Part shown: piece by piece, positions 1-64,000 of the stretch
Position numbering within the stretch: position 1 is the stretch's first letter
How the letters are laid out: each line of letters opens with the position of its first letter
Assembly (NCBI GenBank): GCA_964647905.1
Contig: CAZYJR010000002.1
Location: forward strand, 7,198 to 71,197
Reading direction: 5' to 3'
DNA from: an uncultured Desulfobacterales bacterium
GTDB taxonomy: Bacteria > Desulfobacterota > DSM-4660 > Desulfatiglandales > HGW-15
Length of the DNA: 64,000 nucleotides
Program-made: the position numbers and the translations under genes
The notes under the pieces: model-generated
The model's input: the letters and a program-made list of their open reading frames with translations, nothing else
Told to the model about the DNA's origin: nothing
The model's database searches: none

Positions 1-123
1 GGTCATCCCACGCAACCCCTGATTGATCAACACCTTGAGATCGCCGGAGGTGATCAAGGCTTTCCGGATGTAGTCGTACCAAATCGACTGCCCCAGACTC
101 GCAAGCTGATCGAGCTTTGTCAT
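1..123 (-). CDS. tal: transaldolase, N-terminal 41 codons (gene runs off the window start)
   Basis: Minus-strand ATG at 123..121 follows an AGGAGA RBS. Translation MTKLDQLASLGQSIWYDYIRKALITSGDLKVLINQGLRGMT matches the transaldolase N-terminus (GQS-W-D-IRR...GLRG-T). Absent from the ORF track because it is truncated by the window edge. Confidence 0.75.
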   Translation of the reverse strand, partial: MTKLDQLASLGQSIWYDYIRKALITSGDLKVLINQGLRGMT

Positions 124-413
124 CTTTTCTCTCCTGTGCGGTTTCGTCTTTTCGCGGATACCTGAATGACCACGTCTCTAAAGCTTCCTCTATCGGCCAT
201 CCAGCAATGGTCGATCCCGATCATCTCGCCCTCGTCGCCCACATAATGCCGCCACCCCTGTCGGATCCCGGCTTCGATTCCCACACGCGCGCTCACCCCG
301 GGCGGTAACACATGGTTCCTGTAGTCCTCCGACTCCTGTTCAAACAGCTCCCATGAGGGCATGCTCACGATTCTCTCGGATCGTGTTGATACACCGACTG
401 TCCAGGTCTTCAT
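120..413 (-). pseudogene. transketolase C-terminal remnant (97 codons)
   Basis: RIVSMPSWELFEQESEDYRNHVLPPGVSARVGIEAGIRQGWRHYVGDEGEMIGIDH aligns with the last ~80 residues of transketolases (VVSMPS..F..Q...YR.SVLP..V.ARV.VEAG....W..YVG). The preceding ~550 aa are missing. The ORF starts 6 nt after the glk stop, and its TGA overlaps the tal ATG. Confidence 0.6.
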
Positions 414-419
414 TTCGAG

Positions 420-1451
420 TCATCTTTCACTCCCGTGGATCTCTCGATATGTCGTTATTCCGTGGCAGGCCGCTCCCATCAGTGCCGCTTTGGGATTCAG
501 GATCACGTAGACCGGGATCCCCTCCATGAGCTTCGACATCCTGCCCTTGCGCCTGAAGGCGTCCATGAAGGGTCCGTTTTCAAGATTCGAAAGAAGGCGA
601 GGCGGGATGCCGCCGCCAAGATAGACGCCGCCGGATGCCATCACCTTCAAAGCCATATTCCCCGCCTCGGCCCCTAGAATGGAGACAAACATCTCGAGGG
701 TGGTTTGACAAAGGTTGCACGGTTTGCCCTCATCGAGGGCCGCTTTGACGATTACGGGTGTGTGATCGTGAGCCGAATCCATCTGCTCGGCCAACCATTC
801 GGGCTCCTCCGCGTGACCGCTGTCTTTAAGATAGGCATAGATATTCACCAAGCCGCTGCCGGAGCAGACACGCTCGTAGCTGACATGCCCGAGCCGATCC
901 AGAAGATACTGGAGCAAACCGATTTCCAGGGCGTTCGAGGGTGCAAAATCAGCGTGCCCGCCTTCCGAGGGTTGGGGCCGATACGTTCTTCCATCCCATG
1001 TTAAATACGCTTCGCCGAGACCGGTGCCCGGAGCAACAACGGCCGTCGTACCGCCCGACACCGCGCGTCCTTTGTTCAACACGTGCAGGTCCTTGTCGAT
1101 CAAGAAAGGAACCGCGTAGGCCAGTGCGAACAGATCGTTGAGCAAATGCACGGGAGCGATGCCCAGGGCCTTCGAGAGCCTCTCCTCATCCATGACCCAC
1201 GGCAAATTGGTGATCTTTGCCTGGCCGTTCACAACCGGGCCGGCCACCCCAAAGCTCGCACCGCCGACTTCTGTCCGGGTACGGGCAAGGAATTCCTGGA
1301 CCATGACTTCGAGGCACGGATAGTCTCCGCTCGGGAACGTTTCCTCCGCCAGGGGGGCGCTGAGCCCGGACTCCGCACTGAAGAGGGCCAGGTGTGTCTT
1401 GGTTCCACCAATATCGCCGGCCAGCACGGCTGCTGTCTTTTCCTCTGTCAT
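420..1451 (-). CDS. glk: glucokinase (Glk family)
   Basis: N-terminal LAGDIGGTKTHLALF ATP-binding motif with full-length similarity to bacterial Glk. The ATG at 1451 lies 5 nt after the upstream reading frame ends. The track ORF extends 7 codons further, to 1472. Confidence 0.9.
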   Translation of the reverse strand: MTEEKTAAVLAGDIGGTKTHLALFSAESGLSAPLAEETFPSGDYPCLEVMVQEFLARTRTEVGGASFGVAGPVVNGQAKITNLPWVMDEERLSKALGIAPVHLLNDLFALAYAVPFLIDKDLHVLNKGRAVSGGTTAVVAPGTGLGEAYLTWDGRTYRPQPSEGGHADFAPSNALEIGLLQYLLDRLGHVSYERVCSGSGLVNIYAYLKDSGHAEEPEWLAEQMDSAHDHTPVIVKAALDEGKPCNLCQTTLEMFVSILGAEAGNMALKVMASGGVYLGGGIPPRLLSNLENGPFMDAFRRKGRMSKLMEGIPVYVILNPKAALMGAACHGITTYREIHGSER

Positions 1452-1455
1452 TTTC

Positions 1456-1788
1456 TCAGTCCACCCCCCCATGCGTTCTCAGGCCGCCCGCGGCGGCGTC
1501 ATCCACAAACCACTGAAGGTCCCCGTCAAAGGGCCGTACCCGTTACGCGGGCAGTGGCGGTTTCCCCGAATCAGGGCCGAATACTCTGGAGACGACGGCC
1601 GTCTTACCTGTCGCGGCCGCCACAAAGACAACGTGGCGGGCGCTGTTGATGACCGGCAGGGTCAGGGTGACTCTTTCCGACAACGCTTCGCGAGTTGGAC
1701 AAATGGTGATCTTGTCAGACTCATTCATGGTCCAGGTCCACCCCGGTGGTCTGCTCGCCGCCGTTGCCCCGATGGCAACCATCCTCAT
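1456..1788 (-). pseudogene. pgl: 6-phosphogluconolactonase remnant (C-terminal ~110 codons, in-frame TAA at 1545..1543)
   Basis: ...ERVTLTLPVINSARHVVFVAAATGKTAVVSRVFGPDSGKPPLPA-TAA-RVRPFDGDLQWFVDDAAAGGL... reads in one frame and matches the Pgl C-terminus (R-TLT-P-IN-AR..F...G..K....LPA..V.P..G.L.W..D..AA). The N-terminal half is absent. The ATG at 1788 overlaps the stop of the upstream TVP38 gene. Confidence 0.6.
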
Positions 1789-2507
1789 GGTTCTTTCCCT
1801 TTCGGAGGAGGTTCCTCTCCCTTGATTCTCTTGATGAGCTTCGGAATGAAGAAGGAAAAGACGAAAAGGCCGACTGAGAAGAAGACCTTGAAAGAGATCA
1901 GCTCGCCCCAGTTTCCTGAGACCCATACCTCTTTCAAGGTCCCGACGAAAAACGTAAAGATGAAGGTTCCCACGACGATGCCCAGGCCCGTGCCGAAGAA
2001 GTAGTCCCAGAAGCGCACCTTGGTGAGCCCCATGCCGAAATTCATGGGTGTGAACGGAAAGTAGACGAGCCGGAGATAGAGCACCGTTGCAAAACCGTTC
2101 CGTTCGATGGCGTCATCGTATTTTTTCAGCCTGTCTCCGCTCAGGGAGGCCGCAAACTCCCTTCCCAGGGTTCGGCCTATCCAGAAAGCGGCACTGGCCC
2201 CCAACATCGCGCCGATCCACACATAGAGAAACCCCCAGTACGCGCCGAAGATCGCGGCCCCCAGACCGGTCAGGAGCGTTCCGGGCAAGAACAAACAGAC
2301 CCCTACCGCGTAAATCACCATGTAAGCCACGGGCGCCCATAGACCCACCTGTTCAAGAAAGCCCCTCAGCGATTCAGCCGTCAAATATCCCTTCACCGGG
2401 GTGAAGCGAATCAGATAAATGGCCGCAACAACGAACACCCCGAGAGCGAGGGCTTTCATCAGGCCCTTCTTTCGGCTCCTCGAGTCTTGTTCAACCGCTC
2501 TTTCCAT
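1785..2507 (-). CDS. TVP38/TMEM64 (DedA-related, SNARE-associated) family membrane protein
   Basis: 240 aa, multi-pass hydrophobic. Motifs FLPGTLLTGLGAAIFG and RLVYFPFTPMNFGMGLT are typical of the TVP38/YdjX family. Confidence 0.85.
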   Translation of the reverse strand: MERAVEQDSRSRKKGLMKALALGVFVVAAIYLIRFTPVKGYLTAESLRGFLEQVGLWAPVAYMVIYAVGVCLFLPGTLLTGLGAAIFGAYWGFLYVWIGAMLGASAAFWIGRTLGREFAASLSGDRLKKYDDAIERNGFATVLYLRLVYFPFTPMNFGMGLTKVRFWDYFFGTGLGIVVGTFIFTFFVGTLKEVWVSGNWGELISFKVFFSVGLFVFSFFIPKLIKRIKGEEPPPKGKEP

Positions 2508-2635
2508 TTCCTTTCCCTTCTCGCGCGGGGCAGAGGACTATTCCCCTTTTATCCCGGTTTGCCTGTTCGACGTAGCGACCCCTGAGAATCTTCCAAGAAT
2601 CACGGCGCTCGCGTCCTCTAACAGGAATGAAACCT

Positions 2636-2653
2636 AAACCTGAACTCAGGTCT
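2636..2653 (-). other. candidate SECIS hairpin for the ArsS-like gene
   Basis: mRNA AGACCUG-AGUU-CAGGUUU forms a 7-bp stem including G-U and A-U pairs with a 4-nt loop containing GU. It starts 13-15 nt after the UGA. Confidence 0.4.
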
Positions 2654-3647
2654 CGATCGCGCCTCCTCAGGTAAACCCCGCACCGGCCGTGCAAGTGTAG
2701 CAATGATCGGCGACGGCGACAGAGCTCCCGATCGGCGGTGGGCCGGCCATTTCGGAGACATGCGTCTTCTTGTCCCCCATGGGCAATCCCTTGGCCAGGT
2801 TGAAGTCGCAATCGTAGAAATATCCATCCCATGAAACGGAGACCATCGTTCTGCACATGAGCCCGTCAACGGCACAGGTATTGAAACCGGCTGCCAGCCG
2901 GCTCAGGTAGGACTCAAGATTCCCCGTCCCTTCAAGCCAGTTCCGGAATCTTCCCAAAGGCGCGTTGGCAAAGGCAAAGAGACGGTTGAACACAATTCCC
3001 CATTTGTTCATAAGCACCTCGCGAAATCTGCTTGTGCTTTGCTCCTGCGGTGCAGGGAGAAATGCTCCCGTAGGATTGCTTACGAGATCCAGCTCCAAAC
3101 CTGTCTCTGGTTGTCCATAACCCAGCGTATTGAGCTTCCGAAGAGTGTCGACGCTCTTCCTGAAAATGCCGTCCCCTCTCTGGGAATCGGCCTGAGCCTG
3201 ATTAACGGATGGAAAAGAGGCCACGATGGCCACCCTTTTGGCTTTCAGCAGATTCATCAGATCATCCCTCTTCCCATCATGTAAGGCGCTCAAGTTGGAT
3301 CGGAACATAAGCCTCGATGCATGGGGGGAAAGCCTTTCGATAAGGTGGGCGATGTTCGGGTTCAACTCAGGGGCGCCACCGGTGATATCGATAGCCTCGA
3401 AGTCGTTCCTCCCGGCGTAGGCGATGACGGCATCCGCCGTCTCGGAGTCCATGTTTTCCTTGCGATCAGGCCCTGCGCTCAGATGACAATGGCGACAGGC
3501 CTGGTTGCAGAGGAGCCCCACATTGACTTGAAGGGTCGTCGTTTTCCCCCGTTCCAGGTTGAGGCCATGCCTGAAAAGGGTCTGGCGGAAAGGCTCCAAC
3601 GCCCTTTCTGCCCCGCTCCCTTGCCGCAACGCTTCTTCAGTATTCAT
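2646..3647 (-). CDS. arsS: ArsS-like radical SAM/Cys-rich protein, predicted selenoprotein (TGA at 2669..2667 read as Sec)
   Basis: CNQACRHC radical-SAM cluster motif plus a Cys-rich C-terminal domain. The track ORF ends ...HCYTCTAGAGFT at a TGA. The same frame continues GGAIET to a second TGA at 2648..2646, giving CTAGAGFT-U-GGAIET. This is the position of the Cys/Sec in the 'arsenosugar biosynthesis radical SAM (seleno)protein ArsS' family. Confidence 0.75.
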
Positions 3648-3662
3648 GGCCCGTGACCTCCT

Positions 3663-3995
3663 TTACATCGAGAGTTTTTGTGCGATATTGCGCATCTGCA
3701 CACCATGTACCAGGGAAGCGCCCCCTCTGATGGCTGTCACGACATGAACCGCCTCCGTCATTTCTTCCAGGTTGGAACCCTTTTCCAAGCATGCCTGGGT
3801 GAATGCATCAATGCAGTAAGGGCATTGGACGGCATGGGCAACCGAGAGGGCAATCAGGGACTTCTCTCGCTCCGTGAGCGCCCCTTCGGCGAATACCGAG
3901 TTGTAATAGTCAAAGAATTTCTCGGCCAGCGCAGGAGCCTGCTGACCGATGTCGGGAAACTTGGGTAAATCTTGCGGTTTGTAATACGTTTCCAT
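3663..3995 (-). CDS. AhpD/carboxymuconolactone decarboxylase-like protein (arsenosugar biosynthesis-associated peroxidase-like)
   Basis: 110 aa with a VQCPYCIDAF CxxC motif in an AhpD-like fold. Sits immediately upstream of, and co-oriented with, the ArsS-like gene, which is the usual pairing. AAGGAGA RBS. Confidence 0.8.
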   Translation of the reverse strand: METYYKPQDLPKFPDIGQQAPALAEKFFDYYNSVFAEGALTEREKSLIALSVAHAVQCPYCIDAFTQACLEKGSNLEEMTEAVHVVTAIRGGASLVHGVQMRNIAQKLSM

Positions 3996-4020
3996 GATGT
4001 ATCTCCTTTTTTCTATGTAT

Positions 4021-4043
4021 TGACAGTCTAATGCGGGCTGTCA
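4021..4043. promoter_or_regulatory. 6-11-6 inverted repeat TGACAG-N11-CTGTCA upstream of the AhpD-like/ArsS-like pair
   Basis: Perfect 6-bp arms, 26-48 bp upstream of the ATG at 3995. Candidate operator. Confidence 0.3.
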
Positions 4044-4250
4044 CCCGCAACCCAAGAGACATGCAGCAGGCTCCGGAGGATGGGGCTTTCCTCCACTCCC
4101 TCCGCTCCCGGCCTGCTCATTGCCCGGACGAAATCAAAACCATCTTCACCGCCTCGGGACCCCATCTTCCCGCCTGATAAGGCGAGATCATCTCCGCTCG
4201 ATTTCCGCAGGTCTCGCATGCCTCCAGGATCGGAGCCTGTTGCGACTCCG

Positions 4251-6436
4251 TCAATGATTCAGGTCCCAATCGTAGAAGAGATACTCCATCTTGGTTTCCC
4301 GCCAGCCATGCTCGATAAAAGACCGTTTTTCATCCTCTTCCAGGTATCGAAGCAGGAACTGCCAAACCCCCCTCTTCCCTCCGAAGTCCTTTTCGTACCA
4401 GTCAAAGATCTGGGAGAGAACGACCTTGTTCTTTTCGGGCAAGACCAGGACCTCGGAGCTGTTCACGAAGCTCTTTGCCGCCGTGTCCAGCTGCTCGTCG
4501 ATCTTGTCCGCCTCGTAAAAGCGGATCGGGGCGCAGGAGCGCGATCCGCACACCAGGGCAAAGTGAACTCGAGGATCGACGCTCGTGAGGGCGAATCCGA
4601 GACGCGGGTCCTTCCTTCGGAAGAAGGGCCGGAGCCTGTACGGGGGGCGTGCGTTGGCCCTCAGGAGGCCGTGCTCCATCGCATCCGGGCTAAAGAAAAG
4701 ATCCCCGATCCGGTAACCGATCTTGCTGAAAAAGTCGGGGATCTCCTTGACGGACCTCTCGATTCCCAGCTCCACGATGCCGTGGATCACAATGGCGTTG
4801 TACAGGTTGATCCAGAAGGCCAGCTTCTCGTCGTCGGATTTGAGGCTCGCGAGATCGAAACGCCGAAGCCCTGCAGCCAGCTCCTGGTAATGACGGTAAT
4901 CCGGAGAACGCCTCAGGGCCGTGTAGTCCACTCTGCCCCGGTGGCGGTCATAGAAGCGATCCTTCAGCCTGCCGATGGCGGCCATCAGGTCCGAGGCCGA
5001 CGAGCCCGGAGGGGCCATTGCATCGCCGCCGGGTCCGTTCAGGATCCTCATCTCCTTCAGGCGATCACGCCTATTCGGTTTGAGCCAGTCGAGGCGGTGC
5101 TTGTCTTCGCTGTAGTATTCCTGGACCAGATCGAGAAACAGGGCCGCAGTCCAGGAGAAGCCATCGGACCCATAGCCTTTTCCCGTGCGGGAGTCGAAGT
5201 ACTCGTGAAAGCCGAAGCGAATGGGAAGCTGGATCATGTCCCTCTTCATGGCATCCGCCTTCTCTGAATACCCGTAGCCTTTCAATCCTTTTGAAACCAT
5301 CCAGTTGATATTGATCCAGACCGGTCCGCGCCAGTAGTTCCTGGAATCAAAGTCCTCCCTCGTCATGTCATAGTTCGGAACGGTGAAGCAGTTCCCCTGG
5401 TGAAGGGCACAGAACGCGATGGAGTCGAGCGTTTCAAAAAGTCTTTGGGCCTGCGCCCCGGAAGCGGCACTTCCGAAAAGGGGCAAGAAACCCGCTGCCG
5501 TGGCGGAGTGGATGAGTCGTCCACCGACCAGGTCAAAGGACTCGAACTGTTTACACTCGGGACACCAGAGAGACCTGGAGATGGCTCCGGACGTCGCCTC
5601 CACCCACTCCTTTATCTCAGATCCGTCCTGCTTCAAGACATCGCTGATCATCAAGAGGTCCCTGTCGGCCCGGCACAAGATGGAGTTGAAGAGCACATCC
5701 CAGATCAGGAAGGGGCATTCCTTCCGAATCTCTTCTTCGCTGTAGTTCAGCCGCCTGAAGAGATTCACCAGGTAGACGTAGCGGTCGTAGTCTTCGTCGC
5801 TTGGTCTTTGATCGGCGGGGACGCCGTGTTCGAGGTCTTTTCGCTCGTAAGCGGGAAGTTTTTCTTTCCGGACTTGAATCCTTTTCAGGGGTTCATCCCA
5901 GGCCGGGGAGTTGTCCAGTCCGGATTCCCAGGGATGCCGGATGTACACAAGCCCCGATGCGTCGGGATCCCTCTCCCGGTAGAGGTAGCGGTGGAGCGCC
6001 ATGAGCTTGGGATACATGAAGCGGAGGAAGTCCCGGGCCGCATCATCATCCTCGGCGGCCTCGAAGATGTGCCGGCAGGCGGTGGCGTGAAGGGGCGGCA
6101 TGGTGATCCCGCTGGTGGGTCTTCCATCAGGCACCCGCCAGAAATCCGGTTCGGGAAAGTAATGCCCCAGCGCCTCCGGGTTGAAGACGATGTGGGGCAG
6201 CATGCCGTTCGGCCACTGCTGCGCAAAGAGGGATGTCAGTTCCCGGCGGGACTTTTTCCGATCGTAGTGGGCATATCCCATGGCAATGAATCCGGAGTCC
6301 CAGTTCCACTGATGGGGGTACAGGCTGGGGGAGGGTTTGGTGTAGGCACCGGTCCAGTTCGCCCTCAGCACCTGCCGGGCCGTGCCTACGTAATCCTTGA
6401 ATCCCTTCGTGGCAAAGAGTCCGAGCATCTCGAATC

Positions 6437-6440
<4 letters not shown>
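4251..6440 (-). CDS. fusion protein: GH63-like (alpha/alpha)6 glycoside hydrolase (mannosyl/glucosylglycerate hydrolase-like) + C-terminal DUF547 domain
   Basis: The N-terminal ~460 aa carry YPHQWNWDSGF, HPWESGLDNSP, YWRGPVWININW and HEYFDSRTGKGYGSDGFSWTAA, typical of GH63/MGH-type hydrolases. The C-terminal ~250 aa carry LAFWINLYNA and HFALVCGSRSCAP, the DUF547 signature. Confidence 0.7.
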
Positions 6441-7357
<917 letters not shown>

Positions 7358-7619
7358 GATCCTTCTCCTTTTCTGGAAAGCTGTTCACGGGCCGATTACG
7401 GTAAACCAGATGCGGCTCGACCTGGAGTAGGCTGTACCGACCGCCTCCTTGGTGCTCGAGGACCACCTCGGCTCGATCCCGGGCCGCCCGAAAGCCTCCC
7501 TCCTGTTCTGTCCGCTCCTCATCATCTCTTCTCCCCGCTATCAGGATCGCCGCCGGTTCGGTATCCCCGGAGACGTTCAAACGGCCGGTCGCCTCCATCG
7601 GGGTTCCCCAAAAGAGGGC

Positions 7620-9083
7620 TCATTCCCCCTCTTCCGATCCGCACGCCCTCCCCTTCAGGTGGAAGAAGAATCTCAGACCTTTCCTCACCTTGTCGGAAAA
7701 GATTTTCGGCGAAAGGTAGGCGCCCGCCACCCGTTTGTTGATCTCCCCCAGGGTGGGGTAGGGATGCACGGCGGAAGCGAGGGTGGAAAGCTTCACCTTG
7801 CCGTTCAGGACGGCGACCCACTCGCTCAGCAGCTCCCCCGCCTGGGGCCCCAGAATCTGAACCCCGAGCGGTTTTTCATCCTTGTCCAGGAGCATCTTGA
7901 TCTTCCCGACCCTTTCGCCTTCGGCAAGGCTCCTGTCGTTGTCTTCGAAGGCCTCCGTGAAGACCGTGTATTCCACCCCGGCCTCCTCGGCCGTCTTCTC
8001 GTTCATTCCGATGCCGGCAAGCTCCGGATCGGTATAGGTGCACCAGGGCAGGAACGTGTAATCGGCCTTCCTGGGGAGATGAAAGATCGCATTGCTCACC
8101 ACGATTCCCCCTTCGTAGCCGGCGGCATGGGTGAATTGAAACCTCCCCGTCACGTCACCCGCCGCGTAAATGTGCTTCCGGCTGGTTCGCATCCGCGCGT
8201 CCACCCGGATGCCCCTGCGATCGACGTCAACGCCGATCCCTTCCAGCTCGAGGCCCGTCAGGTTGGGATTGCGCCCCATGGCCACGAGGATCTGCTCCGC
8301 TTTCAGTGGAACAACCTCCCCTTCCTTGGTCTTGATGCGGACTTCCTTCCCATGCCCCAGATCCCTGACCCCGAGAACCGGGGCATTCAAGTGAAAGTCG
8401 ACCCCCTCGGCGGCCAGGACCTGCATGACTTCATCTGCCATGTCCTTGTCTTCTTTGCTCAGGATCTGTCCGCTCCGCTGGACCACGGACACCCTTGTCC
8501 CGAGGCGGCAAAAGGCCTGGGCCATCTCCGCGGCAATGGGGCCGGCGCCCAGAATGATCATGGATTCAGGGAGGCGATCCAGGGAGAACATCTCCTTGTT
8601 GGTGAGGTGGGGGGTTTCGTCCAAACCCTCGATGGGGGGCCTGCCCGGTGACGAGCCGCAGGCAATGACCCACGTCTCGGCGGAAACGGTTCCGCCGTTC
8701 AATCGGACACTGTGCTCGTCTGTGAAGGCGGGTTCGCCGAACTCCACCCTGACGCCGAGGCGGCAGAACCTCTCTTCCGAGTCGTGCTTCTGGATGGTCG
8801 CGATCACCGACCGGATTCTCTCCTTCACCGCTCCGAAGTCCACCGGGGGTAGCTCTACGGCCGGAAGCCCGAAGGCCTGGGGGTTTTTCATGGTGTGATA
8901 GGCCTGAGCGGTCCGAATCAGCGTCTTGCTCGGCACGCACCCGAAATGAAGACAGTCGCCGCCCAGTTCCTTCTCCTTCTCGATCAGGAGGGTTCTGGCC
9001 CCCAACCGGGCCGCACCGGAGGCCACGGTCAAACCCGCCGCTCCCCCGCCGATGATGCCGATGTCATAGTCATACGTTGTCAT
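7620..9083 (-). CDS. class I pyridine nucleotide-disulfide oxidoreductase (dihydrolipoamide dehydrogenase/mercuric reductase-like)
   Basis: GIIGGGAAG FAD motif, redox-active GGDCLHFGCVPSK, a second Rossmann motif ILGAGPIAAEMAQ, and a C-terminal dimerisation HPYPTLGE motif. Confidence 0.85.
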   Translation of the reverse strand: MTTYDYDIGIIGGGAAGLTVASGAARLGARTLLIEKEKELGGDCLHFGCVPSKTLIRTAQAYHTMKNPQAFGLPAVELPPVDFGAVKERIRSVIATIQKHDSEERFCRLGVRVEFGEPAFTDEHSVRLNGGTVSAETWVIACGSSPGRPPIEGLDETPHLTNKEMFSLDRLPESMIILGAGPIAAEMAQAFCRLGTRVSVVQRSGQILSKEDKDMADEVMQVLAAEGVDFHLNAPVLGVRDLGHGKEVRIKTKEGEVVPLKAEQILVAMGRNPNLTGLELEGIGVDVDRRGIRVDARMRTSRKHIYAAGDVTGRFQFTHAAGYEGGIVVSNAIFHLPRKADYTFLPWCTYTDPELAGIGMNEKTAEEAGVEYTVFTEAFEDNDRSLAEGERVGKIKMLLDKDEKPLGVQILGPQAGELLSEWVAVLNGKVKLSTLASAVHPYPTLGEINKRVAGAYLSPKIFSDKVRKGLRFFFHLKGRACGSEEGE

Positions 9084-9191
9084 CGCTCTTGTCCCTCTCC
9101 TCTGGACCTTGTTAACAAGATGGGGATAGATCGGCCTTTCTCCCTCCTCGACCGTTGATCATTGCCGGGCGGCTTTTCTCGTCGCGGCAGG

Positions 9192-9959
9192 TCACTCCCC
9201 GTTCAGAGACCAGTCGTAGTCAAGGTATTCGACCTCGATGCTTCCAGCATGCTCCACCAGTGTTTCCCTCAGTTCTCCTTGGGCATATTTCACGAAGAAC
9301 CCGACGATGTCTTCGTCGAAATCCTCGGAATACCACTTGAAAATGCGGCTCACATACAGGGTCTTTCCTTGAAGGCGGTTGCGCTCGGGGTCATTGATGA
9401 AAGCCTCGGTCATCTCTGTGAGCTGCCGGTCCAGCAATTCTCCCTCATAGGGTTCCGACCTGAGGGGCGGGCAGCTCTTGGACGCACAGTTCACCGCAAA
9501 ATGAATCCGGGGATCCTGGAACCGGGGCCGGAGGATGTCGTGCTCGATGTTGTCCAGGGTGATGACCTCTCCGTCGATCCTGGCGATTTTCTTTTTCCAG
9601 GGGCTCTTGAACAGACTGCCGAGGTCCTTGATCGATCGGATGTCGGGATAGGCGCTCAAGATCAGCTTGATGGTCCAGGCATTGTACGCATTGATGAAAA
9701 AGGCGAGCTGCTCCTTGCGAGGAAGCACCGTCGTGTCGGTATCCTCCAGAACCTCGAGGTATCGATCCAGCTTGGCCTCTTCATTTTTGAAGCCCTGATA
9801 GTCCACCACGCCGTTATCGACATATTTCTCGAGCAGCTCAGCATAGAGGCGATTGTCCACGGAGGCGCTTGCCCCGGCAGGCGCCGCAAGGACCGCGGCT
9901 CCACAGAAAAAGACTACGAGTAGAAGGCTCCACGTAATCGATCTTTGATGATTCATCAT
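9192..9959 (-). CDS. secreted DUF547 domain protein
   Basis: N-terminal signal peptide (LLLVVFFCGAAVLAAPAGASA), then LAFFINAYNAWTI and HFAVNCASKSCPPL. Paralogous to the C-terminal domain of the 4251..6440 product. Confidence 0.8.
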   Translation of the reverse strand: MMNHQRSITWSLLLVVFFCGAAVLAAPAGASASVDNRLYAELLEKYVDNGVVDYQGFKNEEAKLDRYLEVLEDTDTTVLPRKEQLAFFINAYNAWTIKLILSAYPDIRSIKDLGSLFKSPWKKKIARIDGEVITLDNIEHDILRPRFQDPRIHFAVNCASKSCPPLRSEPYEGELLDRQLTEMTEAFINDPERNRLQGKTLYVSRIFKWYSEDFDEDIVGFFVKYAQGELRETLVEHAGSIEVEYLDYDWSLNGE

Positions 9960-10221
9960 CAGCTCCTTTGACCATCCATGGCTTCACCGGTTTCTCCCTG
10001 CTCATGCCCTTCCCTGCTCATGCCCTTCACTTTTGGTTCTGTGCACGACTTTTGTAGAACCGGACCAGGGTCAAGACTTGGATTATGTCAGCAGGTCATA
10101 TCAAGTTGGAGAACTGTTTTTCCTTTCAATACCTCTCAATGCCTCTATCGAAGCACCTGTTCCTCGAGTCACAAAAGGAGGATCTGTTTTCAATCGATTG
10201 GTCGTAGCACCCGACAAATCC

Positions 10222-10986
10222 TTACAAACGAATCGAGCCCCGATCTCCCTGTTTGCTTGTCCCGAGGCCGTAAAAGGGGCTTTTCTCCACTCTTTCTTTG
10301 TAAATCGTTTGCCGGTGCCACTCGGCAGCCATCATGATGGTTGTGCCGGCGAAATCTTCCAGGCTGTACTGGCAGAGGAAGAGACCTTTTTCCACAGGGG
10401 GCGCCTGCGGGAACGACTGCTCCAGAGCGCTAAGGGCATCCGCTTCCCAGCCTTTTCGAACGGTCCAGATCATGTCGCCCAGCACTCTGAACTCATGGGC
10501 TCTCGCTGCAAAATCCCCCAGGTATCGCACCATTTCCTCCGGAGACCCCATGCCGTCGCTCACACACAACCGTCCACGCTCGAGCCAATTGCCGACGGGA
10601 TGCCCCTTTCGTTCCATGTCCTCGAAGAGGTCCGAACTTCCTTCCGGAGGCATCACCACAAGCAACACCTCGCCCCGCTCGATGCCTTCGAGCAGGTAAG
10701 GTATGGACACCCGGTGCGCGTCCTCTTTCCCAGCGTAAAAATGCGTCATGTGGGCACCGCCGGGCACCCTTTCCCGTCCTCCAAGGCCTAACGGCTTCAA
10801 TCGATGACCTTTCGAATCGTGAGGGAGGTCCTCCAGGTCTCTCATGTAAAACCGTCTCTCTCGCTTTCGACCCACTCTGAAGCACTTCAATTTTCCGGCA
10901 TTCGTCCATCTTCTTATTGTCATTACAGAGACGTTCAAAAACTGTGCAGCATCCTTTATGTCCAATAAGTGCTCCATAAGGGGCAT
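10222..10986 (-). CDS. excisionase/MerR-type HTH + MEDS-domain regulator
   Basis: N-terminal LLDIKDAAQFLNVSVMTIRRWTNAGKL HTH. The remainder has MEDS hallmarks (HMTHFYAGKED..., RVLGDMIW, LFLCQYSLEDF). The ATG at 10986 has an AAAGGAGG RBS. The track ORF starts 9 codons earlier. Confidence 0.65.
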   Translation of the reverse strand: MPLMEHLLDIKDAAQFLNVSVMTIRRWTNAGKLKCFRVGRKRERRFYMRDLEDLPHDSKGHRLKPLGLGGRERVPGGAHMTHFYAGKEDAHRVSIPYLLEGIERGEVLLVVMPPEGSSDLFEDMERKGHPVGNWLERGRLCVSDGMGSPEEMVRYLGDFAARAHEFRVLGDMIWTVRKGWEADALSALEQSFPQAPPVEKGLFLCQYSLEDFAGTTIMMAAEWHRQTIYKERVEKSPFYGLGTSKQGDRGSIRL

Positions 10987-11026
10987 GTTTTTCCTCCTTT
11001 TGTAAAAACACACATGCTTTTCCGGT

Positions 11027-12244
11027 CTATGTCTGATCCATAGGAATCAGGAGCGAGGCCCCTATCTTCCGTATCGACTCATCGTCTTGCTCGAGGCATC
11101 TTTCTTTTGCGGCTTTCAGAATCCGCCCTCCTGCCGAATGGTTCCAAAACCACTCGTTGAACTCCCCGACATTGGGGGATGCAGAGCCCGGCCGGGCGGT
11201 CGCGGCCTCGAAGTAAAAAGACTTGAGGTCTTGGGCTGCAAGGCGAAGGGCCGCAGCAAAAGAGAGGTCGGCCTCTGGGATCACGGGATTCTCTCCCGTT
11301 GCGAAGCCACCGATGAACCCCGAGGCCGACTCAGGGCCGAATGTCACCACGGCCGTCCGATCATGCCTCTCGAGGTACAGGTCGTACCATGGACGAAGCT
11401 CTGCCACTTCGCGCTCGAATGCTGCCCTCAGCCTTTCCAGGTCGGTCCCCTCCCGCCATTCCGGGACGAAACCCACCGGACAGGACCAACCCTTCAGGCC
11501 TTCGTCCTCTCCGGCTGCATCCTCGGGCGCCTCGTCCGGGAAATCCTCGAGCAGAGGACCCGCCGGCGCAACCAAGAGCTCCAGCGCCGCCAGGAGCACT
11601 CGGCGCTGAAAACCAGGACTTCCGGGGGCTCCCAGGGGACGCCCGAGCTCAAAGGGTACCCAGAGTGCCCTCGGAGGCCGGATGGCCTCGGTATGCTCTC
11701 GGATCAGGCTGATCTGGGTGGTGGGGATGCCTTCTTCCTCCAAATACTGTCCTAGCGCACCCACGGCGCGCGTGCAGAAAGGTCAGACCGGCACCAAAAG
11801 GGCCCCGTCCACCCCGTCCCCCTTCAGCAGCAGGGCCAGGTTCCGGGCTGCGGGTTCCATTTCGACCGGGTCGGTGGCGCCCATAAACGAGTAGTGATAG
11901 GCCGCAACAGACCCGATGATTCCTTCCGCCGCGAGCTCACGGAGCCGGTCTAGCGGGAAGACCACGTTCCAGTCCTGCTGGAAGCCGGTGCGATCAAAAT
12001 TGGTGGAAATATGGGTCATCACGAGGTCCTTCGCCTCGGTTTCTCCAGGAATCACGCGGTAATCCCCGGTCATCCCGTCGAAGGGTCGATCGCCTCGTCG
12101 CTGAAGCCCCGCGGTTGAGATCAACGAAATCCGCCGGCCGGCAACGGGTTTTCCCGTCACCCAGGGCTGGTTTGCGAACGAAGGGCAAGGAAGTTTGGCC
12201 AGGTGCGATCTCATGGGCTCAATCATGCGCTCCAAGCGTGCCAT
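11027..12244 (-). CDS. GrdB/PrdB-family (glycine/sarcosine/betaine/D-proline reductase selenoprotein B-like) protein, TGA at 11785..11783 read as Sec
   Basis: Track ORFs 11783..12244 and 11027..11764 are in the same frame, separated only by a TGA. The joined sequence reads ...GALLVPV-U-PFCTRAVGALGQYLEEEGIPT.... The junction has the U/C-x-x-C arrangement of this family, and there is no plausible start or RBS for the downstream half. Confidence 0.7.
11755..11771 (-). other. candidate SECIS hairpin for the GrdB-like gene
   Basis: mRNA GCGCGCC-GUG-GGUGCGC forms a 6-7 bp GC-rich stem with a GU-containing apical loop. It starts 11 nt after the UGA. Confidence 0.45.
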
Positions 12245-12311
12245 TCGGGAATCCTTTCCTGTTCTCTGAAAATGGCCTTGTATTTTTACTTAATTTGGTT
12301 TATTTTGTTAT

Positions 12312-12340
12312 ACAATAATTGTCAGACTCACAGAAGTCAA
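12312..12340 (-). promoter_or_regulatory. candidate sigma70 promoter for the GrdB-like operon
   Basis: The minus strand reads TTGACT-N17-TATTGT inside a short AT-rich tract, ~65 nt upstream of the ATG at 12244. Confidence 0.3.
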
Positions 12341-12349
12341 GCTCGGGGA

Positions 12350-12667
12350 TCTTTTTCTGCCAGGCGGGTTGCACCGAAAGGCCGGTCGGGTTGTCCAGGG
12401 GCCGACCCTGATTCCTATCCGATCGACCCTTTTCTCGTAGCCGCGAAGTTGACGCCGGATGCGGTACTGTCGCACCACACCGCGCTCGAGTTCACGGAAA
12501 GGCTTACTGGGTTCATACAGCCCTCACCTGTTCGGCATCCCGCCCCCTCGGACCTTTCACATTCCGTGCTCACGTTTCCCGGGGGACGAAGTTTCGTAAA
12601 GCGCTTCCCCGTCTTGGGAAAGAACATTTCGGTGTTTCGATCGCGGAGCGATCCGACCGGGAGTTGA
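12350..12667 (+). pseudogene. AbiEi/COG5340-like antitoxin fragment
   Basis: PIDPFLVAAKLTPDAVLSHHTALEF resembles the central region of AbiEi-type antitoxins. There is no credible N-terminal wHTH or start codon, and the surrounding sequence is degenerate. Confidence 0.3.
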
Positions 12668-13425
12668 GGGTTACGAACCTGGAGGGATCGGGACACCCCC
12701 GCGAGATTCAGGAAGTACGCAATGCCTTTGCTGCCTACGAGACCATGGAGGACTGGGATGCCAGTTCCGAAGAGGATTTATTGGCGGCTCACGAGTTGCT
12801 CATGCGCGGACTCGTGGACGAAACGGGTCGATATCGATCCGGCGGCGTCGGGATCTTCCAGAGTGAGCAGCTGGTGCATATGGCTACTCCTGCCGACCGG
12901 GTGCCCAAGCTGATGGCGGAGCTGCTCGATTGGCTTGCAACTACCCGTGAGCATCCGTTGGTGGCCAGTTGCGTCTTTCACTACGAGTTTGAATTCATTC
13001 ACCCCTTTGCCGACGGCAACGGGAGAGTGGGGCGGTTGTGGCAAACCCTGATCCTGCGCAACTGGAAGCCGCTGCTGGCTTACCTGCCGGCGGAGACAGT
13101 GATTCGCGAACGGCAGGAGGACTGTTACCGCGTGCCGGCGGTGGCTACGACACCATGCCTACGAGTAGAAAAGGGAGGCTTGCGACAAATTCACGATAGG
13201 GCTTGTGACAACCCGGCCATAGAATATCAAGCCGATAGAGACATTCAAATGCATTCTGACCCCGAATTCACCTGGTTCCTTTCCGCCACCCGTGGGCGAA
13301 GAATCCGCAAGGGAGGATCAAACAGGTCTGGTAGAATCCTGGCAGTCTTTTTTTCGGATTGGTTGCGAATACCGAATGCATTGAACGAATTGGAGCCGCC
13401 CCGCCGCCCCTGGCCCCCCGGGTGA
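12664..13425 (+). pseudogene. Fic-domain protein, truncated/decayed
   Basis: Canonical Fic motif HPFADGNGRVGR with flanking helices (PLVASCVFHYEFEFIHPF...LWQTLIL). The usual N-terminal ~100 aa and C-terminal wHTH are missing. Beyond about 13150 the ORF has no Fic-like sequence. Confidence 0.6.
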
Positions 13426-13516
13426 TGCCAGCTAGAAAAAGACAGGCAAAGGCCATCTACTCCGCATTAACCGGCAGCGCGAGCAGCACCCGGGCCATGG
13501 GCGGCGGGGCCAAGGG

Positions 13517-13939
13517 CTACTGGTTTTCTCTCTGCTTCTTGCGCGCCTCAGCCAATTTCCGGCCAAGGTCCTGCTCCTTCGCGACTTTCCTGCGCTTTGC
13601 TGAGAGGGATTTAGCCGAGAGGGGCTGCCGCGCCTTGAATCCGTATTTCGCCTTGTATTCCTTTGGAGTCAGCCCATGGTCCTGGAGATGGCGCTTAGTT
13701 AGAATTTTAAATTTCTTGCCGCACTCGAGACAGGTTACGGAATTCTGTTTGATCGAGCTCTTCGGATCCATATCCGGAGAGGCCGTCTCTTCTTCACCGC
13801 CTTCTTCATTGGCCTTCACGCTCTTTAAGGACTCATAGGTCTTCTTGATCAACTCATTGATTTCCTCAGGGGTGAGCTTGGATACACTAGCTTGTGCCTG
13901 AGCGATTTCTCCTGCCAGTTCATACAATGATTTCGCCAT
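13517..13939 (-). CDS. MucR/Ros family zinc-finger transcriptional regulator
   Basis: VTCLECGKKFKILTKRHLQDHGLTPKEYKAKYGF is the Ros/MucR C2H2-like finger. The ATG at 13939 has an AAGGAGG RBS. The track ORF carries a 47-codon spurious extension. Confidence 0.85.
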   Translation of the reverse strand: MAKSLYELAGEIAQAQASVSKLTPEEINELIKKTYESLKSVKANEEGGEEETASPDMDPKSSIKQNSVTCLECGKKFKILTKRHLQDHGLTPKEYKAKYGFKARQPLSAKSLSAKRRKVAKEQDLGRKLAEARKKQRENQ

Positions 13940-14268
13940 CACGATCCTCCTTTGACATCTTTTGATTTGGTATAGTGCCGGATTATTAATCATTCGGATA
14001 GATAATTCAAGAGGAGAAGTCAAGAAAAGGATTGAAAAAAGGAAATGCTGCTTGGACCGGCGGAACCCAGATGAGATCAATGATGTATGTCATCGTGGGC
14101 GGCAGGCATTGATAAGGCAATCGGTGTTGACCCAAGCGGGAACGGCCTCGCTGTCTTCGAGAGCGATGGGGTGGACGGCCAAACCGAAAGAGGAGCAGTC
14201 ATAAGCGCGGCTCCGGGACCGGCAGGTTTTCGGGCCGGAAACGCAAGGCCTTTTGAACCGGAAAGATT

Positions 14269-14299
14269 GGTCACATATGATCAGTGATCATATGTGACC
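14269..14299. repeat. perfect 31-bp palindrome GGTCACATATGATCA-g-TGATCATATGTGACC
   Basis: Read directly: 15-bp arms with no mismatch and a single central base. Intergenic. Confidence 0.95.
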
Positions 14300-14398
14300 A
14301 GCGGCTTTCATCCTTCCCGCACCCCCGCCCGCCTCCCTTCAATGAAATAACCCTATTAAATCAGATAAATACAGCCAAGTCGCCGGGGGCATGAATTC

Positions 14399-14413
14399 CG
14401 GCACGAGTCTTGA
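14399..14413 (+). promoter_or_regulatory. candidate sigma54 (-24/-12) promoter
   Basis: CGGCACG-AGTC-TTGA against consensus TGGCACG-N4-TTGC, with exact spacing. The -24 GG is present, and -12 is GA rather than GC. It lies ~75 nt upstream of the ABM gene ATG. Confidence 0.35.
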
Positions 14414-14486
14414 GTGGTTGGAGCCCAAGACTTGGGCAAAACGATCGGCGAGCACGGATAGTCGGCTTTGCCGGAAGGTGGCTGCC

Positions 14487-14843
14487 ATGATCATAGTCAG
14501 AATAACCATGCGTGTATTACCTGAAAAGCAGAAAGAAGTGGTTCAGACACTTTTCTCGTTGACCTCTTCCATGGAGAAGGAAACGGGGTGTATCAGCTAT
14601 ACGATTTTCGGCAACATGAAAGACAAGGATGAGCTTTGCGTATTCGAAGAGTGGGAAAAACGCGAAGATTTGGACGATCACCTCAAATCAGACATATTCG
14701 GCGTTTTATTAGGGACAAAGAGCCTGCTGTCTCGATCGCACGGCATTCATATTTATACTGTCCAACAGGCCGAAGGGATGGGCGCAGTTCTAGCTGCACG
14801 CAGGAAGAGAGGCTATCGGATGTTAAAGGAGATCAAAAAATGA
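14487..14843 (+). CDS. antibiotic-biosynthesis-monooxygenase (ABM/YgiN-like) domain protein
   Basis: MIIVRITMRVLPEKQKEVVQTL...CVFEEWEKREDLDDHLKSD fits the ferredoxin-like ABM fold pattern. GGAAGGTGG RBS. The stop overlaps the next start (ATGA). Confidence 0.7.
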   Translation: MIIVRITMRVLPEKQKEVVQTLFSLTSSMEKETGCISYTIFGNMKDKDELCVFEEWEKREDLDDHLKSDIFGVLLGTKSLLSRSHGIHIYTVQQAEGMGAVLAARRKRGYRMLKEIKK

Positions 14844-16342
14844 ACGTTCTACTAATCTACCCCAAATTTCCGGAAACGTTCTGGTCTTTTACCTATGCTC
14901 TTCCATTCATAGGCAAGAAATCGGCCTTCCCGCCGCTCGGCCTCCTTACCGTCGCGGCAATGCTGCCTGAAGAGTGGACCAAGCGCCTGGTGGATGAGAA
15001 CACGGACGAGCTCCTGGATGAGGATCTGGCTTGGGCGGATATGGCCCTTATAAGCGCAATGGCCCTTCAGCGCAAGGCGGCTGCCGGGATCATCGACCGT
15101 TGCAAGGCCGTGGGATTGAAAGTCGTTGCCGGCGGACCGCTCTTTACCGCTGAACCGGACGCCTTCGAGCAGGTGGATCACCTGGTCTTGGGCGAGGCCG
15201 AAGCGATTCTGCCGGCCCTTGTCTCGGATCTGAAGAACGGGTGTGCGAAAAGGGCTTACAGCGCCGAGGGATATCCCGACATTCACGAGACCCCGGTTCC
15301 CTTATGGGATTTGATCCCCATGAATCGCTATGCATCGCTGAACATTCAGTATTCCAGGGGTTGTCCCTTCAATTGCGATTTCTGCAATATTACTGCGCTC
15401 TTCGGCCATAAGCCCCGCATCAAGGCCCCGCAACAGATCGTGGCTGAGCTGGAAGCCATTTATCAGGCTGGTTGGCGGGGCAATATCTTTTTTGTGGACG
15501 ACAACTTCATCGGCAACAAGCGTTCTCTCAAGGAGCAATTGCTTCCGGCCCTGATCGAATGGCGCAAGGGTAAGAAAGGATACGTGTTCTTTACCGAAGC
15601 CTCGATCAATCTCGCCGATGACCCCGAACTCATGAGCATGATGGTCGAAGCCGGATTCGATTCCGTCTTCATCGGCATCGAGACGCCGGACGAGAAAAGC
15701 CTTACCGAGTGCTGCAAGGAACACAACAAAAATAGAGATCTAATTCAAGATGTCAAAAAAATACATCGCTTCGGGTTGCAGGTGATGGGCGGCTTCATCG
15801 TAGGCTTTGATAGCGATACACCCACGATCTTTCAACAGCAAATTGATTTCATACAGAGAAGCGGGATTGTAACAGCCATGGTGGGTCTGCTTCAGGCCCC
15901 TCCGGGAACCCGATTGTTTGAACGCCTTGCGCGAAAACAACGAGTATGCACGGAGTTCTCAGGCGACAATGTAGATGGACGGACCAATATTATTCCAGCC
16001 ATGGGCCTGGAAAAGCTGACCAATGGTTATCGAAAAATCATGAAACAAATCTACTCTCCCCGCAAATACTACCAGCGGGTCAGGTGCATTTTAGGGGAGC
16101 TCAAGCCGGCGGCGGCGACACCGGCCTACGATCGGCAGAGGATCCTTGCGTTTTGGCGCGCCTGCCTGCACCTGGGCGTCTTGGGAAAGGAAAGATTTCA
16201 ATACTGGCGTTTGTTGACATGGACTCTTGCGCGAAGGCCCAGGCTGCTTCCGTTGGCGATCACCCTGGCCATCTACGGCCACAATTACCGGAGGTTGTTC
16301 GAGGCTCATCTTTTTCGGGCGGGGCAGCAAACGACCATTTGA
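14840..16342 (+). CDS. B12-binding domain radical SAM protein with DUF4070-type C-terminus
   Basis: MNVLLIYPKFPETFWSF...PPLGLLTVAAML is the B12-binding N-domain. YSRGCPFNCDFC is the radical SAM cluster motif. The real start is the ATG at 14840, and the track ORF has a 68-codon overlap extension. Confidence 0.85.
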   Translation: MNVLLIYPKFPETFWSFTYALPFIGKKSAFPPLGLLTVAAMLPEEWTKRLVDENTDELLDEDLAWADMALISAMALQRKAAAGIIDRCKAVGLKVVAGGPLFTAEPDAFEQVDHLVLGEAEAILPALVSDLKNGCAKRAYSAEGYPDIHETPVPLWDLIPMNRYASLNIQYSRGCPFNCDFCNITALFGHKPRIKAPQQIVAELEAIYQAGWRGNIFFVDDNFIGNKRSLKEQLLPALIEWRKGKKGYVFFTEASINLADDPELMSMMVEAGFDSVFIGIETPDEKSLTECCKEHNKNRDLIQDVKKIHRFGLQVMGGFIVGFDSDTPTIFQQQIDFIQRSGIVTAMVGLLQAPPGTRLFERLARKQRVCTEFSGDNVDGRTNIIPAMGLEKLTNGYRKIMKQIYSPRKYYQRVRCILGELKPAAATPAYDRQRILAFWRACLHLGVLGKERFQYWRLLTWTLARRPRLLPLAITLAIYGHNYRRLFEAHLFRAGQQTTI

Positions 16343-16415
16343 AACCCGGCCGCGTTCGCCTCGGAAAGGCAAGCATCGACTATGCATTCCAGCTGATGAA
16401 TCAAGGAGATAAGCC

Positions 16416-17462
16416 ATGACTGAATGGAATCAACCCCCAGGGGGGGGATCACCGCCGAGTTTGGAGGAAGTAAAGGACAAGATTCGGCAGCAGCTCAAGC
16501 GGGTCAAAGGCGGTCCGGGCCTTATCCTCGCCATTATAGTATTGGTGGTCGTCTTCTGGACCGCATGGTTCACAGTCCAGCCGGAAGAGACCGGGATTGT
16601 GCAGCGCTTTGGAAAAGTCGTGCGCACGGCCGGTCCGGGACTGCACTTCAAAGTGCCTCTCGGTGTCGAAAAGGCCCGTATGGTACCCACGGCCCGCGTA
16701 CTCAAAGAGGAGTTCGGTTTCCGGACGCTGGCCGCCGTTCCAGGCGAAAAGACCCGGTATGATCCAAGCGGCTCCTACAAGGACGAATCCCTGATGCTCA
16801 CCGGCGACCTGAACGTCATTGACGTTCAGTGGATCGTCCAATACCGCATCGAAGACCCGATCCGCTACCTGTTTCATGTTCGCGACACGCCAAAGACGAT
16901 CCGCGACACCTGCGAGGCGATCATGCGCAGGGCGGTGGGCAACCGTATCGGCAGCGATGTCCTGACCACCGGCCGCGTCGCGGTTGCCAGTGAAGCGAAA
17001 GAAGAGATCCAGAAAGTCCTTACGGCCTATGAGTCCGGCGTGCGTTTGGTTACAGTGGAGCTTCAGGATGTTACCCCGCCGGACACCGTAAAGCCCGCCT
17101 TCAATGAAGTCAACGAGTCGCGCCAGGACAAGGAGCGGACGATCAACAAGGCCCAGGAGCAGGCCAACCGGGAAATCCCCAAGGCTCGCGGAGTGGCCAC
17201 CCAAAGTATCAGCGAGGCCGAAGGGTATGCCCTGGAGCGCGTGAACCGGGCCGAAGGAGAGGCCACTCGCTTTTCCGCCATCCTGGGAGAGTACCAAGAG
17301 GCGCCGCAGGTCACGCGCCGGCGCCTGTATCTGGAGGCCATGACGGGTTTACTGGCGGACATGAAGGGGCTCTATATCGTGGATAAGGATCAGAACGCCA
17401 TGGTGCCCTGGATCTCCATGGAGTCCGGCGCGCAACTATCAGCGGAAGGGAGGCAGCCATGA
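16416..17462 (+). CDS. hflK: FtsH protease modulator HflK (SPFH/band 7)
   Basis: N-terminal TM followed by an SPFH domain (VQPEETGIVQRFGK...). The C-terminal EAEGYA..RV..AEGEA.RF repeat region is typical of HflK. Confidence 0.9.
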   Translation: MTEWNQPPGGGSPPSLEEVKDKIRQQLKRVKGGPGLILAIIVLVVVFWTAWFTVQPEETGIVQRFGKVVRTAGPGLHFKVPLGVEKARMVPTARVLKEEFGFRTLAAVPGEKTRYDPSGSYKDESLMLTGDLNVIDVQWIVQYRIEDPIRYLFHVRDTPKTIRDTCEAIMRRAVGNRIGSDVLTTGRVAVASEAKEEIQKVLTAYESGVRLVTVELQDVTPPDTVKPAFNEVNESRQDKERTINKAQEQANREIPKARGVATQSISEAEGYALERVNRAEGEATRFSAILGEYQEAPQVTRRRLYLEAMTGLLADMKGLYIVDKDQNAMVPWISMESGAQLSAEGRQP

Positions 17463-18427
17463 GGCGCACCTTGAAAACGGCGATGATAGCAATATCGGTG
17501 ATAATCTTCATTGCTCTCTATAGTGGGCTCTACACTTTGGAAGAAGGCCGCCAAGCCATTGTCGTACAGTTCGGCAGGCCCGTGGGGGAAACGGTGACAG
17601 AGGCGGGTCTGCACATGAAGCTGCCCTTGATACAAGAGGTCCGGCGATTCGAAAAGCGTCTGATCGCCTGGGACGGTGACCCCAACCAGGTCCCCACCAA
17701 AGGGCGCGAGTTCATCTGGGTGGACACCACCGCCAGATGGCGGATTGCGGACGCGAAAAAGTTCCTGGAGAACGTGGCAAGCGAAGCGGGCGCCCAGTCC
17801 CGCTTGAACGATATTCTCGACTCCGTGGTGCGGGACCAGGTATCGAGCAGCGAGCTCGTAGAGCTCGTACGCAGCGCATCCTGGCAGGTCCCTGAAGACG
17901 AGGTGCTGAAGGAAGTCCCGAAGGAGAGGGAGGAGGAGCTCAAGAGAGAGATCGCCCGCGGGAGGGAGGAGATCACCCGGACGATACTGGCTGAAGCACG
18001 GAAGATCATCCCGCAGTACGGCATAGAGCTCGTGGATGTGCGCATCAAACGCCTGGATTATGTGGAAAGCGTCCGTGAGAAGGTCTATGAGCGCATGATC
18101 TCGGAGCGCAAACGAATCGCCGCTCAGTTCCGCTCCGAAGGCGAGGGACGCAGCGCCGAGATCCTAGGGACGATGGAAAAGGAGCTGCGCCGGATCCGCT
18201 CGACCGCCTACCGCCGGGTCCAGGAGGTCCAGGGCAAGGCCGACGCGGACGCCACGCGGATATACGGTAAAGCCTACAATCAGAACCCCGAATTCTACGC
18301 CTTTTTGCGCACCCTTGAAAGCTACAAGGAAAAAACAAACATGAACTCCGTGATGATCCTCACCACGGACAGCGACTTTTACCAATACATCAAACAGGCC
18401 ACTCCAAGCCAAGCAAAGACACCATAG
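17459..18427 (+). CDS. hflC: FtsH protease modulator HflC (SPFH/band 7)
   Basis: Overlaps the hflK stop. TM followed by an SPFH domain (YTLEEGRQAIVVQFGRP), with an HflC-type C-terminus ...NPEFYAFLRTLESY. Confidence 0.9.
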   Translation: MRRTLKTAMIAISVIIFIALYSGLYTLEEGRQAIVVQFGRPVGETVTEAGLHMKLPLIQEVRRFEKRLIAWDGDPNQVPTKGREFIWVDTTARWRIADAKKFLENVASEAGAQSRLNDILDSVVRDQVSSSELVELVRSASWQVPEDEVLKEVPKEREEELKREIARGREEITRTILAEARKIIPQYGIELVDVRIKRLDYVESVREKVYERMISERKRIAAQFRSEGEGRSAEILGTMEKELRRIRSTAYRRVQEVQGKADADATRIYGKAYNQNPEFYAFLRTLESYKEKTNMNSVMILTTDSDFYQYIKQATPSQAKTP

Positions 18428-18572
18428 GGTCCTTATATGGTAAAGGAGCTGTGCTCCTAAAATCAACACGTATAACCCCGAATCAGGGATGTATAGTGAA
18501 TAATATCTAGTTCAAGCTCACACAAAAGCTTTGATCGAGCCCAGTAAGCCTCCATATTAGGGGAGGAAAGAG

Positions 18573-19040
18573 ATGACTTATAACACCAAAGTCACTATCG
18601 AAAGACGGCCATTTTTACTCAGCAGCGGAATGGAGAAGCATCATTTCAAGCAATATGAGGAAGCCACTGGTCATAGCCGGAGCCTTGTGATCGACGATGA
18701 ACCTAGTATTCTTGAATATGTTGCAAAAATGCTCACCCTATTCGGTTTCAAAGAGGTGGAAACCGTCAAGAGAAAATCCGAGGTTATTAGAAAGTTGACC
18801 GAAAATCCCTACGATTTGTTTCTAACCGACCTGGAGATGCCGGACATGAATGGCTTCCACCTGACCCAAATGGTTCAAAAGGATGTGTATGACACCAAAG
18901 TGGTCATCATGACGGGACGCCTCAAGGACGAGTGTCTTGAGATGATGACCGCGGAGTGGGTGGACGGGTGGCTTTTCAAGCCCTTTGGATTCAGGGATCT
19001 GCGCTCCACGCTCCGGTCTCTGGGGTTACAGAGTGATTGA
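18573..19040 (+). CDS. single-domain response regulator (CheY-like receiver)
   Basis: LVIDDEPSILEYV...LFLTDLEMPDMNGF...KVVIMTGR...WLFKPF carries the phospho-acceptor Asp and the conserved T/K positions. GGGGAGGAAAGAG RBS. Confidence 0.8.
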   Translation: MTYNTKVTIERRPFLLSSGMEKHHFKQYEEATGHSRSLVIDDEPSILEYVAKMLTLFGFKEVETVKRKSEVIRKLTENPYDLFLTDLEMPDMNGFHLTQMVQKDVYDTKVVIMTGRLKDECLEMMTAEWVDGWLFKPFGFRDLRSTLRSLGLQSD

Positions 19041-19243
19041 CACACCGACTATCTCCGGGGGGACCTATCATTTGATACCTGCGTGACCAAGGGACCGATT
19101 GGACCCGCTGGCCCGGTATCTGGACAGTTCCATTAGGCTGCCGGAGACTCATCATATTTTTCAGCCTGCTCGCCTACCTGCTGGTTCATGCGCTCTGGCG
19201 CGGCAAACAATAACATGGAACAAAATTATGAGGATATGAGTTA

Positions 19244-19402
19244 TGGACCTGGTAAGAATAATTATTGCGATACTCCTTCCCCCTTTAGGCGTCTTTCTTC
19301 AGGTGGGCTTTGGCGGAGCCTTCTGGTTGAATATCCTACTGACCCTCTTGGGATACATCCCCGGAATCGTGCACGCGGTCTGGGTCATTGCCAAACGCTG
19401 AG
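19244..19402 (+). CDS. YqaE/Pmp3 family small membrane proteolipid (52 aa, below the ORF-track cutoff)
   Basis: [52 protein letters not shown] contains the family signature LPPLGV...FW.N..LT.LG.IPG..HA. Confidence 0.8.
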
Positions 19403-19716
19403 GAGGTGTCCCACATTTCCGCTCGATGGGGCGCTGGAGTATTCGGGTTTTTTCATACGAGGGGAAGCGGCTTGAGTGCAAAGACAAGGGAGTGATAGCC
19501 GGCGGATGGGCCGGTTCGGACCCGCTGATGGTTCCACCCTTTGCCTGCCGGTTGCGCCCTCAAGACAGACGCGGTATAATCGAAATCATCCGTAATGAAT
19601 CTGAGCACTTTGATAGCATTGGGGCCGGAGCCCCTGCGGCGCTCAGCTCGGTCAGCCCGCCGTTTCGAGCCCAAGCCTTGCGATTTGCTGCTGCCTCGAC
19701 TCCGGGGGGAAACTTC

Positions 19717-21177
19717 ATGCAAAAGACTTTTTTGGAAATATTCAAAAGCGCCCTGAGTTCGATTCGCGAACCCTTGCTCGTGCTTGATTCCGACCTGAGA
19801 GTTTTAGCAGCTAACCATGCTTTTTATCATACCTTCGGCGTCAAACCCGATGAAACTGAGGGAGCCCTTATATACGACCTGGGCAACCGGCAATGGGACA
19901 TCCCCAAGCTCAGGGAGTTACTGGAAGAAATCCTTCCTCAAAACACCGAGTTTCATGATTTTGAGGTGGAACACGACTTCGAGGGCCTCGGCCCGAAGAT
20001 CATGCATTTGAACGCCAGGCGCATCTACAAGGAAGCGGATCAAACACAGCTGATTTTATTGGCCATCGAGGATGTGACCGAGCGTGAGTATTACAAAAGA
20101 CACCTTGAGGAGCTTGTTAAAGAGCGAACCGCCGAGCTCGAAGAGGCGAAACAAACGGCCGAGGCTGCGCTCCTCGAAGTCAAGAAGCTGAAAAGCCAGC
20201 TCGAAGCCGAGAGGGCTTATCTTCAGGAAGAAATCAAGCTGCAGTACAACCATGAGAACATTGTCGGCCAGAGCGACGCAATCAATTATGTCTTTTATAA
20301 GATTGAACAAATAGCCGCCACCGACACGAACGTCTTGATTCTGGGAGAGACCGGAACCGGCAAAGAGTTGGTGGCGCGCGCCATTCACGGCTTGAGCCTG
20401 CGCAAGGATCGCGCCCTGGTCAAAATGAATTGCGCCGCACTGCCTTCCAACCTGATCGAGAGCGAACTCTTCGGCCATGAAAAGGGTGCTTTCACAGGCG
20501 CCGATTCCAGGCGGTTGGGGCGCTTTGAAGTCGCCGACGGGGCCACCCTGTTCTTGGATGAGATCGGCGAGCTGCCCTTGGAACTGCAGCCCAAGCTGCT
20601 CCAGGTAATCGATTCCGGCGAGTTTGAACGCCTGGGCAGCTCCGAGACCAGGAGAGCCGACGTTCGCATCATTGCCGCCACCAACCGCAATCTGGAGGAG
20701 GAAGTCAGCAAGGGCGTTTTCCGGGAAGACCTTTGGTTCCGGCTGAGTGTGTTTCCCGTCACCGTCCCGCCCCTCCGGGACCGCCTGGATGACATCCCGC
20801 TGCTGGTCAATTTTTATGTTGACAGGATTTCAAGGAGACTAGGCAAATACATCAAGGTGGTCCCGGTGAATGTCATGGACGCGCTGCGGCGATACCATTG
20901 GCCCGGCAATGTGCGCGAGCTGGAAAACGTCCTTGAACGGGCGGTTATCAACTCTTCCGGGCCCAAGTTGAGGCTGGTTGATGAATTGAAAATGCCTCAA
21001 AAAGATGCCTCAAAAGCTGAAAAAACCTTGGAAAATGTAGGACGTGAATATATAACGCGTGTGCTCGAGCAGGTACAATGGAAAGTGAGCGGCAAGAACA
21101 GTGCCGCTGAAATCCTTGGACTGGATCGCAGCACGTTGCGCGCCCGCATGCGCAAGCTCAACATCCGCAAACCCTAA
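19717..21177 (+). CDS. sigma54-dependent transcriptional activator: PAS + coiled coil + AAA+ + Fis-type HTH (no receiver domain)
   Basis: GETGTGKE Walker A, GAFTGA sigma54-contact loop, and a C-terminal [22 protein letters not shown]. The N-terminal domain is PAS-like ([21 protein letters not shown]). The ATG at 19717 is chosen because the upstream 97 codons of the track ORF look non-coding. Confidence 0.9.
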
Positions 21178-21182
21178 ACGGA

Positions 21183-21200
21183 CAGGCTCAAGAGAGCCTG
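21183..21200 (+). terminator. candidate hairpin terminator after the sigma54 activator gene
   Basis: CAGGCTC-AAGA-GAGCCTG (7-bp stem) lies 6 nt after the TAA stop. The trailing tract GATAAAGATTT is only weakly U-rich. Confidence 0.35.
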
Positions 21201-21604
21201 GATAAAGATTTCGATCCAGCGGTTGCTCAGTCCATAGAGAAGCGGCCGTAAATAGGGTTCCGGCTTACGGCAACCTTTTGCCCACAACCGGATGATCCGG
21301 CGGGGTCATCCGGGGAAGGCGCGGTGCAGGTCGATTCACAGGATCTCAAGGATATCCTCAAAGTGGCGCGCGTCGTTCTCCAGGCCACCGGCATGGAAGA
21401 GCTATGGAAGGGGAAGGGCGCGAAACCCGTGGATATCCGGCTGGAGCACATGGAAAAGAGAGCCGGGCTCTGCAAAGCCAGCTGATTCTCTCAGTATTTC
21501 AGGTCATTAGCGAAAACGAACTCCTCCTTCACGGCTTGTGGATGGCGGCGCTTTGTGGTAGTCGTGTATCTCTGCGAAATCGAAGCGATACAAGGAGCTG
21601 ATAC

Positions 21605-22405
21605 GTGACTGCGCGCAAGGATTTGCTGGTGGAGCGGGAAGGCCCTGTCTCCACCCTCACGATCAACCGCCCGGAAAAGCACAACCTACTCACCCTGGGC
21701 CTCCTCGAGGACTTGGCCCGATGCCTGGAGGAGATTGCAGGGGAGGACGATGTCAGGGTGGTGGTGATAAGGGGTGCCGGAGACCGGGCCTTTTCCGCAG
21801 GCTACGACATCTCGGCCCTGCCGGTTCAACCAAAGGGCGAGGAGCAAGAGAGGCTGAGGCGGGGCCCGCCTCTCGAGCGAGCTTTTCGGGCCATTCGAGA
21901 GTTTCCATACCCCGTGATAGCCATGATAAACGGGATCGCTTACGGGGGCGGGTGCGAGCTGGCCGTGGCCTGCGACCTCAGGGTGGCCTCTAACAAGGCC
22001 CGGATGGGCATGCCCCCGGCGAGATTGGGGTTGGTATACCCGCACCAGGGGCTGCAGCGGTTCGTGCAGGCGCTCGGACTGAGCCCCGCCCTGGAGATCT
22101 TCCTGACAGCCCGTCAATACGACAGCGCCTCCTGCCTCAGGCTGGGACTTGTAAACGAGGTGGTGGACGATTCCTCTCTGGCGGGGCACACCCGTGAGCT
22201 TGCCCTGGAAATCGCGGGCAACGCCCCCCTCTCGCTCAAGGGGATGAAGGCCGCCCTCTACCGGATAGCCTGCCGGCCGGTCCTGGACCAGGAGGACGAA
22301 GAGGCCTTGCGCTCGCTCTTCATAAAATCCCTTCAAAGCGAGGACATGGAGGAGGCCAGGCGGGCCTTCCTGGAAAAGCGAAGGCCCCGATTCAAGGGAA
22401 GATAG
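21605..22405 (+). CDS. enoyl-CoA hydratase/isomerase (crotonase) family protein
   Basis: LTINRPEKHN, RAFSAGYDI and INGIAYGGGCELAVACDLRVA are crotonase-fold motifs. GTG start with an AAGGAG RBS. Confidence 0.85.
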   Translation: MTARKDLLVEREGPVSTLTINRPEKHNLLTLGLLEDLARCLEEIAGEDDVRVVVIRGAGDRAFSAGYDISALPVQPKGEEQERLRRGPPLERAFRAIREFPYPVIAMINGIAYGGGCELAVACDLRVASNKARMGMPPARLGLVYPHQGLQRFVQALGLSPALEIFLTARQYDSASCLRLGLVNEVVDDSSLAGHTRELALEIAGNAPLSLKGMKAALYRIACRPVLDQEDEEALRSLFIKSLQSEDMEEARRAFLEKRRPRFKGR

Positions 22406-22499
22406 GGCCTGGACCGCACCTCCGGCAGGCGGAGGCTCCGGACCTCGACGCCGGGCGCGACCTCCCTGAGAGGCGCCGGCTGAAGCATACCGCCGGAGG

Positions 22500-22775
22500 T
22501 CAGCTGCCCGCCACCTCCTCCTTGAGGTTCTTTCCCGGAACGAATTTGGGCACGTTTCTGGCTTCGATAATGATTTCCTCGCCGGTGGTGATCTTCCGGG
22601 CCTTGCGCTCCCGCCTGAGCTCCGGCTTGAAGGTGCCGAAGCCCACCACGGTCACCGACTCACCCTTTGACAGCGCGTCCCTGATGCTGTCAAAGACCGC
22701 CTCCACCGCCGCCTGGGCCTCCTTTTTGGTGGGCAACACCTTGGCCACCTCTTCCACCAGGTCCTTCTTCCTCAT
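22500..22775 (-). CDS. hup: HU family DNA-binding protein
   Basis: MRKKDLVEEVA...VTVVGFGTFKPELRRERKARKITTGEEIIIEARNVPKFVPGKNLK fits the HU/IHF fold at 91 aa. The track ORF has a 38-codon extension. Confidence 0.9.
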   Translation of the reverse strand: MRKKDLVEEVAKVLPTKKEAQAAVEAVFDSIRDALSKGESVTVVGFGTFKPELRRERKARKITTGEEIIIEARNVPKFVPGKNLKEEVAGS

Positions 22776-22878
22776 GGTCTCGTCCATACTCAAGCTCCTT
22801 TCGTAATCTTTCATTGATCTCCGCTCTTCGGGGAGCGACCCGCCCGGGGATCCGTGGTCGTCCTCCTGGAGACGAGTC

Positions 22879-22908
22879 ATGATACCCAATCGGCCGAGCT
22901 CAGGGCAA
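22879..22908 (-). promoter_or_regulatory. candidate sigma70 promoter for the HU gene
   Basis: The minus strand reads TTGCCC-N18-TATCAT, ~100 nt upstream of the ATG at 22775. Confidence 0.25.
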
Positions 22909-22961
22909 TCTTGAAATGTCGGGACGGGCTGGAAAAATCCGGACCGAGAGGATGAGGAGGC

Positions 22962-23129
22962 TCAAAAGAATTGGGGCTCTACCAGGGATTGCCCGCATTC
23001 ATCACAAGATTTCGTGCCGGGAGCATAGGGGTTTCCCCACTGGGGGCGGACCAACCCCAATTTCTTCCCGTATTCTTTGCAGAACTTGACGCCTTGCCGG
23101 TTCTCAAACTGGCAGTTTGCACATTTCAT
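22962..23129 (-). CDS. small zinc-ribbon protein (55 aa, below the ORF-track cutoff)
   Basis: MKCANCQFENRQGVKFCKEYGKKLGLVRPQWGNPYAPGTKSCDECGQSLVEPQFF. The first CxxC...C knuckle is typical of double-zinc-ribbon N-termini. Lower GC than the flanking sequence. Confidence 0.45.
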   Translation of the reverse strand: MKCANCQFENRQGVKFCKEYGKKLGLVRPQWGNPYAPGTKSCDECGQSLVEPQFF

Positions 23130-23211
23130 TGCATCGCTCTCTAACTTGCGAGTCCAAAGTTCTCACGCCTCATCCAGCAGCCGACCCAAACAAATAGATG
23201 TTCGCTTATTA

Positions 23212-23628
23212 TCATGGAGCTGTTAGCGGATTCTCCACCCGCACGCCCCTGATGACCTGTCCATCGTTTAAGTCCTCGCTCCAAAGAATTTCACAATGGG
23301 CACTTTCGGCCGCCGCCACAATGAGTGAATCCCAGAAGGATATTCGATTGATAACGCCGCAGTCGATAGCACTATAAATGATCGTGGGATCAATGACTAC
23401 GACCTCGAATTGTTCAAAAGCATGCAAAACATCTTTCACCAGTAACGGATCTGCACCAAGCTTTTTTGTTGCGGTTACGTAAAATTCTTGCATGACCTGC
23501 GTGGAAACGACACCGTGAGAATCATTCACTACTGATTTCAATAGGGAGCGGCATCTTTCTCGTTTTGCCGGATCGAATCTATCCATAGAATATACGAGAA
23601 TATTGGTGTCGATGAAGACTTTAGGCAT
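23212..23628 (-). CDS. vapC: PIN-domain toxin (VapC-like)
   Basis: MPKVFIDTNILVY...QVMQEF...FWDSLIVAAA...LWSEDL carries the PIN acidic residues D-E-D-D. It overlaps the upstream antitoxin gene by 8 nt. Confidence 0.85.
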   Translation of the reverse strand: MPKVFIDTNILVYSMDRFDPAKRERCRSLLKSVVNDSHGVVSTQVMQEFYVTATKKLGADPLLVKDVLHAFEQFEVVVIDPTIIYSAIDCGVINRISFWDSLIVAAAESAHCEILWSEDLNDGQVIRGVRVENPLTAP

Positions 23629-23845
23629 CGTATAGGTCCTCTCGCTTCCACCTTTTGCCTTCAGAGTTCGCTTCTGTTTGATCCATCAGCCTAAAGCATT
23701 CATCTAACCAATCTTTGGATTCGGATCTTACGGTTTGTTCAAGTAGCCTTCGTATGAGGGCATTCATCGAGGTATCATGCATCTGTGCATACTTTCTCCC
23801 CGCCTTTAGGAGATCCTCGTCTAAGGAAATGGTTATATTGGGCAT
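23621..23845 (-). CDS. vapB: ribbon-helix-helix type antitoxin (VapB-like)
   Basis: MPNITISLDEDLLKAGRKYAQMHDTSMNALIRRLLEQ fits the RHH/CopG pattern. GGAGGTG RBS. The gene overlaps the PIN gene. Confidence 0.7.
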   Translation of the reverse strand: MPNITISLDEDLLKAGRKYAQMHDTSMNALIRRLLEQTVRSESKDWLDECFRLMDQTEANSEGKRWKREDLYDA

Positions 23846-24374
23846 TTTACACCTCCATCTAAGAGGGAGTTTCACCTGTTTACGGTATGTCGATCCGCTA
23901 TTTGCACATTATAAGTGTCCACTGTTTATGTGTCAATAGTCAGGAGGTCATTACCTCCCTTCCACTTCCCTTGCGCTAAGGGTGGTGAAAAGATTGAACG
24001 GCTGCCTGGAGGTGCAGAGGACAATGGCAGGCTGCCGGACCTCTGTTGCCTCCAGCATTGGGCGATAAGAACCCTGCCTATTCGACATGGTGGTGATCGG
24101 GCGCAAGCGTATGTCGAAGGCCGAGGAGTTCGTGCGGGGCGACATAAGCGTGAAGCTGGTAAGAGCGCTCGAAGGCACAGCCATACCGGTGGACAAGGGG
24201 CCGTGACCTGAACCTGCCTGGATTTGTCCGGGGCCAGCTGCGGGCCGGAGATTCCGCCTTGACTAAAATATAGGGATGTGCCAAATACCGGCATGTTGCC
24301 TTTCGGCCGCCCCGTTCCGCTTCAGGCGACGACGGAGGCGGCGATTAATTGGTACCTGAACCCGGGCGTTTCAG

Positions 24375-25034
24375 GTGGAATATCGCGGCGAGGAGACAGG
24401 GTTGGAATCGAACCCGACCGGGGAGACCAGAAGCAAAAGGACCCTCAAGAAGAAGAGCACCCTGCGGGAGTATGCCGAGGCAGCGGCAATAGCCGTTCTG
24501 CTGGCGCTTTTCATCCGCACCTTCGTGGTTCAGGCCTTCAAGATCCCCTCGGGGTCCATGGAGCCGACCCTCCTGATAGGCGATCACATCCTGGTGAACA
24601 AGTTCATCTACGGGGTGAAGCTGCCCTTGGTGCGCAAGGAGATCATCCCGGTAAGCGAGCCCGAGAGGGGGGACGTGATCGTGTTCGTCTATCCGGTGGA
24701 CCCGAGCAAGGACTTCATCAAGAGGGTGATCGGCCTGCCCGGGGACACCGTGGAGATAATCGATGAAAAGCTCTATATAAACGGGAAACCCTACCGGGAT
24801 GAGCACGGCACCTACACCCCGCGGGCCCCGGGGTTGGACAACCCGGGCGGCAAGTACGATTTCGGTCCGGTCACCGTACCCGAGGATCAATACTTCGTAA
24901 TGGGGGACAACCGCGACCACAGCTATGACAGCCGGTTCTGGGGTTTCGTGCCCGAGTCCTCCATAAAGGGTGAGGCCTTCATGATCTACTGGTCCTGGCC
25001 CCACTGGGAGAGGACCTTCCGGTTCATAGACTAG
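24375..25034 (+). CDS. lepB: signal peptidase I
   Basis: A TM segment followed by IPSGSMEPTLLIGDHILVNKF (catalytic Ser box), FIKRVIGLPGD (Lys box) and GDNRDHSYDSRFWG. The GTG start is uncertain. Confidence 0.9.
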   Translation: MEYRGEETGLESNPTGETRSKRTLKKKSTLREYAEAAAIAVLLALFIRTFVVQAFKIPSGSMEPTLLIGDHILVNKFIYGVKLPLVRKEIIPVSEPERGDVIVFVYPVDPSKDFIKRVIGLPGDTVEIIDEKLYINGKPYRDEHGTYTPRAPGLDNPGGKYDFGPVTVPEDQYFVMGDNRDHSYDSRFWGFVPESSIKGEAFMIYWSWPHWERTFRFID

Positions 25035-25479
25035 CTCCTTGTCTAGGCCGGCCCCTTAGGCGCGCCCCCTTCCGAACGGTCCTCCGCACCTCGGATGCCA
25101 GGGGGAACCTCTGCACCTCTTCCACGGGCACCAGTCGCACCTCGCTTGCATCGGACCCGGCGGTCGGGCTGCCGGAGACGATCACACCCCAGTAATCGGC
25201 TATGACGTAGTGGAAACGAATCCTGCCCGACTCGTCCCTCATTATGCGCTCGGCGATGTGCACCAGCCCGCCAACTTCGATCCCGACCCCGGCCTCTTCG
25301 ACCAACTCCCGCGCCAAGGCCCCGGAAAGGCTTTCGCCCAGCTCCACCACTCCCCCGGGCAGGCTCCATTCGCCCACAGCCGGTTCCCGGGCCCTGCGCG
25401 CCAGGAGCACTCTGTCACCCTCGAAGATCACCCCGGCCACGGCCAATACCGGCCTTGGCGGGTATTCCCGGTCATCCAT
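25024..25479 (-). CDS. NUDIX hydrolase
   Basis: Nudix box GGVVELGESLSGALARELVEEAGV. ATG at 25479. The 3' end overlaps lepB convergently by 11 nt. Confidence 0.85.
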   Translation of the reverse strand: MDDREYPPRPVLAVAGVIFEGDRVLLARRAREPAVGEWSLPGGVVELGESLSGALARELVEEAGVGIEVGGLVHIAERIMRDESGRIRFHYVIADYWGVIVSGSPTAGSDASEVRLVPVEEVQRFPLASEVRRTVRKGARLRGRPRQGASL

Positions 25480-25528
25480 AGCGCCCCCGCTTTTTTTGGG
25501 CCTTGTAACCCCGGTTGTCTTCTGATAG

Positions 25529-29146
<3,618 letters not shown>

Positions 29147-29154
29147 CCGCACCA

Positions 29155-29940
29155 TCAGGCGGCACCGACTCCCAGTCGCCCGATCTCAGGGAGGGGGCCT
29201 CTCTTGAGGCGCTCCAGGTCTTCTTCGCTGGTCAGGTCGAAATGGATCGGCGTAATGGTGATCTTGCCCTGCCTGAGTGCGGCCGCGTCCGTGTCGGGTG
29301 CGTCCTCCTCCAGGGGCGTCTCCCCGGTGAGCCAGTAATAGGCGTTTCCCCTGGGGTCGATCCTGCGGTCGAAGCTCTCCTGGAACCGGCCCACCCCCTG
29401 CCTGGTCAAGACCACCCCGGAGATCCTGGAGGGGGGGAGGGCCGGGATGTTCACGTTGAGGGCGGTGCCCTGCCGGAGGCCGTTCTCAGTCAGGTACCCG
29501 AGCAGCTCCCGGGAAAAGGCGGCTGCAAAACGGAAATCCGGGTCCCGGATGGTGTCCAGGGAGATAGCCGCGGAGCGTATTCCCAGGAACGCACCCTCGG
29601 TGGCCGCCGACACGGTCCCGGAGTAGAGCACGTTCACGCCCACATTGGCCCCCGGATTGATCCCGGAAAGTACGGCCTCGGGCGGGGAGTCCAAGAGTTC
29701 TTGGACCGCAATCTTCACGCAGTCGGCGGGAGTGCCCGATACGCCGTGGCCGAAGAACCTCCCCCCCCTGGTGACGCTTCGCACCCGAAGCGGCGAGCTG
29801 AGCGTTATGGCGTGACCAACGGCGCTCATCTCCACCTCCGGGGCCACCACATGTATCTCGTGCTCCTCGGCCAGGGCCTCGTATAAGGCGATCAAGCCGG
29901 GGGCGTGTATCCCGTCGTCGTTTGTGAGCAGGACTCGCAT
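29155..29940 (-). CDS. surE: 5'/3'-nucleotidase SurE
   Basis: MRVLLTNDDGIHAPGL...GINPGANVG..VLYSGTVSAATEG. ATG at 29940, and the track ORF has a 51-codon extension. Confidence 0.9.
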   Translation of the reverse strand: MRVLLTNDDGIHAPGLIALYEALAEEHEIHVVAPEVEMSAVGHAITLSSPLRVRSVTRGGRFFGHGVSGTPADCVKIAVQELLDSPPEAVLSGINPGANVGVNVLYSGTVSAATEGAFLGIRSAAISLDTIRDPDFRFAAAFSRELLGYLTENGLRQGTALNVNIPALPPSRISGVVLTRQGVGRFQESFDRRIDPRGNAYYWLTGETPLEEDAPDTDAAALRQGKITITPIHFDLTSEEDLERLKRGPLPEIGRLGVGAA

Positions 29941-30061
29941 GGCGGCACCAGCCTCCGATAGACGCTCTTTGTATAGCACGCAACTCGAGCGAAATGAAGC
30001 CCAAACCCCTGCCAGCAGCCGCCGCCGCACGGGTTTCCTCGTTGCATCCGATGGAGTTCTC

Positions 30062-31435
30062 TTGTATAAGAGGACCGAAATCCTTCCCAGCAAGCGCCCT
30101 TCGGATGATCCGCGCGGCCCCGGGGATAGCGAATTGAGCGAAGATCTCCAAACCCGGCAAGACCTCTATCAGCGGGAGCTCGAGACCATACTCCGCTTCG
30201 GGGCCATGGTGAACTCCAGCCTCGACATACAAGAGGTGCTGGACCACGCAATGAAATGGGCCGAGGAGTTCATGAATGCAGCGGCGAGCTCGGTCTACGA
30301 GCTGGACGAGGACAAGGGCGAGCTCTTTGTGCGGCTCGCGCGCGGAGACAAGAAGGGGCCGGTCCAGGGGATGCGGATCAAGGTGGGCGAAGGGGTTGCA
30401 GGACATGTTGTAGCCACGGGCAAGGCCGTGATGGTGGAAGACACTTCAAGTGATGCGCGTTTCAGCGACAAAGTGGATCGACTCACCGGCTTCAAGACCG
30501 AGTCCATGCTTTGTGTGCCGTTGATCGTGCGCGACCGTCCAGTGGGGGCCCTCCAGGTGATAAACAAGAACTCGGGAGGGCCCTTTACACGGGAAGACCT
30601 CAAGCTGCTCACCGCCATGGGCCATCAGGCGGCGGTGGCCCTTGAAAACGCAAAGTTCTACCTGAGGCTTCAGGAAAAGTTCGAGCTGACCGAAAAGGAA
30701 CTCCAGAAGACCCAGGCAAAGCTTCTCCGGATAGGGCGCCTGAACGCCATGGGGCACTTGGTAAGGGGCGTGGCGCATGAAATAAGAAACCCGATTATGA
30801 CCATCGGCGGCTTTGCCAGGAGGATCAAGGACCGTGCCCGGGAGGACGAGAGCCTCTCGCGTTATACCGATATCATCCTGGAAGAGACATCCCGGCTGGA
30901 GAACCTGGTCAGGAGGGTGCACGAGTTTTCCGAGGTGCAGAGCGCCAACCCAGGGCTCAACCGGATCGAGGCGGTCATAGAGGAGACCTACCACGTGATA
31001 CTCAAGGAAGCCCGGGTCCAGGGAGTCGAGGTCCTCCTCTCAATGGACGATGACATACCGCTCCTCAACATAGACTGTCCCCAGATGGCCAAGGCCTTGT
31101 ACAATATCTGCAGGAACGCCCTGGAGGCCATGCCCGGGGGCGGGAAGATGGAGATCCGGGTCACCCGCCCGGACGAGAGCTTTGTGGAGATCACCGTTGC
31201 CGACACGGGCCGGGGGATACCCGAGGAACAGATGGAGTCGGTCTACAACCCCTTTGTCACTTCCAAGACCAGGGGGACCGGCCTGGGGCTTACAATGGCG
31301 CACCAGATCGTAACCAACCACCAGGGCGAGATCCGAATCCGGAGCAAGGAGAATGAAGGCACCACAGTGACCATACTGATTCCGGTGCCGCCCCGGCCCC
31401 CGAGCGAAGCCCCGGATCCGAACGCCGGGGATTAG
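30062..31435 (+). CDS. GAF-domain sensor histidine kinase
   Basis: GAF domain (LDIQEVLDHAM...GVAGHVVATGKAVMVED...MLCVPL), H-box VAHEIRNP, and N/G boxes NICRNALEAM, DTGRGIP and GTGLGL. The start is uncertain: TTG at 30062 or ATG at 30206. The track start at 29924 would overlap the divergent surE. Confidence 0.8.
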   Translation: MYKRTEILPSKRPSDDPRGPGDSELSEDLQTRQDLYQRELETILRFGAMVNSSLDIQEVLDHAMKWAEEFMNAAASSVYELDEDKGELFVRLARGDKKGPVQGMRIKVGEGVAGHVVATGKAVMVEDTSSDARFSDKVDRLTGFKTESMLCVPLIVRDRPVGALQVINKNSGGPFTREDLKLLTAMGHQAAVALENAKFYLRLQEKFELTEKELQKTQAKLLRIGRLNAMGHLVRGVAHEIRNPIMTIGGFARRIKDRAREDESLSRYTDIILEETSRLENLVRRVHEFSEVQSANPGLNRIEAVIEETYHVILKEARVQGVEVLLSMDDDIPLLNIDCPQMAKALYNICRNALEAMPGGGKMEIRVTRPDESFVEITVADTGRGIPEEQMESVYNPFVTSKTRGTGLGLTMAHQIVTNHQGEIRIRSKENEGTTVTILIPVPPRPPSEAPDPNAGD

Positions 31436-31500
31436 AAGAGCAGTAACGAGACCGCTGCAGCAAGCAGGGCAGGAAATCACCCCCTGGAGCGGAGGGTTTC

Positions 31501-32451
31501 ATGGAGCGAAAAGGCAAAAGCAAGACCACCTGGTGGATCTGGGTCTCCATATTGGTCCTATTGGCTGCTGCACTCACCGGCTACCTGGTGATGCGGCAGG
31601 AGGACCAGGAGACCCCTTCCCCCGAGGAGACGGCCCGGCCGGCGCAGGAAAGGACCGAGACCGGAGCCGTGGAAAGAAAGGACCTGCCTCCTCCCTCCAC
31701 AGCCGCGCCCGGGGCGGAGAAGAGCGGCGAGACGCCGTTCACTGGGCCCGACGAACCTGTGGAGGAGGAGGCGGGTGGTGATGAAGAAGAGAAACAGGCG
31801 CCTGCGCCCGGAGAAGAGGAGGTCCCATGCGAGGAAATCCAGGCCCGGGTAAGGGACTTCTTTGATTACCTGGATCGCAAGGAATACGTGGACCAGGTCC
31901 TGCTGGAGAAAGACACCTGGGAGGTCTTCAAGAGCGCCTTGTCCAAACTCTCCGCCCGCCCTCCGATTCCGGCCGGCGAAGGCCTGGACCCGGTGGTGCT
32001 CACAAGGAACGTCTATCACTTTTTCAGGGTACTGAGCGGACGGGAGATCCAACTGGCCAAGGACGTACTTCGCCACGAGTCAGACACGCTCGAGTTCAAC
32101 CTGGAGATGTTCTACCAGTGGCTGACACAAGAAGACCGGTGCGCGGATCCCGAAGAGATCAGGCCCTCGAGAGAAGTGATGTATCGATACGCCGGATTCT
32201 TCCTGAACACCATAGGCGGTCGCTCGTATCTCTTCCGCCGGGCCACTGAGGCCAGGCTCCTGGTGACCTACTATTCCCTGCTGATACTCTACGAGGCGGA
32301 CAAGGAAGGGCGAAACCAGGAAGGCATAGACATCTACCCCTTTGTGAAGCGCACAAAGGAAGAAATCGCCTCCCATCAGGGGTTGCACTTCAAGGAGGCC
32401 TACCTGGAAAAGCTCTCGGAGATGGAGGCCTATTACATGGCCCGGAGATAA
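31501..32451 (+). CDS. hypothetical membrane-anchored protein with an acidic/Pro-rich linker
   Basis: One N-terminal TM (WWIWVSILVLLAAALTGYLV), ~90 aa of low-complexity E/P-rich linker, then a ~200-aa globular region I do not recognise. Confidence 0.55.
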   Translation: MERKGKSKTTWWIWVSILVLLAAALTGYLVMRQEDQETPSPEETARPAQERTETGAVERKDLPPPSTAAPGAEKSGETPFTGPDEPVEEEAGGDEEEKQAPAPGEEEVPCEEIQARVRDFFDYLDRKEYVDQVLLEKDTWEVFKSALSKLSARPPIPAGEGLDPVVLTRNVYHFFRVLSGREIQLAKDVLRHESDTLEFNLEMFYQWLTQEDRCADPEEIRPSREVMYRYAGFFLNTIGGRSYLFRRATEARLLVTYYSLLILYEADKEGRNQEGIDIYPFVKRTKEEIASHQGLHFKEAYLEKLSEMEAYYMARR

Positions 32452-32465
32452 GAGGGGCGATGGAG

Positions 32466-33923
32466 TCATCCCCTCCGCTCCGGGGATCGAGGGGCTCGAA
32501 GCATGCCCCGTACCCAATCCACCGGGGCCAGCGCTTCCGAATCCGGCGCGCCTCCCGTGCCGGCGGCCGGCACGGGCAGGAGGATCCTGCAGATACGGTC
32601 GAACGGGTCGGACGCATACCGCTCAGAGGCGGGTCCCACCGCCGGCCCATCGGTCACAATGAATTGAGTGCCGGAAGCGATATCAGCCAGGTCGAATCCC
32701 TCGCCGAGGAAGCGCGGACCAGCTCCGCCCATCTCGTAGAGCCCCGCCCTCAGCCCGGGCCGGTCCGGAGAAAGCCCTTCCAGCCCCCGGAATAGGATGA
32801 CGTGGCTCCCGAGGCCCGGGGAAAGATAACTTACGTTCAGATCTTCCACCGTGAGCCCGCGGTCCAAACCCAGGAAGGCAAGGACGTGGGCGAGCTCCAA
32901 GGTTACCAGACCGCGCCTGGAATGGAGCTGGCTGAGGAGAGGGAAGGCGCCGGTATATCTGGGGTTGAGCTCCACGGGGTAAACCCTGTCCTCCTGCCTA
33001 TTGAGCAGCAAATCCAGCCCCAGGATTCCCTTGTACCCCATCGAAGCCAAGTATCGAGCCACTGCGAGACCCTGGGCCTGCCCCTCCCGAATCAGCTCTT
33101 CCTCCCAGAGGCCCGCCTCCCACGAGTGCCCGCAAAAAACCCCTTCGGACGGGAAAACCCCGGAAAGGGGGAAATCTATGAGCTGTCGCTGCGGGCCGGC
33201 CATTAGAACGCCGCTCCCGGTCACGCAGAGGGCCAGGCTGGCCGGGTCTCCTTTCATGAATCTGCGGACCGAGACACGCCGTATCCGGTCCCCCCGCCTG
33301 GAGCGGTCTCTCAGCATCCCGGATACACGGGCGTACTCTTCCCCGGAGTTGACAAAAAAAGTCGAACGACCGCCGCCTTGGATCACGTCCGGGAGCTGGA
33401 CAACCAGGCTCGGGCCCAGACCCTTGCGCCAGGAATCATACGAGAGCCCCAAAAAACCCGCCAGGCTCACTATCCGGCCGGGTATTCGGGGGAGCCCCAG
33501 GTCTCTCAGCATTGCTTGAAAGAAGGCCCTATCAGAGGCCCTGTGTCTCAGAGCCGCCGGGTTGGCCAGTAGCCTCCACCCCTCTTTCTTCGCCAGGGAC
33601 TCCAAGGCGGAGTAGGATTGGTAGAGGAGCAGGTGTACGGGCGAAGGGGGCTCCGCCAGATATTCGCGCACCCTTGGGTGGGAAAGGAGCCCCAGGGAAT
33701 CGCGGATCCCCTCCACGGCCACGCCTTCCTCTTCTAGGCAGAAGACCTCCATTTTCTCCCGCAGGGCCGGGAGATCGTCCGTCTTCCTGAGGCAGACCAC
33801 CCTGTAGCCGGGCACCGCGCCGGCCAGGGACGACCTCCCGAACCCCGAGAGGCCCACCCCCACCAACGACCCCTTAAGGGCGTCCAGGCGTCTTCGGGCG
33901 TCCCCAGGGACCCTCACGAACAC
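32466..33923 (-). CDS. ATP-grasp fold protein, unclassified
   Basis: YKGILGLDLLLNRQEDRVYPVELNPRYTG matches the ATP-grasp C-terminal Mg/ATP motif (E-x-N-P-R). GTG start 4 nt after the oppF-like stop. I cannot place the N-terminal ~200 aa in a family. Confidence 0.6.
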   Translation of the reverse strand: MFVRVPGDARRRLDALKGSLVGVGLSGFGRSSLAGAVPGYRVVCLRKTDDLPALREKMEVFCLEEEGVAVEGIRDSLGLLSHPRVREYLAEPPSPVHLLLYQSYSALESLAKKEGWRLLANPAALRHRASDRAFFQAMLRDLGLPRIPGRIVSLAGFLGLSYDSWRKGLGPSLVVQLPDVIQGGGRSTFFVNSGEEYARVSGMLRDRSRRGDRIRRVSVRRFMKGDPASLALCVTGSGVLMAGPQRQLIDFPLSGVFPSEGVFCGHSWEAGLWEEELIREGQAQGLAVARYLASMGYKGILGLDLLLNRQEDRVYPVELNPRYTGAFPLLSQLHSRRGLVTLELAHVLAFLGLDRGLTVEDLNVSYLSPGLGSHVILFRGLEGLSPDRPGLRAGLYEMGGAGPRFLGEGFDLADIASGTQFIVTDGPAVGPASERYASDPFDRICRILLPVPAAGTGGAPDSEALAPVDWVRGMLRAPRSPERRG

Positions 33924-33927
33924 GATG

Positions 33928-34938
33928 TCAGCTCCCTTCGCCTGAGGCCGCCCCTTCCATCTGGAAGCAAGCCACCCTTCGCTCCGGAGACACGCTTGCC
34001 AGGCCGGGGATATCCAGGCTGCACCTGGGGCTCCCGGCCTTGGCGCAGCGTTCGAAGAAGGGGCACCCGACCTGGCCGGGAGCTTCCCGCTCCTTTTCCA
34101 AAAGGGTACCGTACTGCTTCCTTGAGCCGGACCGCCCGAACCTGGGCAAGGCGTCTATAAGGGCCTGGGTGTAAGGGTGAATCGGGCTGCCTATTACGGC
34201 CGTTGTGGGGCCCACCTCCATCAGCACCCCCCGGTAGATCACGCCTATTCGGTCGCAGAGGTAGCGGGCCGCGGCAAGGCTGTGGGTGATGAACAGCATG
34301 CTGACACCGAACCGCTTCCTCATCTCCAGGAGTATGTTGAATATCTTTGCCGAATACGAGGCATCCAGCATGGAGGTGGGTTCGTCGGCGACCAGGAAAT
34401 CGGGCTCCAGCACCATGGCCCTGGCAATGGCCACCCGCTGTCTCTGCCCCCCGCTCAGTTGATGGGGGTAGCGGTTCATATGGGCCTCGGCCGGGGAGAG
34501 GCCCACGGTCTCCAGCATGTCCATAACCCGATCCTGCCGCTCCTCCCCCTTGGCCAGACCGTGGATCAAGAGCGGCTCTGCCACGCTTTCGTAAATCGAG
34601 AGCTGGGGATTGACCGCTTGGTAAGGGTCCTGGAAGATCATCTGGACCCTCCGGCGGTATGACTTCATCTCACTGCCCCTGAGCTCTGTGATATCCCTCC
34701 CTCCCAGGCGGATGGAACCTGATCCCGCGGTTTCCAGCTTGACGATGAGCCTGCCCGCCGTAGTCTTTCCGCTCCCGCTCTCGCCCACCAAGCCGAAGAT
34801 CTCCTTTTGCCGGACTCCGAGGCTGACCCCATGGAGCGCGGTGACCCTCCTCTCCGGCCGCCAGCCGAATAGGGCCCCCTTGGTGCGGTAGGACTTGGAC
34901 ACGGCCTCCAGTTCGAGTATAGGGGTGTCGGGTTCCAA
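33928..34938 (-). CDS. peptide/nickel-type ABC transporter ATPase (OppF/DppF-like)
   Basis: Walker A GESGSGKTT, signature LSGGQRQRV, Walker B LVADEPTS, and a C-terminal oligopeptide-type extension HPYTQALI. Confidence 0.9.
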   Translation of the reverse strand: MEPDTPILELEAVSKSYRTKGALFGWRPERRVTALHGVSLGVRQKEIFGLVGESGSGKTTAGRLIVKLETAGSGSIRLGGRDITELRGSEMKSYRRRVQMIFQDPYQAVNPQLSIYESVAEPLLIHGLAKGEERQDRVMDMLETVGLSPAEAHMNRYPHQLSGGQRQRVAIARAMVLEPDFLVADEPTSMLDASYSAKIFNILLEMRKRFGVSMLFITHSLAAARYLCDRIGVIYRGVLMEVGPTTAVIGSPIHPYTQALIDALPRFGRSGSRKQYGTLLEKEREAPGQVGCPFFERCAKAGSPRCSLDIPGLASVSPERRVACFQMEGAASGEGS

Positions 34939-34978
34939 ACGTTTTCTCCAACCTTCTTTCAGGAACGGGCGGCGCGTC

Positions 34979-35980
34979 TCAAGGGCCGCAATGCCCGCAC
35001 AGGACCCGGTGCGTGGGCGAGACCTCCAGCCACTCCGGCGGCCTGAGAGCGCATTCCCTGCCCGAAGCCGGGCACCTGTCGCAGAAACGACACCCGGGCG
35101 GCGGGTCCAACAGGCTCGGGGTCTCCCCCGGGATGGGGACCAGGTCCTTCATCTCCCCGGTGAGCGTGGGGTAGGAAGCGAGCAGGGCCCGGGTATAGAA
35201 ATGGCGCGGACTTTCAAGGACCTCCTCCCTGCTCCCATACTCCACCAGCTTGCCCGCGTACATCACGCCGATCTCGTGGGAGATCTCGGCCACCACCGAG
35301 ATGTCGTGGGAAATGAAGATGATGCTGATCCCCAAATCCTCCTGGAGCACCTTTATCTCTTCCAGGATCTGGTGCTGGACGATCACGTCCAGGGCCGTTG
35401 TAGGCTCATCGGCTATCACCAAGTCCGGGCTGCAGGCCAGGGCCATTGCAATGACGGCCCGCTGCTTCATGCCCCCGCTGTACTGGTGTGGATAGTCCCG
35501 CATGCGCTGAGTTGATAAGTTCACCAGACCGAACAACCTCTCCACCTCAACCAGGGCCTCCTCCTCGGTTACTTCAGGGCGGTGCACCCTGATGGCCTCC
35601 ACGATCTGGTCCTGAACGCGCTTGACCGGGTTCAGCGCGTTCATGGCGGCCTGGAATATCATGGCTATGCGGTTCCACCTCACCCTGCGCATCTCATCCT
35701 CGTCCTTGAGGAGCAGGTCTTCCCGGTCAAAGAGGATCCTCCCCCCGGATACGCGCGCATTGGGAGGAAGGAGCTTCATTACGGCCATGCCGATGGTGGT
35801 CTTGCCGCACCCGGACTCGCCCACCAAGCCCAGGGAGCGTCCCTTGGCCAAGGAAAAGGAGACTCCTTCGACGGCGCGCATGACCCCCCGCTTGGTCTTG
35901 TACCCGATGCTCAGGTCCGCCACCTCCAGGAGAGGCTCACTCCCAGAGTCCCGACCCCCTCTTGCGACGCCGGCGGTCAC
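34979..35980 (-). CDS. peptide/nickel-type ABC transporter ATPase (OppD/DppD-like)
   Basis: Walker A GESGCGKTT, YSGGMKQR, and VIADEPTTALD. The GTG at 35980 overlaps the permease stop (GTGA). The 618-aa track ORF is an out-of-frame upstream extension. Confidence 0.9.
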   Translation of the reverse strand: MTAGVARGGRDSGSEPLLEVADLSIGYKTKRGVMRAVEGVSFSLAKGRSLGLVGESGCGKTTIGMAVMKLLPPNARVSGGRILFDREDLLLKDEDEMRRVRWNRIAMIFQAAMNALNPVKRVQDQIVEAIRVHRPEVTEEEALVEVERLFGLVNLSTQRMRDYPHQYSGGMKQRAVIAMALACSPDLVIADEPTTALDVIVQHQILEEIKVLQEDLGISIIFISHDISVVAEISHEIGVMYAGKLVEYGSREEVLESPRHFYTRALLASYPTLTGEMKDLVPIPGETPSLLDPPPGCRFCDRCPASGRECALRPPEWLEVSPTHRVLCGHCGP

Positions 35981-36903
35981 TCCGTCTCCTCCTCCTTGCG
36001 AAGCCGCGGATCCAGGACCTCGTCCATGGCCCTTCCCAGCATGTAGAACGAGAGCGTAATCAGCGAGATGCACATGCCCGGCGGCAGCAGCCAGTAGGGG
36101 GCCTTGAACATGTGCCCGGTCTTCCACACCCATTGGAGCATCATGCCCCAGCTCACCGTCCCCGGGTCCCCGAATCCCAGAAAGGCCAGGGCCGCTTCTA
36201 TGGTGATCGCCGAGGTGACGCGGAAGGTCATGTACAGGAAGGCCAGTGGGAGCACATTGGGCATGATGTGCCTGAAGATGACCCTGGCATGGCCCGCGCC
36301 CGCAACCCGCGCCGCCTCCACGAACGGGCGCTCCTTGAGAGACAGGGTCTGCGCACGTATCACCCGGCTTACCCCGGGCCAGCGGAACAGCCCGATTATC
36401 AGCACTATGGTCCAGATGTTGAGCTGGCCGAAAAGCGCCGAGAGCATCAGCACAAAGAGCAGAGTGGGCATGACCATCACGATGTCGGCGAGCCGCATCA
36501 GGAGGGTGTCCACCGCCCGCCCCATGTACCCTGCCGTCAGACCCACCGCCGTACCCAGGACTACGGTCATGAAGGCGGCCGAGACTCCGACCATGAAGGC
36601 CACCCTTGCCCCTGCCAGGAGTTGGCTGAAGATATCCCGCCCCATGAAGTCGGTCCCCAGCCAGTGCTTCAGGCTCGGGCCCACTGAGTTTGATATCTCC
36701 GGGTCCACCCCGGTCATCGGCTTGTACATGGGGTCGACAAGCGGCGGTATATAGCTGGCAACGGCCATCAGGCCGAAAAGGACCAACATGCCCAGCCCCG
36801 CCCTGCCCAAAGGGTTCCGGATGAAAACGGACCAAGCCTCGCCCCAGCGGGACCGCCGCTGCGACCTCGGTACCGCGCGTCTTTCCCGGCTCGGGTCTGT
36901 CAA
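35977..36903 (-). CDS. ABC transporter permease (OppC/DppC-like)
   Basis: The N-terminus ...RWGEAWSVFIRNPLGRAGLGMLVLF is typical of OppC. EAA-loop region FVEAARVAGAGHARVIFRHIMPN. Start uncertain (TTG at 36903). Confidence 0.85.
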   Translation of the reverse strand: MTDPSRERRAVPRSQRRSRWGEAWSVFIRNPLGRAGLGMLVLFGLMAVASYIPPLVDPMYKPMTGVDPEISNSVGPSLKHWLGTDFMGRDIFSQLLAGARVAFMVGVSAAFMTVVLGTAVGLTAGYMGRAVDTLLMRLADIVMVMPTLLFVLMLSALFGQLNIWTIVLIIGLFRWPGVSRVIRAQTLSLKERPFVEAARVAGAGHARVIFRHIMPNVLPLAFLYMTFRVTSAITIEAALAFLGFGDPGTVSWGMMLQWVWKTGHMFKAPYWLLPPGMCISLITLSFYMLGRAMDEVLDPRLRKEEETE

Positions 36904-36929
36904 GCCGTCACCCCCAAGGGCTTCTCTCC

Positions 36930-37907
36930 TCAGTACCTGATTCTGGGATCCAGATAGGCGTAAAGCACGTCCACGATAACGTTTGAAACCAGCACCACCA
37001 AAGCGATCAACAGAAAGGCCGCCTGGGCGAGGGGATAGTCGCTGTGGCTCACGGCAAACACTAACTCCCTCCCGATCCCCGGCCAAGTGAAAACCGTCTC
37101 TGTAAGCGCGCCGCCGTTAATTGAGAAGGCGAGGCTGAGGCCGACCCCGGTGACCACCGGGAGCGCGGCGTTCGGGGCCGCGTGGTGGCTCCTTATGTCT
37201 TTGTCGCTCAGGCCCTTGGCCCTGGCGGTCAGTATATAGTCCTCCTTGAGGGTATCCAGCATGCTGCTCCTCATTACCAGGAGGGAGGAGCCGAAATGGA
37301 TCAGGAAAAGGGTGGCAAGGGGGAGCACCAGGTGGTGGCCCACATCAAGGATTTTTCTCCAAACCCCGGCCCCGGGGTCGAGCCATACGTCCTCTGAAAT
37401 CATCCCTGTAATCGGGAACCAGCCCAGCTTGTAGGAGAAGACCCAGATCATGAGGAGTGCCAGCCACGGCAGGAACAGCGTGTGTGTCAGCAATGATCCG
37501 ATGGTCAGCCAGGTGTCGGTCCCCGAGCCCTTGCGCCAAGCGGCGATCTTACCCAGGGCGATGCCCACCAGGGCCGAGAGGATGATCGAGGTGGTAAACA
37601 GGAGTATAGTGTTGGGGAGGCGGTCCCAGATCACCTCCTCCACCGGCCGGCCGTAGTGAAACGATACGCCGAACTCACCTTTGATGAAGTTGCCCAGATA
37701 GACCCAGTACTGGGTCCACAGGCCCTCATCCAGCCCCAATTGCTCCACCAGGTGCTCTGCGGCCTCCGGGGTCATGGTGGGATCCACCATGCGGGATACG
37801 GGATCGCCGGGGGCGAGACGGAAGAGCAGAAAAAGCGCAGTCAGGATCACGAAGAATATGACCGCAACCTGCATCAGTCTTCTCAGGACGAAGTTTCTTA
37901 GCTCCAC
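36930..37907 (-). CDS. ABC transporter permease (OppB/DppB-like)
   Basis: FVLRRLMQVAVIFFVILTALF N-terminus, with YILTARAKGLSDKDIRSHHAAPNA as the EAA loop. Confidence 0.9.
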   Translation of the reverse strand: MELRNFVLRRLMQVAVIFFVILTALFLLFRLAPGDPVSRMVDPTMTPEAAEHLVEQLGLDEGLWTQYWVYLGNFIKGEFGVSFHYGRPVEEVIWDRLPNTILLFTTSIILSALVGIALGKIAAWRKGSGTDTWLTIGSLLTHTLFLPWLALLMIWVFSYKLGWFPITGMISEDVWLDPGAGVWRKILDVGHHLVLPLATLFLIHFGSSLLVMRSSMLDTLKEDYILTARAKGLSDKDIRSHHAAPNAALPVVTGVGLSLAFSINGGALTETVFTWPGIGRELVFAVSHSDYPLAQAAFLLIALVVLVSNVIVDVLYAYLDPRIRY

Positions 37908-37917
37908 GACCGCCTGT

Positions 37918-39627
37918 CTATCTGGGTTTGATTGTGCAGAACGACCAAGCGTTTCCGATCCCTTCGAGCATGGGGACCCAACCCTTGTAACGGTCCGCCC
38001 TGACCGCCTCTATCAGGTGCGGGCTGTAAAGGGGCAGATACGGGACATCATGCATCAGGATCCGCTGCATCTCAAAGATCAGCTCACGGCGTTTTTCCGG
38101 ATCCATGGTGCGTGCGGATTCATCGGCCAGGCGGTCATACTCCGGATTGGAGTAGCCGCTCATGTTCCACCCGCCCTTCTGGTCGTTCTCGGAGTGGAAA
38201 AAGCTCCGGAGGTAGTCCGGGTCCAGGGAGAGGCGCCCGTAGCCCAGGACAAACATGTCAAAGTCATGGGAGCGCTTAACCTTGTCCAGCAAGGACCCGA
38301 ACGCCATGGGCTTGGCGGACGCCGGAATTCCGGCCGCCCTGAGCCACTCCTGTATCATGAGGCCCGCCATGGCCCGTGCAGGATCATAGTCCGCCGGCGG
38401 AGTAAGTATTGTAAAGGTCTCCATGGGTTCCCCGCCCGGGACCCTTATGCCCTCCCCCTCAACCAGCTCGCCTTCTCGGTTCACCGGCGGCCTCTCCCAC
38501 GCATACCCCGCCTCCTTCAGGAGCTCGTACGCCTTTCGGATGCGTTCTCCACGGAGTACGGCCGTTCCGGCGTAATCCGGCTCTTCCGGACAATGCCAGA
38601 ACTTGTTCCCCGGAGGCACTATTGAGTGCATCTCCGCCCCGTATCCCTGGAGGACCCTTAGCATGATGAAATCCCTGTCAACCAGGCAGGCCACCGCCCT
38701 CCTGAAGGCGGGATCGGAAAACGGTTTCTTACGCAGATTGAACCCGAGGTAGTAGAGTGCGCTCCTTTCATTGGTAAAGAGATTGATGTCGGGATGCTCC
38801 TCCAGCTCCTGAATGTACCCCGGTTGAATGCTCCACCAGAAATAATCGATGTCCCCCTTCTTGAGGGCCATGACGGCGGCATCTGATGTGCCGTAGGTCT
38901 TGAAGATCAGGCCGTCTATATAGGGCCCCAGGAGGTGTCCCGCCATCTCTTTGCCGGTGCCGAAAAAATGCTTGTTCCTTTCCATAAAGATGTAGGCGCC
39001 CTGCTTCCACTCCTTGAGAGCGAAAGGTCCCGTCCCAACCGGATCTCTGACCTTGTGGTTGCGGAGCGCGGCCAGGGGCTTCTCTGTTTCCAGCGCAGCC
39101 TTGACCACGGGTTCCCATTGCCTCTTCTGGACGATGGGCGTTGTCAGAGTCCGCTCCCTGAAAGTGGCCATGGGTTCGGCCAGGTGGAAGCGGACCGTGC
39201 GCTCGTCCACCACCTCCACCTCCCTTACGAACTCCCAATTGCTGTACCTGCGGGAGTCCCGGACCTCCTTGATGGTCCGGGCCGTAAAGGCGACGTCCTC
39301 GGCCGTGAACGGAGTGCCGTCCGACCACTTGGCATCCCTGAGCTTGACCGTGTAGGCGAGCTTCTCTTTGTCCAATACGGGCAGGCCTTCGGCCAGCCAC
39401 GGCACCAGCTCGAGCTTGTCCGGTTCGTGCACATACAGGGGATAATACACCAGTCCCAGCACCTTGCGGGACCAGGTATCGCTCGCCAGCCAGAAGTTCA
39501 AGGTCTTGGGCTCCTCCAGGAGGCCCACCTTGAGAAAGTCGGCTGCACCGACCGACCCGCCGTAAGAGATAACCGCCGTCAAGACAGCTAGAATGACCCC
39601 CTTCACCCTGCAACTCAGTGAACCCAT
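37918..39627 (-). CDS. ABC transporter substrate-binding protein, family 5 (peptide/nickel/opine type)
   Basis: Signal peptide, 569 aa, and family-5 SBP motifs (LVPWLAEG...KLRDAKWSDGTPFTAEDV). Confidence 0.9.
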   Translation of the reverse strand: MGSLSCRVKGVILAVLTAVISYGGSVGAADFLKVGLLEEPKTLNFWLASDTWSRKVLGLVYYPLYVHEPDKLELVPWLAEGLPVLDKEKLAYTVKLRDAKWSDGTPFTAEDVAFTARTIKEVRDSRRYSNWEFVREVEVVDERTVRFHLAEPMATFRERTLTTPIVQKRQWEPVVKAALETEKPLAALRNHKVRDPVGTGPFALKEWKQGAYIFMERNKHFFGTGKEMAGHLLGPYIDGLIFKTYGTSDAAVMALKKGDIDYFWWSIQPGYIQELEEHPDINLFTNERSALYYLGFNLRKKPFSDPAFRRAVACLVDRDFIMLRVLQGYGAEMHSIVPPGNKFWHCPEEPDYAGTAVLRGERIRKAYELLKEAGYAWERPPVNREGELVEGEGIRVPGGEPMETFTILTPPADYDPARAMAGLMIQEWLRAAGIPASAKPMAFGSLLDKVKRSHDFDMFVLGYGRLSLDPDYLRSFFHSENDQKGGWNMSGYSNPEYDRLADESARTMDPEKRRELIFEMQRILMHDVPYLPLYSPHLIEAVRADRYKGWVPMLEGIGNAWSFCTIKPR

Positions 39628-39642
39628 ACCCTTTTTCTCCTT

Positions 39643-40665
39643 TCAGCATTCCCTTGAGATCGCCTTGGACTCTTGCCCCTGCTTCATCTCCAGGACCTTC
39701 TTCTCTATAAAATCTATAACCTTCACCTCCAGGCGCGTATTGTCCAGGCGGTTGATCCTGGGTATGCCCCCGGGGCTCACGCAGTTTATCTCCACCAGCT
39801 TGTTTCCTATGAGGTCGATCCCCACGAAGAACAAACCGTCCTGAACCAAGCGGTCCTTTAGGATCCCGCAGATCCGCCGCTCCTCCGGGGTGACCCGGTG
39901 CCTGAAGGCCCTTGCCCCCGCATGGATGTTTGTCCTGAAGTCCCCGTCCCGCGGCCTGCGCCTCATGGCCCCCAGGATCTCTCCGTTCAACAACAGGATA
40001 CGTACGTCCCCCTCGGTCTGAACCTGCTCCAGGCACTCCTGGACCATGATGGGCTCGCGGTCCGGGTAGGCCCGATACGCCCTGACGTAATAGTTGATCA
40101 AGGAGTGGAGATTTTCCCTGTCTCGTATGCTGACCTTGATCACACCCTCTCCGCCGTAGCGTTGAAGCGGCTTTACCACCATTGACCCGCCGAACTCGTC
40201 GATGATCTTCTTCAGCCTGCCCGGATCCCGGGAAATATGGGTCTCCGGAATTATCTCCGGGAAGTTGAGGGTGTAGAGCTTGCTGTTGGCAAAGAGCTGT
40301 CCCCGCGTGCTGTTGATCATGAAGACCTGGTCGTTCACCGGATCCAGGAACTCCAGGCTCTGGTAGTTGAGAGGCGGGTTCTTGCGGAGGAAAAGGGCGT
40401 CCAGGTCGGTGACCGTCTCGAAGATCAGCTCGTCCCTCTTCAGGCACCTGATCAAGGAGCGCCAGTAGCGCTTCATGGTCAGGTCGGGCGGCACGGTGAT
40501 GTTCCGCATGCGCGCCACCACTTCGTTCTTGCGGATATAGATGTCGTGCGGTTCCAGGAAGTATACGTTGTGGCCGCGCTGGTTGCACTCGTACATCAGG
40601 TGGCTGGTGGTCTCGTTGACCGGATCAATGGAATCCAGCCGATCCATGACGAATGCGATTCTCAT
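39643..40665 (-). CDS. glutathione synthetase (GshB)-like ATP-grasp ligase
   Basis: Pre-ATP-grasp N-domain MRIAFVMD...D.TSHLMYECNQRGH, then VVKPLQRYGGEGV, and KLVEINCVSPGG matching the GshB EIN-x-SP motif. The start overlaps the rimK-like stop (ATGA). Confidence 0.75.
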   Translation of the reverse strand: MRIAFVMDRLDSIDPVNETTSHLMYECNQRGHNVYFLEPHDIYIRKNEVVARMRNITVPPDLTMKRYWRSLIRCLKRDELIFETVTDLDALFLRKNPPLNYQSLEFLDPVNDQVFMINSTRGQLFANSKLYTLNFPEIIPETHISRDPGRLKKIIDEFGGSMVVKPLQRYGGEGVIKVSIRDRENLHSLINYYVRAYRAYPDREPIMVQECLEQVQTEGDVRILLLNGEILGAMRRRPRDGDFRTNIHAGARAFRHRVTPEERRICGILKDRLVQDGLFFVGIDLIGNKLVEINCVSPGGIPRINRLDNTRLEVKVIDFIEKKVLEMKQGQESKAISREC

Positions 40666-41555
40666 CCGGTGGACCCTTCCGGTGAGACGGCGTATCGGAT
40701 GATCTGGGCAGCGATATCCAACCCCGTGCTTTTCTCCAGGCCCCTGAAACCCGGGCTGTAGTTCACGTCCACCACCAGGAGCTTCCCATTCTTTCCTACT
40801 ACCATATCCACTCCGGAGATATCAAGCCCAAGGGCGGTTGAAGCCTCCACCGCCCATCGCCCCGCCTCGCCTCCCTGGACCATGGGCGAGGCACGTCCCC
40901 CCAGATGATAGTTCGCCCTGAACTCACCCTTCTTTGGGGTCAGCTCCATGGCCCCGGCCACGCGCCCACCTACCACCAGGACCCTCAGATCCCTCCGGCC
41001 TTCGGGCGGTATGAATTCCTGGACCACCATCCCCGCCCCCAATTCCGGGCGCTCCTTGAGCAAATCAACCGCCTGGCCCACCCCTTGGACCAGGAAGACC
41101 CCCGTGCCCTGCCTGCCTTGGGGGGGCTTGAGCACCACAGGACCGCCCCCGAGCCGGCGGACCGCTGCTGACAAGTTCTCCGGATTGCCGGCGTAAAGAG
41201 AGCCGGGGACCGGGATCCGCCGGGCTGCAAGGGCTTGAATGGTCCTGAACTTGTTCCTGGCAATCGATATCGCCGAGGCCCGGTTGATCGTCCTGATCCC
41301 CATCATCTCCACGTGGCGGACCACGGTCAAAGGAAACTCCCTTATGGTGGACCCCACCCTGGGGAGAACCGCGTCCAGGTCCAGTGTCGCTCTCAGGTGC
41401 CGCAGCAGCAGTCCTTCAGCCGTGACGTCCAGGTACAGCTTGGCCGGATGCAGGAGCCTCACCTCGTGCCCCATGGACCTCGCCGCCTCCATCAGCCTAC
41501 GGTTCGGGTGGTAGTTATGATTCCTGAAGCTCAATACGCCTATTTCCACATACAT
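40662..41555 (-). CDS. RimK-family alpha-L-glutamate ligase-like ATP-grasp protein
   Basis: ARNKFRTIQALAARRIPVPGS, VVLKPPQGRQGTGV, RVLVVGGRV and LLVVDVNYSPGFRGLE match RimK motifs. ATG at 41555 with a GGGAGA RBS. Confidence 0.8.
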   Translation of the reverse strand: MYVEIGVLSFRNHNYHPNRRLMEAARSMGHEVRLLHPAKLYLDVTAEGLLLRHLRATLDLDAVLPRVGSTIREFPLTVVRHVEMMGIRTINRASAISIARNKFRTIQALAARRIPVPGSLYAGNPENLSAAVRRLGGGPVVLKPPQGRQGTGVFLVQGVGQAVDLLKERPELGAGMVVQEFIPPEGRRDLRVLVVGGRVAGAMELTPKKGEFRANYHLGGRASPMVQGGEAGRWAVEASTALGLDISGVDMVVGKNGKLLVVDVNYSPGFRGLEKSTGLDIAAQIIRYAVSPEGSTG

Positions 41556-41664
41556 TCTCCCACCGCGGAATTTCAAGCCGAACAGGGTTGCCCGCAACCC
41601 GGCATCCTGATATGGATCATTATCATAGGTCTCTTCACCCGGATCCCGGCCAGGAGGATCGCTA

Positions 41665-42222
41665 TTGAACCCGGCCCGCCCCCCGCAAGACCGTGTTTCC
41701 TATTACTTCAAGCCCCCGCGTGAAATCGACTCCCCCACCCTGGAGGCAGTCCGGGACCTGGTGGAGGCCGGCGGGGCGGTGGGTACATCCTGGACCGAGG
41801 AAAACCTCAGGGGGGCTGTACTGGTCGCATACGCCGCCCGCGAAGGCCGGGTGGTGGGCTGTACCATACTCAAGCGACCCAAAGAAGACTATAGAAAAAA
41901 GATAGAGGCGGCAACCGGCCTTGACCTCTCCGGTTACCTGGAGCGGGGCTACACAGCGGTCTCGGAGGAGTTCCGGGGACGCGGCATAGCGGACGCCCTT
42001 ATCAGAGGCCTGATCCGGCGCTCCTCGGAATACAGCGTCTATGTCACCATCCGGATGGACAACGGGCCCGCCCTCAGGCTCACCGAGAAGAACGGCATGC
42101 AGCCGGCGGCCCGCTTCCGCAACCCCCGCACGGGCCGCTTGCTGGGGCTTTTCGTCAACCGCCGGCCTCCTCCTCTCCCTGCTTCTTCTGGTAGTCCTGG
42201 ACGCGGTGGTGGAGCTTTCTGA
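41665..42222 (+). CDS. GNAT-like N-acetyltransferase (putative)
   Basis: RGRGIADALIRGLI matches GNAT motif A (R/Q-x-x-G-x-G/A). TTG start. The last 68 nt overlap the convergent 1079-aa gene, so the true C-terminus is uncertain. Confidence 0.55.
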   Translation: MNPARPPQDRVSYYFKPPREIDSPTLEAVRDLVEAGGAVGTSWTEENLRGAVLVAYAAREGRVVGCTILKRPKEDYRKKIEAATGLDLSGYLERGYTAVSEEFRGRGIADALIRGLIRRSSEYSVYVTIRMDNGPALRLTEKNGMQPAARFRNPRTGRLLGLFVNRRPPPLPASSGSPGRGGGAF

Positions 42223-45200
42223 GCCTGTGGCTCAGGACTTTGCATATGTGGAGCGCTATCTGAGGGTACTCCCTGACTATCTCCTCGAACTCCTTTTTAT
42301 GCAGGACCAAGAGCCGGGTCTCCTCCTCGGTCCGGATGGTGGCGGAGCGCACCTGGTCCTCGAACAGGGCCATCTCGCCGAAATAGTCGCCCGCGCTTAT
42401 TTGGTCGAGCTCTATTTCCTCCCCGGAGCCTCCCTTCTTTAACACCGAGACTCGGCCGGAGATGACCATGTACATGGTCTCCCCTTGTTCGCCTTCCCGT
42501 ATCACGTCCTCACCCGATGGGACCACCAGCTCCTCGGTGACAGATGCGATGGCGGCCATCTCTCCCACGGATAGGCCTTCGAATATCTGGATCCCTCGGA
42601 GCAGCAGGATCTTGTCCGGGATACTTATACTGGATTCCATGTCCATCTCCCTGGGAGGTCTTTCAGTGTCGATGCTCGCGGCAGCCTGCCGGGCTACGAA
42701 GCGCACGTGCGGGTTGTCCGCTTGGAGGAACGAGGAGCAGACGTCGGAAGCCTTTCCGTCGAACGCCCCCTTCTCCACCAGCTTGAGTGTGAGAACCACT
42801 GTGACCCAGTCATGTTTGGCCAGGAGATGCCTGCAGAGACCGTCCCCCGGCTCCAAGGCCGGTATCTTGAACTCTTTCCGGCCCCTTGACTCGATCTCGT
42901 CCGGCGATAGGTTTTCCAGCAAGGTGGCCATGAGCCTGGAAAGCCCCTTGCCCACGAAGTCGTCCAGGGCTTCCACAGCATTGGACCTCTGCCGGGAATC
43001 CGAGGAAAAAACCCCGCGCCAAATCAGGCGTATTCTGCCGGTATGGTCCTGTGCGGCCAATACCCTGAGCACCGTGTCCACGCGCTCCCGCTTTTTCTGC
43101 AGCAGGTGGTCCACCAAGAGATCCCGGTGGGGGCTCAGGCTCAACCCCTTGACCGCCTCCGCCTCTATTGCGTTCCTGTATGCCCGCTCCAACTGGCCGC
43201 GAGCAAACCGCATGACCTCCACATCCCTCATTTCCAGTGATTCAAGGAGCTCGAAGAGGTTTTTTCTGAGGCCCGGATTGGGTTGGCCCAGGAACTCTAC
43301 GAGGATTTCAGGGCGCTGGTAATCGGCCGCCTGCAGCCTTTCCCGGGCCAGATCCTGTAACTCCGGCTCACGATCGCCCAGCAATGGGGCAACCGCCCGC
43401 ACCGCCCCGTCCCCGTCCAGTCTCACCGCCTCCAGGGCGGCCCGGCGGACCCGGGGGTCTTCATGGGCGAGATAGGGCGATGCCCATTCGTTCAATTCGG
43501 GTTCGTCCAATCGCTCCATGGCCTGCAAGGCCAAGGAAACCTGCTCGGCGGGTAAGCCCGCCTCCAGAAGCGAGTGAAGGCGGCTGAGAAACGTCTTGTC
43601 CCCGGATACCCCTGCCGCCACTATTCCGGCCCGGCGTTCGCGCTCATCATTCGAGTCCAGCCATTGCTCAACCTCCTCCCGATAAGTCTCTGGGTCTTCC
43701 CGGTAGAGCCCGGCCAAGGCGTAGGCCCGAATGATCGGGTCCCGCCGCTCGGTATAGACCTCATGCATGAAATCCTTGGATATATTCACCGGCAGCCGGG
43801 CGGCGGCCCTGAGGACCGCGGTGTTCAGATCGGGCGTTCCCGCGTCCAGCAGCTCCCGGAACCCTTCGACCGCCGCCGGGCCTGCGTCGGGGGAAATCAG
43901 GCCCAGGAGCTCGATCTTGGTGGCTTCCTCCTGCGAGGGCAAGACCTCGAGGATGTAGGAATCAAGCTCTTCCACGCCCAGCGACCTGAGCAGCCGAGCG
44001 TACCACAACGAGCTCGTTCCTTTGGCTTTCCTGAAGGACTCCACCAACCGGCCCTTGATCTCCTTGTCGTTGAAAATTTGTGTGACATCGGCTTGCTCGA
44101 GGGATCTGATGTCCAGGAGATTTCGGGAGACCAAATCCAGTAGGATCTGGGAGTACTTCCGCTTGAACACGATCGTGGTCCCGACCCACACGCTCATGAA
44201 GACGAGCCCCACCACCGAGAGATACCTAGGATGAAGCAATCCCTCGCTCAGCATGATCACTCCTGATCCCGCGAGGATTCCAACCCGCACCACGGTTCCT
44301 CTCAGAAAGGGGCGTATCAGTGCGCGGTGCTCCGGGGGGAAGAGTCCCATCAGGACGGCGCGCGCCGGGTTGTTGATCGTTGTCCTCAGGATGTTGGTGG
44401 AAAGCCTCGCATACATGGCCGAGAACAGGTCGAAGCGGAGCAGGAAGGCCAGGAAGGCCACCACGTAGTTGAACGGGTGGAACATCAGGGCCACCGGGAC
44501 GCCCCAGCGGCCGTATACCCGGCCCACAAACAGGAGGATCACGAAGCTCACGATGTTCAGTGTACCTCTGAAGTAGCCGAAGAACTCTATCATTCCCCCT
44601 TCGGTGGCAAAGGACCGATCCACAGCGAAATTGAACTGGTAGTTGAGTATCGGAATCACCAGATTGGGAACCAGGGTAAGGAGGACCAGGATTTTGACCA
44701 ACGCGGAGTCACGAATCAGCGGCAGGACCTCCCTGATTTCCTGCTTGAGGGACTTCCTCTTCTTGACCTTCTTTACCCTGCCCTCGGGGAGCATGAGGGT
44801 GGGGAAGAGGGAGTCCATGCGCCTTACCACCACCGCCCCTGCCAGGGCCACGATCAAGTAGGCCCACAACAGGTTGTCGATTCGAAAGAGCCTTGCTGCG
44901 ACAGGGGTCCCGAAACTGCCCAGTATGCCGCCTATAACCCCGCCGGCGGTAATCAGGGGAAAAAGTCGTTTGGACTGCCGGGTGTCGAAGAGGTCGTTGG
45001 CCAGGTTCCAGAAGAGCAGCCCCAGGAGGACCTCGTACAGAGACTTGAGAATAAAGAGCAGCGGGTAGAGGAGATCGATTCCAAACGGTATCAGGAGCCT
45101 GAAGCCGGCCACTGTTCCGCCGCAGAAGACAAGCATGTAGCCCAGGAGCCTGCTCCCCGGCAGCCTGGCCATGAATCCCGAGACCAGCCCCATGACAACA

Positions 45201-45394
45201 AACGTGGTCACGGAAGTCGCCACGTAGACCAGGGGGAGATACTCCACACCGAATCTCTTGAGAAAGGCGGTTTCGGCGAAGTTGTTGAAAATGACGTCTG
45301 CTGAGCGGATCAGGAAAAGAAGGGCCGTGGACCAAAGGAAAAGACGTATCTCGTCTTCGTAGATCTTGAGCCACCTGCCCAGGAGCCGGGTCAT
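42155..45394 (-). CDS. fusion: TLC/Npt-type (ATP/ADP-translocase-like MFS) transporter + HEAT repeats + cyclic-nucleotide-binding domain
   Basis: The N-terminal ~430 aa are polytopic with FWNLANDLFDTRQSKRLFPLITAGGVIGGILG, the TLC signature FW-x-AN...(A/S)KR.(F/Y). The middle has HEAT/armadillo-like repeats (EDPRVRRAALEAV, DPIIRAYALAGL). The C-terminus has a cNMP-binding domain (GDYFGEMALFE...RSATIRT). Confidence 0.75.
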   Translation of the reverse strand: MTRLLGRWLKIYEDEIRLFLWSTALLFLIRSADVIFNNFAETAFLKRFGVEYLPLVYVATSVTTFVVMGLVSGFMARLPGSRLLGYMLVFCGGTVAGFRLLIPFGIDLLYPLLFILKSLYEVLLGLLFWNLANDLFDTRQSKRLFPLITAGGVIGGILGSFGTPVAARLFRIDNLLWAYLIVALAGAVVVRRMDSLFPTLMLPEGRVKKVKKRKSLKQEIREVLPLIRDSALVKILVLLTLVPNLVIPILNYQFNFAVDRSFATEGGMIEFFGYFRGTLNIVSFVILLFVGRVYGRWGVPVALMFHPFNYVVAFLAFLLRFDLFSAMYARLSTNILRTTINNPARAVLMGLFPPEHRALIRPFLRGTVVRVGILAGSGVIMLSEGLLHPRYLSVVGLVFMSVWVGTTIVFKRKYSQILLDLVSRNLLDIRSLEQADVTQIFNDKEIKGRLVESFRKAKGTSSLWYARLLRSLGVEELDSYILEVLPSQEEATKIELLGLISPDAGPAAVEGFRELLDAGTPDLNTAVLRAAARLPVNISKDFMHEVYTERRDPIIRAYALAGLYREDPETYREEVEQWLDSNDERERRAGIVAAGVSGDKTFLSRLHSLLEAGLPAEQVSLALQAMERLDEPELNEWASPYLAHEDPRVRRAALEAVRLDGDGAVRAVAPLLGDREPELQDLARERLQAADYQRPEILVEFLGQPNPGLRKNLFELLESLEMRDVEVMRFARGQLERAYRNAIEAEAVKGLSLSPHRDLLVDHLLQKKRERVDTVLRVLAAQDHTGRIRLIWRGVFSSDSRQRSNAVEALDDFVGKGLSRLMATLLENLSPDEIESRGRKEFKIPALEPGDGLCRHLLAKHDWVTVVLTLKLVEKGAFDGKASDVCSSFLQADNPHVRFVARQAAASIDTERPPREMDMESSISIPDKILLLRGIQIFEGLSVGEMAAIASVTEELVVPSGEDVIREGEQGETMYMVISGRVSVLKKGGSGEEIELDQISAGDYFGEMALFEDQVRSATIRTEEETRLLVLHKKEFEEIVREYPQIALHICKVLSHRLRKLHHRVQDYQKKQGEEEAGG

Positions 45395-45641
45395 CAGCCT
45401 CCCCGAACCGTAATGAGAAAAAAGGAAAAGACCGGTGATAAGGAGTTATTCAGCAAAGTCCTTAACCCGGGGGGGCTTACCTGTCAAGGCATTATTCCGA
45501 TCCCCGCCCTCCAGTGGGGTGACCAAGGAAAAGACGGTCTCATAGACTTCTAATGCGCGGTTCACACTCCGCTAATGAGCCGGGCCTAGCTTTCCAACAT
45601 AGGCAAGGGCGAACCGCCCCGATTCTTCCGTCCGGGGCGGC

Positions 45642-45681
45642 CTGTTCACGGAGTTTTCATCAAACCCTAATGGAACCCTAA
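45642..45681 (+). promoter_or_regulatory. candidate Pho-box-like array (7-bp repeats at 11-bp periodicity) upstream of pstS
   Basis: CTGTTCAC-ggag-TTTTCAT-caa-ACCCTAA-tgga-ACCCTAA. The last two 7-mers are identical direct repeats with a 4-bp spacer. Sits 45-85 bp upstream of the pstS ATG. Confidence 0.35.
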
Positions 45682-45726
45682 CAAGGGCTCCGTATGTTCC
45701 AATTAACCAAGAGAGGAGGAAGAAAC

Positions 45727-46548
45727 ATGAGAGGAAAGAGAGTCTGGTCTTGTATGGTATCTGTTGCAGTGCTCCTTATGGCTTGGGGGCCGGCCTGGGC
45801 CGGGAATATCGTCATAAAGGGATCCACCACCGTCCTCCCCATAGCCCAGAAAGTGGCCGAGGTTTACATGAAGGAGAATCCGGATGTCAGAATATCCATT
45901 TCCGGCGGTGGCTCGGGTAACGGCATAAAGGCCTTGATAGACGGATCCACCGACATTGCGGACAGCTCCAGGTTCATCAAGGACAAGGAAGTCAAGATGG
46001 CCGTGCAAGCGGGCAGATACCCCGTCCCATTCGCCGTGGCCTATGATTGTATCATCCCGGTGGTCCACGCCTCCAATACGATTCAGGATTTGTCCCTCGC
46101 GCAGTTGAAGGCGCTCTACGAGGGCGGGATCAAGAACTGGAAGGAACTGGGCGGACCGGATCGCCCGGTGGTGGTCATCTCCCGGGATACCTCCAGCGGC
46201 ACCTACGAGGTTTGGGCGAAGAAGGTAATGGAAAAGGAACGGGTTTATCCGGGTGCGCTTCTCCAGGCCTCCAACGGTGCGGTGGTCCAGGCGGTGGCCA
46301 AGAACAAGAACGCAATCGGCTATATCGGCATAGGATACATGGACGCGGAGGTCAAGGCTTTGACTGTTAACGGCATACATGGTTCCGAGGAGACCACCCT
46401 AAACGGGACCTACCCGGTGAGCCGCCCCCTGTTCATGTTCACCCAAGGGTGGCCCAAGGGGGATGTGGCCAAGTTCATCAACTTCCTTATCCACCCTGAA
46501 AAGGGGCAGAGGTATGTGAGTGAAGCGGGCTACGTCCCGCTCTACTAG
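45727..46548 (+). CDS. pstS: phosphate ABC transporter substrate-binding protein
   Basis: Signal peptide, then GSTTVLPIAQKVAEVY...SGGGSGNGIKALIDGSTDIADSSR. GAGGAGGA RBS before the ATG at 45727. Confidence 0.9.
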   Translation: MRGKRVWSCMVSVAVLLMAWGPAWAGNIVIKGSTTVLPIAQKVAEVYMKENPDVRISISGGGSGNGIKALIDGSTDIADSSRFIKDKEVKMAVQAGRYPVPFAVAYDCIIPVVHASNTIQDLSLAQLKALYEGGIKNWKELGGPDRPVVVISRDTSSGTYEVWAKKVMEKERVYPGALLQASNGAVVQAVAKNKNAIGYIGIGYMDAEVKALTVNGIHGSEETTLNGTYPVSRPLFMFTQGWPKGDVAKFINFLIHPEKGQRYVSEAGYVPLY

Positions 46549-46570
46549 GCGGGGGAGATCTTTCGACTCC

Positions 46571-47485
46571 ATGATCCACTCGAGAGACAGGAGCGGCCTC
46601 GGCCGCAAGAGAAAGGAGGCGGCCGTCCGTGTGGGATTCCTCACGGTCGGCTTGGCCTCCATCATCACCTTGGGTATGATCGCCCTCTTTCTTTTCATGG
46701 AGGGCCTCCCCATACTGAAAGAGGTCTCGGTCCGGGATTTCATCCTGGGAGAGTACTGGTATCCCACCCATGAGCCACCGGATTTCGGGATCTTTCCCTT
46801 GATAGCGGCATCGGCTGCCGTTACCGCGGTCTCTTCGGCAATGGCCGTCCCCCTGGGCGTGCTGACCGCGCTCTATTTGGCCGAAGCCGCGTCCAGCCGG
46901 GTTAGGAATTTCATAAAGCCCCTGGTGGAGCTCCTGGCCGCCCTACCCTCGGTAGTCCTGGGCTTCTTCGGTATGGTGGTGGTAGCCCCCGTTCTCCAGG
47001 AGACCTTCGGGGTCGCCACCGGCCTCAATCTGTTCAACGCCTCCCTGATGCTGGCCTTCATGTCCGTTCCCACGATTTGCAGCATCTCGGAGGACGCCGT
47101 CTACAGCGTGCCCACGGAGCTCAAGGAGGCCTCCTTGGCCCTTGGCGCAACCCGGTGGGAGACCATCTGGAGGGTGGTCCTGCCCGCGTCTCTGTCGGGA
47201 ATCACCACTGCGGTAATCCTGGGCATGAGCCGGGCCATGGGAGAGACCATGGTGGTATTGATGGTGGCAGGCGGGGCGGCCATGGTACCGGGATCCCTGT
47301 TCGACCCGGTAAGACCCATGCCGGCGTCCATCGCCGCTGAGATGGCCGAAGCGCCTTTCCGTGGAGACCATTATCATGCGCTTTTCGCAACTGCCGTGGT
47401 CCTTTTTTTGTTCACCCTGGCATTCAACCTGGTGGCCGAACAGGTGAGCCACCGCTACAAGCAGGTGGGCGCGTCGACCCTATAG
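46571..47485 (+). CDS. pstC: phosphate ABC transporter permease PstC
   Basis: EASLALGATRWETIWRVVLPASLSGI EAA-type loop with a 6-TM pattern. Confidence 0.9.
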   Translation: MIHSRDRSGLGRKRKEAAVRVGFLTVGLASIITLGMIALFLFMEGLPILKEVSVRDFILGEYWYPTHEPPDFGIFPLIAASAAVTAVSSAMAVPLGVLTALYLAEAASSRVRNFIKPLVELLAALPSVVLGFFGMVVVAPVLQETFGVATGLNLFNASLMLAFMSVPTICSISEDAVYSVPTELKEASLALGATRWETIWRVVLPASLSGITTAVILGMSRAMGETMVVLMVAGGAAMVPGSLFDPVRPMPASIAAEMAEAPFRGDHYHALFATAVVLFLFTLAFNLVAEQVSHRYKQVGASTL

Positions 47486-47503
47486 CAATCGGGCCGTGAG
47501 ACA

Positions 47504-48427
47504 ATGATCGGTATGCACCAAGAGCAGGAAAACCGGGCACACTGGTATCCGGATGAAGGACAAGGGGCGCTCGGGGTCAAGCCCGGGCGAAGGATGACAC
47601 AGGCGGTGATGTTCTGGCTCTTTCGGATCGCCGCTGGAATCAACGGTCTCGCATTGGCGCTGATTCTTTTCTTCCTGGTGAGCCGGGGGTGGCGGGCCAT
47701 AAACTGGACCTTCCTCACCCAGGCCCCCAGGGAGTCCATGACCCAGGGGGGAATATTCCCCTGCATCGTGGGCACCCTTTGTCTAAGCCTGGGAGCGATT
47801 CTTGTGGCCCTGCCGGTCGGGGTGGCGTCGGCCATCTACCTCCACGAATACGCCGGGCCCGGCAGAGCGGTTCGGATCATCAGGCTGGGGATCAACAATC
47901 TGGCCGGCGTTCCTTCTGTGGTCTTCGGGCTCTTCGGGCTGGCCTTTTTCGTGGTCTATCTGGATATGGGGGTGAGCGTCCTGGCAGGGGCGCTCACCCT
48001 GGGGGCAATGACGCTGCCGGTGATAATAGGCTCGGCTGAAGAGGCCTTGAAATCGGTGCCCGATACGTACAGGGAGGCCTCCCTCGGTCTGGGCGCAACC
48101 AAGTGGCAGACCATATACCGCGTGGTCCTGCCCGCCGCCCTGCCCGGGATTTTGACCGGGGCCATACTGGGAATCAGCAGGGCCGCCGGAGAGACGGCCC
48201 CAATAATGTTCACGGCCGCGGTCTTCTACACCCCGGGACTTCCCTCTTCAGTTTTTGATGAGATAATGGCCCTTCCTTATCATATCTATGTCCTGGCCAC
48301 GGCCGGCACAGAGATAGAGGCCACCAGGCATCTCCAATACGGGACCGCTCTGGTATTGATTGTCCTTGTCTTGGGGCTCAACCTCATAGCGGTGCTCTAC
48401 CGCTCACGCCTCCAGAAGCGGCGCTGA
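47504..48427 (+). CDS. pstA: phosphate ABC transporter permease PstA
   Basis: EASLGLGATKWQTIYRVVLPAALPGILTG, with permease topology. Confidence 0.9.
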   Translation: MIGMHQEQENRAHWYPDEGQGALGVKPGRRMTQAVMFWLFRIAAGINGLALALILFFLVSRGWRAINWTFLTQAPRESMTQGGIFPCIVGTLCLSLGAILVALPVGVASAIYLHEYAGPGRAVRIIRLGINNLAGVPSVVFGLFGLAFFVVYLDMGVSVLAGALTLGAMTLPVIIGSAEEALKSVPDTYREASLGLGATKWQTIYRVVLPAALPGILTGAILGISRAAGETAPIMFTAAVFYTPGLPSSVFDEIMALPYHIYVLATAGTEIEATRHLQYGTALVLIVLVLGLNLIAVLYRSRLQKRR

Positions 48428-48463
48428 GAAAAAAAGACTCACGGGAGGTTCGTTTTTCATACC

Positions 48464-49231
48464 ATGGATCAAGCTGTCTCGGCAAAGATCGTGACCAAGG
48501 ACCTGAACTTCTATTACCGGGACTTTAGGGCTCTTCAAGGAATCTCTCTGGAGTTTCAGGCCGAAGGGGTTACCGCGCTCATCGGCCCTTCGGGTTGCGG
48601 CAAGAGCACCCTGCTGAGATGCCTCAACCGGATGAACGACCTCATCCCCGGAACACGCGTAGGCGGGGAAGTGATTTATGCGGGGCGGGACATATACGAT
48701 CCTGCTGTTGACGTGGTCACACTCAGGCGCCGTATCGGCATGGTCTTCCAAAAGCCCAACCCCTTTCCCAAGACAGTATTCGACAACATCGCCTACGGCT
48801 TGCGGGTCAACGGGATCAGGGACCGGGGAAAAATCGAGGAACAGGTGGAAACCAGCCTCAGGAGGGCCGCCCTTTGGGACGAGGTCAAGGACCGCCTGAG
48901 GCAGTCGGCCTTGGGCCTTTCCGGAGGGCAGCAGCAGAGGCTCTGCATCGCAAGGGCCTTGGCCGTGGAACCGGACGTCCTGCTTATGGACGAGCCGGCC
49001 TCAGCCCTGGACCCGATAGCCACCCAGAAGATAGAGGAGTTGATCCACGAACTCAAAGACTCCTACACCATCATTATCGTAACCCACAACATGCAGCAGG
49101 CCGCCCGAGTCTCGGACATCACAGCCTTTCTCTACATGGGCCGGCTGATAGAGGTGGGGCCCACGGACACCCTCTTCACCCGGCCGCATTTGAAGCAGAC
49201 ATCCGATTACATAACAGGCAGGTTCGGGTAG
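48464..49231 (+). CDS. pstB: phosphate ABC transporter ATP-binding protein
   Basis: GPSGCGKST Walker [26 protein letters not shown], and a PstB-specific C-terminus ...YITGRFG. Confidence 0.95.
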
Positions 49232-49256
49232 AAGTGGGCGATGAGAGGAAAAGCGT

Positions 49257-49940
49257 ATGCCCAAGCACTTGGTAAAGGCCCTCCAACGATTGAAGATCCG
49301 GATATTATCTCTGGGGGGTATGGTGGAAGAGAGGGTCAGGATGGCCAACCGGGCCATGGCGCTCCGCGACACTCCCCTTGCAGAGAGGGTCATATCCACC
49401 GACTATGAGATAGACGACCTGGAGGTGGAAGTCGAGGAGGAGTGCCTCAAGATAATCGCCCTGCATCAGCCGGTGGCCGGCGACCTGCGATTCCTCACCG
49501 CGGTCATCAAGATCAACAACGACCTGGAACGGATCGGAGACGAGGCTGTCAACATAGCAAGATGCGTTAGAATAATCGGCCGGCAGGAACCGGTGGCCTT
49601 TCCGGTGGACTTCGCCCCCATGGCCGAAAAGACCCAGTCCATGCTCAAGATGAGCCTGGACGCGCTGGTCAACATGGACCTGGATACGGCCTTCAAAGTC
49701 CTCACCCTGGACGACGAGGTGGACGTCATATACAGCAGGATCTACGACAAGGGCAAAGAGGCGATCCGCGGCGAGCCGGAGCGGGTGGAATACTTGATAA
49801 ACCTGCTCCTGATTTCCCGTTACCTGGAGAGGATCGCGGACCACGCCACTAACATCGCCGAGGAAGTGATCTACATGGTGGAGGGAGAAATCATACGACA
49901 CGGCAGGTGGGACCACCAGGACCCCGGGACCAGGTCCTAG
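49257..49940 (+). CDS. phoU: phosphate signalling regulator PhoU
   Basis: Duplicated PhoU repeat with two E(R)IGD(E/H)A motifs (DLERIGDEAVNIA and YLERIADHATNIA). Confidence 0.9.
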   Translation: MPKHLVKALQRLKIRILSLGGMVEERVRMANRAMALRDTPLAERVISTDYEIDDLEVEVEEECLKIIALHQPVAGDLRFLTAVIKINNDLERIGDEAVNIARCVRIIGRQEPVAFPVDFAPMAEKTQSMLKMSLDALVNMDLDTAFKVLTLDDEVDVIYSRIYDKGKEAIRGEPERVEYLINLLLISRYLERIADHATNIAEEVIYMVEGEIIRHGRWDHQDPGTRS

Positions 49941-49956
49941 GGTCTCAATTAGTCTG

Positions 49957-49972
49957 GTTTCCGTCCGGAAAC
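49957..49972. terminator. candidate bidirectional hairpin between convergent genes
   Basis: GTTTCC-GTCC-GGAAAC (6-bp stem) between the phoU stop (49940) and the stop of the minus-strand membrane gene (50016). No strong U-tract. Confidence 0.25.
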
Positions 49973-50015
49973 GGCCCTTTCCGCCCCCTGGAAACCCGCT
50001 GGTGCCGAGAACTCA

Positions 50016-51131
50016 TCATGGATGCGCGCCGGCTTGGTTCGGGCTGTAGGGCTCGCGCCACCCGACCAGGAGGTCGGCCACCACCACGCACTCCAGCCCG
50101 AAGGGTAGGTATCCCGCATAGCCTAAGAGCGGCATCTCGAAGAGCTGGAATCCATGGACGTAGGGGATGGAATATATCCATTTCGGATAACTGTAGATAT
50201 TCCACATCTCCCAAAAAAACCCGCATACAAGGGCGGCGCTCGATGCGGTGACGATTTCCCGCCAATCCCCATTGGTCACCGGTGACAAGATATGGGGCCT
50301 GGACGCCGCGCCGTCCAGTGCGACCAGTATGATCAGTGGAGAGACCCACAGCAGGGGATAGGTGTAATTGGGCCATACCCCAATGGCGGCCAGGCCCGCA
50401 CCCGCCACGATCAGGCAGAACCACGAGAGGGCCCTTGGTGCGGGCGCCCTGATGGCGATGAAATCCTTAAATCCTCTCTCAGGCAATGAAAAGGTCTCTA
50501 TTAGGGCCTTGGTACCCAGTACCGCCGGCAGCACGGTGGAGAAGGGCAGAGTGGCGGACCAGAAGTAGGACCATGAATCCAGGTCGCTGCCTGCGTAATA
50601 CCAGTTCTGCACAAAGCGGTTGAGGTACTCGAAAAACCACCAGAAAGCGGCGCTTGACGGGAAGAGCAGAAGATAGGACCGGGTGCGGTCCGTCAGGGGG
50701 CTCCTGCCGCTCCTCCTAAAGGCCAGGGCGTTGACCACCAGTATGTATCCCACCCAGAGCGGCGTAAATGTCCAGCCTTGGAGCCACGCCAGAGAAAGGG
50801 TGTCGCTCCAGGCGAACACCCAGGAGACGGCGGCGAGGGCGGCCCCTGCCCATCCCCACCACGGAAGCGAACGCCTCGGCGGCAAGGAGCCGGAGTCCCG
50901 CAGCCGCATGCTTTTCAAGGCCCTGACCAGCAAGGGCCCGAGAACCAAGGCCAGGAAGAGCCCCAGGGCGGCGAATACGCCCCAGGAGAAGGGCTCGTGT
51001 TCGACGTAGCGCGTCCGCGGAGGGAACTCCAGGTAAAGATCCAAAGGCCTCCCGCTCGCCACTATCCCGGCCGCAGGCAGGCCCACGAGCATGACCACCG
51101 TGACAGGCAACCTTACCCAATGCCGTCCCAT
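50016..51131 (-). CDS. hypothetical polytopic membrane protein
   Basis: 371 aa with ~9-10 hydrophobic segments, Trp/Tyr-rich loops (FWWFFEYLNRFVQNWYY, FWEMWNIYSYPKWIY). Family not recognised. Confidence 0.6.
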   Translation of the reverse strand: MGRHWVRLPVTVVMLVGLPAAGIVASGRPLDLYLEFPPRTRYVEHEPFSWGVFAALGLFLALVLGPLLVRALKSMRLRDSGSLPPRRSLPWWGWAGAALAAVSWVFAWSDTLSLAWLQGWTFTPLWVGYILVVNALAFRRSGRSPLTDRTRSYLLLFPSSAAFWWFFEYLNRFVQNWYYAGSDLDSWSYFWSATLPFSTVLPAVLGTKALIETFSLPERGFKDFIAIRAPAPRALSWFCLIVAGAGLAAIGVWPNYTYPLLWVSPLIILVALDGAASRPHILSPVTNGDWREIVTASSAALVCGFFWEMWNIYSYPKWIYSIPYVHGFQLFEMPLLGYAGYLPFGLECVVVADLLVGWREPYSPNQAGAHP

Positions 51132-51281
51132 TCTTCCTCCGCCACGCCTTTCCGGGTGGAAAGGCTTTGCTTGGAAAGCGGCCTTGTGCTAGGGTTAACA
51201 CCCAAAGCGCTGAGATTCAAGAGCATAGCCTTTTCAGGCTGGAAACCCGGTTTCCGAGGCAGGAGGTCCCTTCGGCACAAA

Positions 51282-51467
51282 ATGGCCACCATTCAACCCA
51301 AGGGCGAAAAACTAAGGCAGGCGGTTCGCTGGATCTCAGATCAGCGCCTGGATCATCCTCAAAAGACCTTCTCCTTGCTGATCCAGGAGGCCGGCGAACG
51401 GTTCAACCTGTCCCCCAAGGACGAGGCTTATCTGGAGTCGTTTTACCGGGGGTGTGACGAGCCGTAA
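51282..51467 (+). CDS. small hypothetical protein (61 aa)
   Basis: MATIQPKGEKLRQAVRWISDQRLDHPQKTFSLLIQEAGERFNLSPKDEAYLESFYRGCDEP. AGGAGG lies 15 nt upstream, and the amino-acid composition is protein-like. The upstream 168 codons of the track ORF are antisense to the membrane gene. Confidence 0.4.
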   Translation: MATIQPKGEKLRQAVRWISDQRLDHPQKTFSLLIQEAGERFNLSPKDEAYLESFYRGCDEP

Positions 51468-51485
51468 CTGCGCCGGGGAGTCGGG

Positions 51486-51758
51486 CTAGAACCCCCTGCC
51501 GGCCGGATGATGACCTGCCCTTTCCTTGGCCCGCCGCCCGGCACGCATCACTGCTGCTACGAAGACCGATAACACCAAGGTGATGATCAAGCCCCCGACC
51601 AGGATCGGCATCCAGTATCCATCCGAATCCCTGCTCCGGATTCCCACCCCCATGCTCAAGACACCGACAAAGACCGCATAGGCAGCCAGCAAAAGGGCTG
51701 TCAGAATCGCAACAACCCTCGCAGCCCTTTTGGGGGCGGACGGTTCGCGGTCTATCAT
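51486..51758 (-). CDS. small two-TM membrane protein
   Basis: 90 aa with two clear hydrophobic helices. The ATG overlaps the dnaA stop (ATGA). Confidence 0.45.
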   Translation of the reverse strand: MIDREPSAPKRAARVVAILTALLLAAYAVFVGVLSMGVGIRSRDSDGYWMPILVGGLIITLVLSVFVAAVMRAGRRAKERAGHHPAGRGF

Positions 51759-53107
51759 TTCTTCCCTTCCTCGATCCTCTGGCTGAGGAATTCCACCTGC
51801 TTGCGAACGCTGCGGTCAACCCTCATCCTGCTGGCGATCACCTCTGCCGCGTAAAGCACGGTGGAATGCTTCCGGTTGATCGAGCTCCCGATCTCCTCCA
51901 GGGTGGCGTCGGTGTGCTGGCGGCAAAGGTAGGCGTAAACATTCCGTGGATAAGCATAGATCTTCTTCCTGGAACGCGATGACAGGAGATCCGACTCCAC
52001 ATTGAAATAGCGGCATAGAAGCGTCTTGATTTCCTCCAGGCTGGTGGTGCCTGAATCGCTCACGTGGCACTTGATCACCTCCATTACCAAGTCCTTGGAA
52101 ATCTTCTCGTGCAGCAGCTCGGTCTTGGCCTTGAGGCAGGTCAAGGCGCTTTCGATTTGTCGCACGTCTTGACAAAGGTGCTTTGCCAGCAGATTCGTCG
52201 CCTCTTCTGATAGATGGATTTCCTGCTCGGCGGCCTTTCTCTGGAGTATCTTGAGCCTGGTCTCGTAGTCCGGCGGATTCATCCGTGTTATGATCCCGCT
52301 GGTCAGCCTCGATTCGATCCCCTTGCGCATGTGGGGGATGTCCTTGGGGAGGAGAGAGCTGGTGAAGATTATCTTCTTCCGGTCATTTGCCAGCGCATCC
52401 AGGGTATACTCCAGCTCCCGCTGCGTCTTCTCCTTGCCGCTCAGGAAATGGACCTCTTCCAGGAGCAATACGTCGCACGCCCGTCGGTACTTGCCCTTGA
52501 ACTCCTCAATACTGTTGTTCTTGAGGGCGAAGATCATCTCGTTGACAAAGTCCTCGGCCGTAATGTAGCAGACGCGGGAATTGGGATTCCGACTCAGTAT
52601 TGCATGGCCTATGGCCTGGGTTAGATGGCTCTTGCCGAGACCGGTGTTGGCCAGCATGAGGAGCGGGGTGTAGAGCATCTCCGAGCCCGAGGCCACGGAC
52701 TGGGAGACCGAATAGGCGAATTCGTTGCACTTGCCCACCACGAAACGATCGAACGTCAAGGCGTTGTTGAGCCACGAGCCGGTCATTACCCCCCGCCGCC
52801 TGCGCATGTTGGGGAAGGCTAGCTGTCTGGACTCCTGCTCGATGTCCGGCCCCAGATCCTTCCTTTCCTGCTGGCTCGCCCGAAAAACAAGATTAAAGGT
52901 CCTGCCTCCCACCTCCTGGAGCTTGCCCTGCAGGAGGGACCCGTAGTTCTCCTGGACCCAGTTCTTGGAGAACTTGTTGGGGCACTCCAAGACCACGGTG
53001 TCGCCGTTGCTCTCCACCAGGGCCAGCGGCTTGATCCAGAGGGAGAACCCCTGCTCGGTTACCTCGGATCGAACTCGATTTTTGGCTTCTTCCCATAGGC
53101 TGTTCAT
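51755..53107 (-). CDS. dnaA: chromosomal replication initiator protein DnaA
   Basis: NALTFDRFVVGKCNEFA, Walker A GLGKSHL, LLLEEVHFLSGKEKTQ box, and a C-terminal DNA-binding HSTVLYAAEVI motif. The ATG at 53107 gives MNSLWEEAKNRV.... Confidence 0.95.
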   Translation of the reverse strand: MNSLWEEAKNRVRSEVTEQGFSLWIKPLALVESNGDTVVLECPNKFSKNWVQENYGSLLQGKLQEVGGRTFNLVFRASQQERKDLGPDIEQESRQLAFPNMRRRRGVMTGSWLNNALTFDRFVVGKCNEFAYSVSQSVASGSEMLYTPLLMLANTGLGKSHLTQAIGHAILSRNPNSRVCYITAEDFVNEMIFALKNNSIEEFKGKYRRACDVLLLEEVHFLSGKEKTQRELEYTLDALANDRKKIIFTSSLLPKDIPHMRKGIESRLTSGIITRMNPPDYETRLKILQRKAAEQEIHLSEEATNLLAKHLCQDVRQIESALTCLKAKTELLHEKISKDLVMEVIKCHVSDSGTTSLEEIKTLLCRYFNVESDLLSSRSRKKIYAYPRNVYAYLCRQHTDATLEEIGSSINRKHSTVLYAAEVIASRMRVDRSVRKQVEFLSQRIEEGKK

Positions 53108-53756
53108 AGACAAACTCCAGCAAAAGAGGGGCGCTTCCGAGGGCCATAAGGAGCCCGCAAAGCTTGGTCGAGGTCGGTCTCCGGTCGACCCGCAGGAGCT
53201 GTTCAAAGACCTTAAGCAGCTCCGTAGGGTTTGCTCGCTCAGCTCGGATCCAGTGAAACCAGAAAATGGGCAGATTACGCTGATTTTCGGTGGAACAGGG
53301 TCTTGCCCGTCGATGTTTCGGGCCTATTATTCAAAAACCAGAGGGCCTGTCAAAGCTGATGGGAAGCGGGTTTCACTTACCCGCCGCCGAATTTTCAACA
53401 AAAAACAACCCGCTGAAATGACGACCTTATCGAGCCGGCCCACCATAACATGCGACTACGCAACGATATTCCAGGCCGTTCCCTTTTCCACCTGAATTCA
53501 AAAGCTTCATCGAGTTATCCCCCGCCGCCCGAAAAGATATTCACACCCCCAATTCTTTCGTTTTCTGGCTCTAGCTTCCAATTTCGGGCATTTTCAAGTT
53601 TTTCACCTGGGATTTCGGATCGCACCCCCCCGGCATGGGGGCCTGTATCCTCTTGCCTTCCCGGAATCCGCCGGGAACACCCCTCCCTTCATTGCCCCAA
53701 AAAAGAGTGAAACAGGCCTTAAAATGACTCAAAACTTCTTTTTAACGCCATCTTAA
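53108..53756. other. candidate oriC / dnaA promoter region (gene-free, 650 bp)
   Basis: No supportable ORF. AT-rich tracts occur at 53395..53420 and 53700..53756. Degenerate DnaA-box-like 9-mers, each 7/9 to TTATCCACA, are TTTTCCACC (53483), TTATCCCCC (53514) and ATATTCACA (53536). Confidence 0.4.
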
Positions 53757-54773
53757 TCAGCAGATACGAGGCAAAAGCTCCCCGGAAAGGGTTGAGAGGA
53801 CCCTTCGCCCCCCTACACTGGTTTCCATTGTGACTCTGGCTGGAGATCCGCTTTCGGTCACCTGGCCTATGACAGCCGCCTCCCTGCCCAGCGGGTGGGC
53901 CCGCATCTTGGCGAGAACCTTGCCCGCAGAGGCCCGGGGGACTACGGCCAGGCACTTGCCTTCATTGGCCACATAGAGGGGGTCCAGGCCCAGCATCTCG
54001 CAGGCAGAGGCCACCGCAGGGTGAACCGGGATTTCTTTCTCCTTGATGCGAACCCCGACCCCTGAACAAGACGCGATCTCGTTCAACGCAGTCGCAACAC
54101 CACCCCGCGTTGGGTCGCGAAGCACATGTACATCCACGCCGGGCTTCAGGAAGGAGGCCACCAGCCCGTTCAGCGGCGCAGTGTCGCTGACGACCTCCAC
54201 CTGGAAGTCGAGGCCTTCACGTTGGGCCAAGACGGCTATCCCGTGGTCACCCACCCCGCCGCTTAGTATTATCAGGTCGCCCGGCCTCGCATTGCCCGCA
54301 CCCACAGACACATCCCCCCGGATCCAGCCCACCCCGGAGGTGTTAATGAAGATCTTGTCGGCATGGCCCCGCGGAACCACCTTGGTATCTCCCGCCGCCA
54401 CCAGGACGCCGGCCTCTCCAGCGGCCCGCGCCACTCCGTCCAAGACGGTCTCCAGGTCGTGAAAAGAGAGCCCTTCCTCCAAGATCAGGGCCAGGGTCAG
54501 GAATGCGGGGTTTGCTCCCTGCATGGCCAAGTCGTTGACCGTCCCGTTTACAGCAAGCCTCCCTATATCGCCGCCCGGGAAGAAAATAGGGTCCACGACA
54601 TAGGAATCCGTGGTGATCGCCATTCGGCCCCGCCCGGAAGGGACCACTGCGCTGTCGTCGAGCGGGCGCAGAAACTCGTTTTCCAGCCGGCCCAGGATGA
54701 GTTCCTCCACCAGGGCCCTGGCGGCCCCGCCCCCTCCGCCGTGATCCAGCTCCACATATCTCGCCATTTCCAC
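53757..54773 (-). CDS. hypE: [NiFe]-hydrogenase maturation protein HypE
   Basis: AIR-synthase-like fold motifs (TTDSYVV.PIFFPGGDIG, GDTKVV) and the invariant C-terminal ...PRIC. Confidence 0.9.
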   Translation of the reverse strand: MEMARYVELDHGGGGGAARALVEELILGRLENEFLRPLDDSAVVPSGRGRMAITTDSYVVDPIFFPGGDIGRLAVNGTVNDLAMQGANPAFLTLALILEEGLSFHDLETVLDGVARAAGEAGVLVAAGDTKVVPRGHADKIFINTSGVGWIRGDVSVGAGNARPGDLIILSGGVGDHGIAVLAQREGLDFQVEVVSDTAPLNGLVASFLKPGVDVHVLRDPTRGGVATALNEIASCSGVGVRIKEKEIPVHPAVASACEMLGLDPLYVANEGKCLAVVPRASAGKVLAKMRAHPLGREAAVIGQVTESGSPARVTMETSVGGRRVLSTLSGELLPRIC

Positions 54774-54845
54774 CCCCCCTCGGCTTTTAGCCTTTCCAAA
54801 GCCCGCCTGTTGTGCTATCCCATTCGACGTTGCCTGCTGAGTTCA

Positions 54846-54861
54846 TGTTTCACGTGAAACA
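54846..54861. promoter_or_regulatory. parS: parS centromere site
   Basis: TGTTTCACGTGAAACA is a perfect match to the 16-bp palindromic parS consensus. It lies 25 bp upstream of the parA ATG. Confidence 0.85.
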
Positions 54862-54885
54862 TCTCTGTCAAGGCCCTTGGAGTCC

Positions 54886-55680
54886 ATGGCTGAAATAGTA
54901 TCCATTTCCAATCAGAAGGGGGGCGTAGGCAAGACGACCTCCGCCCTCAACCTCGCCGCGTCCCTCGCCGCTGCGGAAAAGGCCTGCCTGGTGGTCGACT
55001 GCGACCCCCAGGGCAACGCGACCACCGGCCTCGGCCTGGACCCCAAGGAGCTTCCGGCCGGGCTCTACGACCTCCTCCTGGCGGCCACCCCTGCCGAGAG
55101 GGCCGTCATCGACACCAATCTCCCCGGTCTTTCCCTTATAGGCGCCGATCCCAACCTCATCGGAGCAGAGGTGGAGATCGCCGGCAGCCCCGACCGCGAG
55201 TTCAGGTTGAGGGCCGCCCTACTGCCGCTCAAAGAGCGCTTCGATTTCATATTCCTGGACTGCCCCCCCTCGCTCGGATTTCTCACGCTTAACGCGCTAA
55301 CCGCAGCCGACTCCCTCCTTGTGCCCCTCCAGTGCGAGTACTACGCCCTGGAGGGGCTGAGCAAGCTTATGGAGACCCTCCATGCGGTCAGGCGAGGCCT
55401 CAACCCGGCCATAGGCCTCACAGGCATACTCCTTACCATGTACGACGCGCGAAACAACCTCTCCATACAGGTGGAGCAGGAAGTCAGGGATCACTTCAAG
55501 GAAATGGTCTTTCAGGTGGTCATCCCCAGGAACGTCAGGCTGAGCGAGGCCCCCAGCCACGGGCTGCCGGTCCTCCTCTACGACATCAGGTCCAAGGGGG
55601 CCCAGAGCTACCTCGCCCTGGCCCGCGAGTTCATAAGCCGTGGAGTCCGACCAAATGCCCAAGCGAAAAGCCCTAGGTAA
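54886..55680 (+). CDS. parA: chromosome partitioning ATPase ParA/Soj
   Basis: Deviant Walker A NQKGGVGKTT, DCDPQGNAT and FIFLDCPPSLG. Confidence 0.9.
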   Translation: MAEIVSISNQKGGVGKTTSALNLAASLAAAEKACLVVDCDPQGNATTGLGLDPKELPAGLYDLLLAATPAERAVIDTNLPGLSLIGADPNLIGAEVEIAGSPDREFRLRAALLPLKERFDFIFLDCPPSLGFLTLNALTAADSLLVPLQCEYYALEGLSKLMETLHAVRRGLNPAIGLTGILLTMYDARNNLSIQVEQEVRDHFKEMVFQVVIPRNVRLSEAPSHGLPVLLYDIRSKGAQSYLALAREFISRGVRPNAQAKSPR

Positions 55681-56494
55681 AGGCCTCTCCGCCCTCATCC
55701 CCGAGGCGGGGGGGGCGGATGAAAAGCACCCGGCCTTCTTCCAATGCCCGGTACACGCCATAGAACCCAACCCCAATCAGCCCAGGAGGACCTTCGAGCA
55801 TTCGGACTTCCAGGAACTCGTAGACTCGGTCAGGGAAAAGGGGGTCGTGACGCCCCTCCTGGTCAGCAGGACCGAAGGCGGATACCGCCTCATAGCCGGC
55901 GAAAGGCGCTGGAGGGCCGCCCAAAAGGCGGGGCTGCACACCGTACCGGTCGTGGTCCGCGAGGGCTCGGAGGCGGAGGCGCTGGAGCTCGCCCTGATCG
56001 AAAACATCCATAGGAGGGACCTGAACCCCATCGAAGAGGCTCTGGCCTATCGCCGGTGCATCGAGGAGGCCGGCCTGACCCAGGAGGCCCTGGCCCACCG
56101 CCTGGGACGGGACCGCACCACCATCACCAACATGCTTCGCCTCTTGGCCCTGCCCCGCTCCATCCAGGAAGACCTCCTCGAGGAGCGGCTCACCATGGGA
56201 CACGCGCGGGTATTGGCGGGACTCAAGAGCGCGGAAGACCACACCGCTCTCAGGGACCGAATACTCCGCAAAGGCCTGTCGGTCCGCCAGGCCGAAGCAG
56301 AGGCCCGCAAGCTCTTCCGCAGCGCCGCCTCCACTCCGCATGCCCCGGACCCGCACTTGCAGTCCCTGAGCGAGGACCTCAAGCGCTCCCTGGGGACCAA
56401 GGTGGAGATATCCCGCCGAGGCCGCCGGGGCCGGATAACGATTCACTTCCACTCGGACGAGGAACTGGAACGCCTCCTGGATCGACTGACCTAA
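55655..56494 (+). CDS. parB: chromosome partitioning protein ParB/Spo0J
   Basis: KRKALGKGLSALI N-terminus, ParB box GERRWRAA, and HTH QEALAHRLGRDRTTITNMLRLL. It overlaps the parA 3' end by 26 nt. Confidence 0.9.
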   Translation: MPKRKALGKGLSALIPEAGGADEKHPAFFQCPVHAIEPNPNQPRRTFEHSDFQELVDSVREKGVVTPLLVSRTEGGYRLIAGERRWRAAQKAGLHTVPVVVREGSEAEALELALIENIHRRDLNPIEEALAYRRCIEEAGLTQEALAHRLGRDRTTITNMLRLLALPRSIQEDLLEERLTMGHARVLAGLKSAEDHTALRDRILRKGLSVRQAEAEARKLFRSAASTPHAPDPHLQSLSEDLKRSLGTKVEISRRGRRGRITIHFHSDEELERLLDRLT

Positions 56495-57093
56495 TCCCTC
56501 CCCCCACGGCGGAACCGGGGCTCCTCCCCTCTCACGAGCCTGCCAATGTTTCCGCGGTGCCTGAGGACAACGAGGCCGGCCACTCCCAGCGCCGCAACCA
56601 CGGTCCACCAAGCATAGCCCGTGCAAGCCAAAAAAACCGGCATGGAACACGCGGCGACCATGGATCCCAACGACACATACCTCGTCAACCGGGCAGCCGC
56701 CAGGAAGACCAAGACCGCCAGAAGGCTGGCAATGGGTGCGAGCGCTGCGAACATCCCCAGAGCGGTCGCCACGCCCTTGCCCCCATTGAACCGCAGGAAT
56801 ACGGAAAACTGATGCCCGACCACAGCAGCAACACCCGCGGCCTCTGGGAGCCCGCTTGCCTCTGGAAAGGCGGCTCTTGACGCCGCCACGGGCAGCACCC
56901 CTTTCATCGCATCCAGCAGGAGGGTCACCACACCCCACCCCGCACCCACTTGGCGGGCCACATTGGTCGCACCTATATTCCCGCTACCCCCTTCCCGCAC
57001 GTCAACCCGCGCGACACCCTGTCCGATCAGCCGACCGAACGGCACTCCGCCCACAAGATAAGAAAGGACTATCAATAGGCCCCAAACAGCCAT
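56491..57093 (-). CDS. plsY: glycerol-3-phosphate acyltransferase PlsY
   Basis: YLVGGVPFGRLI...REGGSGNIGATN...GHQFSVFLRFNGGKGVAT. The ATG at 57093 gives 200 aa. The track ORF carries 147 spurious N-terminal codons. Confidence 0.9.
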   Translation of the reverse strand: MAVWGLLIVLSYLVGGVPFGRLIGQGVARVDVREGGSGNIGATNVARQVGAGWGVVTLLLDAMKGVLPVAASRAAFPEASGLPEAAGVAAVVGHQFSVFLRFNGGKGVATALGMFAALAPIASLLAVLVFLAAARLTRYVSLGSMVAACSMPVFLACTGYAWWTVVAALGVAGLVVLRHRGNIGRLVRGEEPRFRRGGRD

Positions 57094-57340
57094 GTCATCC
57101 GTCCACCAAATCGTCTCCAAGCCCCCGGAGGGGGCCGGCAAGCCCCCTTGTCCGAACCGGAGCCCCGCATAGCTCGCATATCTATATCTGTTCAAAAAGC
57201 TTGTCGAGCCTGTGTTAGAAATGCCGGGACAAACGGGGGAGCTTTCCATGACAGCCGCCCGGGCCGCAGGGCCCGGGCGTTGCGGTGAATCGGTTGGATC
57301 CGGTCGCCTCGCACGTGGAGTGCGCATCTCCAAACCGAGA

Positions 57341-57838
57341 TTACATATAGAAGTACTTCTTCCAGAACTCGGGGTCTTCCTTGTCCTTCCAGTAGTCTCC
57401 GAACTTTTGCTCGAAGAAATCCTCCAAACGTTCGAACCACCTTTTCCGCTTCTCGGCCTTTCCAGCTGCCTCCTCCAGCACATCCAGCAGAAAAGTCCCG
57501 ATCTCGGAAATCTTGTCCTTGGGCACATACGCATGAGCCCCGGACCGGATGGACTTTACGAAATTGTCAGCGCTCAGGGCATGAGCGGTCAACATCAGCG
57601 TTGGGATCCCTCGCTTGGCCGTCTCCTCCAGGAGGTCATAACCCCTGACACCCATGATATCCAGGATAGCGGCATCATACTCCTTGCTCTCCAAGAACTT
57701 CTTGGCTCCCTCGTAATCCGACGCCTTGTCCAACTCGCACATGTCCAGGAGATCTTCCAACGACCCAAGGATATCCGGCTCGTCGTCCACGATCAGTACC
57801 CTCTTCCCTCGAAGCAGCTCTTCTCTCTCACCGGTCAT
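57341..57838 (-). CDS. response regulator receiver protein with a short C-terminal extension
   Basis: KRVLIVDDEPDILGSL...AAILDIMGVRGYDLL...TLMLTAH...YVPK. GGAGGAG RBS before the ATG at 57838. Confidence 0.8.
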   Translation of the reverse strand: MTGEREELLRGKRVLIVDDEPDILGSLEDLLDMCELDKASDYEGAKKFLESKEYDAAILDIMGVRGYDLLEETAKRGIPTLMLTAHALSADNFVKSIRSGAHAYVPKDKISEIGTFLLDVLEEAAGKAEKRKRWFERLEDFFEQKFGDYWKDKEDPEFWKKYFYM

Positions 57839-57971
57839 AACTCTCTCCTCCCACTGGAGCGCACACCCGCCCGCAACCCGACTCAGGCGCCCCGGTAACG
57901 GTGGTAATTGAAAACGGCCGCCTACCGCCTCTTGCCGCCGATCCCTCATTTTAACGCCTACCGAGGATTTT

Positions 57972-59270
57972 TCAACCGGAAGGGCCTTTTTTCTCTCTAT
58001 TATTCTTGAACGGCGAAGCGGTGCCATGACCGTCCCAAATCAACCGCTTGGGATCCCGCCGGTCCTTGAGGGAGAGTGCCCCTTCCGGGCACACCCCCAC
58101 ACAGAACCCGCAACTCCAGCAGAGCCCTGGATCCGCCACAACCCTGCCGAATTCCTCATCCACCCGAAGCGCGCCGTAAACGCACACCCTGGTGCAGGCC
58201 CCGCAACCCGAGCAGCTTTCCGGATCAGCTGCCGGCAAATACGGCCCCTCCGGGGGCAGGGCATAGGGGAACGCTTCCCTTGCAGCCAGGGTCCCGGCGT
58301 CGCACACCAATGGCAGAACCTTGCCCATGAACTCATCCGGAGCCCTGTAACCCCGGACCTCCATCCACTCCTCGAGGCCTGAATTAATCCGTTCGAAAAG
58401 CCCGGGCCCCTCGAAATACAGCCCGGAGCCCACCCCGACCAGGCGGCAGCCGGCGAGCAGATACTGGAGCACATCGCTATGCCCGGAAACGCCCCCCACC
58501 CCTATGACCGGTAAGCTGGAAGCCCTCAGGAGGCGCACCGCCCTGGCAAGCGAAAAGGGCAGAAAAGCCCGGCCCATGGCGTACCCCCCTATGGCGGGCG
58601 CGCCAAAGGGCTCCTCGGCCTCGACGTCGATCACCAAACCCCCGGGTGCATTGTGGGCCGTTATAAAGTCGGCCCCGCTCCTCTCCAGGCATTGAGCGGC
58701 CTCCTCCAGGGGCTCGAGCATAGGTCCGATCTTCACCCCTATGGGCACCCTCTGCGCGCTTGACTTCACCGCCTCCAGTATCCGCCCCGCCACGGTGAAG
58801 TCAGCCTCAAAGACCCGACCCACATGCGGGCATGAAAAGTTCAATTCCAAGAGACAGGCCCCGGAATCAGCCATGGCTCGAGCGGTCTCGCGCCACCCCG
58901 AGAGATCCGAGGGCTCCTCGAAAAAGCTCGCCACCAGCCCCACCGAATACCTTTGGCAGATCTCTGACATTTTGGAGACCCGGCGGCACCAGGGACCGAT
59001 GGGCTCGACGTGAGGGGCGGCGAGCGAATAAAGGCACTTTCCTTCCCGGAAGCCCTTCCCCAGCCCTCCCAGCGGAAACTGGTACGGCCGCACGCGCACC
59101 TTGTACTCCGGTTTGGACGTGAACGTCTTGGTCACCACACCGCCGGCACCGGCCACACACAATCCTTCAACCGCCGCAGGCACGGCCCCCCATTCAGACG
59201 ACGAGGCCACCACCGGGCTCCTGAACCGAATCCCGGCAAGGTGGACCCCCAAATGCCCCTCGGTATCCAT
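57972..59270 (-). CDS. dihydroorotate/dihydropyrimidine dehydrogenase-family flavoprotein with C-terminal 2x[4Fe-4S] ferredoxin domain (PreA-like)
   Basis: LELNFSCPHV (active-site Cys loop), VIGVGGVSGHSDVLQYLLAGCRLVGVGSG (FMN-binding tail), then CSGCGACTRVC and CWSCGFCVGVCP. The start is either ATG at 59270 or GTG at 59291. Confidence 0.8.
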   Translation of the reverse strand: MDTEGHLGVHLAGIRFRSPVVASSSEWGAVPAAVEGLCVAGAGGVVTKTFTSKPEYKVRVRPYQFPLGGLGKGFREGKCLYSLAAPHVEPIGPWCRRVSKMSEICQRYSVGLVASFFEEPSDLSGWRETARAMADSGACLLELNFSCPHVGRVFEADFTVAGRILEAVKSSAQRVPIGVKIGPMLEPLEEAAQCLERSGADFITAHNAPGGLVIDVEAEEPFGAPAIGGYAMGRAFLPFSLARAVRLLRASSLPVIGVGGVSGHSDVLQYLLAGCRLVGVGSGLYFEGPGLFERINSGLEEWMEVRGYRAPDEFMGKVLPLVCDAGTLAAREAFPYALPPEGPYLPAADPESCSGCGACTRVCVYGALRVDEEFGRVVADPGLCWSCGFCVGVCPEGALSLKDRRDPKRLIWDGHGTASPFKNNREKKGPSG

Positions 59271-59298
59271 GGTTCTCTCCGAAACCCCCACAGCCGCC

Positions 59299-60672
59299 TT
59301 AGCGCCCGGAGTTTCTTGTCTCTATGAATTTGGTCTTTTTCTTCTCCCGGGGTAGTGTCCCGGCCGGGACCCATTCTATCTTCGGCGCTACACGCAGCTC
59401 GCGCCGGAAGAGATCCATGATTCTCTCTTCCAGCCCATTGAGCTCCTGCTCCGCCGTCCCCGCACCGTACTCCACCTTCAGCCCGAGGGGCGGGGGGACC
59501 ACCGGGCCCGGTCCATCCAGGACGACCCTGAAGTGACCGGTCACCTCGGGCCTGAACTTGAAGAGGGCCTCTTGAATGGCGGTGGGATACACATTCACCC
59601 CCTTTACGATCAGCATGTCGTCGGCCCTGCCCACGATGCGGAATGTCATTCCCGGCATGCCGCACGGGCAGGGTTTTGTGGAGACCTCCAGTATGTCCCC
59701 CAGCGCATAGCGCATGAACGGCCCCCCTTCCCAGTCGAGAAACGTAAACACCATCTCTCCCCTGGCGCCTTGCCGCAGCTCCACCGGCTCCTTGTTCTCA
59801 GGGTCCACCAGCTCCAGCAAGCAGTGATCCTCGCTCACGAAATGCATCCCGCTGTACTGCTCCGGAGGCTCATCGCATGATATACCGTGGAAGGCATGCC
59901 CTCCCCCGGTGTGATCGAAGACCTTGGCCCCGAAGCCTTGGGCCAATAGGGTCCTGACCTCAGGGTTCCCGCCTCCCGGCTCCCCCGCGCAGAAGAACCA
60001 CCTGAGCCCCAGGTCCCGGGCCTCCTTGCCGGTGAGCTCCCTGCTCCTCTCCAGAAGATACAGTCCGAAGGAGGGGGTGGCGATTATGGCGTCAGGAGCG
60101 GTCAGGCGGATGAAATCCAAGACCCTCTGGGTGCCCCCTTCTATCCCCACCGGGACCACACAGGCTCCCATGTGCTGTATGCCTTGGGACAGAGGAAGCC
60201 CGCCGGTGAACATGCTCAGGGAGAGGGCCTGTATCATCACGTGACCGGGCCGGATCCCGGCGCGCCAGTACTTGCGTGCGTGCATCTCATTGACCACGCC
60301 CACATCGTGCTTGGTCAAGGTGTAGAGTGTCGGTGTTCCGGTGGTACCCGAGGTGGAATTGATACGCACCAATTTGTCCCTGGGCGCGCAGGCCAGCAGG
60401 GAGTAGGGGTCTCCGTAGCGTTCAAGGGATTCCTCCTGGGCCCTGCGGTGCTCGTCCTTGGTCATCAAGGGGAGCCCGGCGAAATCAGCGAAGCTCCGGA
60501 TGTCTCCCGGCTCCGCCCCCGCGGTCCGGAACTTGGCCCGATGGAATTCGGAATGCTCGTAGTTGTACGCCACCTGCTTCTTCAGCTTCTCCCACTGGAG
60601 AGCCCTCATCTCCTCCCTGGACAGGGTCTCTATGAACTCGTTCCAGAGGCGTCTATCCCCTTGGTGCTTCAT
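59299..60672 (-). CDS. phenylacetate-CoA ligase (PaaK)/coenzyme F390 synthetase-family adenylating enzyme
   Basis: STSGTTGTPT AMP-binding P-loop variant, RADDMLIVKGVNVYP, N-terminal ...LQWEKLKKQV.... 457 aa. Confidence 0.85.
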   Translation of the reverse strand: MKHQGDRRLWNEFIETLSREEMRALQWEKLKKQVAYNYEHSEFHRAKFRTAGAEPGDIRSFADFAGLPLMTKDEHRRAQEESLERYGDPYSLLACAPRDKLVRINSTSGTTGTPTLYTLTKHDVGVVNEMHARKYWRAGIRPGHVMIQALSLSMFTGGLPLSQGIQHMGACVVPVGIEGGTQRVLDFIRLTAPDAIIATPSFGLYLLERSRELTGKEARDLGLRWFFCAGEPGGGNPEVRTLLAQGFGAKVFDHTGGGHAFHGISCDEPPEQYSGMHFVSEDHCLLELVDPENKEPVELRQGARGEMVFTFLDWEGGPFMRYALGDILEVSTKPCPCGMPGMTFRIVGRADDMLIVKGVNVYPTAIQEALFKFRPEVTGHFRVVLDGPGPVVPPPLGLKVEYGAGTAEQELNGLEERIMDLFRRELRVAPKIEWVPAGTLPREKKKTKFIETRNSGR

Positions 60673-60689
60673 CAGCTCTTCTCTCCTTC

Positions 60690-61118
60690 TCAGCCCTGAT
60701 CAACGGAACCATCCTTGCCCGGGCCCTCACAAAGCTCCAGCAGGAGCCCCTCAGTGGTCCACGGGTCGAGGAAGGCCACTCTCCCATGGCTCCCGGGCCT
60801 GGGAAACCCTTCCATGACCTTGCAGCCCTCTCGGGAAAGCCCTGCGACGGCCTCCTCAATGGCGGGGACCTCCATGGCAATATGGTTGTATCCTTCGGCC
60901 CCTCCCATGACATCTCTTCCCAAGCTAGGCTCCTCGGACAGGTACTGGATAAGCTCGACGGTCACGTTGGCCGCCTCCAAGCGGGCCACCCTGAGCCCCA
61001 CCTCGGGCATCTCCTTTATCCCTCCGGACCGGAACCCGAACCCGCCCTCCAGGAGCCTCAGGTTACGCTCCAGGTCCCGGACGATCACCCCCACGTGCTC
61101 CACCCTGGGCCTTCTCAT
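60690..61118 (-). CDS. VOC/glyoxalase-fold protein (methylmalonyl-CoA epimerase-like)
   Basis: VEHVGVIVRDLERNLRLL...YNHIAMEV...VAFLDP...GLLLELCE carries the paired metal-binding H/E pattern. The ATG shares a base with the hyuB stop (TGATG). The track ORF has a 137-codon spurious extension. Confidence 0.75.
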   Translation of the reverse strand: MRRPRVEHVGVIVRDLERNLRLLEGGFGFRSGGIKEMPEVGLRVARLEAANVTVELIQYLSEEPSLGRDVMGGAEGYNHIAMEVPAIEEAVAGLSREGCKVMEGFPRPGSHGRVAFLDPWTTEGLLLELCEGPGKDGSVDQG

Positions 61119-62860
61119 CACCGCCCCCTCCGTTTCCGCCGGGTGGCGTCCTGGTCCACCTCCAAGGTGGCCGGGTCGATTGCCACACCATAGTCCTCGC
61201 GCGCCGACCTCACTGAGACCACCTCGTTTCGGACGTCCTCCACCACCTTGGAGACCGGCCGCTCCAGCGGATCGCCGTAGCCACCGCCTCCGCCCGCTCG
61301 CTCGTTGAAAACGGTATGCTCGGGTATATCTCGGATTATTTCCTTGCTCTTTGCCGCTTGCACCCGGCCGTCGGGAAACCGAAGCTCCACCCGGTTCGCC
61401 GCCCCCTTTCCGCCCCCGAAAAACCCGAATGCCCGCGCATCTTCCTCGATCCCGTCCCCGAACGCGATGCCGGTTACGTTCTTGCCGTATATCTCGAACT
61501 CGGTCTCCACTCCCAGGCCACCCCGCCACCTGCCCGGGCCGGCGGAATCCTGCAAGTACTCGTGCTTGATCAAGAAATGAGGGTCCTGGATTTCGAACAT
61601 CTCGTAGTCCTGGGCCAGTATGCCTCCTGCGCAGTTGATCAGCCCGATGTGGTCATAACCGTCGGCCATCCATGTAGCCCCTGACCCCCCTTTGAGCGCC
61701 AGAAAGAGTATGTCCACGTATGAGCGGTCCTTGCGGGGATCCCACCCGGTGACCGTGAAGCCCAGGAAGCGGTTCCACCCTGCGGTGACCCTGCGGGGCA
61801 GGGCCGGGGCCATGGCCTTGAATATGGCGTCCGAGATGGGGCCGGTGATGCTGTTGCCAAAGGTGGTGGCCGCCGGATAGGCCGCGTTCAAGAATGAACC
61901 TTTTGGATTGACGATATGAACAGGCCTTAAAATTCCATCATTATGGGGAATATCAGGGTTTATATGCATCAGAAAAGTCAAAAGAACGGCAGAGGCGGTC
62001 GCTGCATAGGGAGCATTGACAAAGCCCTCGGTCTGAGGGGAGGATCCCGTGAAATCAAAGGTGATTTCATCGCCCTTGACCGTGACCTCGAGGTTGATCT
62101 TCATCTTGGAGCCTTCGCGGATTCCATCGTAGTAGACCCAGCTCTCTCCTTGATAGCTCCCGTCAGGGATCTGGCCGATCTCCCGTCTAACCATCTTCTC
62201 GGTGACATCAAACAGATACTCCACGTGGTCGTTGAACCGCTCCACCCCGTAACGATCCAGAAGGGCCGAAACGCCCCTCTCCCCCACGACGCATCCCCCG
62301 ATCTCCGCCTTGATGTCCTCCTCCACTATGTCATAGCGGATATTGGCGAATATCAGATCCCAGACGTCCCTGCGAAACCGCCCCTCCTCGTATATCTTGA
62401 CCGGAGTGATCCGCAGGGCCTCCTGCCAGACTTCCCTGGCCTCGGGGTTGTATCCCCCGGCCACCGCGCCCCCGATATCCGCCTGGTGTCCCTTGCACGC
62501 GGCCCATGCCACGAGCTCTCCCTGGTGGAACACGGGCTTGAATACGGCCACGTCCGCGTTCTGGTTGCCTCCGGTGAAGACGTCGTTGTGAAGGATCACA
62601 TCCCCCGGGCGGATGTCTTCGCCGAAGTACTCCACTATGTAGCGGCAGGCCGGCTGGATGGCGAAGGCCAGCACCGGGATGTACTCGGTCTGCTCCAGCA
62701 TCCGTCCGTTCTTGTCGTAGAGGCCGGTTACGAAATCCCTCGCCTCGTTCAGAATGGGGGACCTGGTGGTGCGAAGCAGCGTAAGACCCATTTCCTCGGT
62801 TATGGACTTGAAGCGCCGCTGGAGCACCGACGCCAAGATCGGGTCGATTTCCCTTTTCAT
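61118..62860 (-). CDS. hyuB: hydantoinase B/oxoprolinase family protein (HyuB)
   Basis: DPILASVLQRRFKSITEEMG, NDVFTGGNQNADV, and GGGGYGDPLERP near the C-terminus. 580 aa. Confidence 0.9.
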   Translation of the reverse strand: MKREIDPILASVLQRRFKSITEEMGLTLLRTTRSPILNEARDFVTGLYDKNGRMLEQTEYIPVLAFAIQPACRYIVEYFGEDIRPGDVILHNDVFTGGNQNADVAVFKPVFHQGELVAWAACKGHQADIGGAVAGGYNPEAREVWQEALRITPVKIYEEGRFRRDVWDLIFANIRYDIVEEDIKAEIGGCVVGERGVSALLDRYGVERFNDHVEYLFDVTEKMVRREIGQIPDGSYQGESWVYYDGIREGSKMKINLEVTVKGDEITFDFTGSSPQTEGFVNAPYAATASAVLLTFLMHINPDIPHNDGILRPVHIVNPKGSFLNAAYPAATTFGNSITGPISDAIFKAMAPALPRRVTAGWNRFLGFTVTGWDPRKDRSYVDILFLALKGGSGATWMADGYDHIGLINCAGGILAQDYEMFEIQDPHFLIKHEYLQDSAGPGRWRGGLGVETEFEIYGKNVTGIAFGDGIEEDARAFGFFGGGKGAANRVELRFPDGRVQAAKSKEIIRDIPEHTVFNERAGGGGGYGDPLERPVSKVVEDVRNEVVSVRSAREDYGVAIDPATLEVDQDATRRKRRGR

Positions 62861-62922
62861 TTGATCCTCCTCTGATCTTTCCGATACACCGCCATTGGTG
62901 CCATCCCCGTGTGGTCCGCCCC

Positions 62923-64000
62923 TCAGAGTGCGGCCATCAGGTAGCTCCCGTACTGATCGCAGGACACTGAGTAGCCCGGAGGAACGAGAATGGTGGTATT
63001 GATCTGTTCGATGACCGCCGGCCCTTCGAGCCTGTTGCCGTGCCCCATGCGATTGCCGTCATAGACCTTCACGTCCCTGTACCCGCGGTCCCGGGGTATG
63101 AACACCGGCCGGGTTCCCTTGAGGCACCCGGCCGGGTCCGCTCCCCGGTGAGGCTCCTCCCGAAACTCGGGCTTCTGGGTGATTCCAATGGCCGACATCC
63201 TTATATTGACAAGCTCCACCTGGGTGCCTTCCTCTCGGAGGTCATAGCCGTAGAGCCTATTGTGCTCCCGGTGGAAAGCCGCCCGTATCGCCTGGTCGTT
63301 GAATCCGTGAAGATCCTCGGCCTCCGCCTCCACGTTCACCTCGTGGTACTGGCCCACGTACCTCAGGTCCAGGCTGAACCTGAACCGCCTCTGCCCGGGT
63401 CCGATGCCTTCGGCCGAGAGCACTCCCTCACCCTCGGCCTCCAAGCCCCGGACAAGTTCCCGGAACCAGGGGACATCGATGACTTCCCTGTCGAAGGGGC
63501 AGTGGTAGCTCCTCACGAAATCGTGCTTGAGATCGGAAAGGAGCATGCCCGCGGCGCAGAATATGGAGGACTCCTTGGGGATCAGTATCCTGCTGATCTC
63601 CAGCTCGGCGGCTATCATGGCGGCGTGGATCGGTCCGGCACCCCCTGCGCAGACCAGCAGGAAGTCCCTGGGGTCATACCCCCGCTGGACCGATATCTCA
63701 CGGATCGCCGAGGCCATGTTTACATTCATGATGTGGTACATCCCGTGGGCCGCCTCCACCAAGTCCAGGCCCATTGGTACGGCCACCATCTCTTTCACCG
63801 CACACTCAGCGGCCTTCCTGTCGAGCTTCATTCGACCGCCTGCGAAGTACTCCTCGCTCAAGTAGCCCAGCACCAGGTTGGCGTCGCTGCACGTGGGCTC
63901 GGTCCCGCCGAGCCTGTAACAGGCCGGGCCGGGATAAGCACCGGCGCTCTTGGGACCCATCTTCAAGAGCCCGCCCTCGTCGATCCACGCAACGCTTCCG
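62923..64000 (-). CDS. hyuA: hydantoinase A/oxoprolinase family protein (HyuA), C-terminal ~358 codons; gene continues beyond the window end
   Basis: The reading frame is open to the window edge (...GSVAWIDEGGLLKMGPKSAGAYPGPACYRLGG...). FLLVCAGGAGPIHAAMIA is typical of HyuA. Confidence 0.85.
   Translation of the reverse strand, partial: GSVAWIDEGGLLKMGPKSAGAYPGPACYRLGGTEPTCSDANLVLGYLSEEYFAGGRMKLDRKAAECAVKEMVAVPMGLDLVEAAHGMYHIMNVNMASAIREISVQRGYDPRDFLLVCAGGAGPIHAAMIAAELEISRILIPKESSIFCAAGMLLSDLKHDFVRSYHCPFDREVIDVPWFRELVRGLEAEGEGVLSAEGIGPGQRRFRFSLDLRYVGQYHEVNVEAEAEDLHGFNDQAIRAAFHREHNRLYGYDLREEGTQVELVNIRMSAIGITQKPEFREEPHRGADPAGCLKGTRPVFIPRDRGYRDVKVYDGNRMGHGNRLEGPAVIEQINTTILVPPGYSVSCDQYGSYLMAAL

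What the first reader, a model, noticed from the sequence alone, without database searches (positions are those of the whole stretch)
14269..14299. Perfect 31-bp palindrome in an intergenic region
GGTCACATATGATCA-g-TGATCATATGTGACC has 15-bp arms with no mismatch. It contains nested palindromes (CATATG and TGATCA). It is the longest perfect inverted repeat I saw in the window. It lies between the MucR gene and the ABM/B12-rSAM operon, with its centre 116 bp upstream of a sigma54-like -24/-12 element. That is the classic position for an enhancer-binding-protein UAS. An AT-rich tract (14341..14375) lies between the two and could supply an IHF-type bend.
Basis: seen in the sequence. Interest (0 to 1): 0.55.

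Follow-up and report, generated by a model that had tools for sequence, protein, structure and literature searches.

The report
Enhancer site of a sigma-54 promoter
The perfect palindrome is real and is most likely the conserved docking site (enhancer) for an activator protein that switches on a sigma-54 promoter 116 bp downstream, driving an ABM / radical-SAM / HflK-HflC operon in sulfate-reducing Desulfobacterales. It is a well-known kind of switch, found here in a regulon that the papers I could search do not describe.

Summary
The palindrome exists. It is slightly larger than reported: 33 bp, 14268-14300, with 16-nt arms. It is unique in the window and far beyond chance (100 shuffles gave at most 13-nt arms).

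It is not a dispersed repeat, a hairpin or a MucR operator.

Eleven diverged ABM-type loci from Desulfobacterales show the same layout, and so do two further promoters in front of unrelated genes:
- two adjacent 16-bp palindromic units (consensus TGRTCAYATRTGAYCA), with centres 17 bp apart;
- a conserved IHF-like box (TTAAATCAG-N4-ATA);
- a -24/-12 element, (C/T)GGCAC-N5-TTGA.

The distance from the palindrome centre to the -24 GG is 115-119 bp in all 13 promoters, although the DNA between them has diverged freely.

Changes between the arms are not compensatory, so the constraint points to protein binding rather than to a DNA or RNA structure.

The upstream neighbour gene differs from locus to locus. 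MucR is present only in the window.

The one regulator that recurs is the PAS-AAA+-HTH sigma-54 activator at 19717-21177. Its orthologues are 78-95% identical and have an invariant recognition helix. They share a contig with the element in five cases, and in one they lie directly beside it.

It is a new member of a known kind. Nothing here was tested experimentally.

The parts
14268..14300 (.). Upstream activating sequence (UAS): a 33-bp perfect palindrome made of two adjacent 16-bp palindromic units
   Evidence: Searches show it is real, unique and non-random. Searches show it is conserved in 11 ABM-type promoters and recurs at 2 further promoters, always 115-119 bp upstream of the -24 GG.
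14268..14283 (.). Unit 1, TGGTCACATATGATCA. An imperfect 16-bp palindrome matching the consensus TGRTCAYATRTGAYCA; inferred binding site for one activator dimer
   Evidence: Position-weight matrix (PWM) built from 21 units, 27.0 bits. Shuffled windows give 0-2 hits of 11 bits or more.
14285..14300 (.). Unit 2, TGATCATATGTGACCA. The mirror image of unit 1, with its centre 17 bp from that of unit 1
   Evidence: Every locus has two adjacent units; L015 has a third.
14356..14372 (+). Conserved box TTAAATCAGATAAATAC containing an IHF-like site AATCAG-ATAA-ATA (14359-14371). It matches WATCAR-N4-TTR with one mismatch and lies about midway between the UAS and the promoter
   Evidence: Conserved block. 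The consensus, and a near-identical AATCAGAATAAAA site in the D. vulgaris orp1 promoter, are in PMC3897727.
14399..14415 (+). Sigma-54-type promoter CGGCACGAGTCTTGAGT. The -24 GG is at 14400-14401 and the -12 position reads GA at 14412-14413. The transcription start is inferred at about 14425
   Evidence: GGCACGA-n-T-n-TTGA-n-T is invariant or nearly so in all ABM-type loci. The two secondary targets carry TGGCAC-N5-TTGAA.
14463..14489 (+). Conserved translation-initiation block CGGCTTTGCCGGAAGGTGGCTGCCATG (Shine-Dalgarno sequence plus the ABM start codon)
   Evidence: It stays next to the ABM gene even where a KH-domain gene is inserted between the promoter and ABM.
14487..14843 (+). First gene of the controlled operon: an ABM-domain protein (YgiN-like), 118 aa
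   Evidence: Pfam PF03992. It is the constant first or second gene downstream of the element in 11 loci.
14840..16342 (+). B12-binding radical SAM protein with a DUF4070 domain
   Evidence: No NCBIfam equivalog match reaches its cut-off.
16416..17462 (+). hflK (SPFH/Band 7 family; modulator of the FtsH protease)
   Evidence: TIGR01933, 273.8 bits against a cut-off of 159.4.
17459..18427 (+). hflC
   Evidence: TIGR01932, 274.1 bits against a cut-off of 134.4. In L016 and L017 ftsH follows.
19717..21177 (+). PAS-AAA+-HTH_8 sigma-54 enhancer-binding protein with a GAFTGA motif: the best candidate for the protein that binds the palindrome
   Evidence: the only GAFTGA hit in the 64 kb; 80% identical to the copy in the Desulfatitalea locus; five contig lengths shared with ABM homologues; in L019 its gene ends 117 bp before the UAS; the recognition helix is invariant in 120 orthologues.

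Best explanation
The palindrome is the upstream activating sequence (enhancer) of a sigma-54-dependent promoter that drives the ABM / B12-radical-SAM / hflK / hflC operon. It consists of two adjacent 16-bp palindromic sites (TGRTCAYATRTGAYCA). Each site is inferred to bind one dimer of an enhancer-binding protein through its Fis-type helix-turn-helix domain, and the two dimers together would nucleate the active AAA+ oligomer. The element is centred about 141 bp upstream of the inferred transcription start. An IHF-type protein bound at the conserved TTAAATCAG-N4-ATA box (about -60) is inferred to bend the DNA so that the bound activator touches RNA polymerase-sigma-54 sitting closed on CGGCACG-N4-TTGA. 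ATP hydrolysis by the activator then opens the promoter. The most likely activator is the PAS-AAA+-HTH protein encoded 5 kb downstream (19717-21177), whose PAS domain would receive the so far unknown signal. Shown: the sequence, the conservation, the fixed spacing and the gene linkage. Inferred: the binding, the looping, sigma-54 dependence, the identity of the activator and the signal.
For: 1. The element is non-random and single-copy.
2. Phylogenetic footprinting: in L001 the 33 bp are identical while the flanks are scrambled. In 11 ABM-type promoters only four blocks survive: the UAS, the IHF-like box, the -24/-12 element and the ribosome-binding region.
3. The distance from the UAS centre to the GG is 115-119 bp in 13 promoters. 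Two of these sit in front of unrelated genes: L007 6008->6125 (a PRC-like gene) and L016 18449->18565 (an Ice_binding/SpaA_2 gene). The spacing is therefore a functional constraint, not only shared ancestry. 116 bp is about 11 helical turns.
4. The repeated unit is a 16-bp dyad with half-site centres 10 bp apart. There are two units per promoter and three in Desulfatitalea.
5. Differences between the arms (0-6 mismatches in 12 of the 13 promoters, 13 in the degenerate L016b copy) are not compensated, which fits a protein site rather than a stem.
6. The upstream neighbour differs in every locus: MucR, REC-DUF4388, a histone-deacetylase-family gene, a TPR protein, GntR, a radical SAM gene or the activator itself. 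The element therefore travels with the downstream promoter.
7. The window encodes an activator with an intact GAFTGA motif, so the organism uses sigma-54.
8. Orthologues of this activator share a contig with ABM homologues in five cases: contig lengths 204513, 868698, 44943, 110279 and 40786 appear in both hit lists. The distances are 5 kb (window), 7 kb (L015), about 17 kb (L010/L018) and immediately adjacent (L019).
9. The activator is 78-95% identical across more than 100 clusters and its recognition helix is invariant, matching the near-invariant UAS.
10. Experimentally proven systems have the same architecture: OrpR/IHF/sigma-54 in Desulfovibrio vulgaris, with the activator site at -131 and IHF between it and the promoter (PMC3897727 and PMC8359166), and the 40-bp AtoC palindrome in E. 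coli (PMC3118216).
Against: There is no experimental evidence of any kind: no mapped transcription start, no binding assay, no rpoN dependence.

The -12 box is TTGA in every one of the 13 promoters, not the canonical TTGC. The -24 box of the ABM promoters starts with C, not T. The site therefore has 3 mismatches to the usual consensus, and a consensus scan of the window is at chance level.

The IHF-like box has one mismatch (ATA instead of TTR). A similar site, orp1 IHF1, was not the functional one in D. vulgaris.

The activator is not within 10 kb of the element in L016 and L017. No second copy of the site lies near the activator gene in the window.

Unit centres 17 bp apart would put the two dimers on different faces of the helix, which is unlike the NtrC sites at glnAp2 (from my own knowledge).
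Confidence: 0.8

Rival explanations
1. The palindrome is a sigma-54 enhancer, but its activator is not the PAS protein at 19717-21177. It could instead be an NtrC-type response regulator like those encoded next to the element in L001 and L010, or some other unlinked activator.
For: L001 has a histidine kinase and a 455-aa REC-AAA+-HTH regulator 2 kb upstream of the UAS. L010 has a similar pair transcribed divergently, 0.9 kb from the UAS. The PAS activator is absent from the 10-kb flanks of L016 and L017. Desulfobacteria carry 50-70 enhancer-binding proteins per genome (PMC12316311), so there are many candidates.
Against: The two NtrC-type proteins are only 48% identical. More than 100 unrelated NtrC-family clusters are closer (55-78%) to the L001 protein than the L010 protein is, so the two are not orthologues. 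None of the contigs holding their homologues matches a contig holding an ABM homologue, apart from L001 itself. With about one activator gene per 100 kb, finding some activator within a few kb in 2 of about 10 loci is roughly what chance predicts. The L010 contig also carries the PAS activator.
Confidence: 0.17
2. The palindrome is the operator of a conventional dimeric or tetrameric transcription factor (for example GntR/HutC-like, TetR-like, or MucR) that represses or activates the divergent genes without any involvement of sigma-54.
For: TGGTCA-N4-TGACCA resembles GntR/HutC-type operators such as TGGTCTAGACCA (from my own knowledge). L017 has a GntR-FCD gene transcribed divergently. MucR is the divergent neighbour in the window. 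The -12 box is non-canonical.
Against: No transcription factor of these families recurs beside the element. MucR occurs only in the window's own genome, and GntR only in L017. The element keeps a 115-119 bp distance to a conserved GGCAC-N5-TTGA box, with an IHF-like box between them. A local operator acting on a sigma-70 promoter would not need such spacing. No conserved -35/-10 pair is present; the sigma-70 scan gave chance-level hits only.
Confidence: 0.08
3. The palindrome works as a nucleic-acid structure or as a mobile or repeat element: a cruciform, a terminator or RNA hairpin, a REP/MITE copy, or a cluster of methylation or restriction sites (GATC, CATATG, TGATCA).
For: As a single strand it folds at -17.4 kcal/mol, z = -7.2. 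It contains two GATC, two CATATG and two TGATCA sites.
Against: No T-tract follows it on either strand, and the terminator scan does not report it. There is no Rfam match. It lies upstream of both inferred promoters, so it is probably not transcribed. In the relatives the arms differ at 2-6 positions without compensation (13 in one degenerate copy), and the GATC and CATATG sites are lost in L004, L005 and L010 while the 16-bp unit pattern is kept. There is a single copy per locus. One exact copy was found across one genome for each of 185,579 species, and the metagenome scan gave no genuine hit.
Confidence: 0.03

Closest known systems
OrpR (DVU2106) / IHF / sigma-54 control of the orp operons in Desulfovibrio vulgaris Hildenborough
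   Same: A one-component PAS-AAA+-HTH activator in a sulfate reducer. A palindromic UAS lies at about -131, an IHF site (WATCAR-N4-TTR type, e.g. AATCAGAATAAAA) lies between the UAS and the -24/-12 promoter, and the activator gene is co-localised with its target (PMC3897727 and PMC8359166).
   Different: The OrpR site is a single 17-bp imperfect palindrome, GGGCGYRTTTTGCGCCC, unrelated in sequence. The OrpR PAS domain has three conserved cysteines that hold a [4Fe-4S] cluster, whereas the PAS region of the window's protein has no cysteine (sequence). The target genes differ (orp versus ABM / radical SAM / hflKC). Here the -12 box is TTGA.
AtoC enhancer of the E. coli atoDAEB operon
   Same: The experimentally verified activator site is one long palindrome made of two inverted copies of a shorter site (2 x 20 bp = 40 bp), upstream of a sigma-54 promoter (PMC3118216). 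This is the same construction as the 2 x 16 bp + 1 element here.
   Different: AtoC is a two-component response regulator. The sequence is unrelated. Here each 16-bp unit is itself a dyad.
NtrC-glnAp2, NifA-nifH and XylR-Pu enhancer architectures (textbook sigma-54 systems; from my own knowledge)
   Same: Dyad-symmetric activator sites about 100-150 bp upstream, a face-of-the-helix dependence, DNA looping aided by IHF (nifH, Pu), and tandem sites that nucleate an oligomer.
   Different: Different site sequences and spacing (NtrC sites are about 32 bp apart, here 17 bp). Those promoters have a canonical -12 GC. Membership of any of those regulons is excluded by sequence.
Predicted activator regulons of the D. 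vulgaris sigma-54 regulome (Kazakov et al. 2015)
   Same: The inference is of the same kind: conserved inverted repeats such as yGTCA-N6-TGACr upstream of conserved tGGcacg/tTGCt promoters, mostly about 100 nt away (PMC4641369).
   Different: This motif (GTCA-N4-TGAC inside a 16-bp unit, present twice) was not found in that paper's main text. The exact site strings were not found in any searchable paper.

Membership tests
Sigma-54-dependent promoter with an upstream enhancer (UAS bound by an enhancer-binding protein) | -24 GG and -12 GC elements with exactly 10 bp between the dinucleotides | tested here: inconclusive
   GGCACG and the GG-N10 spacing are present and invariant in 13 promoters, but the -12 dinucleotide is GA (TTGA) in all of them. 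The site has 3 mismatches to TGGCAC-N5-TTGCW.
Sigma-54-dependent promoter with an upstream enhancer (UAS bound by an enhancer-binding protein) | A dyad-symmetric activator site about 80-200 bp upstream, at a position fixed relative to the promoter | tested here: met
   Two 16-bp dyads are centred 115-119 bp upstream of the GG in 13 promoters.
Sigma-54-dependent promoter with an upstream enhancer (UAS bound by an enhancer-binding protein) | The genome encodes sigma-54 and an activator with a GAFTGA loop and a DNA-binding domain | tested here: met
   An activator with GAFTGA and an HTH_8 domain lies at 19717-21177. rpoN itself is not in the window and was not looked for elsewhere.
Sigma-54-dependent promoter with an upstream enhancer (UAS bound by an enhancer-binding protein) | An IHF site or an intrinsic bend between the UAS and the promoter | tested here: inconclusive
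   The conserved box AATCAG-N4-ATA matches 8 of the 9 specified positions of WATCAR-N4-TTR and lies at about -60. Binding was not tested.
Sigma-54-dependent promoter with an upstream enhancer (UAS bound by an enhancer-binding protein) | Transcription requires rpoN and ATP hydrolysis by the activator, and the start site lies about 12 nt downstream of the -12 element | not testable with these tools
   This needs 5'-end mapping, mutants or in-vitro transcription.
Dispersed repeat element (REP / MITE) | Many copies scattered in a genome, usually between convergent genes or near gene ends, with no fixed relation to promoters | tested here: not met
   One copy in 64 kb. One or two sites per 20-kb locus, each followed at 116-117 bp by a -24/-12 box. 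A single exact hit in one genome for each of 185,579 species. The rest of the source genome was not available.
Intrinsic terminator or structured RNA | A stem kept through compensatory changes, a T-tract or an Rfam model match, and a location inside a transcript | tested here: not met
   No T-tract and no terminator call. No Rfam hit. Differences between the arms are uncompensated.
MucR/Ros operator | The site co-occurs with a mucR gene, and it has the AT-rich, non-palindromic character of known MucR targets (from my own knowledge) | tested here: not met
   MucR is adjacent only in the window and in contigs identical to it (L012-L014). It is absent from the held flanks of all 9 other independent loci.
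OrpR regulon | UAS sequence GGGCGYRTTTTGCGCCC, and a PAS domain with three conserved cysteines | tested here: not met
   The motif is different, and there is no cysteine in residues 1-130 of the window's activator. It works like OrpR but is not a member of that regulon.

The most novel reading that the evidence does not exclude
The palindrome may mark a so far undescribed sigma-54 regulon that is widely conserved in Desulfobacterales and perhaps in other Thermodesulfobacteriota. In this reading, one extremely conserved PAS activator (78-95% identical across more than 100 protein clusters) controls membrane-protein quality control (HflK/HflC, and FtsH in some genomes) together with an ABM protein, a B12 radical SAM enzyme and a few surface proteins. 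It would act through a tandem 16-bp enhancer and a regulon-specific, non-canonical -12 box (TTGA) that may enforce strict dependence on the activator and on IHF.
Probability: 0.5. Interest if true: 0.45.

Novelty: new member of a known kind. Interest (0 to 1): 0.35.

Why it matters
The finding supplies a precise, testable cis-element (TGRTCAYATRTGAYCA, present twice) and a named candidate activator for an operon that links HflKC (and FtsH in relatives) with an ABM protein and a B12 radical SAM enzyme. Desulfobacteria carry 50-70 sigma-54 activators per genome, according to the paper read.

The motif plus its fixed 116-bp offset to GGCAC-N5-TTGA can be used as a search rule to list the whole regulon in any Desulfobacterales genome.

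The uniformly non-canonical -12 box is a small natural experiment on sigma-54 promoter strength. The mechanism itself is textbook, so the value lies in annotation and regulon discovery rather than in concept.

Tried and rejected
- Rfam on 13000-15500 with permissive thresholds: no match.
- Sigma-70 promoter and terminator scans of the intergenic region: chance-level numbers. One sigma-70-like hit overlaps the palindrome but it is not conserved.
- Consensus-only sigma-54 scan of the window: 26 hits against 24.7 expected. The real site is not even among them, so consensus matching is uninformative here.
- Metagenome scan with the 21-bp core: the single hit (L002) is an unrelated AT-rich tandem repeat.
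- The small ORFs overlapping the palindrome (14087-14287 plus strand, 14077-14274 minus strand): the plus-strand ORF has no Pfam hit, and the surrounding sequence is not conserved in L001, so they were rejected as genes.
- NtrC-type regulators next to the element in L001 and L010: not orthologous to each other, so their adjacency is probably chance.
- Comparison of the REC protein upstream in L003 with the window's REC protein (18573-19040): only 28% identity, not informative.
- A lone 16-bp unit just after the activator gene in L018: no correctly spaced -24/-12 box follows it, so it was left unexplained.
- Search of the paper library for the motif strings and for sigma-54 control of hflKC: nothing relevant.
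- Terminator scan between hflC and the activator gene, to decide whether the activator is co-transcribed with the operon: uninformative.

Full report
**Observation.** The sequence at 14269-14299 is as reported. The perfect symmetry runs one base further on each side: TGGTCACATATGATCA-g-TGATCATATGTGACCA, 14268-14300, with 16-nt arms. It is the longest perfect inverted repeat in the window. In 100 shuffles of the window the longest perfect arm with a spacer of 5 nt or less was 7-13 nt. The half-site does not recur in the 64 kb even with 3 mismatches.

**Gene context.**
- MucR lies at 13517-13939 on the minus strand.
- On the plus strand follow an ABM protein (14487-14843), a B12-binding radical SAM protein with DUF4070 (14840-16342), and two Band 7 proteins. 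NCBIfam identifies these above cut-off as HflK (16416-17462) and HflC (17459-18427).
- Next come a stand-alone receiver protein (18573-19040), a Pmp3 proteolipid (19243-19401) and a PAS-AAA+-HTH_8 sigma-54 activator (19717-21177).
- The true ABM start is the ATG at 14487. The alignment with a relative becomes conserved only from the ribosome-binding site just before it.
- Rfam finds nothing in the intergenic region.

**Copies elsewhere.**
- An exact search of one genome for each of 185,579 species returned a single locus, L001, from a Desulfobacterales MAG. There the 33 bp are identical while the flanks are diverged beyond recognition, and the upstream genes are different, with no MucR.
- A metagenome scan with the 21-bp core returned only an unrelated tandem repeat.
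- The element is therefore not a dispersed repeat.

**Unbiased collection of homologous promoters.** I collected loci through homologues of the ABM protein and later of the activator. In 11 independent ABM-type loci (window, L001, L003, L004, L005, L007, L010, L015 = Desulfatitalea tepidiphila, L016, L017, L019) only four blocks of the upstream region are conserved:
1. the palindrome;
2. TTAAATCAG-N4-ATA(C);
3. (GCCGG-N11-)CCGGCACGA-n-T-n-TTGA-n-T;
4. the ribosome-binding region next to the ABM start codon.

Where a KH-domain gene has been inserted (L007, L015, L019), blocks 1-3 sit upstream of the KH gene and block 4 stays with the ABM gene.

**Anatomy of the element.**
- Each 16-nt arm is itself an imperfect palindrome.
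- A symmetrised matrix built from 21 units gives TGRTCAYATRTGAYCA. G2/C15 are nearly invariant and A8/T9 are invariant.
- Every promoter has two units with centres 17 bp apart. Desulfatitalea has a third unit 8 bp further upstream.
- Among the ABM-type relatives the two arms differ at 0-5 positions, and the changes are not compensatory. The GATC and CATATG sub-sites are lost in several relatives.
- Selection therefore acts on two protein-binding dyads, not on a stem. The perfect 33-bp symmetry of the window is a by-product of two near-consensus units in mirror orientation.
- The DNA strand can fold on its own (-17.4 kcal/mol), but nothing suggests that this is used.

**Spacing, and a regulon.**
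- The distance from the palindrome centre to the GG of the -24 box is 115-119 bp in all 11 ABM-type loci.
- The matrix scan also found two further instances in front of unrelated genes:
  - L007: site centred at 6008, then TGGCACATAGCTTGAA with GG at 6125 (117 bp), upstream of a PRC-like gene.
  - L016: site centred at 18449, then TGGCACACAAATTGAA with GG at 18565 (116 bp), upstream of an Ice_binding/SpaA_2 gene.
  - Both are documented.
- The same offset at non-homologous genes shows a functional constraint, about 11 helical turns, and shows that the site defines a small regulon.
- All 13 promoters carry TTGA rather than the canonical TTGC at -12.

**Which protein binds.**
- The upstream neighbour differs in every locus, and MucR occurs only in the window's own genome, so MucR is not supported.
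- The only GAFTGA-containing protein found in the window is the PAS activator.
- Its orthologue is 80% identical in Desulfatitalea and lies 7 kb downstream of the operon there.
- On contig JBGSLR010000029 (L019) the activator gene ends 117 bp before the UAS.
- On contig Ga0209163_1000818 the activator and the ABM promoter are about 17 kb apart.
- A fifth contig length (40786) appears in both the ABM and the activator hit lists.
- The activator family is unusually conserved: 78-95% identity over more than 100 clusters. Its recognition helix, [11 protein letters not shown], is invariant, in keeping with a nearly invariant site.
- The NtrC-type regulators beside the element in L001 and L010 are only 48% identical, and more than 100 other NtrC-family clusters are closer to the L001 protein. 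They are not orthologues, and their adjacency is about what chance gives in genomes with 50-70 such activators.
- In L016 and L017 no activator lies within 10 kb, so the linkage is frequent but not obligatory.

**Mechanism.** The best-supported model is a classical sigma-54 enhancer:
- Two activator dimers bind on the tandem dyads at about -141.
- An IHF-type bend forms at about -60. The box AATCAGATAAATA matches 8 of the 9 specified positions of WATCAR-N4-TTR, and the D. vulgaris orp1 promoter carries a near-identical site.
- The closed RNA polymerase-sigma-54 complex on CGGCACG-N4-TTGA is then opened by the looped-in AAA+ oligomer.
- The weak -12 box may make the promoter depend more strongly on IHF and the activator. 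That last point is my inference from general knowledge of weak sigma-54 promoters.
- The signal sensed by the cysteine-free PAS domain is unknown.

**Comparison with known systems.**
- The closest proven analogue is OrpR/IHF/sigma-54 in Desulfovibrio vulgaris (PMC3897727, PMC8359166). The site sequence, the chemistry of the PAS sensor and the target genes all differ, so this is not an OrpR regulon.
- The closest analogue for a long palindrome built from two sites is the 40-bp AtoC site (PMC3118216).
- No paper in the searchable library contains the motif strings or describes sigma-54 control of hflKC.

**Verdict.** It is a new member of a well-known kind of regulatory element. Confidence that it is a sigma-54 enhancer is about 0.8. 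Confidence that the PAS activator at 19717-21177 is its partner is about 0.6. All functional steps are inferred from comparative data.

Noticed in passing
window 11027-12289 (minus strand): Two stop-free segments in the same frame are separated by a single in-frame TGA at 11783-11785 (context Pro-Val-TGA-Pro-Phe-Cys). The part upstream of the TGA matches Pfam GRDB. This is probably a GrdB-like selenoprotein in which the TGA encodes selenocysteine.
   Followed up: partly
window 14399-14415, and all 13 related promoters (L001, L003, L004, L005, L007 twice, L010, L015, L016 twice, L017, L019): Every promoter linked to this enhancer has TTGA instead of the canonical TTGC at the -12 position. The deviation appears to be specific to this regulon and conserved within it.
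   Followed up: partly
window 14382-14402: A short inverted repeat, GCCGG-N11-CCGGC, overlaps the -24 box. It is conserved in most ABM-type promoters but absent from the two secondary targets. It could be a second protein site.
   Followed up: no
window 19243-19401 (plus strand): A 52-aa Pmp3/YqaE proteolipid gene (PF01679, E = 1e-22) lies between the stand-alone receiver gene and the activator gene. The longer ORF at 19188-19475 is probably not the real gene.
   Followed up: partly
window 22500-22889 (minus strand): An HU/IHF-family DNA-binding protein gene. It scores below every NCBIfam IHF-alpha, IHF-beta and HU equivalog cut-off, so its subtype is unclear.
   Followed up: partly
L015 9422-9437 (Desulfatitalea tepidiphila, contig BCAG01000006): A third consensus unit, TGATCATATATGACCA, lies 8 bp upstream of the usual pair, giving three activator sites at this promoter.
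   Followed up: no
L007 5992-6140 and L016 18433-18580: These are the two secondary targets of the same enhancer-plus-promoter module, in front of a PRC-like gene and an Ice_binding/SpaA_2/IPTL-CTERM surface protein gene. In both, the second unit is degenerate.
   Followed up: partly
L018 11560-11575: A lone unit, GGGTCGTATATGATCA, lies 69 bp after the stop codon of the PAS activator gene. The nearby TGGCAT...TTGAA has the wrong spacing for a sigma-54 promoter. Its function, if any, is unknown.
   Followed up: no
L010 2482-2512: A different 31-bp near-palindrome, GGCGGTCAGTCTGTTCAGCAGATTGACCGCC, lies about 250 bp upstream of the enhancer, in the gap next to a divergently transcribed NtrC-type regulator. 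It is possibly that regulator's own site.
   Followed up: no
window 12664-13425 (plus strand) and 23212-23685 (minus strand): A Fic/DOC-family gene and a PIN-domain gene flank the region. MucR and Fic are absent from the homologous loci, which suggests local gene turnover upstream of the operon.
   Followed up: no

Follow-up and report, generated by a model that had tools for sequence, protein, structure and literature searches.

The window, by which we mean the whole 64,000-nt stretch of DNA analysed, encodes in one open reading frame a protein that joins an NTT-like membrane domain, a HEAT region and a cNMP-binding domain (cNBD) (Table 1). Its ATG start codon has a GGAGG Shine-Dalgarno sequence 3 nt 5' of it, and a chance ORF is excluded because at least 959 homologues are found at E<=1e-5, the best 120 of which are all about 1070-1090 aa long, with the same domains. 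Judged against the Pfam gathering cut-offs (GA), TLC and HEAT_2 (scores in Table 1) as well as cNMP_binding (PF00027; 82.4 bits against 27.5, aa 957-1043) all score above threshold. The three-domain fusion proposed in an earlier sequence-only reading of this DNA thus holds, and all three motifs that it quoted are found in the translation: FWNLANDLFDTRQSKRLFPLITAGGVIGG at aa 128, GDYFGEMALFE from aa 1002 and RSATIRT from aa 1016.

Table 1. Features of the locus, with nucleotide positions in the window
Feature	Position	Strand	Basis or detail
Complete CDS, NTT-HEAT-cNBD protein	42155..45394	-	ORF list and translation; 1079 aa plus stop
Membrane domain, aa 1-423, 12 predicted TM helices, NTT/TLC-like MFS fold	44126..45394	-	Hydropathy, AF2, Foldseek, hhalign
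Pfam TLC PF03219 match, aa 108-333	44396..45073	-	43.8 bits vs GA 21
Block most conserved with NTTs, aa 128-156, FWNLAND...KRLFPLITAGG	44927..45013	-	Alignments
All-helical HEAT-like solenoid, aa 434-908, ~29 helices	42671..44095	-	AF2 secondary structure, pLDDT mostly 80-93
Pfam HEAT_2 match, aa 621-674	43373-43534	-	33.3 bits vs GA 27.7
cNMP-binding domain with N-terminal helices and long C-terminal helix, aa 925-1078	42161..42622	-	Pfam, PDB matches, model
Phosphate-binding cassette (PBC), aa 1005-1018, FGEMALFEDQVRSA	42341..42382	-	Glu1007, Arg1016, Ser1017, Ala1018
-35-like TTGACA inside invariant GCCTTGACAG block	45482..45487	-	Alignment of six intergenic regions
Divergent pstS-pstC-pstA-pstB-phoU operon	45694..49940	+	Pfam/NCBIfam
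Recurrent downstream cluster	32466..42222		Pfam/NCBIfam
GNAT	41665-42222	+	Pfam/NCBIfam
RimK-family ligase	40662-41597	-	Pfam/NCBIfam
GshB-like ATP-grasp	39643-40665	-	Pfam/NCBIfam
SBP_bac_5	37918-39627	-	Pfam/NCBIfam
OppB/C/D/F-type ABC	33928-37907	-	Pfam/NCBIfam
ATP-grasp_3 protein	32466-33923	-	Pfam/NCBIfam

The gene neighbourhood

The transporter gene diverges from a pst operon, and the gap to pstS is 332 bp from the RBS-preceded ATG at 45727, or 299 bp from the first in-frame ATG at 45694. A TTGACA element lies ~90 nt 5' of the transporter gene's start codon and is kept in the six aligned intergenic regions regardless of the distance to pstS; to judge from the sequence, it is probably the gene's own promoter. 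A stringent sigma-70 scan did not report TTGACA at this site. The intergenic region also holds Pho-box-like arrays of 11-nt repeats. The two arrays of the window are on the pstS side, one such array is found 50-90 nt 5' of the transporter's -35 element, and in the three relatives where a gene has been inserted, an additional array continues to precede the transporter's promoter. In related loci, pst adjoins the transporter gene in only 5 of 80 cases, all of them the closest relatives, with 65-68% identity to the window protein. The adjacency is a lineage-specific accident, which gives context only and no conserved partner.

In 30-33 of the 80 loci, genes of the downstream cluster lie close to the homologous gene, in an arrangement that varies from locus to locus. 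What recurs is a GshB-like ATP-grasp ligase together with a peptide-type ABC importer, the GNAT/RimK pair and an FGE-like protein, and no nucleotide-metabolism genes recur around the homologues in these 80 loci. A class III nucleotide cyclase (Guanylate_cyc, 98.7 bits) is encoded no more than 10 kb away in 20 of the 80, at conserved positions: it either directly precedes the transporter gene or the FGE-like partner of that gene, or comes last in the downstream ABC operon. No cyclase is encoded in the window itself.

The membrane domain and the canonical NTTs

In the AF2 model, the helices of the membrane domain run from H13-47 to H389-423. Both termini of the domain and its central loop (aa 191-222) are predicted to be cytoplasmic; the N-terminus, the central loop and the segment after TM12 are all K/R-rich, consistent with a cytoplasmic location of the HEAT-cNBD part. 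The TLC match spans profile positions 146-383 of 491, that is, the central half only, and MFS_1 (PF07690) reaches 17.9 bits on the 1079-aa protein, under its GA of 33.4. Aligned to chlamydial Npt1 with hhalign, the protein gives a probability of 95.7% in local and 97.1% in global mode (E 1.4e-10). The top PDB fold match of the AF2 model in Foldseek is AtNTT1 (9j3l_A; E 5.7e-8, TMt 0.74, rmsd 3.8 A, 470 columns), followed by CpNTT1 (9j3n_A, TMt 0.67), and the best non-NTT MFS structure, SPNS2, scores lower than the NTTs (TMt 0.60). According to the model, a 12-TM NTT fold is present. A generic MFS identity was rejected, because MFS_1 falls below GA where TLC exceeds it and NTT structures outscore the other MFS structures; the class assignment to TLC/NTT made by the sequence-only reading is supported.

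The block at aa 128-156 matches FWGFAN[DE]...KRFYxLFGxGA of Npt1 and AtNTT1, with W129, N133, Q140, S141, K142 and R143 invariant. Polar residues conserved within the membrane are N133, D134, N244, N251, Q253, H306, N309, R337, N341, R365 and R370. The 12-TM fold (TM-score 0.67-0.74) and the FW..AN[DE]..KR block are thus shared with the canonical NTTs, namely AtNTT1 (PDB 9j3j/l/m), C. pneumoniae NTT1 (9j3n/o), Npt1 and Tlc1. In contrast to these, the window protein is only ~14-22% identical, its membrane domain is ~90 residues shorter, it carries ~650 additional cytoplasmic residues (HEAT and cNBD), and its host is a free-living anaerobe. It also stays far under the curated NCBI cut-off of TIGR00769, the model for NTP/NDP exchangers (TC 2.A.12), with 44 bits against 387.2 and a match confined to aa 111-333.

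A charged quartet, K155, E245, E385 and K527 in AtNTT1 numbering, is needed for transport, specificity and counter-exchange (PMC4256464). None of the four residues is conserved in the 1079-aa protein when it is aligned to NTTs. E245 corresponds to Ser118 and E385 to Asn251, at positions where the hhalign alignment is confident. The other two mappings are less sure, since TM1-3 and TM10-11 align only weakly: K155 falls on Tyr57, and K527 falls in a 12-residue deletion, where the nearest basic residues are R365 and R370. The RDTKD and TWK motifs of NTTs are likewise lost. Considering that the quartet of the canonical exchangers is absent, classical ATP/ADP counter-exchange appears unlikely, and judging by these residues ATP/ADP exchange should not be assumed. 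Of the earlier assignment to the ATP/ADP-translocase family, the TLC/NTT homology is thus supported and ATP/ADP translocation is not. Loss of the quartet is compatible with nucleotide transport, since T. hominis NTT1 and NTT3, without three of the four residues, still transport purine nucleotides (PMC4256464). By homology, the substrate would be a nucleotide or a nucleotide-like anion.

The HEAT solenoid and the cNMP-binding domain

The HEAT region is real, and in the AF2 model it extends over ~475 aa, not the ~350 aa estimated from the sequence. The cNBD that follows finds PKA-R, PKG and CRP in the PDB by sequence at 1e-14 to 1e-31. In the model, it has an eight-stranded beta-roll (strands aa 954-1032) and then helices at aa 1033-1078; Foldseek matches it to PKA RI CNB-B with TMt 0.78 and to Mtb CRP with an rmsd of 1.7-1.8 A. 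The PBC holds Gly-Glu and Arg-[ST]-Ala at canonical spacing, with nine residues from E1007 to R1016. G1006, E1007, R1016 and A1018 are invariant among 78 close homologues, so the Glu and Arg on which the sequence-only reading had staked its cNMP-binding domain are in place. Among 71 diverse family representatives, the Glu is kept in 59 and the Arg in 49. About one third of the distant members have a degenerate PBC, so that, to judge from these sequences, not every member of the superfamily is under cNMP control. Arg-Ser-Ala also occurs in the PBC of CRP and of bacterial CNG channels, and by this analogy it hints at cAMP as the ligand.

CRP/FNR and the regulatory subunits of PKA and PKG have the same beta-roll and a canonical PBC with Glu and Arg, but the window protein is without their DNA-binding or kinase-inhibitory output, and its output is presumably the fused transporter. 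A transport module joined to a cytoplasmic cNMP-binding domain is also found in SLC9C1, the Na+/H+ exchanger of sperm, whose C-terminal part is a CNBD, and in the SthK and MloK1 channels; the FGEMAL...RSAT cassette of the window protein resembles that of the bacterial channels. These proteins appear among the Foldseek matches through the CNBD, with whole-chain TM-scores of ~0.1, which means no global likeness. Their transport modules are unrelated (an NhaP-type exchanger or a voltage-gated-like channel), and where the window protein has a HEAT solenoid as linker, they have a C-linker or VSD.

Proposed function, alternatives and meaning

We consider it reasonably probable that the protein is a cyclic-nucleotide-regulated secondary transporter of the NTT-HEAT-cNBD family and not a classical ATP/ADP exchanger. 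The membrane part would be a secondary transporter from the NTT/TLC lineage, with 12 helices in an MFS fold, that sits in the inner membrane with both termini in the cytoplasm; its last TM helix would run on into the ~475-residue HEAT solenoid, with the canonical cNMP-binding domain at the tip. A class III cyclase, in relatives often within the same gene cluster, would make cAMP or, less likely, cGMP. The cyclic nucleotide would bind the PBC through Glu1007 and Arg1016, and movement of the C-helix may then act through the HEAT spring on the transporter's cytoplasmic face, thus switching transport on or off in a way akin to CNBD-bearing channels and the SLC9C1 exchanger. As the interdomain arrangement is uncertain in the AF2 model (pTM 0.51), this coupling through the solenoid is what we infer.

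That the protein genuinely transports ATP/ADP (or NTP), as Npt1, Tlc1 and AATP1 do, with cAMP tuning nucleotide uptake or exchange to the energy state, was the understanding of the sequence-only reading and of Major et al., and we regard it as unlikely. The only characterised relatives do carry nucleotides, as do divergent microsporidian NTTs without three of the four key residues; TLC lies above GA, AtNTT1 with bound ATP is the closest in fold, the FW..AN[DE]...KR block is conserved, and cAMP is made from ATP, a logic put forward in PMC5381601. This sits poorly with the TIGR00769 score, the low identity to NTTs and the loss of the quartet, RDTKD and TWK; moreover, for a free-living bacterium of the sulfate-reducer type, such as the host, an external ATP source is not obvious, relatives lie on contigs of 1.4-5.7 Mb, and nucleotide-metabolism genes do not recur nearby. 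It is unlikely, in our estimate, that the family has left nucleotides altogether to serve as the cAMP-gated membrane step of a self-contained, cyclase-equipped module. Its cargo could then be what the adjacent ATP-grasp ligases (GshB-like, RimK-like, GNAT) use or make, such as a gamma-glutamyl, glutathione-like or N-acetylated small peptide, and it could either oppose or assist the Gsi/Opp-type ABC importer encoded next to it. Equally unlikely, it might instead export the cyclic nucleotide itself.

Loss of the key NTT substrate residues would also suit a membrane-anchored sensor or scaffold (a 'transceptor') that is not a working transporter. Its MFS-like domain would sense a ligand or serve as an anchor, while the HEAT region recruits ATP-grasp ligases or the FGE-like protein and cNMP controls assembly. 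HEAT repeats classically act as scaffolds for protein interactions (PMC5381601), and in many loci the gene is tightly, probably translationally, coupled to the genes for the FGE-like protein and the GshB-like ligase. We find this improbable, as conservation of the membrane domain is strong and extends to its polar intramembrane residues, a pattern typical of an active translocation pathway, and all 12 helices are kept in the model. Highly improbable, in our view, is a role in phosphate economy, in which a Pho-regulon member co-regulated with the divergent pst operon (pstSCAB-phoU) would move Pi or a phosphorylated compound. Pi is a third substrate accepted by non-mitochondrial ATP/ADP transporters, as cited within PMC4256464, and Pho-box-like arrays are present between the genes, also upstream of the promoter in the three insertion-bearing relatives. 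However, pst adjacency is confined to relatives with 65-68% identity, which points to inherited synteny and not to selection; both window arrays remain on the pstS side, the transporter's own TTGACA element is kept whatever the distance to pstS, and K527, which is tied to Pi transport in PamNTT1 (PMC4256464), has no counterpart. The link to pst and phosphate suggested earlier is not supported.

NTT-HEAT-cNBD fusions, including some from Deltaproteobacteria, were described by Major, Embley & Williams in 2017 (Genome Biol Evol; PMC5381601), who also proposed their control by cAMP; the sequence-only reading had pointed to such a fusion in a free-living-type genome, and it is not novel. Those proteins are bacterial, come from free-living organisms and have the identical domain order in one polypeptide. 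The window protein likewise has an N-terminal TLC domain, a HEAT region (PF13646/PF02985) on its C-terminal side and a cNBD in one ORF, and nothing categorical differs, its sub-lineage having pst as upstream neighbour. It is an ordinary further member of the published family, and its architecture is not new. The survey of phylogenetic distribution that had been called for found relatives in 511 species genomes and, for the membrane domain, 5430 related clusters; the family keeps the architecture, with a C-terminal cNBD in 70 of 75 full-length representatives of 50% clusters, and the architecture is common in sulfate-reducer genomes. The closest homologue is of equal length with 68% identity, and no database entry is higher. 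NCBI names the homologues 'Npt1/Npt2 family nucleotide transporter'; in the searchable literature, we found no experimental data on any member of the NTT-HEAT-cNBD family.

For further work, ATP/ADP exchange is not to be presumed, as the quartet is gone, and the pst link is not worth chasing; the context worth weighing is the conserved neighbourhood of ATP-grasp ligase, peptide-ABC, FGE-like protein and cyclase. If the family did serve the cyclase-equipped module with a cargo other than nucleotides, or did export the cyclic nucleotide, an NTT-fold transporter would for the first time combine a non-nucleotide substrate with direct gating by a second messenger. Textbooks treat NTT transporters as markers of energy parasitism. 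Free-living anaerobes have a large NTT sister family that is wired to a cNMP sensor and often accompanied by a cyclase gene of its own, and the NTT-HEAT-cNBD family is a widespread, putatively regulated transport system.

Domain architecture and kinship of the membrane domain

[quoted passage not shown] TLC, HEAT_2 and cNMP_binding all score above their Pfam gathering cut-offs (GA), MFS_1 stays below its own (17.9 bits vs GA 33.4), and the three motifs quoted in that reading lie at aa 128, 1002 and 1016. The ATG start is preceded by a GGAGG Shine-Dalgarno sequence 3 nt upstream.

Features of the transporter region (window numbering) and example genes from related loci (L numbers, numbering of each locus)
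Feature	Position	Strand	Evidence or remark
Transporter CDS, 1079 aa, ATG start, uninterrupted single ORF	42155-45394	minus	ORF list and translation
TLC (PF03219)	aa 108-333		Pfam, 43.8 bits, GA 21
HEAT_2			Pfam, 33.3 bits, GA 27.7
cNMP_binding	aa 957-1043		Pfam, 82.4 bits, GA 27.5
pstS, pstC, pstA, pstB, phoU			upstream of transporter, divergent
-35-like TTGACA	45482-45487	minus	comparative alignment only
Repeat array, pstS side	45536-45577	read on minus	upstream of pstS
Repeat array, pstS side	45640-45683	read on minus	upstream of pstS
Ligase/ABC cluster	32466-42222		GNAT, RimK, GshB-like, SBP_bac_5, OppBCDF ABC
ATP-grasp_3 protein	32466-33923		within the cluster, window's lineage
618-aa ORF	34979-36835	minus	OppD/DppD ATPase match
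OppC-type permease ORF	35977-37086	minus
GNAT ORF	41665-42222	plus
FGE-sulfatase-domain protein, L074	8971-9858	plus
FGE-sulfatase-domain protein, L069	20199-21659	plus
380-aa QueC-like protein, L035	4252-5394	minus
380-aa QueC-like protein, L013	13471-14628	plus

The AlphaFold2 model, built from a 78-sequence alignment (mean pLDDT 80.1, pTM 0.51), and hydropathy place 12 TM helices within aa 13-423. These are followed in the model by an all-helical solenoid of about 29 helices, then a beta-roll cNBD and a long C-terminal helix. The HEAT-like region is thus present as claimed; its length is about 475 aa, longer than the ~350 aa first given. The N-terminus, the central loop (aa 191-222) and the segment past TM12 have K/R-rich stretches, which by the positive-inside rule would put the HEAT-cNBD part in the cytoplasm.

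In the PDB, the best Foldseek match of the model is the ATP-bound Arabidopsis translocase AtNTT1 (9j3l_A, E 5.7e-8, target TM-score 0.74, rmsd 3.8 A over 470 columns), followed by 9j3m_A and then Chlamydia pneumoniae NTT1 (9j3n_A, TM-score 0.67); the highest-scoring non-NTT MFS protein is SPNS2, with a TM-score of 0.60. A PDB sequence search with the membrane domain found AtNTT1 and CpNTT1 as the only NTTs (E about 0.003-0.01). Its profile also matches one built on 39 Npt1 proteins of chlamydiae in hhalign (probability 95.7% locally; 97.1% globally, E 1.4e-10), and the membrane domain is therefore a true but distant NTT relative. A generic MFS protein unrelated to TLC is rejected by the TLC and MFS_1 scores, the NTT top fold matches and this profile match together, so that the proposed TLC/NTT class stands.

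Kinship of this kind does not extend to the classical exchangers. The transporter scores 44 bits where TIGR00769 requires 387, and on that ground it is not an orthologue of the NTP/NDP exchangers. The residue test rests on a mutational quartet: K155, E245, E385 and K527 of AtNTT1 matter for transport, specificity and counter-exchange (PMC4256464, citing Trentmann et al. 2000) and are strongly conserved among bacterial NTTs (PMC4256464). The chain index of 9j3j equals the AtNTT1 precursor number minus 84, and E161 in MAELWG (E245) and E301 in NLVEVTWK (E385) served as anchors on the NTT side; in chlamydial Npt1 the counterparts of K155 and K527 are the invariant residues K67 (IPFIK) and K448 (GKSGG). 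In profile-profile alignments, none of the four residues is conserved in the transporter. E245 falls on Ser118, a variable position between the invariant K117 and E121, and E385 on Asn251, a position where at least 90% of the family have Asn; the invariant NTT lysine of TWK beside E385 is replaced by Asn255. K527 lies inside a 12-residue deletion, the closest basic residues being the invariant R365 and R370, and K155 aligns with Tyr57 where the alignment is of low confidence. The RDTKD motif was not found in the transporter in these alignments with NTTs. Polar residues that the family does conserve inside the membrane domain include K117, E121, N251, Q253, H306, R337, R365 and R370. Loss of the quartet argues against classical ATP/ADP counter-exchange, which is unlikely on this sequence evidence, and the inferred ATP/ADP-translocase signature is weakened accordingly. 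Nucleotides may nevertheless be transported without the quartet, since in Trachipleistophora hominis both NTT1 and NTT3 carry purine nucleotides with only one of the four residues present; NTT substrates cannot be predicted from sequence (PMC4256464).

A known family in free-living bacteria

At least 959 homologues of the transporter were found at E<=1e-5, the closest at 68% identity, and the best 120 are all about 1070-1090 aa long with identical Pfam content. They carry NCBI/JGI names such as 'Npt1/Npt2 family nucleotide transporter', 'cyclic nucleotide-binding domain-containing protein' and 'ATP/ADP translocase/HEAT repeat protein'. The membrane domain alone retrieves 5430 clusters at 50% identity (E<=1e-3; 2139 at E<=1e-10), and the best 150 representatives include 75 full-length proteins, of which 70 have a C-terminal cNBD homologue. 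Relatives occur in 511 genomes in a scan of one genome per species. The 80 best related loci, some on contigs of 1.4-5.7 Mb, all belong to Desulfobacterales, Desulfatiglandales and Desulfarculales-type Thermodesulfobacteriota, including strain NaphS2 and Dethiosulfatarculus sandiegensis; their hosts are free-living. Besides these two, Desulfosarcina or Desulfatitalea are cultured relatives with the gene.

NTT-HEAT and NTT-HEAT-cNBD fusions were described earlier by Major, Embley & Williams in 2017, who found that they form a monophyletic group, widespread among free-living bacteria with Deltaproteobacteria among them, and suggested that the cNBD might adjust transport by binding cAMP (PMC5381601). 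Therefore the architecture is not new, and the window protein adds one member to an uncharacterised family; our literature search found no functional study of NTT-HEAT proteins after that survey, turning up only the survey itself and two papers citing it. Some genomes hold two paralogues in differing contexts (L011/L024 in MAG CSMAG_30; L048/L056 in MAG MFD01721.bin.1.133): one lies with GshB-like and ABC genes and others do not, one of the latter being accompanied by a QueC-like and a radical-SAM gene. Such differences suggest that family members have sub-specialised in function.

Gene neighbourhood and the pst intergenic region

Window neighbours were compared with the 80 loci by tblastn, and all locus ORFs were also clustered without prior assumptions, using conservation-weighted ORF choice and naming cluster representatives by Pfam and NCBIfam. 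The divergent arrangement with pst was described correctly, with 332 bp separating the transporter from an RBS-preceded pstS ATG. The phosphate link drawn from it fares less well: pst adjoins the transporter in only 5 of the 80 loci (L001, L002, L004, L005 and L047), and these are none other than its nearest relatives (65-68% identity). The adjacency is synteny inherited within a single lineage.

We aligned the six pstS-transporter intergenic regions. An invariant block, GCCTTGACAG, with a -35-like TTGACA keeps a distance of about 90 nt 5' of the transporter start, both where pstS lies 330 nt off and where it lies about 940 nt off. Two arrays, kept in all six loci, have a Pho-box-like architecture of four 7-nt direct repeats with 4-nt spacers and an 11-nt period, one of them reading TGTTAGG-GTTC-CATTAGG-GTTT-GATGAAA-ACTC-CGTGAAC. 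They lie on the pstS side, and where a small gene is inserted between pstS and the transporter (L001, L002, L047), a third array stands in front of the inserted gene. Pho control of the transporter may exist in this lineage, although it is not indicated, and it is no property of the family. Rfam (41400-45800, E<=1) gave no riboswitch or leader, only chance microRNA/lncRNA matches, and a consensus promoter/terminator scan of 41500-45800 gave nothing.

Other neighbours recur in loci as distant as about 45% identity. Of the 80 loci, 33 have a GshB-like ATP-grasp ligase, in 31 of them downstream on the same strand and often 0-500 nt away; SBP_bac_5 and OppBCDF-type ABC genes directly follow it in 31-32 loci. 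With 258 bits, the window's ligase falls short of the cut-off of 272 set for the glutathione synthase model. A GNAT/RimK-family ligase pair occurs in 30-32 loci at shifting positions, often joined by a 380-aa protein with QueC-like motifs (35 loci), and in 28 the transporter gene is directly preceded, on its own strand, by that of a secreted FGE-sulfatase-domain protein. Another sub-clade has the order secD-secF-TPR-cupin-[transporter]-QueC-like-radical SAM. A membrane-anchored class III adenylate/guanylate cyclase is present in 20 of the 80 loci. Some have it directly 5' of the transporter, some 5' of the FGE-like gene, and the others where the ABC operon ends. In the window, the GNAT, RimK, GshB-like and ABC genes and an extra ATP-grasp gene lie on the transporter's downstream side; tblastn found no FGE-like, cyclase, QueC-like, radical-SAM, cupin or FGase family anywhere in the window. 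The linkage to ligase and ABC genes offers a clue to the transporter substrate, without identifying it.

This ligase/ABC cluster, found beside the transporter in varying arrangements in about 30-35 of the 80 loci, looks like a pathway making and importing a small peptide. The 618-aa ORF in the window's copy is over-extended: the OppD/DppD match covers the C-terminal ~320 aa only (from aa ~299), and the upstream part overlaps the OppC-type ORF in a different frame. The GNAT ORF is convergent with the transporter and overlaps it by 68 nt as called; this tail may not be conserved, as the conserved GNAT part of relatives stops 24-135 nt from the transporter. The FGE-sulfatase-domain protein, related to PvdO, GldK and EgtB, lies 0-100 nt from the transporter or overlaps it in many loci. 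The 380-aa family is the most frequent single neighbour, in both context types. It has no Pfam/NCBIfam match, and its invariant SGGxDS PP-loop and C-x9-CGxCxxCxR cysteine cluster make it resemble a distant QueC/ExsB-type ATP pyrophosphatase; a PDB profile search gave one marginal GMP-synthase PP-loop match only (E 0.25).

Proposed cyclic-nucleotide control and its alternatives

The nearest sequence relatives of the cNBD are PKA/PKG regulatory domains and CRP. Its phosphate-binding cassette, FGEMALFEDQVRSA, has the canonical Glu1007 and Arg1016, both invariant among 78 close homologues. Of 71 aligned cNBD sequences of the wider family (70 representatives and the query), 59 retain the Glu and 49 the Arg, so that a minority has a degenerate cassette, which probably does not bind. 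Among independent evidence, cNMP regulation draws its best support from the recurring linkage to a cyclase. The ligand would probably be cAMP, because the Arg-Ser-Ala cassette resembles that of CRP and bacterial channels.

We propose that the protein would be a secondary transporter of the inner membrane that works as an MFS rocker-switch, in which cNMP binding at the C-terminal domain may control the cytoplasmic gate, the signal running through the HEAT solenoid that joins TM12 to the cNBD. The CNBD channels SthK and MloK1 and the CNBD-bearing exchanger SLC9C1 offer analogies for such gating; their Foldseek matches are through the CNBD only. By homology, the default substrate would be a nucleotide-like anion. 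Taken as a whole, a cNMP-controlled secondary transporter with this default substrate, for which classical ATP/ADP exchange is unlikely, is the reading we moderately favour. A true cAMP-tuned NTP transporter would agree with the T. hominis precedent, and is unlikely given the exchanger-model score and the lost quartet. It is improbable that the protein is a non-transporting scaffold or sensor, and slightly less probable still that its function is Pho-linked, the arrays lying beside pstS and the adjacency being confined to the closest relatives.

The ATP/ADP-translocase and pst inferences are weakened because the residue and synteny tests went against them. The window protein is an ordinary new member, and the NTT-HEAT-cNBD family as a whole is still a worthwhile experimental target.

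Follow-up and report, generated by a model that had tools for sequence, protein, structure and literature searches.

A conserved HyuAB-VOC gene cluster with a PaaK-family ligase in Desulfobacterota, a candidate operon for the catabolism of lactam-type carboxylates

Results

Six co-oriented minus-strand genes at positions 57341-64000 of the window (the whole 64,000-nucleotide stretch of DNA analysed, from an uncultured Desulfobacterales bacterium) make up roughly the distal (downstream) two-thirds of an operon of ten genes that is cut by the window end. We propose, with about even confidence, that this operon is a self-contained catabolic unit for carboxylate import, ATP-dependent opening of a lactam-type ring and CoA thioester formation. 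The same gene set was found again in sulfate-reducer relatives, at no fewer than 12 independent loci of Desulfobacterota. No protein of the unit attains a curated equivalog threshold, and HyuB, the PreA-like protein and the VOC protein each deviate at catalytic or metal-/substrate-binding residues.

ORF listing, translation, and Pfam and NCBIfam scans confirmed the six genes and all six family assignments made in a preliminary description of this DNA. The hyuA gene (62923 to beyond 64000; Hydantoinase_A and Hydant_A_C) has only its C-terminal 358 codons inside the window. It is followed by hyuB (61118-62860, 580 aa; Hydantoinase_B, 500 bits), the VOC gene (60690-61118, 142 aa; Glyoxalase_4, 55 bits), a PaaK-family ligase gene (59299-60672, 457 aa; AMP-binding and AMP-binding_C_2), a PreA-like gene (57972-59270, 432 aa; DHO_dh and Fer4, with two 4Fe-4S motifs) and a receiver gene (57341-57838, 165 aa; Response_reg, 45 bits). 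An alternative GTG start at 59291 lengthens the PreA-like protein to 439 aa. The junction sequences give gaps of 62 nt between hyuA and hyuB, 17 nt between the VOC and ligase genes, and 133 nt between the PreA-like and receiver genes; the gap from the ligase to the PreA-like gene is 7 or 28 nt according to the start codon chosen. That hyuB and the VOC gene share a single base was borne out, as the hyuB stop overlaps the VOC start in TGATG with exactly one common base, 61118, which couples the two genes translationally.

The sequence upstream of 64000 was read from a second contig (L001), which carries the same genes, identical, and adds the N-terminal half of HyuA preceded by a GntR/FCD regulator and DctP, DctQ and DctM. 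The string reported earlier is thus present with all of its six genes but is not the full unit, whose order is GntR/FCD, DctPQM, HyuA, HyuB, VOC, PaaK-family ligase, PreA-like and receiver. Unrelated housekeeping genes border the ten genes, glycosyltransferase/LytB on one side and PlsY/ParAB/DnaA on the other, with dnaA about 5 kb away.

DctP, DctQ and DctM were identified on L001 by Pfam, and TIGR00786 scored 304 bits, above its cut-off of 268. The 'GxKxR' motif of DctP reads GQKIR, and its Arg, which we take to be the equivalent of the carboxylate filter Arg147 of SiaP, is invariant in 13 orthologues. The presence of a TRAP importer in the operon suggests that the imported substrate is a carboxylate. 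At the other end, the receiver is a stand-alone response-regulator protein whose last 50 or so aa have no Pfam match. GGAGG lies ahead of its ATG at 57838, and a longer ORF reaching 58027 is probably not used. Orthologues with 67-68% identity lie between the ligase and PreA-like genes in L003, L004 and L090.

The 12 loci in which the set recurs (L003, L004, L005, L006, L012, L013, L015, L017, L024, L086, L087 and L090) differ in flanking genes and gene order, and the recurrence goes beyond chance. Gene order is as in the window unit in L003, L004, L006 and L090; the PreA-like gene is on the divergent strand in L005, and L015 is arranged as PreA-like, DctPQM, VOC, ligase, HyuB and HyuA. In three other loci (L012, L017 and L024) a Liv-type ABC system stands in place of the TRAP importer. 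Because gene order changes and transporters are swapped from locus to locus, we regard the linkage as functional. HyuA-HyuB-VOC is the invariant core, and it also occurs outside Desulfobacterota, in L094 and L097. The VOC gene lies directly after hyuB in L001, L086, L087, L090, L094 and L097. CoA activation is usual in the loci, either by the ligase or, in one locus, by a CoA-transferase: L097 has a family-III CoA-transferase, two acyl-CoA dehydrogenases, a MaoC hydratase and a 3-hydroxyacyl-CoA dehydrogenase, a beta-oxidation-type set, in the ligase's place.

HyuA and HyuB form a two-subunit enzyme of the hydantoinase/oxoprolinase family, in which HyuA is the ATP-binding alpha subunit and HyuB the hydrolytic beta subunit with the metal site. 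The family has its A and B domains either on two subunits, as here, or fused. The part of HyuA inside the window matches Hydantoinase_A (PF01968) with 177 bits and Hydant_A_C (PF19278) with 76 bits; the full protein of 691 aa (L001, 7863-9938) also contains PF05378. Its translation holds DVGGTFTD, DMGGTS and GAYPGP, intact versions of the ATP motifs DxGGTxxD, DxGGT and GxxPGP of the family's alpha subunits (PMC8453981). On the NCBIfam caprolactamase models, full-length HyuA scored 709 bits and HyuB (PF02538) 450 bits, each against a cut-off of 1000. The acetophenone carboxylase models gave 360 bits for HyuA (gamma) and 131 bits for HyuB against cut-offs of 1250-1500. Among PDB entries HyuB matched CapB (6yra_B) with 366 bits, N-methylhydantoinase with 286, acetophenone carboxylase with 134 and acetone carboxylase with 70.

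The metal ligands D41, H99, D102 and H124 of CapB align with D42, Q100, D103 and H125 of HyuB, so that three of the four are kept. All 12 orthologous loci that were checked have Gln at the His99 position, as do 24 of the top 150 representatives, while a HyuB paralogue in L013 (33% identity) keeps the metal His. As judged from sequence, HyuB belongs to a distinct 'Gln-type' clade that is closest to caprolactamase but far below the caprolactamase equivalog cut-off. The metal-binding His is reported to be retained without exception by the family's known hydrolases and carboxylases (PMC8453981), and because HyuB lacks it, its chemistry may be unlike that of the lactamases described so far.

The VOC protein aligns over its full length with methylmalonyl-CoA epimerase, and the His, His and Glu kept in this alignment are presumably its metal ligands. 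The resemblance is atypical. Its score on TIGR03081 is 76 bits against a cut-off of 115, and the closest structure in the PDB, 3oa4, was deposited as 'glyoxalase'. At the Glu that is mutated in the epimerase structure 6xbr (compared with 6wf6) it has Val, and all orthologues have a hydrophobic Val, Ile or Leu; this Glu is probably a catalytic residue. The earlier placement in a methylmalonyl-CoA-epimerase-like family holds, but the protein is unlikely to be a genuine methylmalonyl-CoA epimerase.

The ligase has the PaaK-type architecture, AMP-binding plus AMP-binding_C_2, but its scores on the two PaaK equivalog models, 239 and 225 bits, are well under the cut-offs of 700 and 646. Its PDB matches are about equal for PaaK-type ligases (about 183 bits) and 2-hydroxyisobutyryl-CoA synthetase (172 bits). 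No paa genes were found near it in L001. The family is strongly conserved, with at least 68% identity across more than 100 clusters.

The PreA-like protein combines a PreA/DPD-like FMN barrel with a C-terminal 2x[4Fe-4S] domain. Its AF2 model (pLDDT 80.6) has pig DPD as top fold match (E 1e-20); on the NCBIfam PreA model it scored 118.8 bits, far from the cut-off of 335, and its identity to E. coli PreA is 26%. The eight cluster Cys residues are invariant, and NFSCP (NFSCPH) with the catalytic Cys is present. The pyrimidine-binding Asn of the canonical 'xN(M/I)E' motif, in a loop modelled with low confidence, is replaced by Tyr, or by Phe in some members, and 'NT' by 'NA'; we take these positions to be N609, N736 and T737 of pig DPD. 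The lineage also differs from PreT-PreA and mammalian DPD (domains IV-V) in a 10-aa insert of its own and in an extension at the C-terminus that closes with a conserved W...G.A.PF motif. Many family members, cluster-linked ones included, have Ser at the catalytic position, and the direction of the redox step is therefore ambiguous.

A tblastn search with E. coli PreT found no PreT in the window, and none within 10 kb at any PreA-like family locus except L019, where a match lies 7 kb away. In about 50 canonical loci, which served as positive control, PreT was directly upstream of PreA. The lack of a PreT partner noted earlier is consequently a trait of the whole PreA-like lineage. The gene was indeed present in the string but is not part of the invariant core, as it is missing beside the core in L086, L087 and L097. 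It is better described as a frequent accessory: about half of the loci encoding it show the linkage, and in L083 it stands alone, so that a role in the same pathway as the core is about half supported.

Discussion

Gene content, conserved linkage, family placement and deviating residues are direct observations; from them we infer a reaction order, a direction for the redox step and a substrate class. A carboxylate containing a cyclic amide (lactam, imide or ureide) would enter through the TRAP importer, or through the Liv-type ABC system in some relatives. HyuAB would phosphorylate the iminol tautomer with ATP and hydrolyse the ring C-N bond, as in caprolactamase, 5-oxoprolinase and N-methylhydantoinase. 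The VOC protein, co-translated with HyuB, would isomerise or epimerise the substrate or the ring-opened product, and the ligase would activate the acid so formed as a CoA thioester, which would feed a beta-oxidation-type metabolism with genes elsewhere. Where present, the PreA-like protein may saturate (or introduce) a C=C bond conjugated to the ring carbonyl, comparable to the action of DPD on uracil, with electrons passing via its two [4Fe-4S] clusters and ferredoxin or another carrier rather than PreT. The suggestion that ring opening precedes CoA activation gains indirect support from L097, where a CoA-transferase and beta-oxidation-type genes replace the ligase; the order of steps and the substrate are as yet conjectural. 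We favour N-heterocyclic or aryl-lactam carboxylates as putative substrates. The cluster on L001 contains no enzyme disposing of the released amino or ureido group, which counts against this scheme except where the nitrogen is retained by an aromatic ring or is lost spontaneously from an enamine.

The closest characterised system is CapAB of Pseudomonas jessenii (PDB 6YRA), also of two subunits (696 and 581 aa, compared with 691 and 580 aa here), which aligns over its full length and shares the alpha ATP motifs and three of the four beta metal ligands. The identity is only about 40%, however, the scores here are far under the equivalog cut-offs, His99 of CapB is Gln throughout the clade of HyuB, and HyuB lacks the vicinal Cys-Cys of CapB. 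The hosts here are anaerobic, and their operon contains a TRAP importer, a coupled VOC gene and a CoA ligase.

A more specific version of the proposed pathway, an indoleacetate-type (iaa-like) route, would take 2-oxindole-3-acetate or a related aryl lactam as substrate. HyuAB would yield a 2-aminophenyl-substituted acid, the ligase its CoA ester, the VOC protein would epimerise it, and the aromatic amine would end as 2-aminobenzoyl-CoA, which would account for a cluster with neither deaminase nor aminotransferase. The nearest solved relative of DctP is the TRAP binding protein 4mnc, reportedly crystallised with benzoylformate, and distant family members have SRPBCC and 3-HAO-cupin genes in their vicinity; but DctP is only remotely akin (31 bits) to 4pgn/4pgp, which we take to be a Desulfovibrio indole-acid binder. 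There is a precedent, which also speaks for the broader scheme proposed above, in the anaerobic iaa operon of Aromatoleum aromaticum, which joins the PaaK-type ligase IaaB with the hydantoinase-like hydrolase IaaCE; such operons have been reported from sulfate reducers, and benzylmalonyl-CoA is a substrate of methylmalonyl-CoA epimerase (PMC8360864, PMC8453981). Like the unit here, the iaa operon has dedicated binding-protein-dependent uptake, and its intermediates, as proposed here, are CoA esters to which an epimerase is relevant (PMC8360864). However, the B12 mutase IaaGH, the decarboxylating benzylmalonyl-CoA dehydrogenase IaaF and the CoA-transferase IaaL, which accompany IaaB and IaaCE there (PMC8360864), are absent from L001 and all syntenic loci, and a PreA-like Fe-S flavoprotein does not figure in the published iaa descriptions that we consulted. 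We consider this route, with its steps, unlikely, though the least so of the alternatives. Somewhat less probable still is an ATP-dependent ketone carboxylase, in which HyuAB would carboxylate a keto-acid beside its carbonyl, the ligase activate the beta-keto acid and the VOC protein handle the C2 stereocentre. Acetone and acetophenone carboxylases (the latter described in PMC5214803) share the Pfam families of HyuAB, and the altered metal site sets the HyuB clade apart from standard lactamases. The pairing of such a Hyu-family ATP-dependent enzyme with CoA activation of its acid product is established in ethylbenzene catabolism, where benzoylacetate-CoA ligase acts after acetophenone carboxylase. 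Against this, the bit scores of the HyuAB subunits on the lactamase models are two to three times those on the carboxylase models, HyuB has 580 aa like CapB as opposed to 684-776 aa for the carboxylase subunits, and no additional small-subunit (gamma/epsilon) gene lies between GntR and the receiver in L001. Of the two activities offered in the preliminary description, the lactam-hydrolase type is therefore the more likely and the carboxylase is disfavoured; HyuAB is predicted to be a lactamase.

The DPD fold and DHO_dh domain of the PreA-like protein could also point to a variant reductive pyrimidine or orotate catabolism, in which this protein reduces orotate or a uracil derivative and HyuAB replaces dihydropyrimidinase or dihydroorotase. 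'Hydantoinase' activities overlap dihydropyrimidinase chemistry, and orotate would suit the TRAP importer, but DctP matches 4nn3, presumably an orotate-binding TRAP protein, at only 43 bits. Moreover, the substrate-loop replacements and the low PreA equivalog score argue against pyrimidine reduction, a ureidopropionase or carbamoylase gene is absent, the ligase and VOC protein are left without a role, and the core exists without the PreA-like gene in three loci; we hold this reading to be improbable. The slightest chance falls to an ordinary 5-oxoprolinase for pyroglutamate salvage placed by accident beside unrelated genes. Two-component HyuAB-type 5-oxoprolinases are known, pyroglutamate is an abundant carboxylate and would fit a TRAP importer, and a glutathione-synthetase-like gene lies about 20 kb off within the window. 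The neighbours, however, persist across phyla and despite rearrangement, the VOC gene is coupled translationally to hyuB, HyuB falls in the separate Gln-type clade, and caprolactamase, the nearest characterised relative, has no 5-oxoprolinase activity (PMC8453981). HyuAB is thus not a simple 5-oxoprolinase with unconserved neighbours, the case that the preliminary description had named as speaking against it.

The proposed lactam-type ring opening followed by CoA activation combines familiar enzyme families in an operon that could not be matched to a described pathway earlier, and our literature search likewise found no paper describing the cluster. The enzyme families are well known, while the substrate and the pathway would, as far as we searched, be new to the literature.

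Gene organization and extent of the operon

The preliminary description had claimed six minus-strand genes at 57341-64000 of the window, and the ORF list, the translations, and the Pfam and NCBIfam scans bore this out. HyuA runs from beyond position 64000 to 62923, with 358 codons visible before the window end cuts the gene. It is followed on the same strand by HyuB (61118-62860), a VOC-superfamily protein (60690-61118), a PaaK-family ligase (59299-60672), a protein with a DHO_dh domain and two [4Fe-4S] clusters (57972-59270, or 59291 with a GTG start), here called PreA-like, and a receiver domain (57341-57838). The junction sequence contains the TGATG overlap in which the hyuB stop and the VOC start share one base, as had also been described. 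The remaining intergenic gaps are 62, 17, 7 or 28, and 133 nt, and GGAGG precedes the receiver ATG at 57838. A promoter and terminator scan found 8 promoter-like sites vs. 3.5 expected, which did not mark the operon boundaries, and terminator-like sites at a frequency not above that in shuffled sequence.

An upstream extension, as the preliminary description had proposed, was made through L001, a contig found by exact-sequence look-up of HyuB and carrying the same genes. There, full-length HyuA has 691 aa and is preceded by the TRAP transporter components DctM, DctQ and DctP (the last at L001 4926-5897) and by a GntR/FCD regulator. Beyond the regulator lie a glycosyltransferase, LytB/UbiA and Dus, and the receiver is followed by PlsY, ParB/ParA, an AIR-synthase-like protein and DnaA. 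With such neighbours on both sides, the genes from GntR to the receiver stand out as a separate insert of ten genes among housekeeping genes close to the replication origin.

The origin neighbourhood occupies 51755-56938 of the window, with dnaA (51755-53206), the AIR-synthase-like gene and parA (54877-55680), then parB and plsY; dnaA is only about 5 kb from where the catabolic operon begins. A 371-aa ORF adjoining dnaA (50016-51131, minus strand) has no Pfam match at E ≤ 1e-5; the same ORF is called on contig L002, likewise with no recorded Pfam match. The pstSCAB-phoU genes are at 45694-49940. A 1079-aa minus-strand protein (42155-45394) joins a TLC-type ATP/ADP transporter region to HEAT repeats and a C-terminal cyclic-nucleotide-binding domain. 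TLC nucleotide transporters typically occur in plastids and obligate intracellular bacteria, which makes this fusion unusual in a free-living Desulfobacterota genome. At 32466-41597, also on the minus strand, ATP-grasp genes flank an Opp/Dpp-type peptide ABC transporter (33928-39627); they encode a RimK-like protein (40662-41597), a glutathione-synthetase-like protein (39643-40665) and a weak ATP-grasp match (32466-33923). This run may be a cluster for peptide or gamma-glutamyl metabolism and is not linked to the Hyu operon.

Conservation of the gene linkage

A profile of the PreA-like protein, scanned against one genome per species, yielded 80 loci. These were probed by tblastn with eleven L001 proteins, and further loci were added through exact look-ups. 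The complete set GntR-DctPQM-HyuA-HyuB-VOC-ligase-(receiver)-PreA-like was found in four Desulfobacterales/Desulfobacteraceae MAGs or metagenome contigs (L003, L004, L006 and L090) at protein identities of 52-87%, the receiver being restricted to the closest relatives L003, L004 and L090. At locus L005 the PreA-like gene is on the divergent strand, and at L015 the order is PreA-like-DctPQM-VOC-ligase-HyuB-HyuA. Three loci (L012, L017 and L024) have the TRAP genes replaced by a Liv-type ABC system of two ATPases, two permeases and a binding protein. The genes flanking the cluster vary between loci. Linkage that survives both a reshuffled gene order and a change of transporter points to functional coupling and not to inherited synteny.

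Some components are more constant than others. A Desulfobacula MAG (L087) has GntR-DctPQM-HyuA-HyuB-VOC-ligase with no adjoining PreA-like gene; a Desulfomonilaceae MAG (L086) has the same set, with PreA-like not adjacent and GntR missing from the stretch shown, and L083 has a solitary PreA-like gene. Outside Desulfobacterota, HyuB relatives at 63-74% identity retain HyuA-HyuB-VOC (L094 and L097). At L097 an SDR and an acyl-CoA dehydrogenase come after VOC, and adjoining genes encode a family-III CoA-transferase, MmgE/PrpD, a MaoC hydratase, a second acyl-CoA dehydrogenase and a 3-hydroxyacyl-CoA dehydrogenase. The invariant core is thus HyuA, HyuB and VOC; CoA activation by a ligase or transferase is the usual next step, and PreA-like is a frequent accessory. 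No HyuB of >40% identity was present in the plasmid collection.

Three further loci differ in content. L085 (1-11272) carries a decayed copy of the cluster, with the PreA-like gene after a 114-aa C-terminal ligase fragment and a DctP remnant; upstream are three transposase genes and a fragmented aldehyde dehydrogenase. In a Thermodesulfobacteriota locus (L013, 8406-13930), the cluster also has an amidohydrolase (5'-deoxyadenosine deaminase / TRZ-ATZ-like, 360 bits) and a second, His-type HyuA/HyuB pair at 33% identity, a possible hint that a related substrate is an N-heterocycle bearing an amino or chloro group. A Candidatus Tectomicrobia MAG (L093, 5596-15756) has three small Pfam-less ORFs between a Gln-type HyuA and HyuB; a 3-hydroxyanthranilate-dioxygenase-type cupin and a fused oxoprolinase-like protein of 1286 aa flank the pair.

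HyuAB and its metal site

None of the cluster proteins attains a curated NCBIfam equivalog cut-off. HyuAB is closest to caprolactamase (709 and 450 bits vs. a cut-off of 1000). Against PDB, HyuB scores 366 bits with chain B of the ATP-dependent caprolactamase CapAB (6yra_B), 286 with N-methylhydantoinase, 134 with acetophenone carboxylase and 70 with acetone carboxylase. The HyuA and HyuB subunit sizes also agree with those of CapAB, the operon has no gene for a third subunit, and HyuA carries all three ATP motifs (PMC8453981).

The CapB metal ligands D41, H99, D102 and H124 align with D42, Q100, D103 and H125 of HyuB. His99, Asp102 and His124 have been described as fully conserved in hydantoinases, oxoprolinases and carboxylases, and Asp41 as conserved except for Glu in acetone carboxylase (PMC8453981). 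The Gln was found in 12/12 orthologous HyuB loci, and the L013 paralogue has His. Of 1.84 billion representatives, the best 150 include 24 with Gln and 109 with His at this position, and those with Gln lie nearest to this HyuB. Sister sequences of the Gln type are 41-53% identical to it, and a profile built from them matched only members of the family to which this HyuB belongs. By alignment, Gln-type HyuB is a separate clade with a predicted altered metal site.

VOC protein and CoA ligase

The VOC protein aligns end to end with methylmalonyl-CoA epimerases at 76 bits, vs. a cut-off of 115, and its nearest structure is 3oa4, named 'glyoxalase' by its depositors. The Glu of the Streptomyces epimerase that was mutated in entry 6xbr is Val in this protein and Val, Ile or Leu in all orthologues. 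The VOC protein probably does not act as a classical two-base epimerase. The ligase scores about 183 bits with PaaK-type ligases and 172 bits with 2-hydroxyisobutyryl-CoA synthetase. These values are about equal, and an aromatic substrate should not be assumed.

PreA-like protein and the absence of PreT

An AF2 model of the PreA-like protein (pLDDT 80.6) has the DPD fold, with pig DPD as the top Foldseek match (E 1e-20). All eight cluster cysteines are present, as is the NFSCPH motif with the catalytic Cys. Identity with E. coli PreA is only 26%. The loop Asn of the canonical 'xN(M/I)E' is replaced by Tyr or Phe, 'NT' is replaced by 'NA', and the protein bears a lineage-specific insert and a C-terminal extension. 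Many family members, cluster-linked ones included, have Ser in place of the catalytic Cys; this difference did not track with cluster linkage and was dropped as a marker.

A tblastn search with E. coli PreT located a homologue of this usual partner directly upstream of PreA at about 50 canonical loci (L023-L082). The same search found no PreT within 10 kb in the window or at any locus of the PreA-like lineage, except 7 kb away in the outlier L019. With the canonical loci as control, the earlier remark that a PreT partner is absent thus held, and the absence characterizes the lineage and is no artefact of where the window ends. The window also encodes a 1196-aa single-polypeptide pyruvate:ferredoxin oxidoreductase (25556-29146, plus strand), a plausible source of reduced ferredoxin for a PreT-less PreA-like reductase.

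Transported substrate

The Arg of 'GxKxR' in the TRAP binding protein, which we take to be Arg147 of SiaP, the carboxylate selectivity filter, is kept in 13/13 orthologues examined. This makes an imported carboxylate the likely substrate. Among solved TRAP binding proteins, 4mnc is the nearest (164 bits). The Liv-type binding protein of the alternative clusters gave only weak PDB matches (≤76 bits) and no ligand clue.

Several compounds were considered and set aside. Pyroglutamate would leave the neighbour genes unexplained, and orotate, uracil and thymine do not agree with the altered pocket and the missing carbamoylase. Ectoine has no activatable C=C, and known ectoine-binding TRAP proteins were absent among the 60 PDB matches listed. 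6-Hydroxynicotinate is chemically attractive, as its enamine would shed NH3 spontaneously, but the hydroxylase is missing. Dihydroquinolinone and oxindole suit the three enzymes, yet they are not carboxylates.

Proposed pathway and alternatives

The operon is most likely a catabolic module that imports a cyclic-amide carboxylate, opens its ring with ATP and activates the product with CoA. From the observed gene content, linkage, family placement and residue deviations, we infer the following step order, redox direction and substrate class. A carboxylate bearing a cyclic amide function would be imported, and HyuAB would spend ATP to open its ring, with iminol phosphorylation by the alpha subunit and hydrolysis by the beta subunit as precedents. 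The co-translated VOC protein would work on the substrate or the product, perhaps as a racemase or isomerase via its metal site. The acid would then become a CoA ester, for use by beta-oxidation-type enzymes whose genes lie elsewhere. Where present, the PreA-like protein would handle a C=C conjugated to the ring carbonyl, its clusters exchanging electrons with ferredoxin or another carrier.

The cluster contains no aminotransferase, deaminase or carbamoylase. This would follow if the nitrogen remains attached to an aromatic ring, as when oxindole- or quinolone-type lactams give 2-aminophenyl acids, or if it leaves spontaneously from an enamine, as with pyridone-type rings. By this reasoning, N-heterocyclic or aryl-lactam acids are favoured.

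Four other explanations were weighed. An indole-acid route like that of the anaerobic indoleacetate (iaa) operon has a real precedent in IaaB plus IaaCE (PMC8360864, PMC8453981), but the operon-defining mutase, IaaF and IaaL are missing at every locus, and we consider this route unlikely. The similarity scores, the subunit size and the absent third subunit speak against a ketone carboxylase acting with the ligase, and we give that scheme little credence. A variant pyrimidine or orotate pathway is very improbable: the pocket is altered, the cluster lacks a carbamoylase and the PreA-like gene is dispensable. A plain 5-oxoprolinase with accidental neighbours is excluded as far as genomics can do so, since the context is conserved and translationally coupled.

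We tentatively propose, as a possibility well short of an established assignment, an undescribed anaerobic Desulfobacterota pathway for an N-heterocyclic or lactam carboxylate (a pyridone-, quinolone- or oxindole-type acid). It would include three mechanistically new lineages: a Gln-type ATP-dependent lactamase whose metal site is altered, its co-translated VOC partner, and a DPD-like ene-reductase that works without PreT, is probably linked to ferredoxin and has a non-pyrimidine pocket.

No description of this gene cluster was found in the literature searched, in agreement with the preliminary description, which could not match it to a described pathway. All components belong to known superfamilies and the logic of ring opening followed by CoA activation has precedents, so the system is not new in kind. 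The same literature contains no description of the operon as a whole, the clade of Gln-type HyuB proteins, the VOC protein coupled to HyuB or the PreT-less PreA-like lineage. The annotations 'N-methylhydantoinase B', 'phenylacetate-CoA ligase' and 'dihydropyrimidine dehydrogenase PreA' are probably wrong for these proteins. Gln-type HyuB has replaced a supposedly invariant metal-binding His, and its chemistry is not simply transferable from named relatives; the same holds for the PreA-like flavoprotein, which has lost PreT and a pyrimidine-binding residue.

Much of the organic matter in anoxic sediments is oxidised by Desulfobacterota, and to our knowledge their gene-level routes for nitrogen heterocycles and lactams are largely uncharted. 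Because the operon is compact, widespread in the phylum and apparently self-contained, it offers a tractable entry point with one binding protein and four enzymes. It is a clearly delimited, widespread and testable puzzle in the anaerobic cycling of carbon and nitrogen, and it challenges no established principle.
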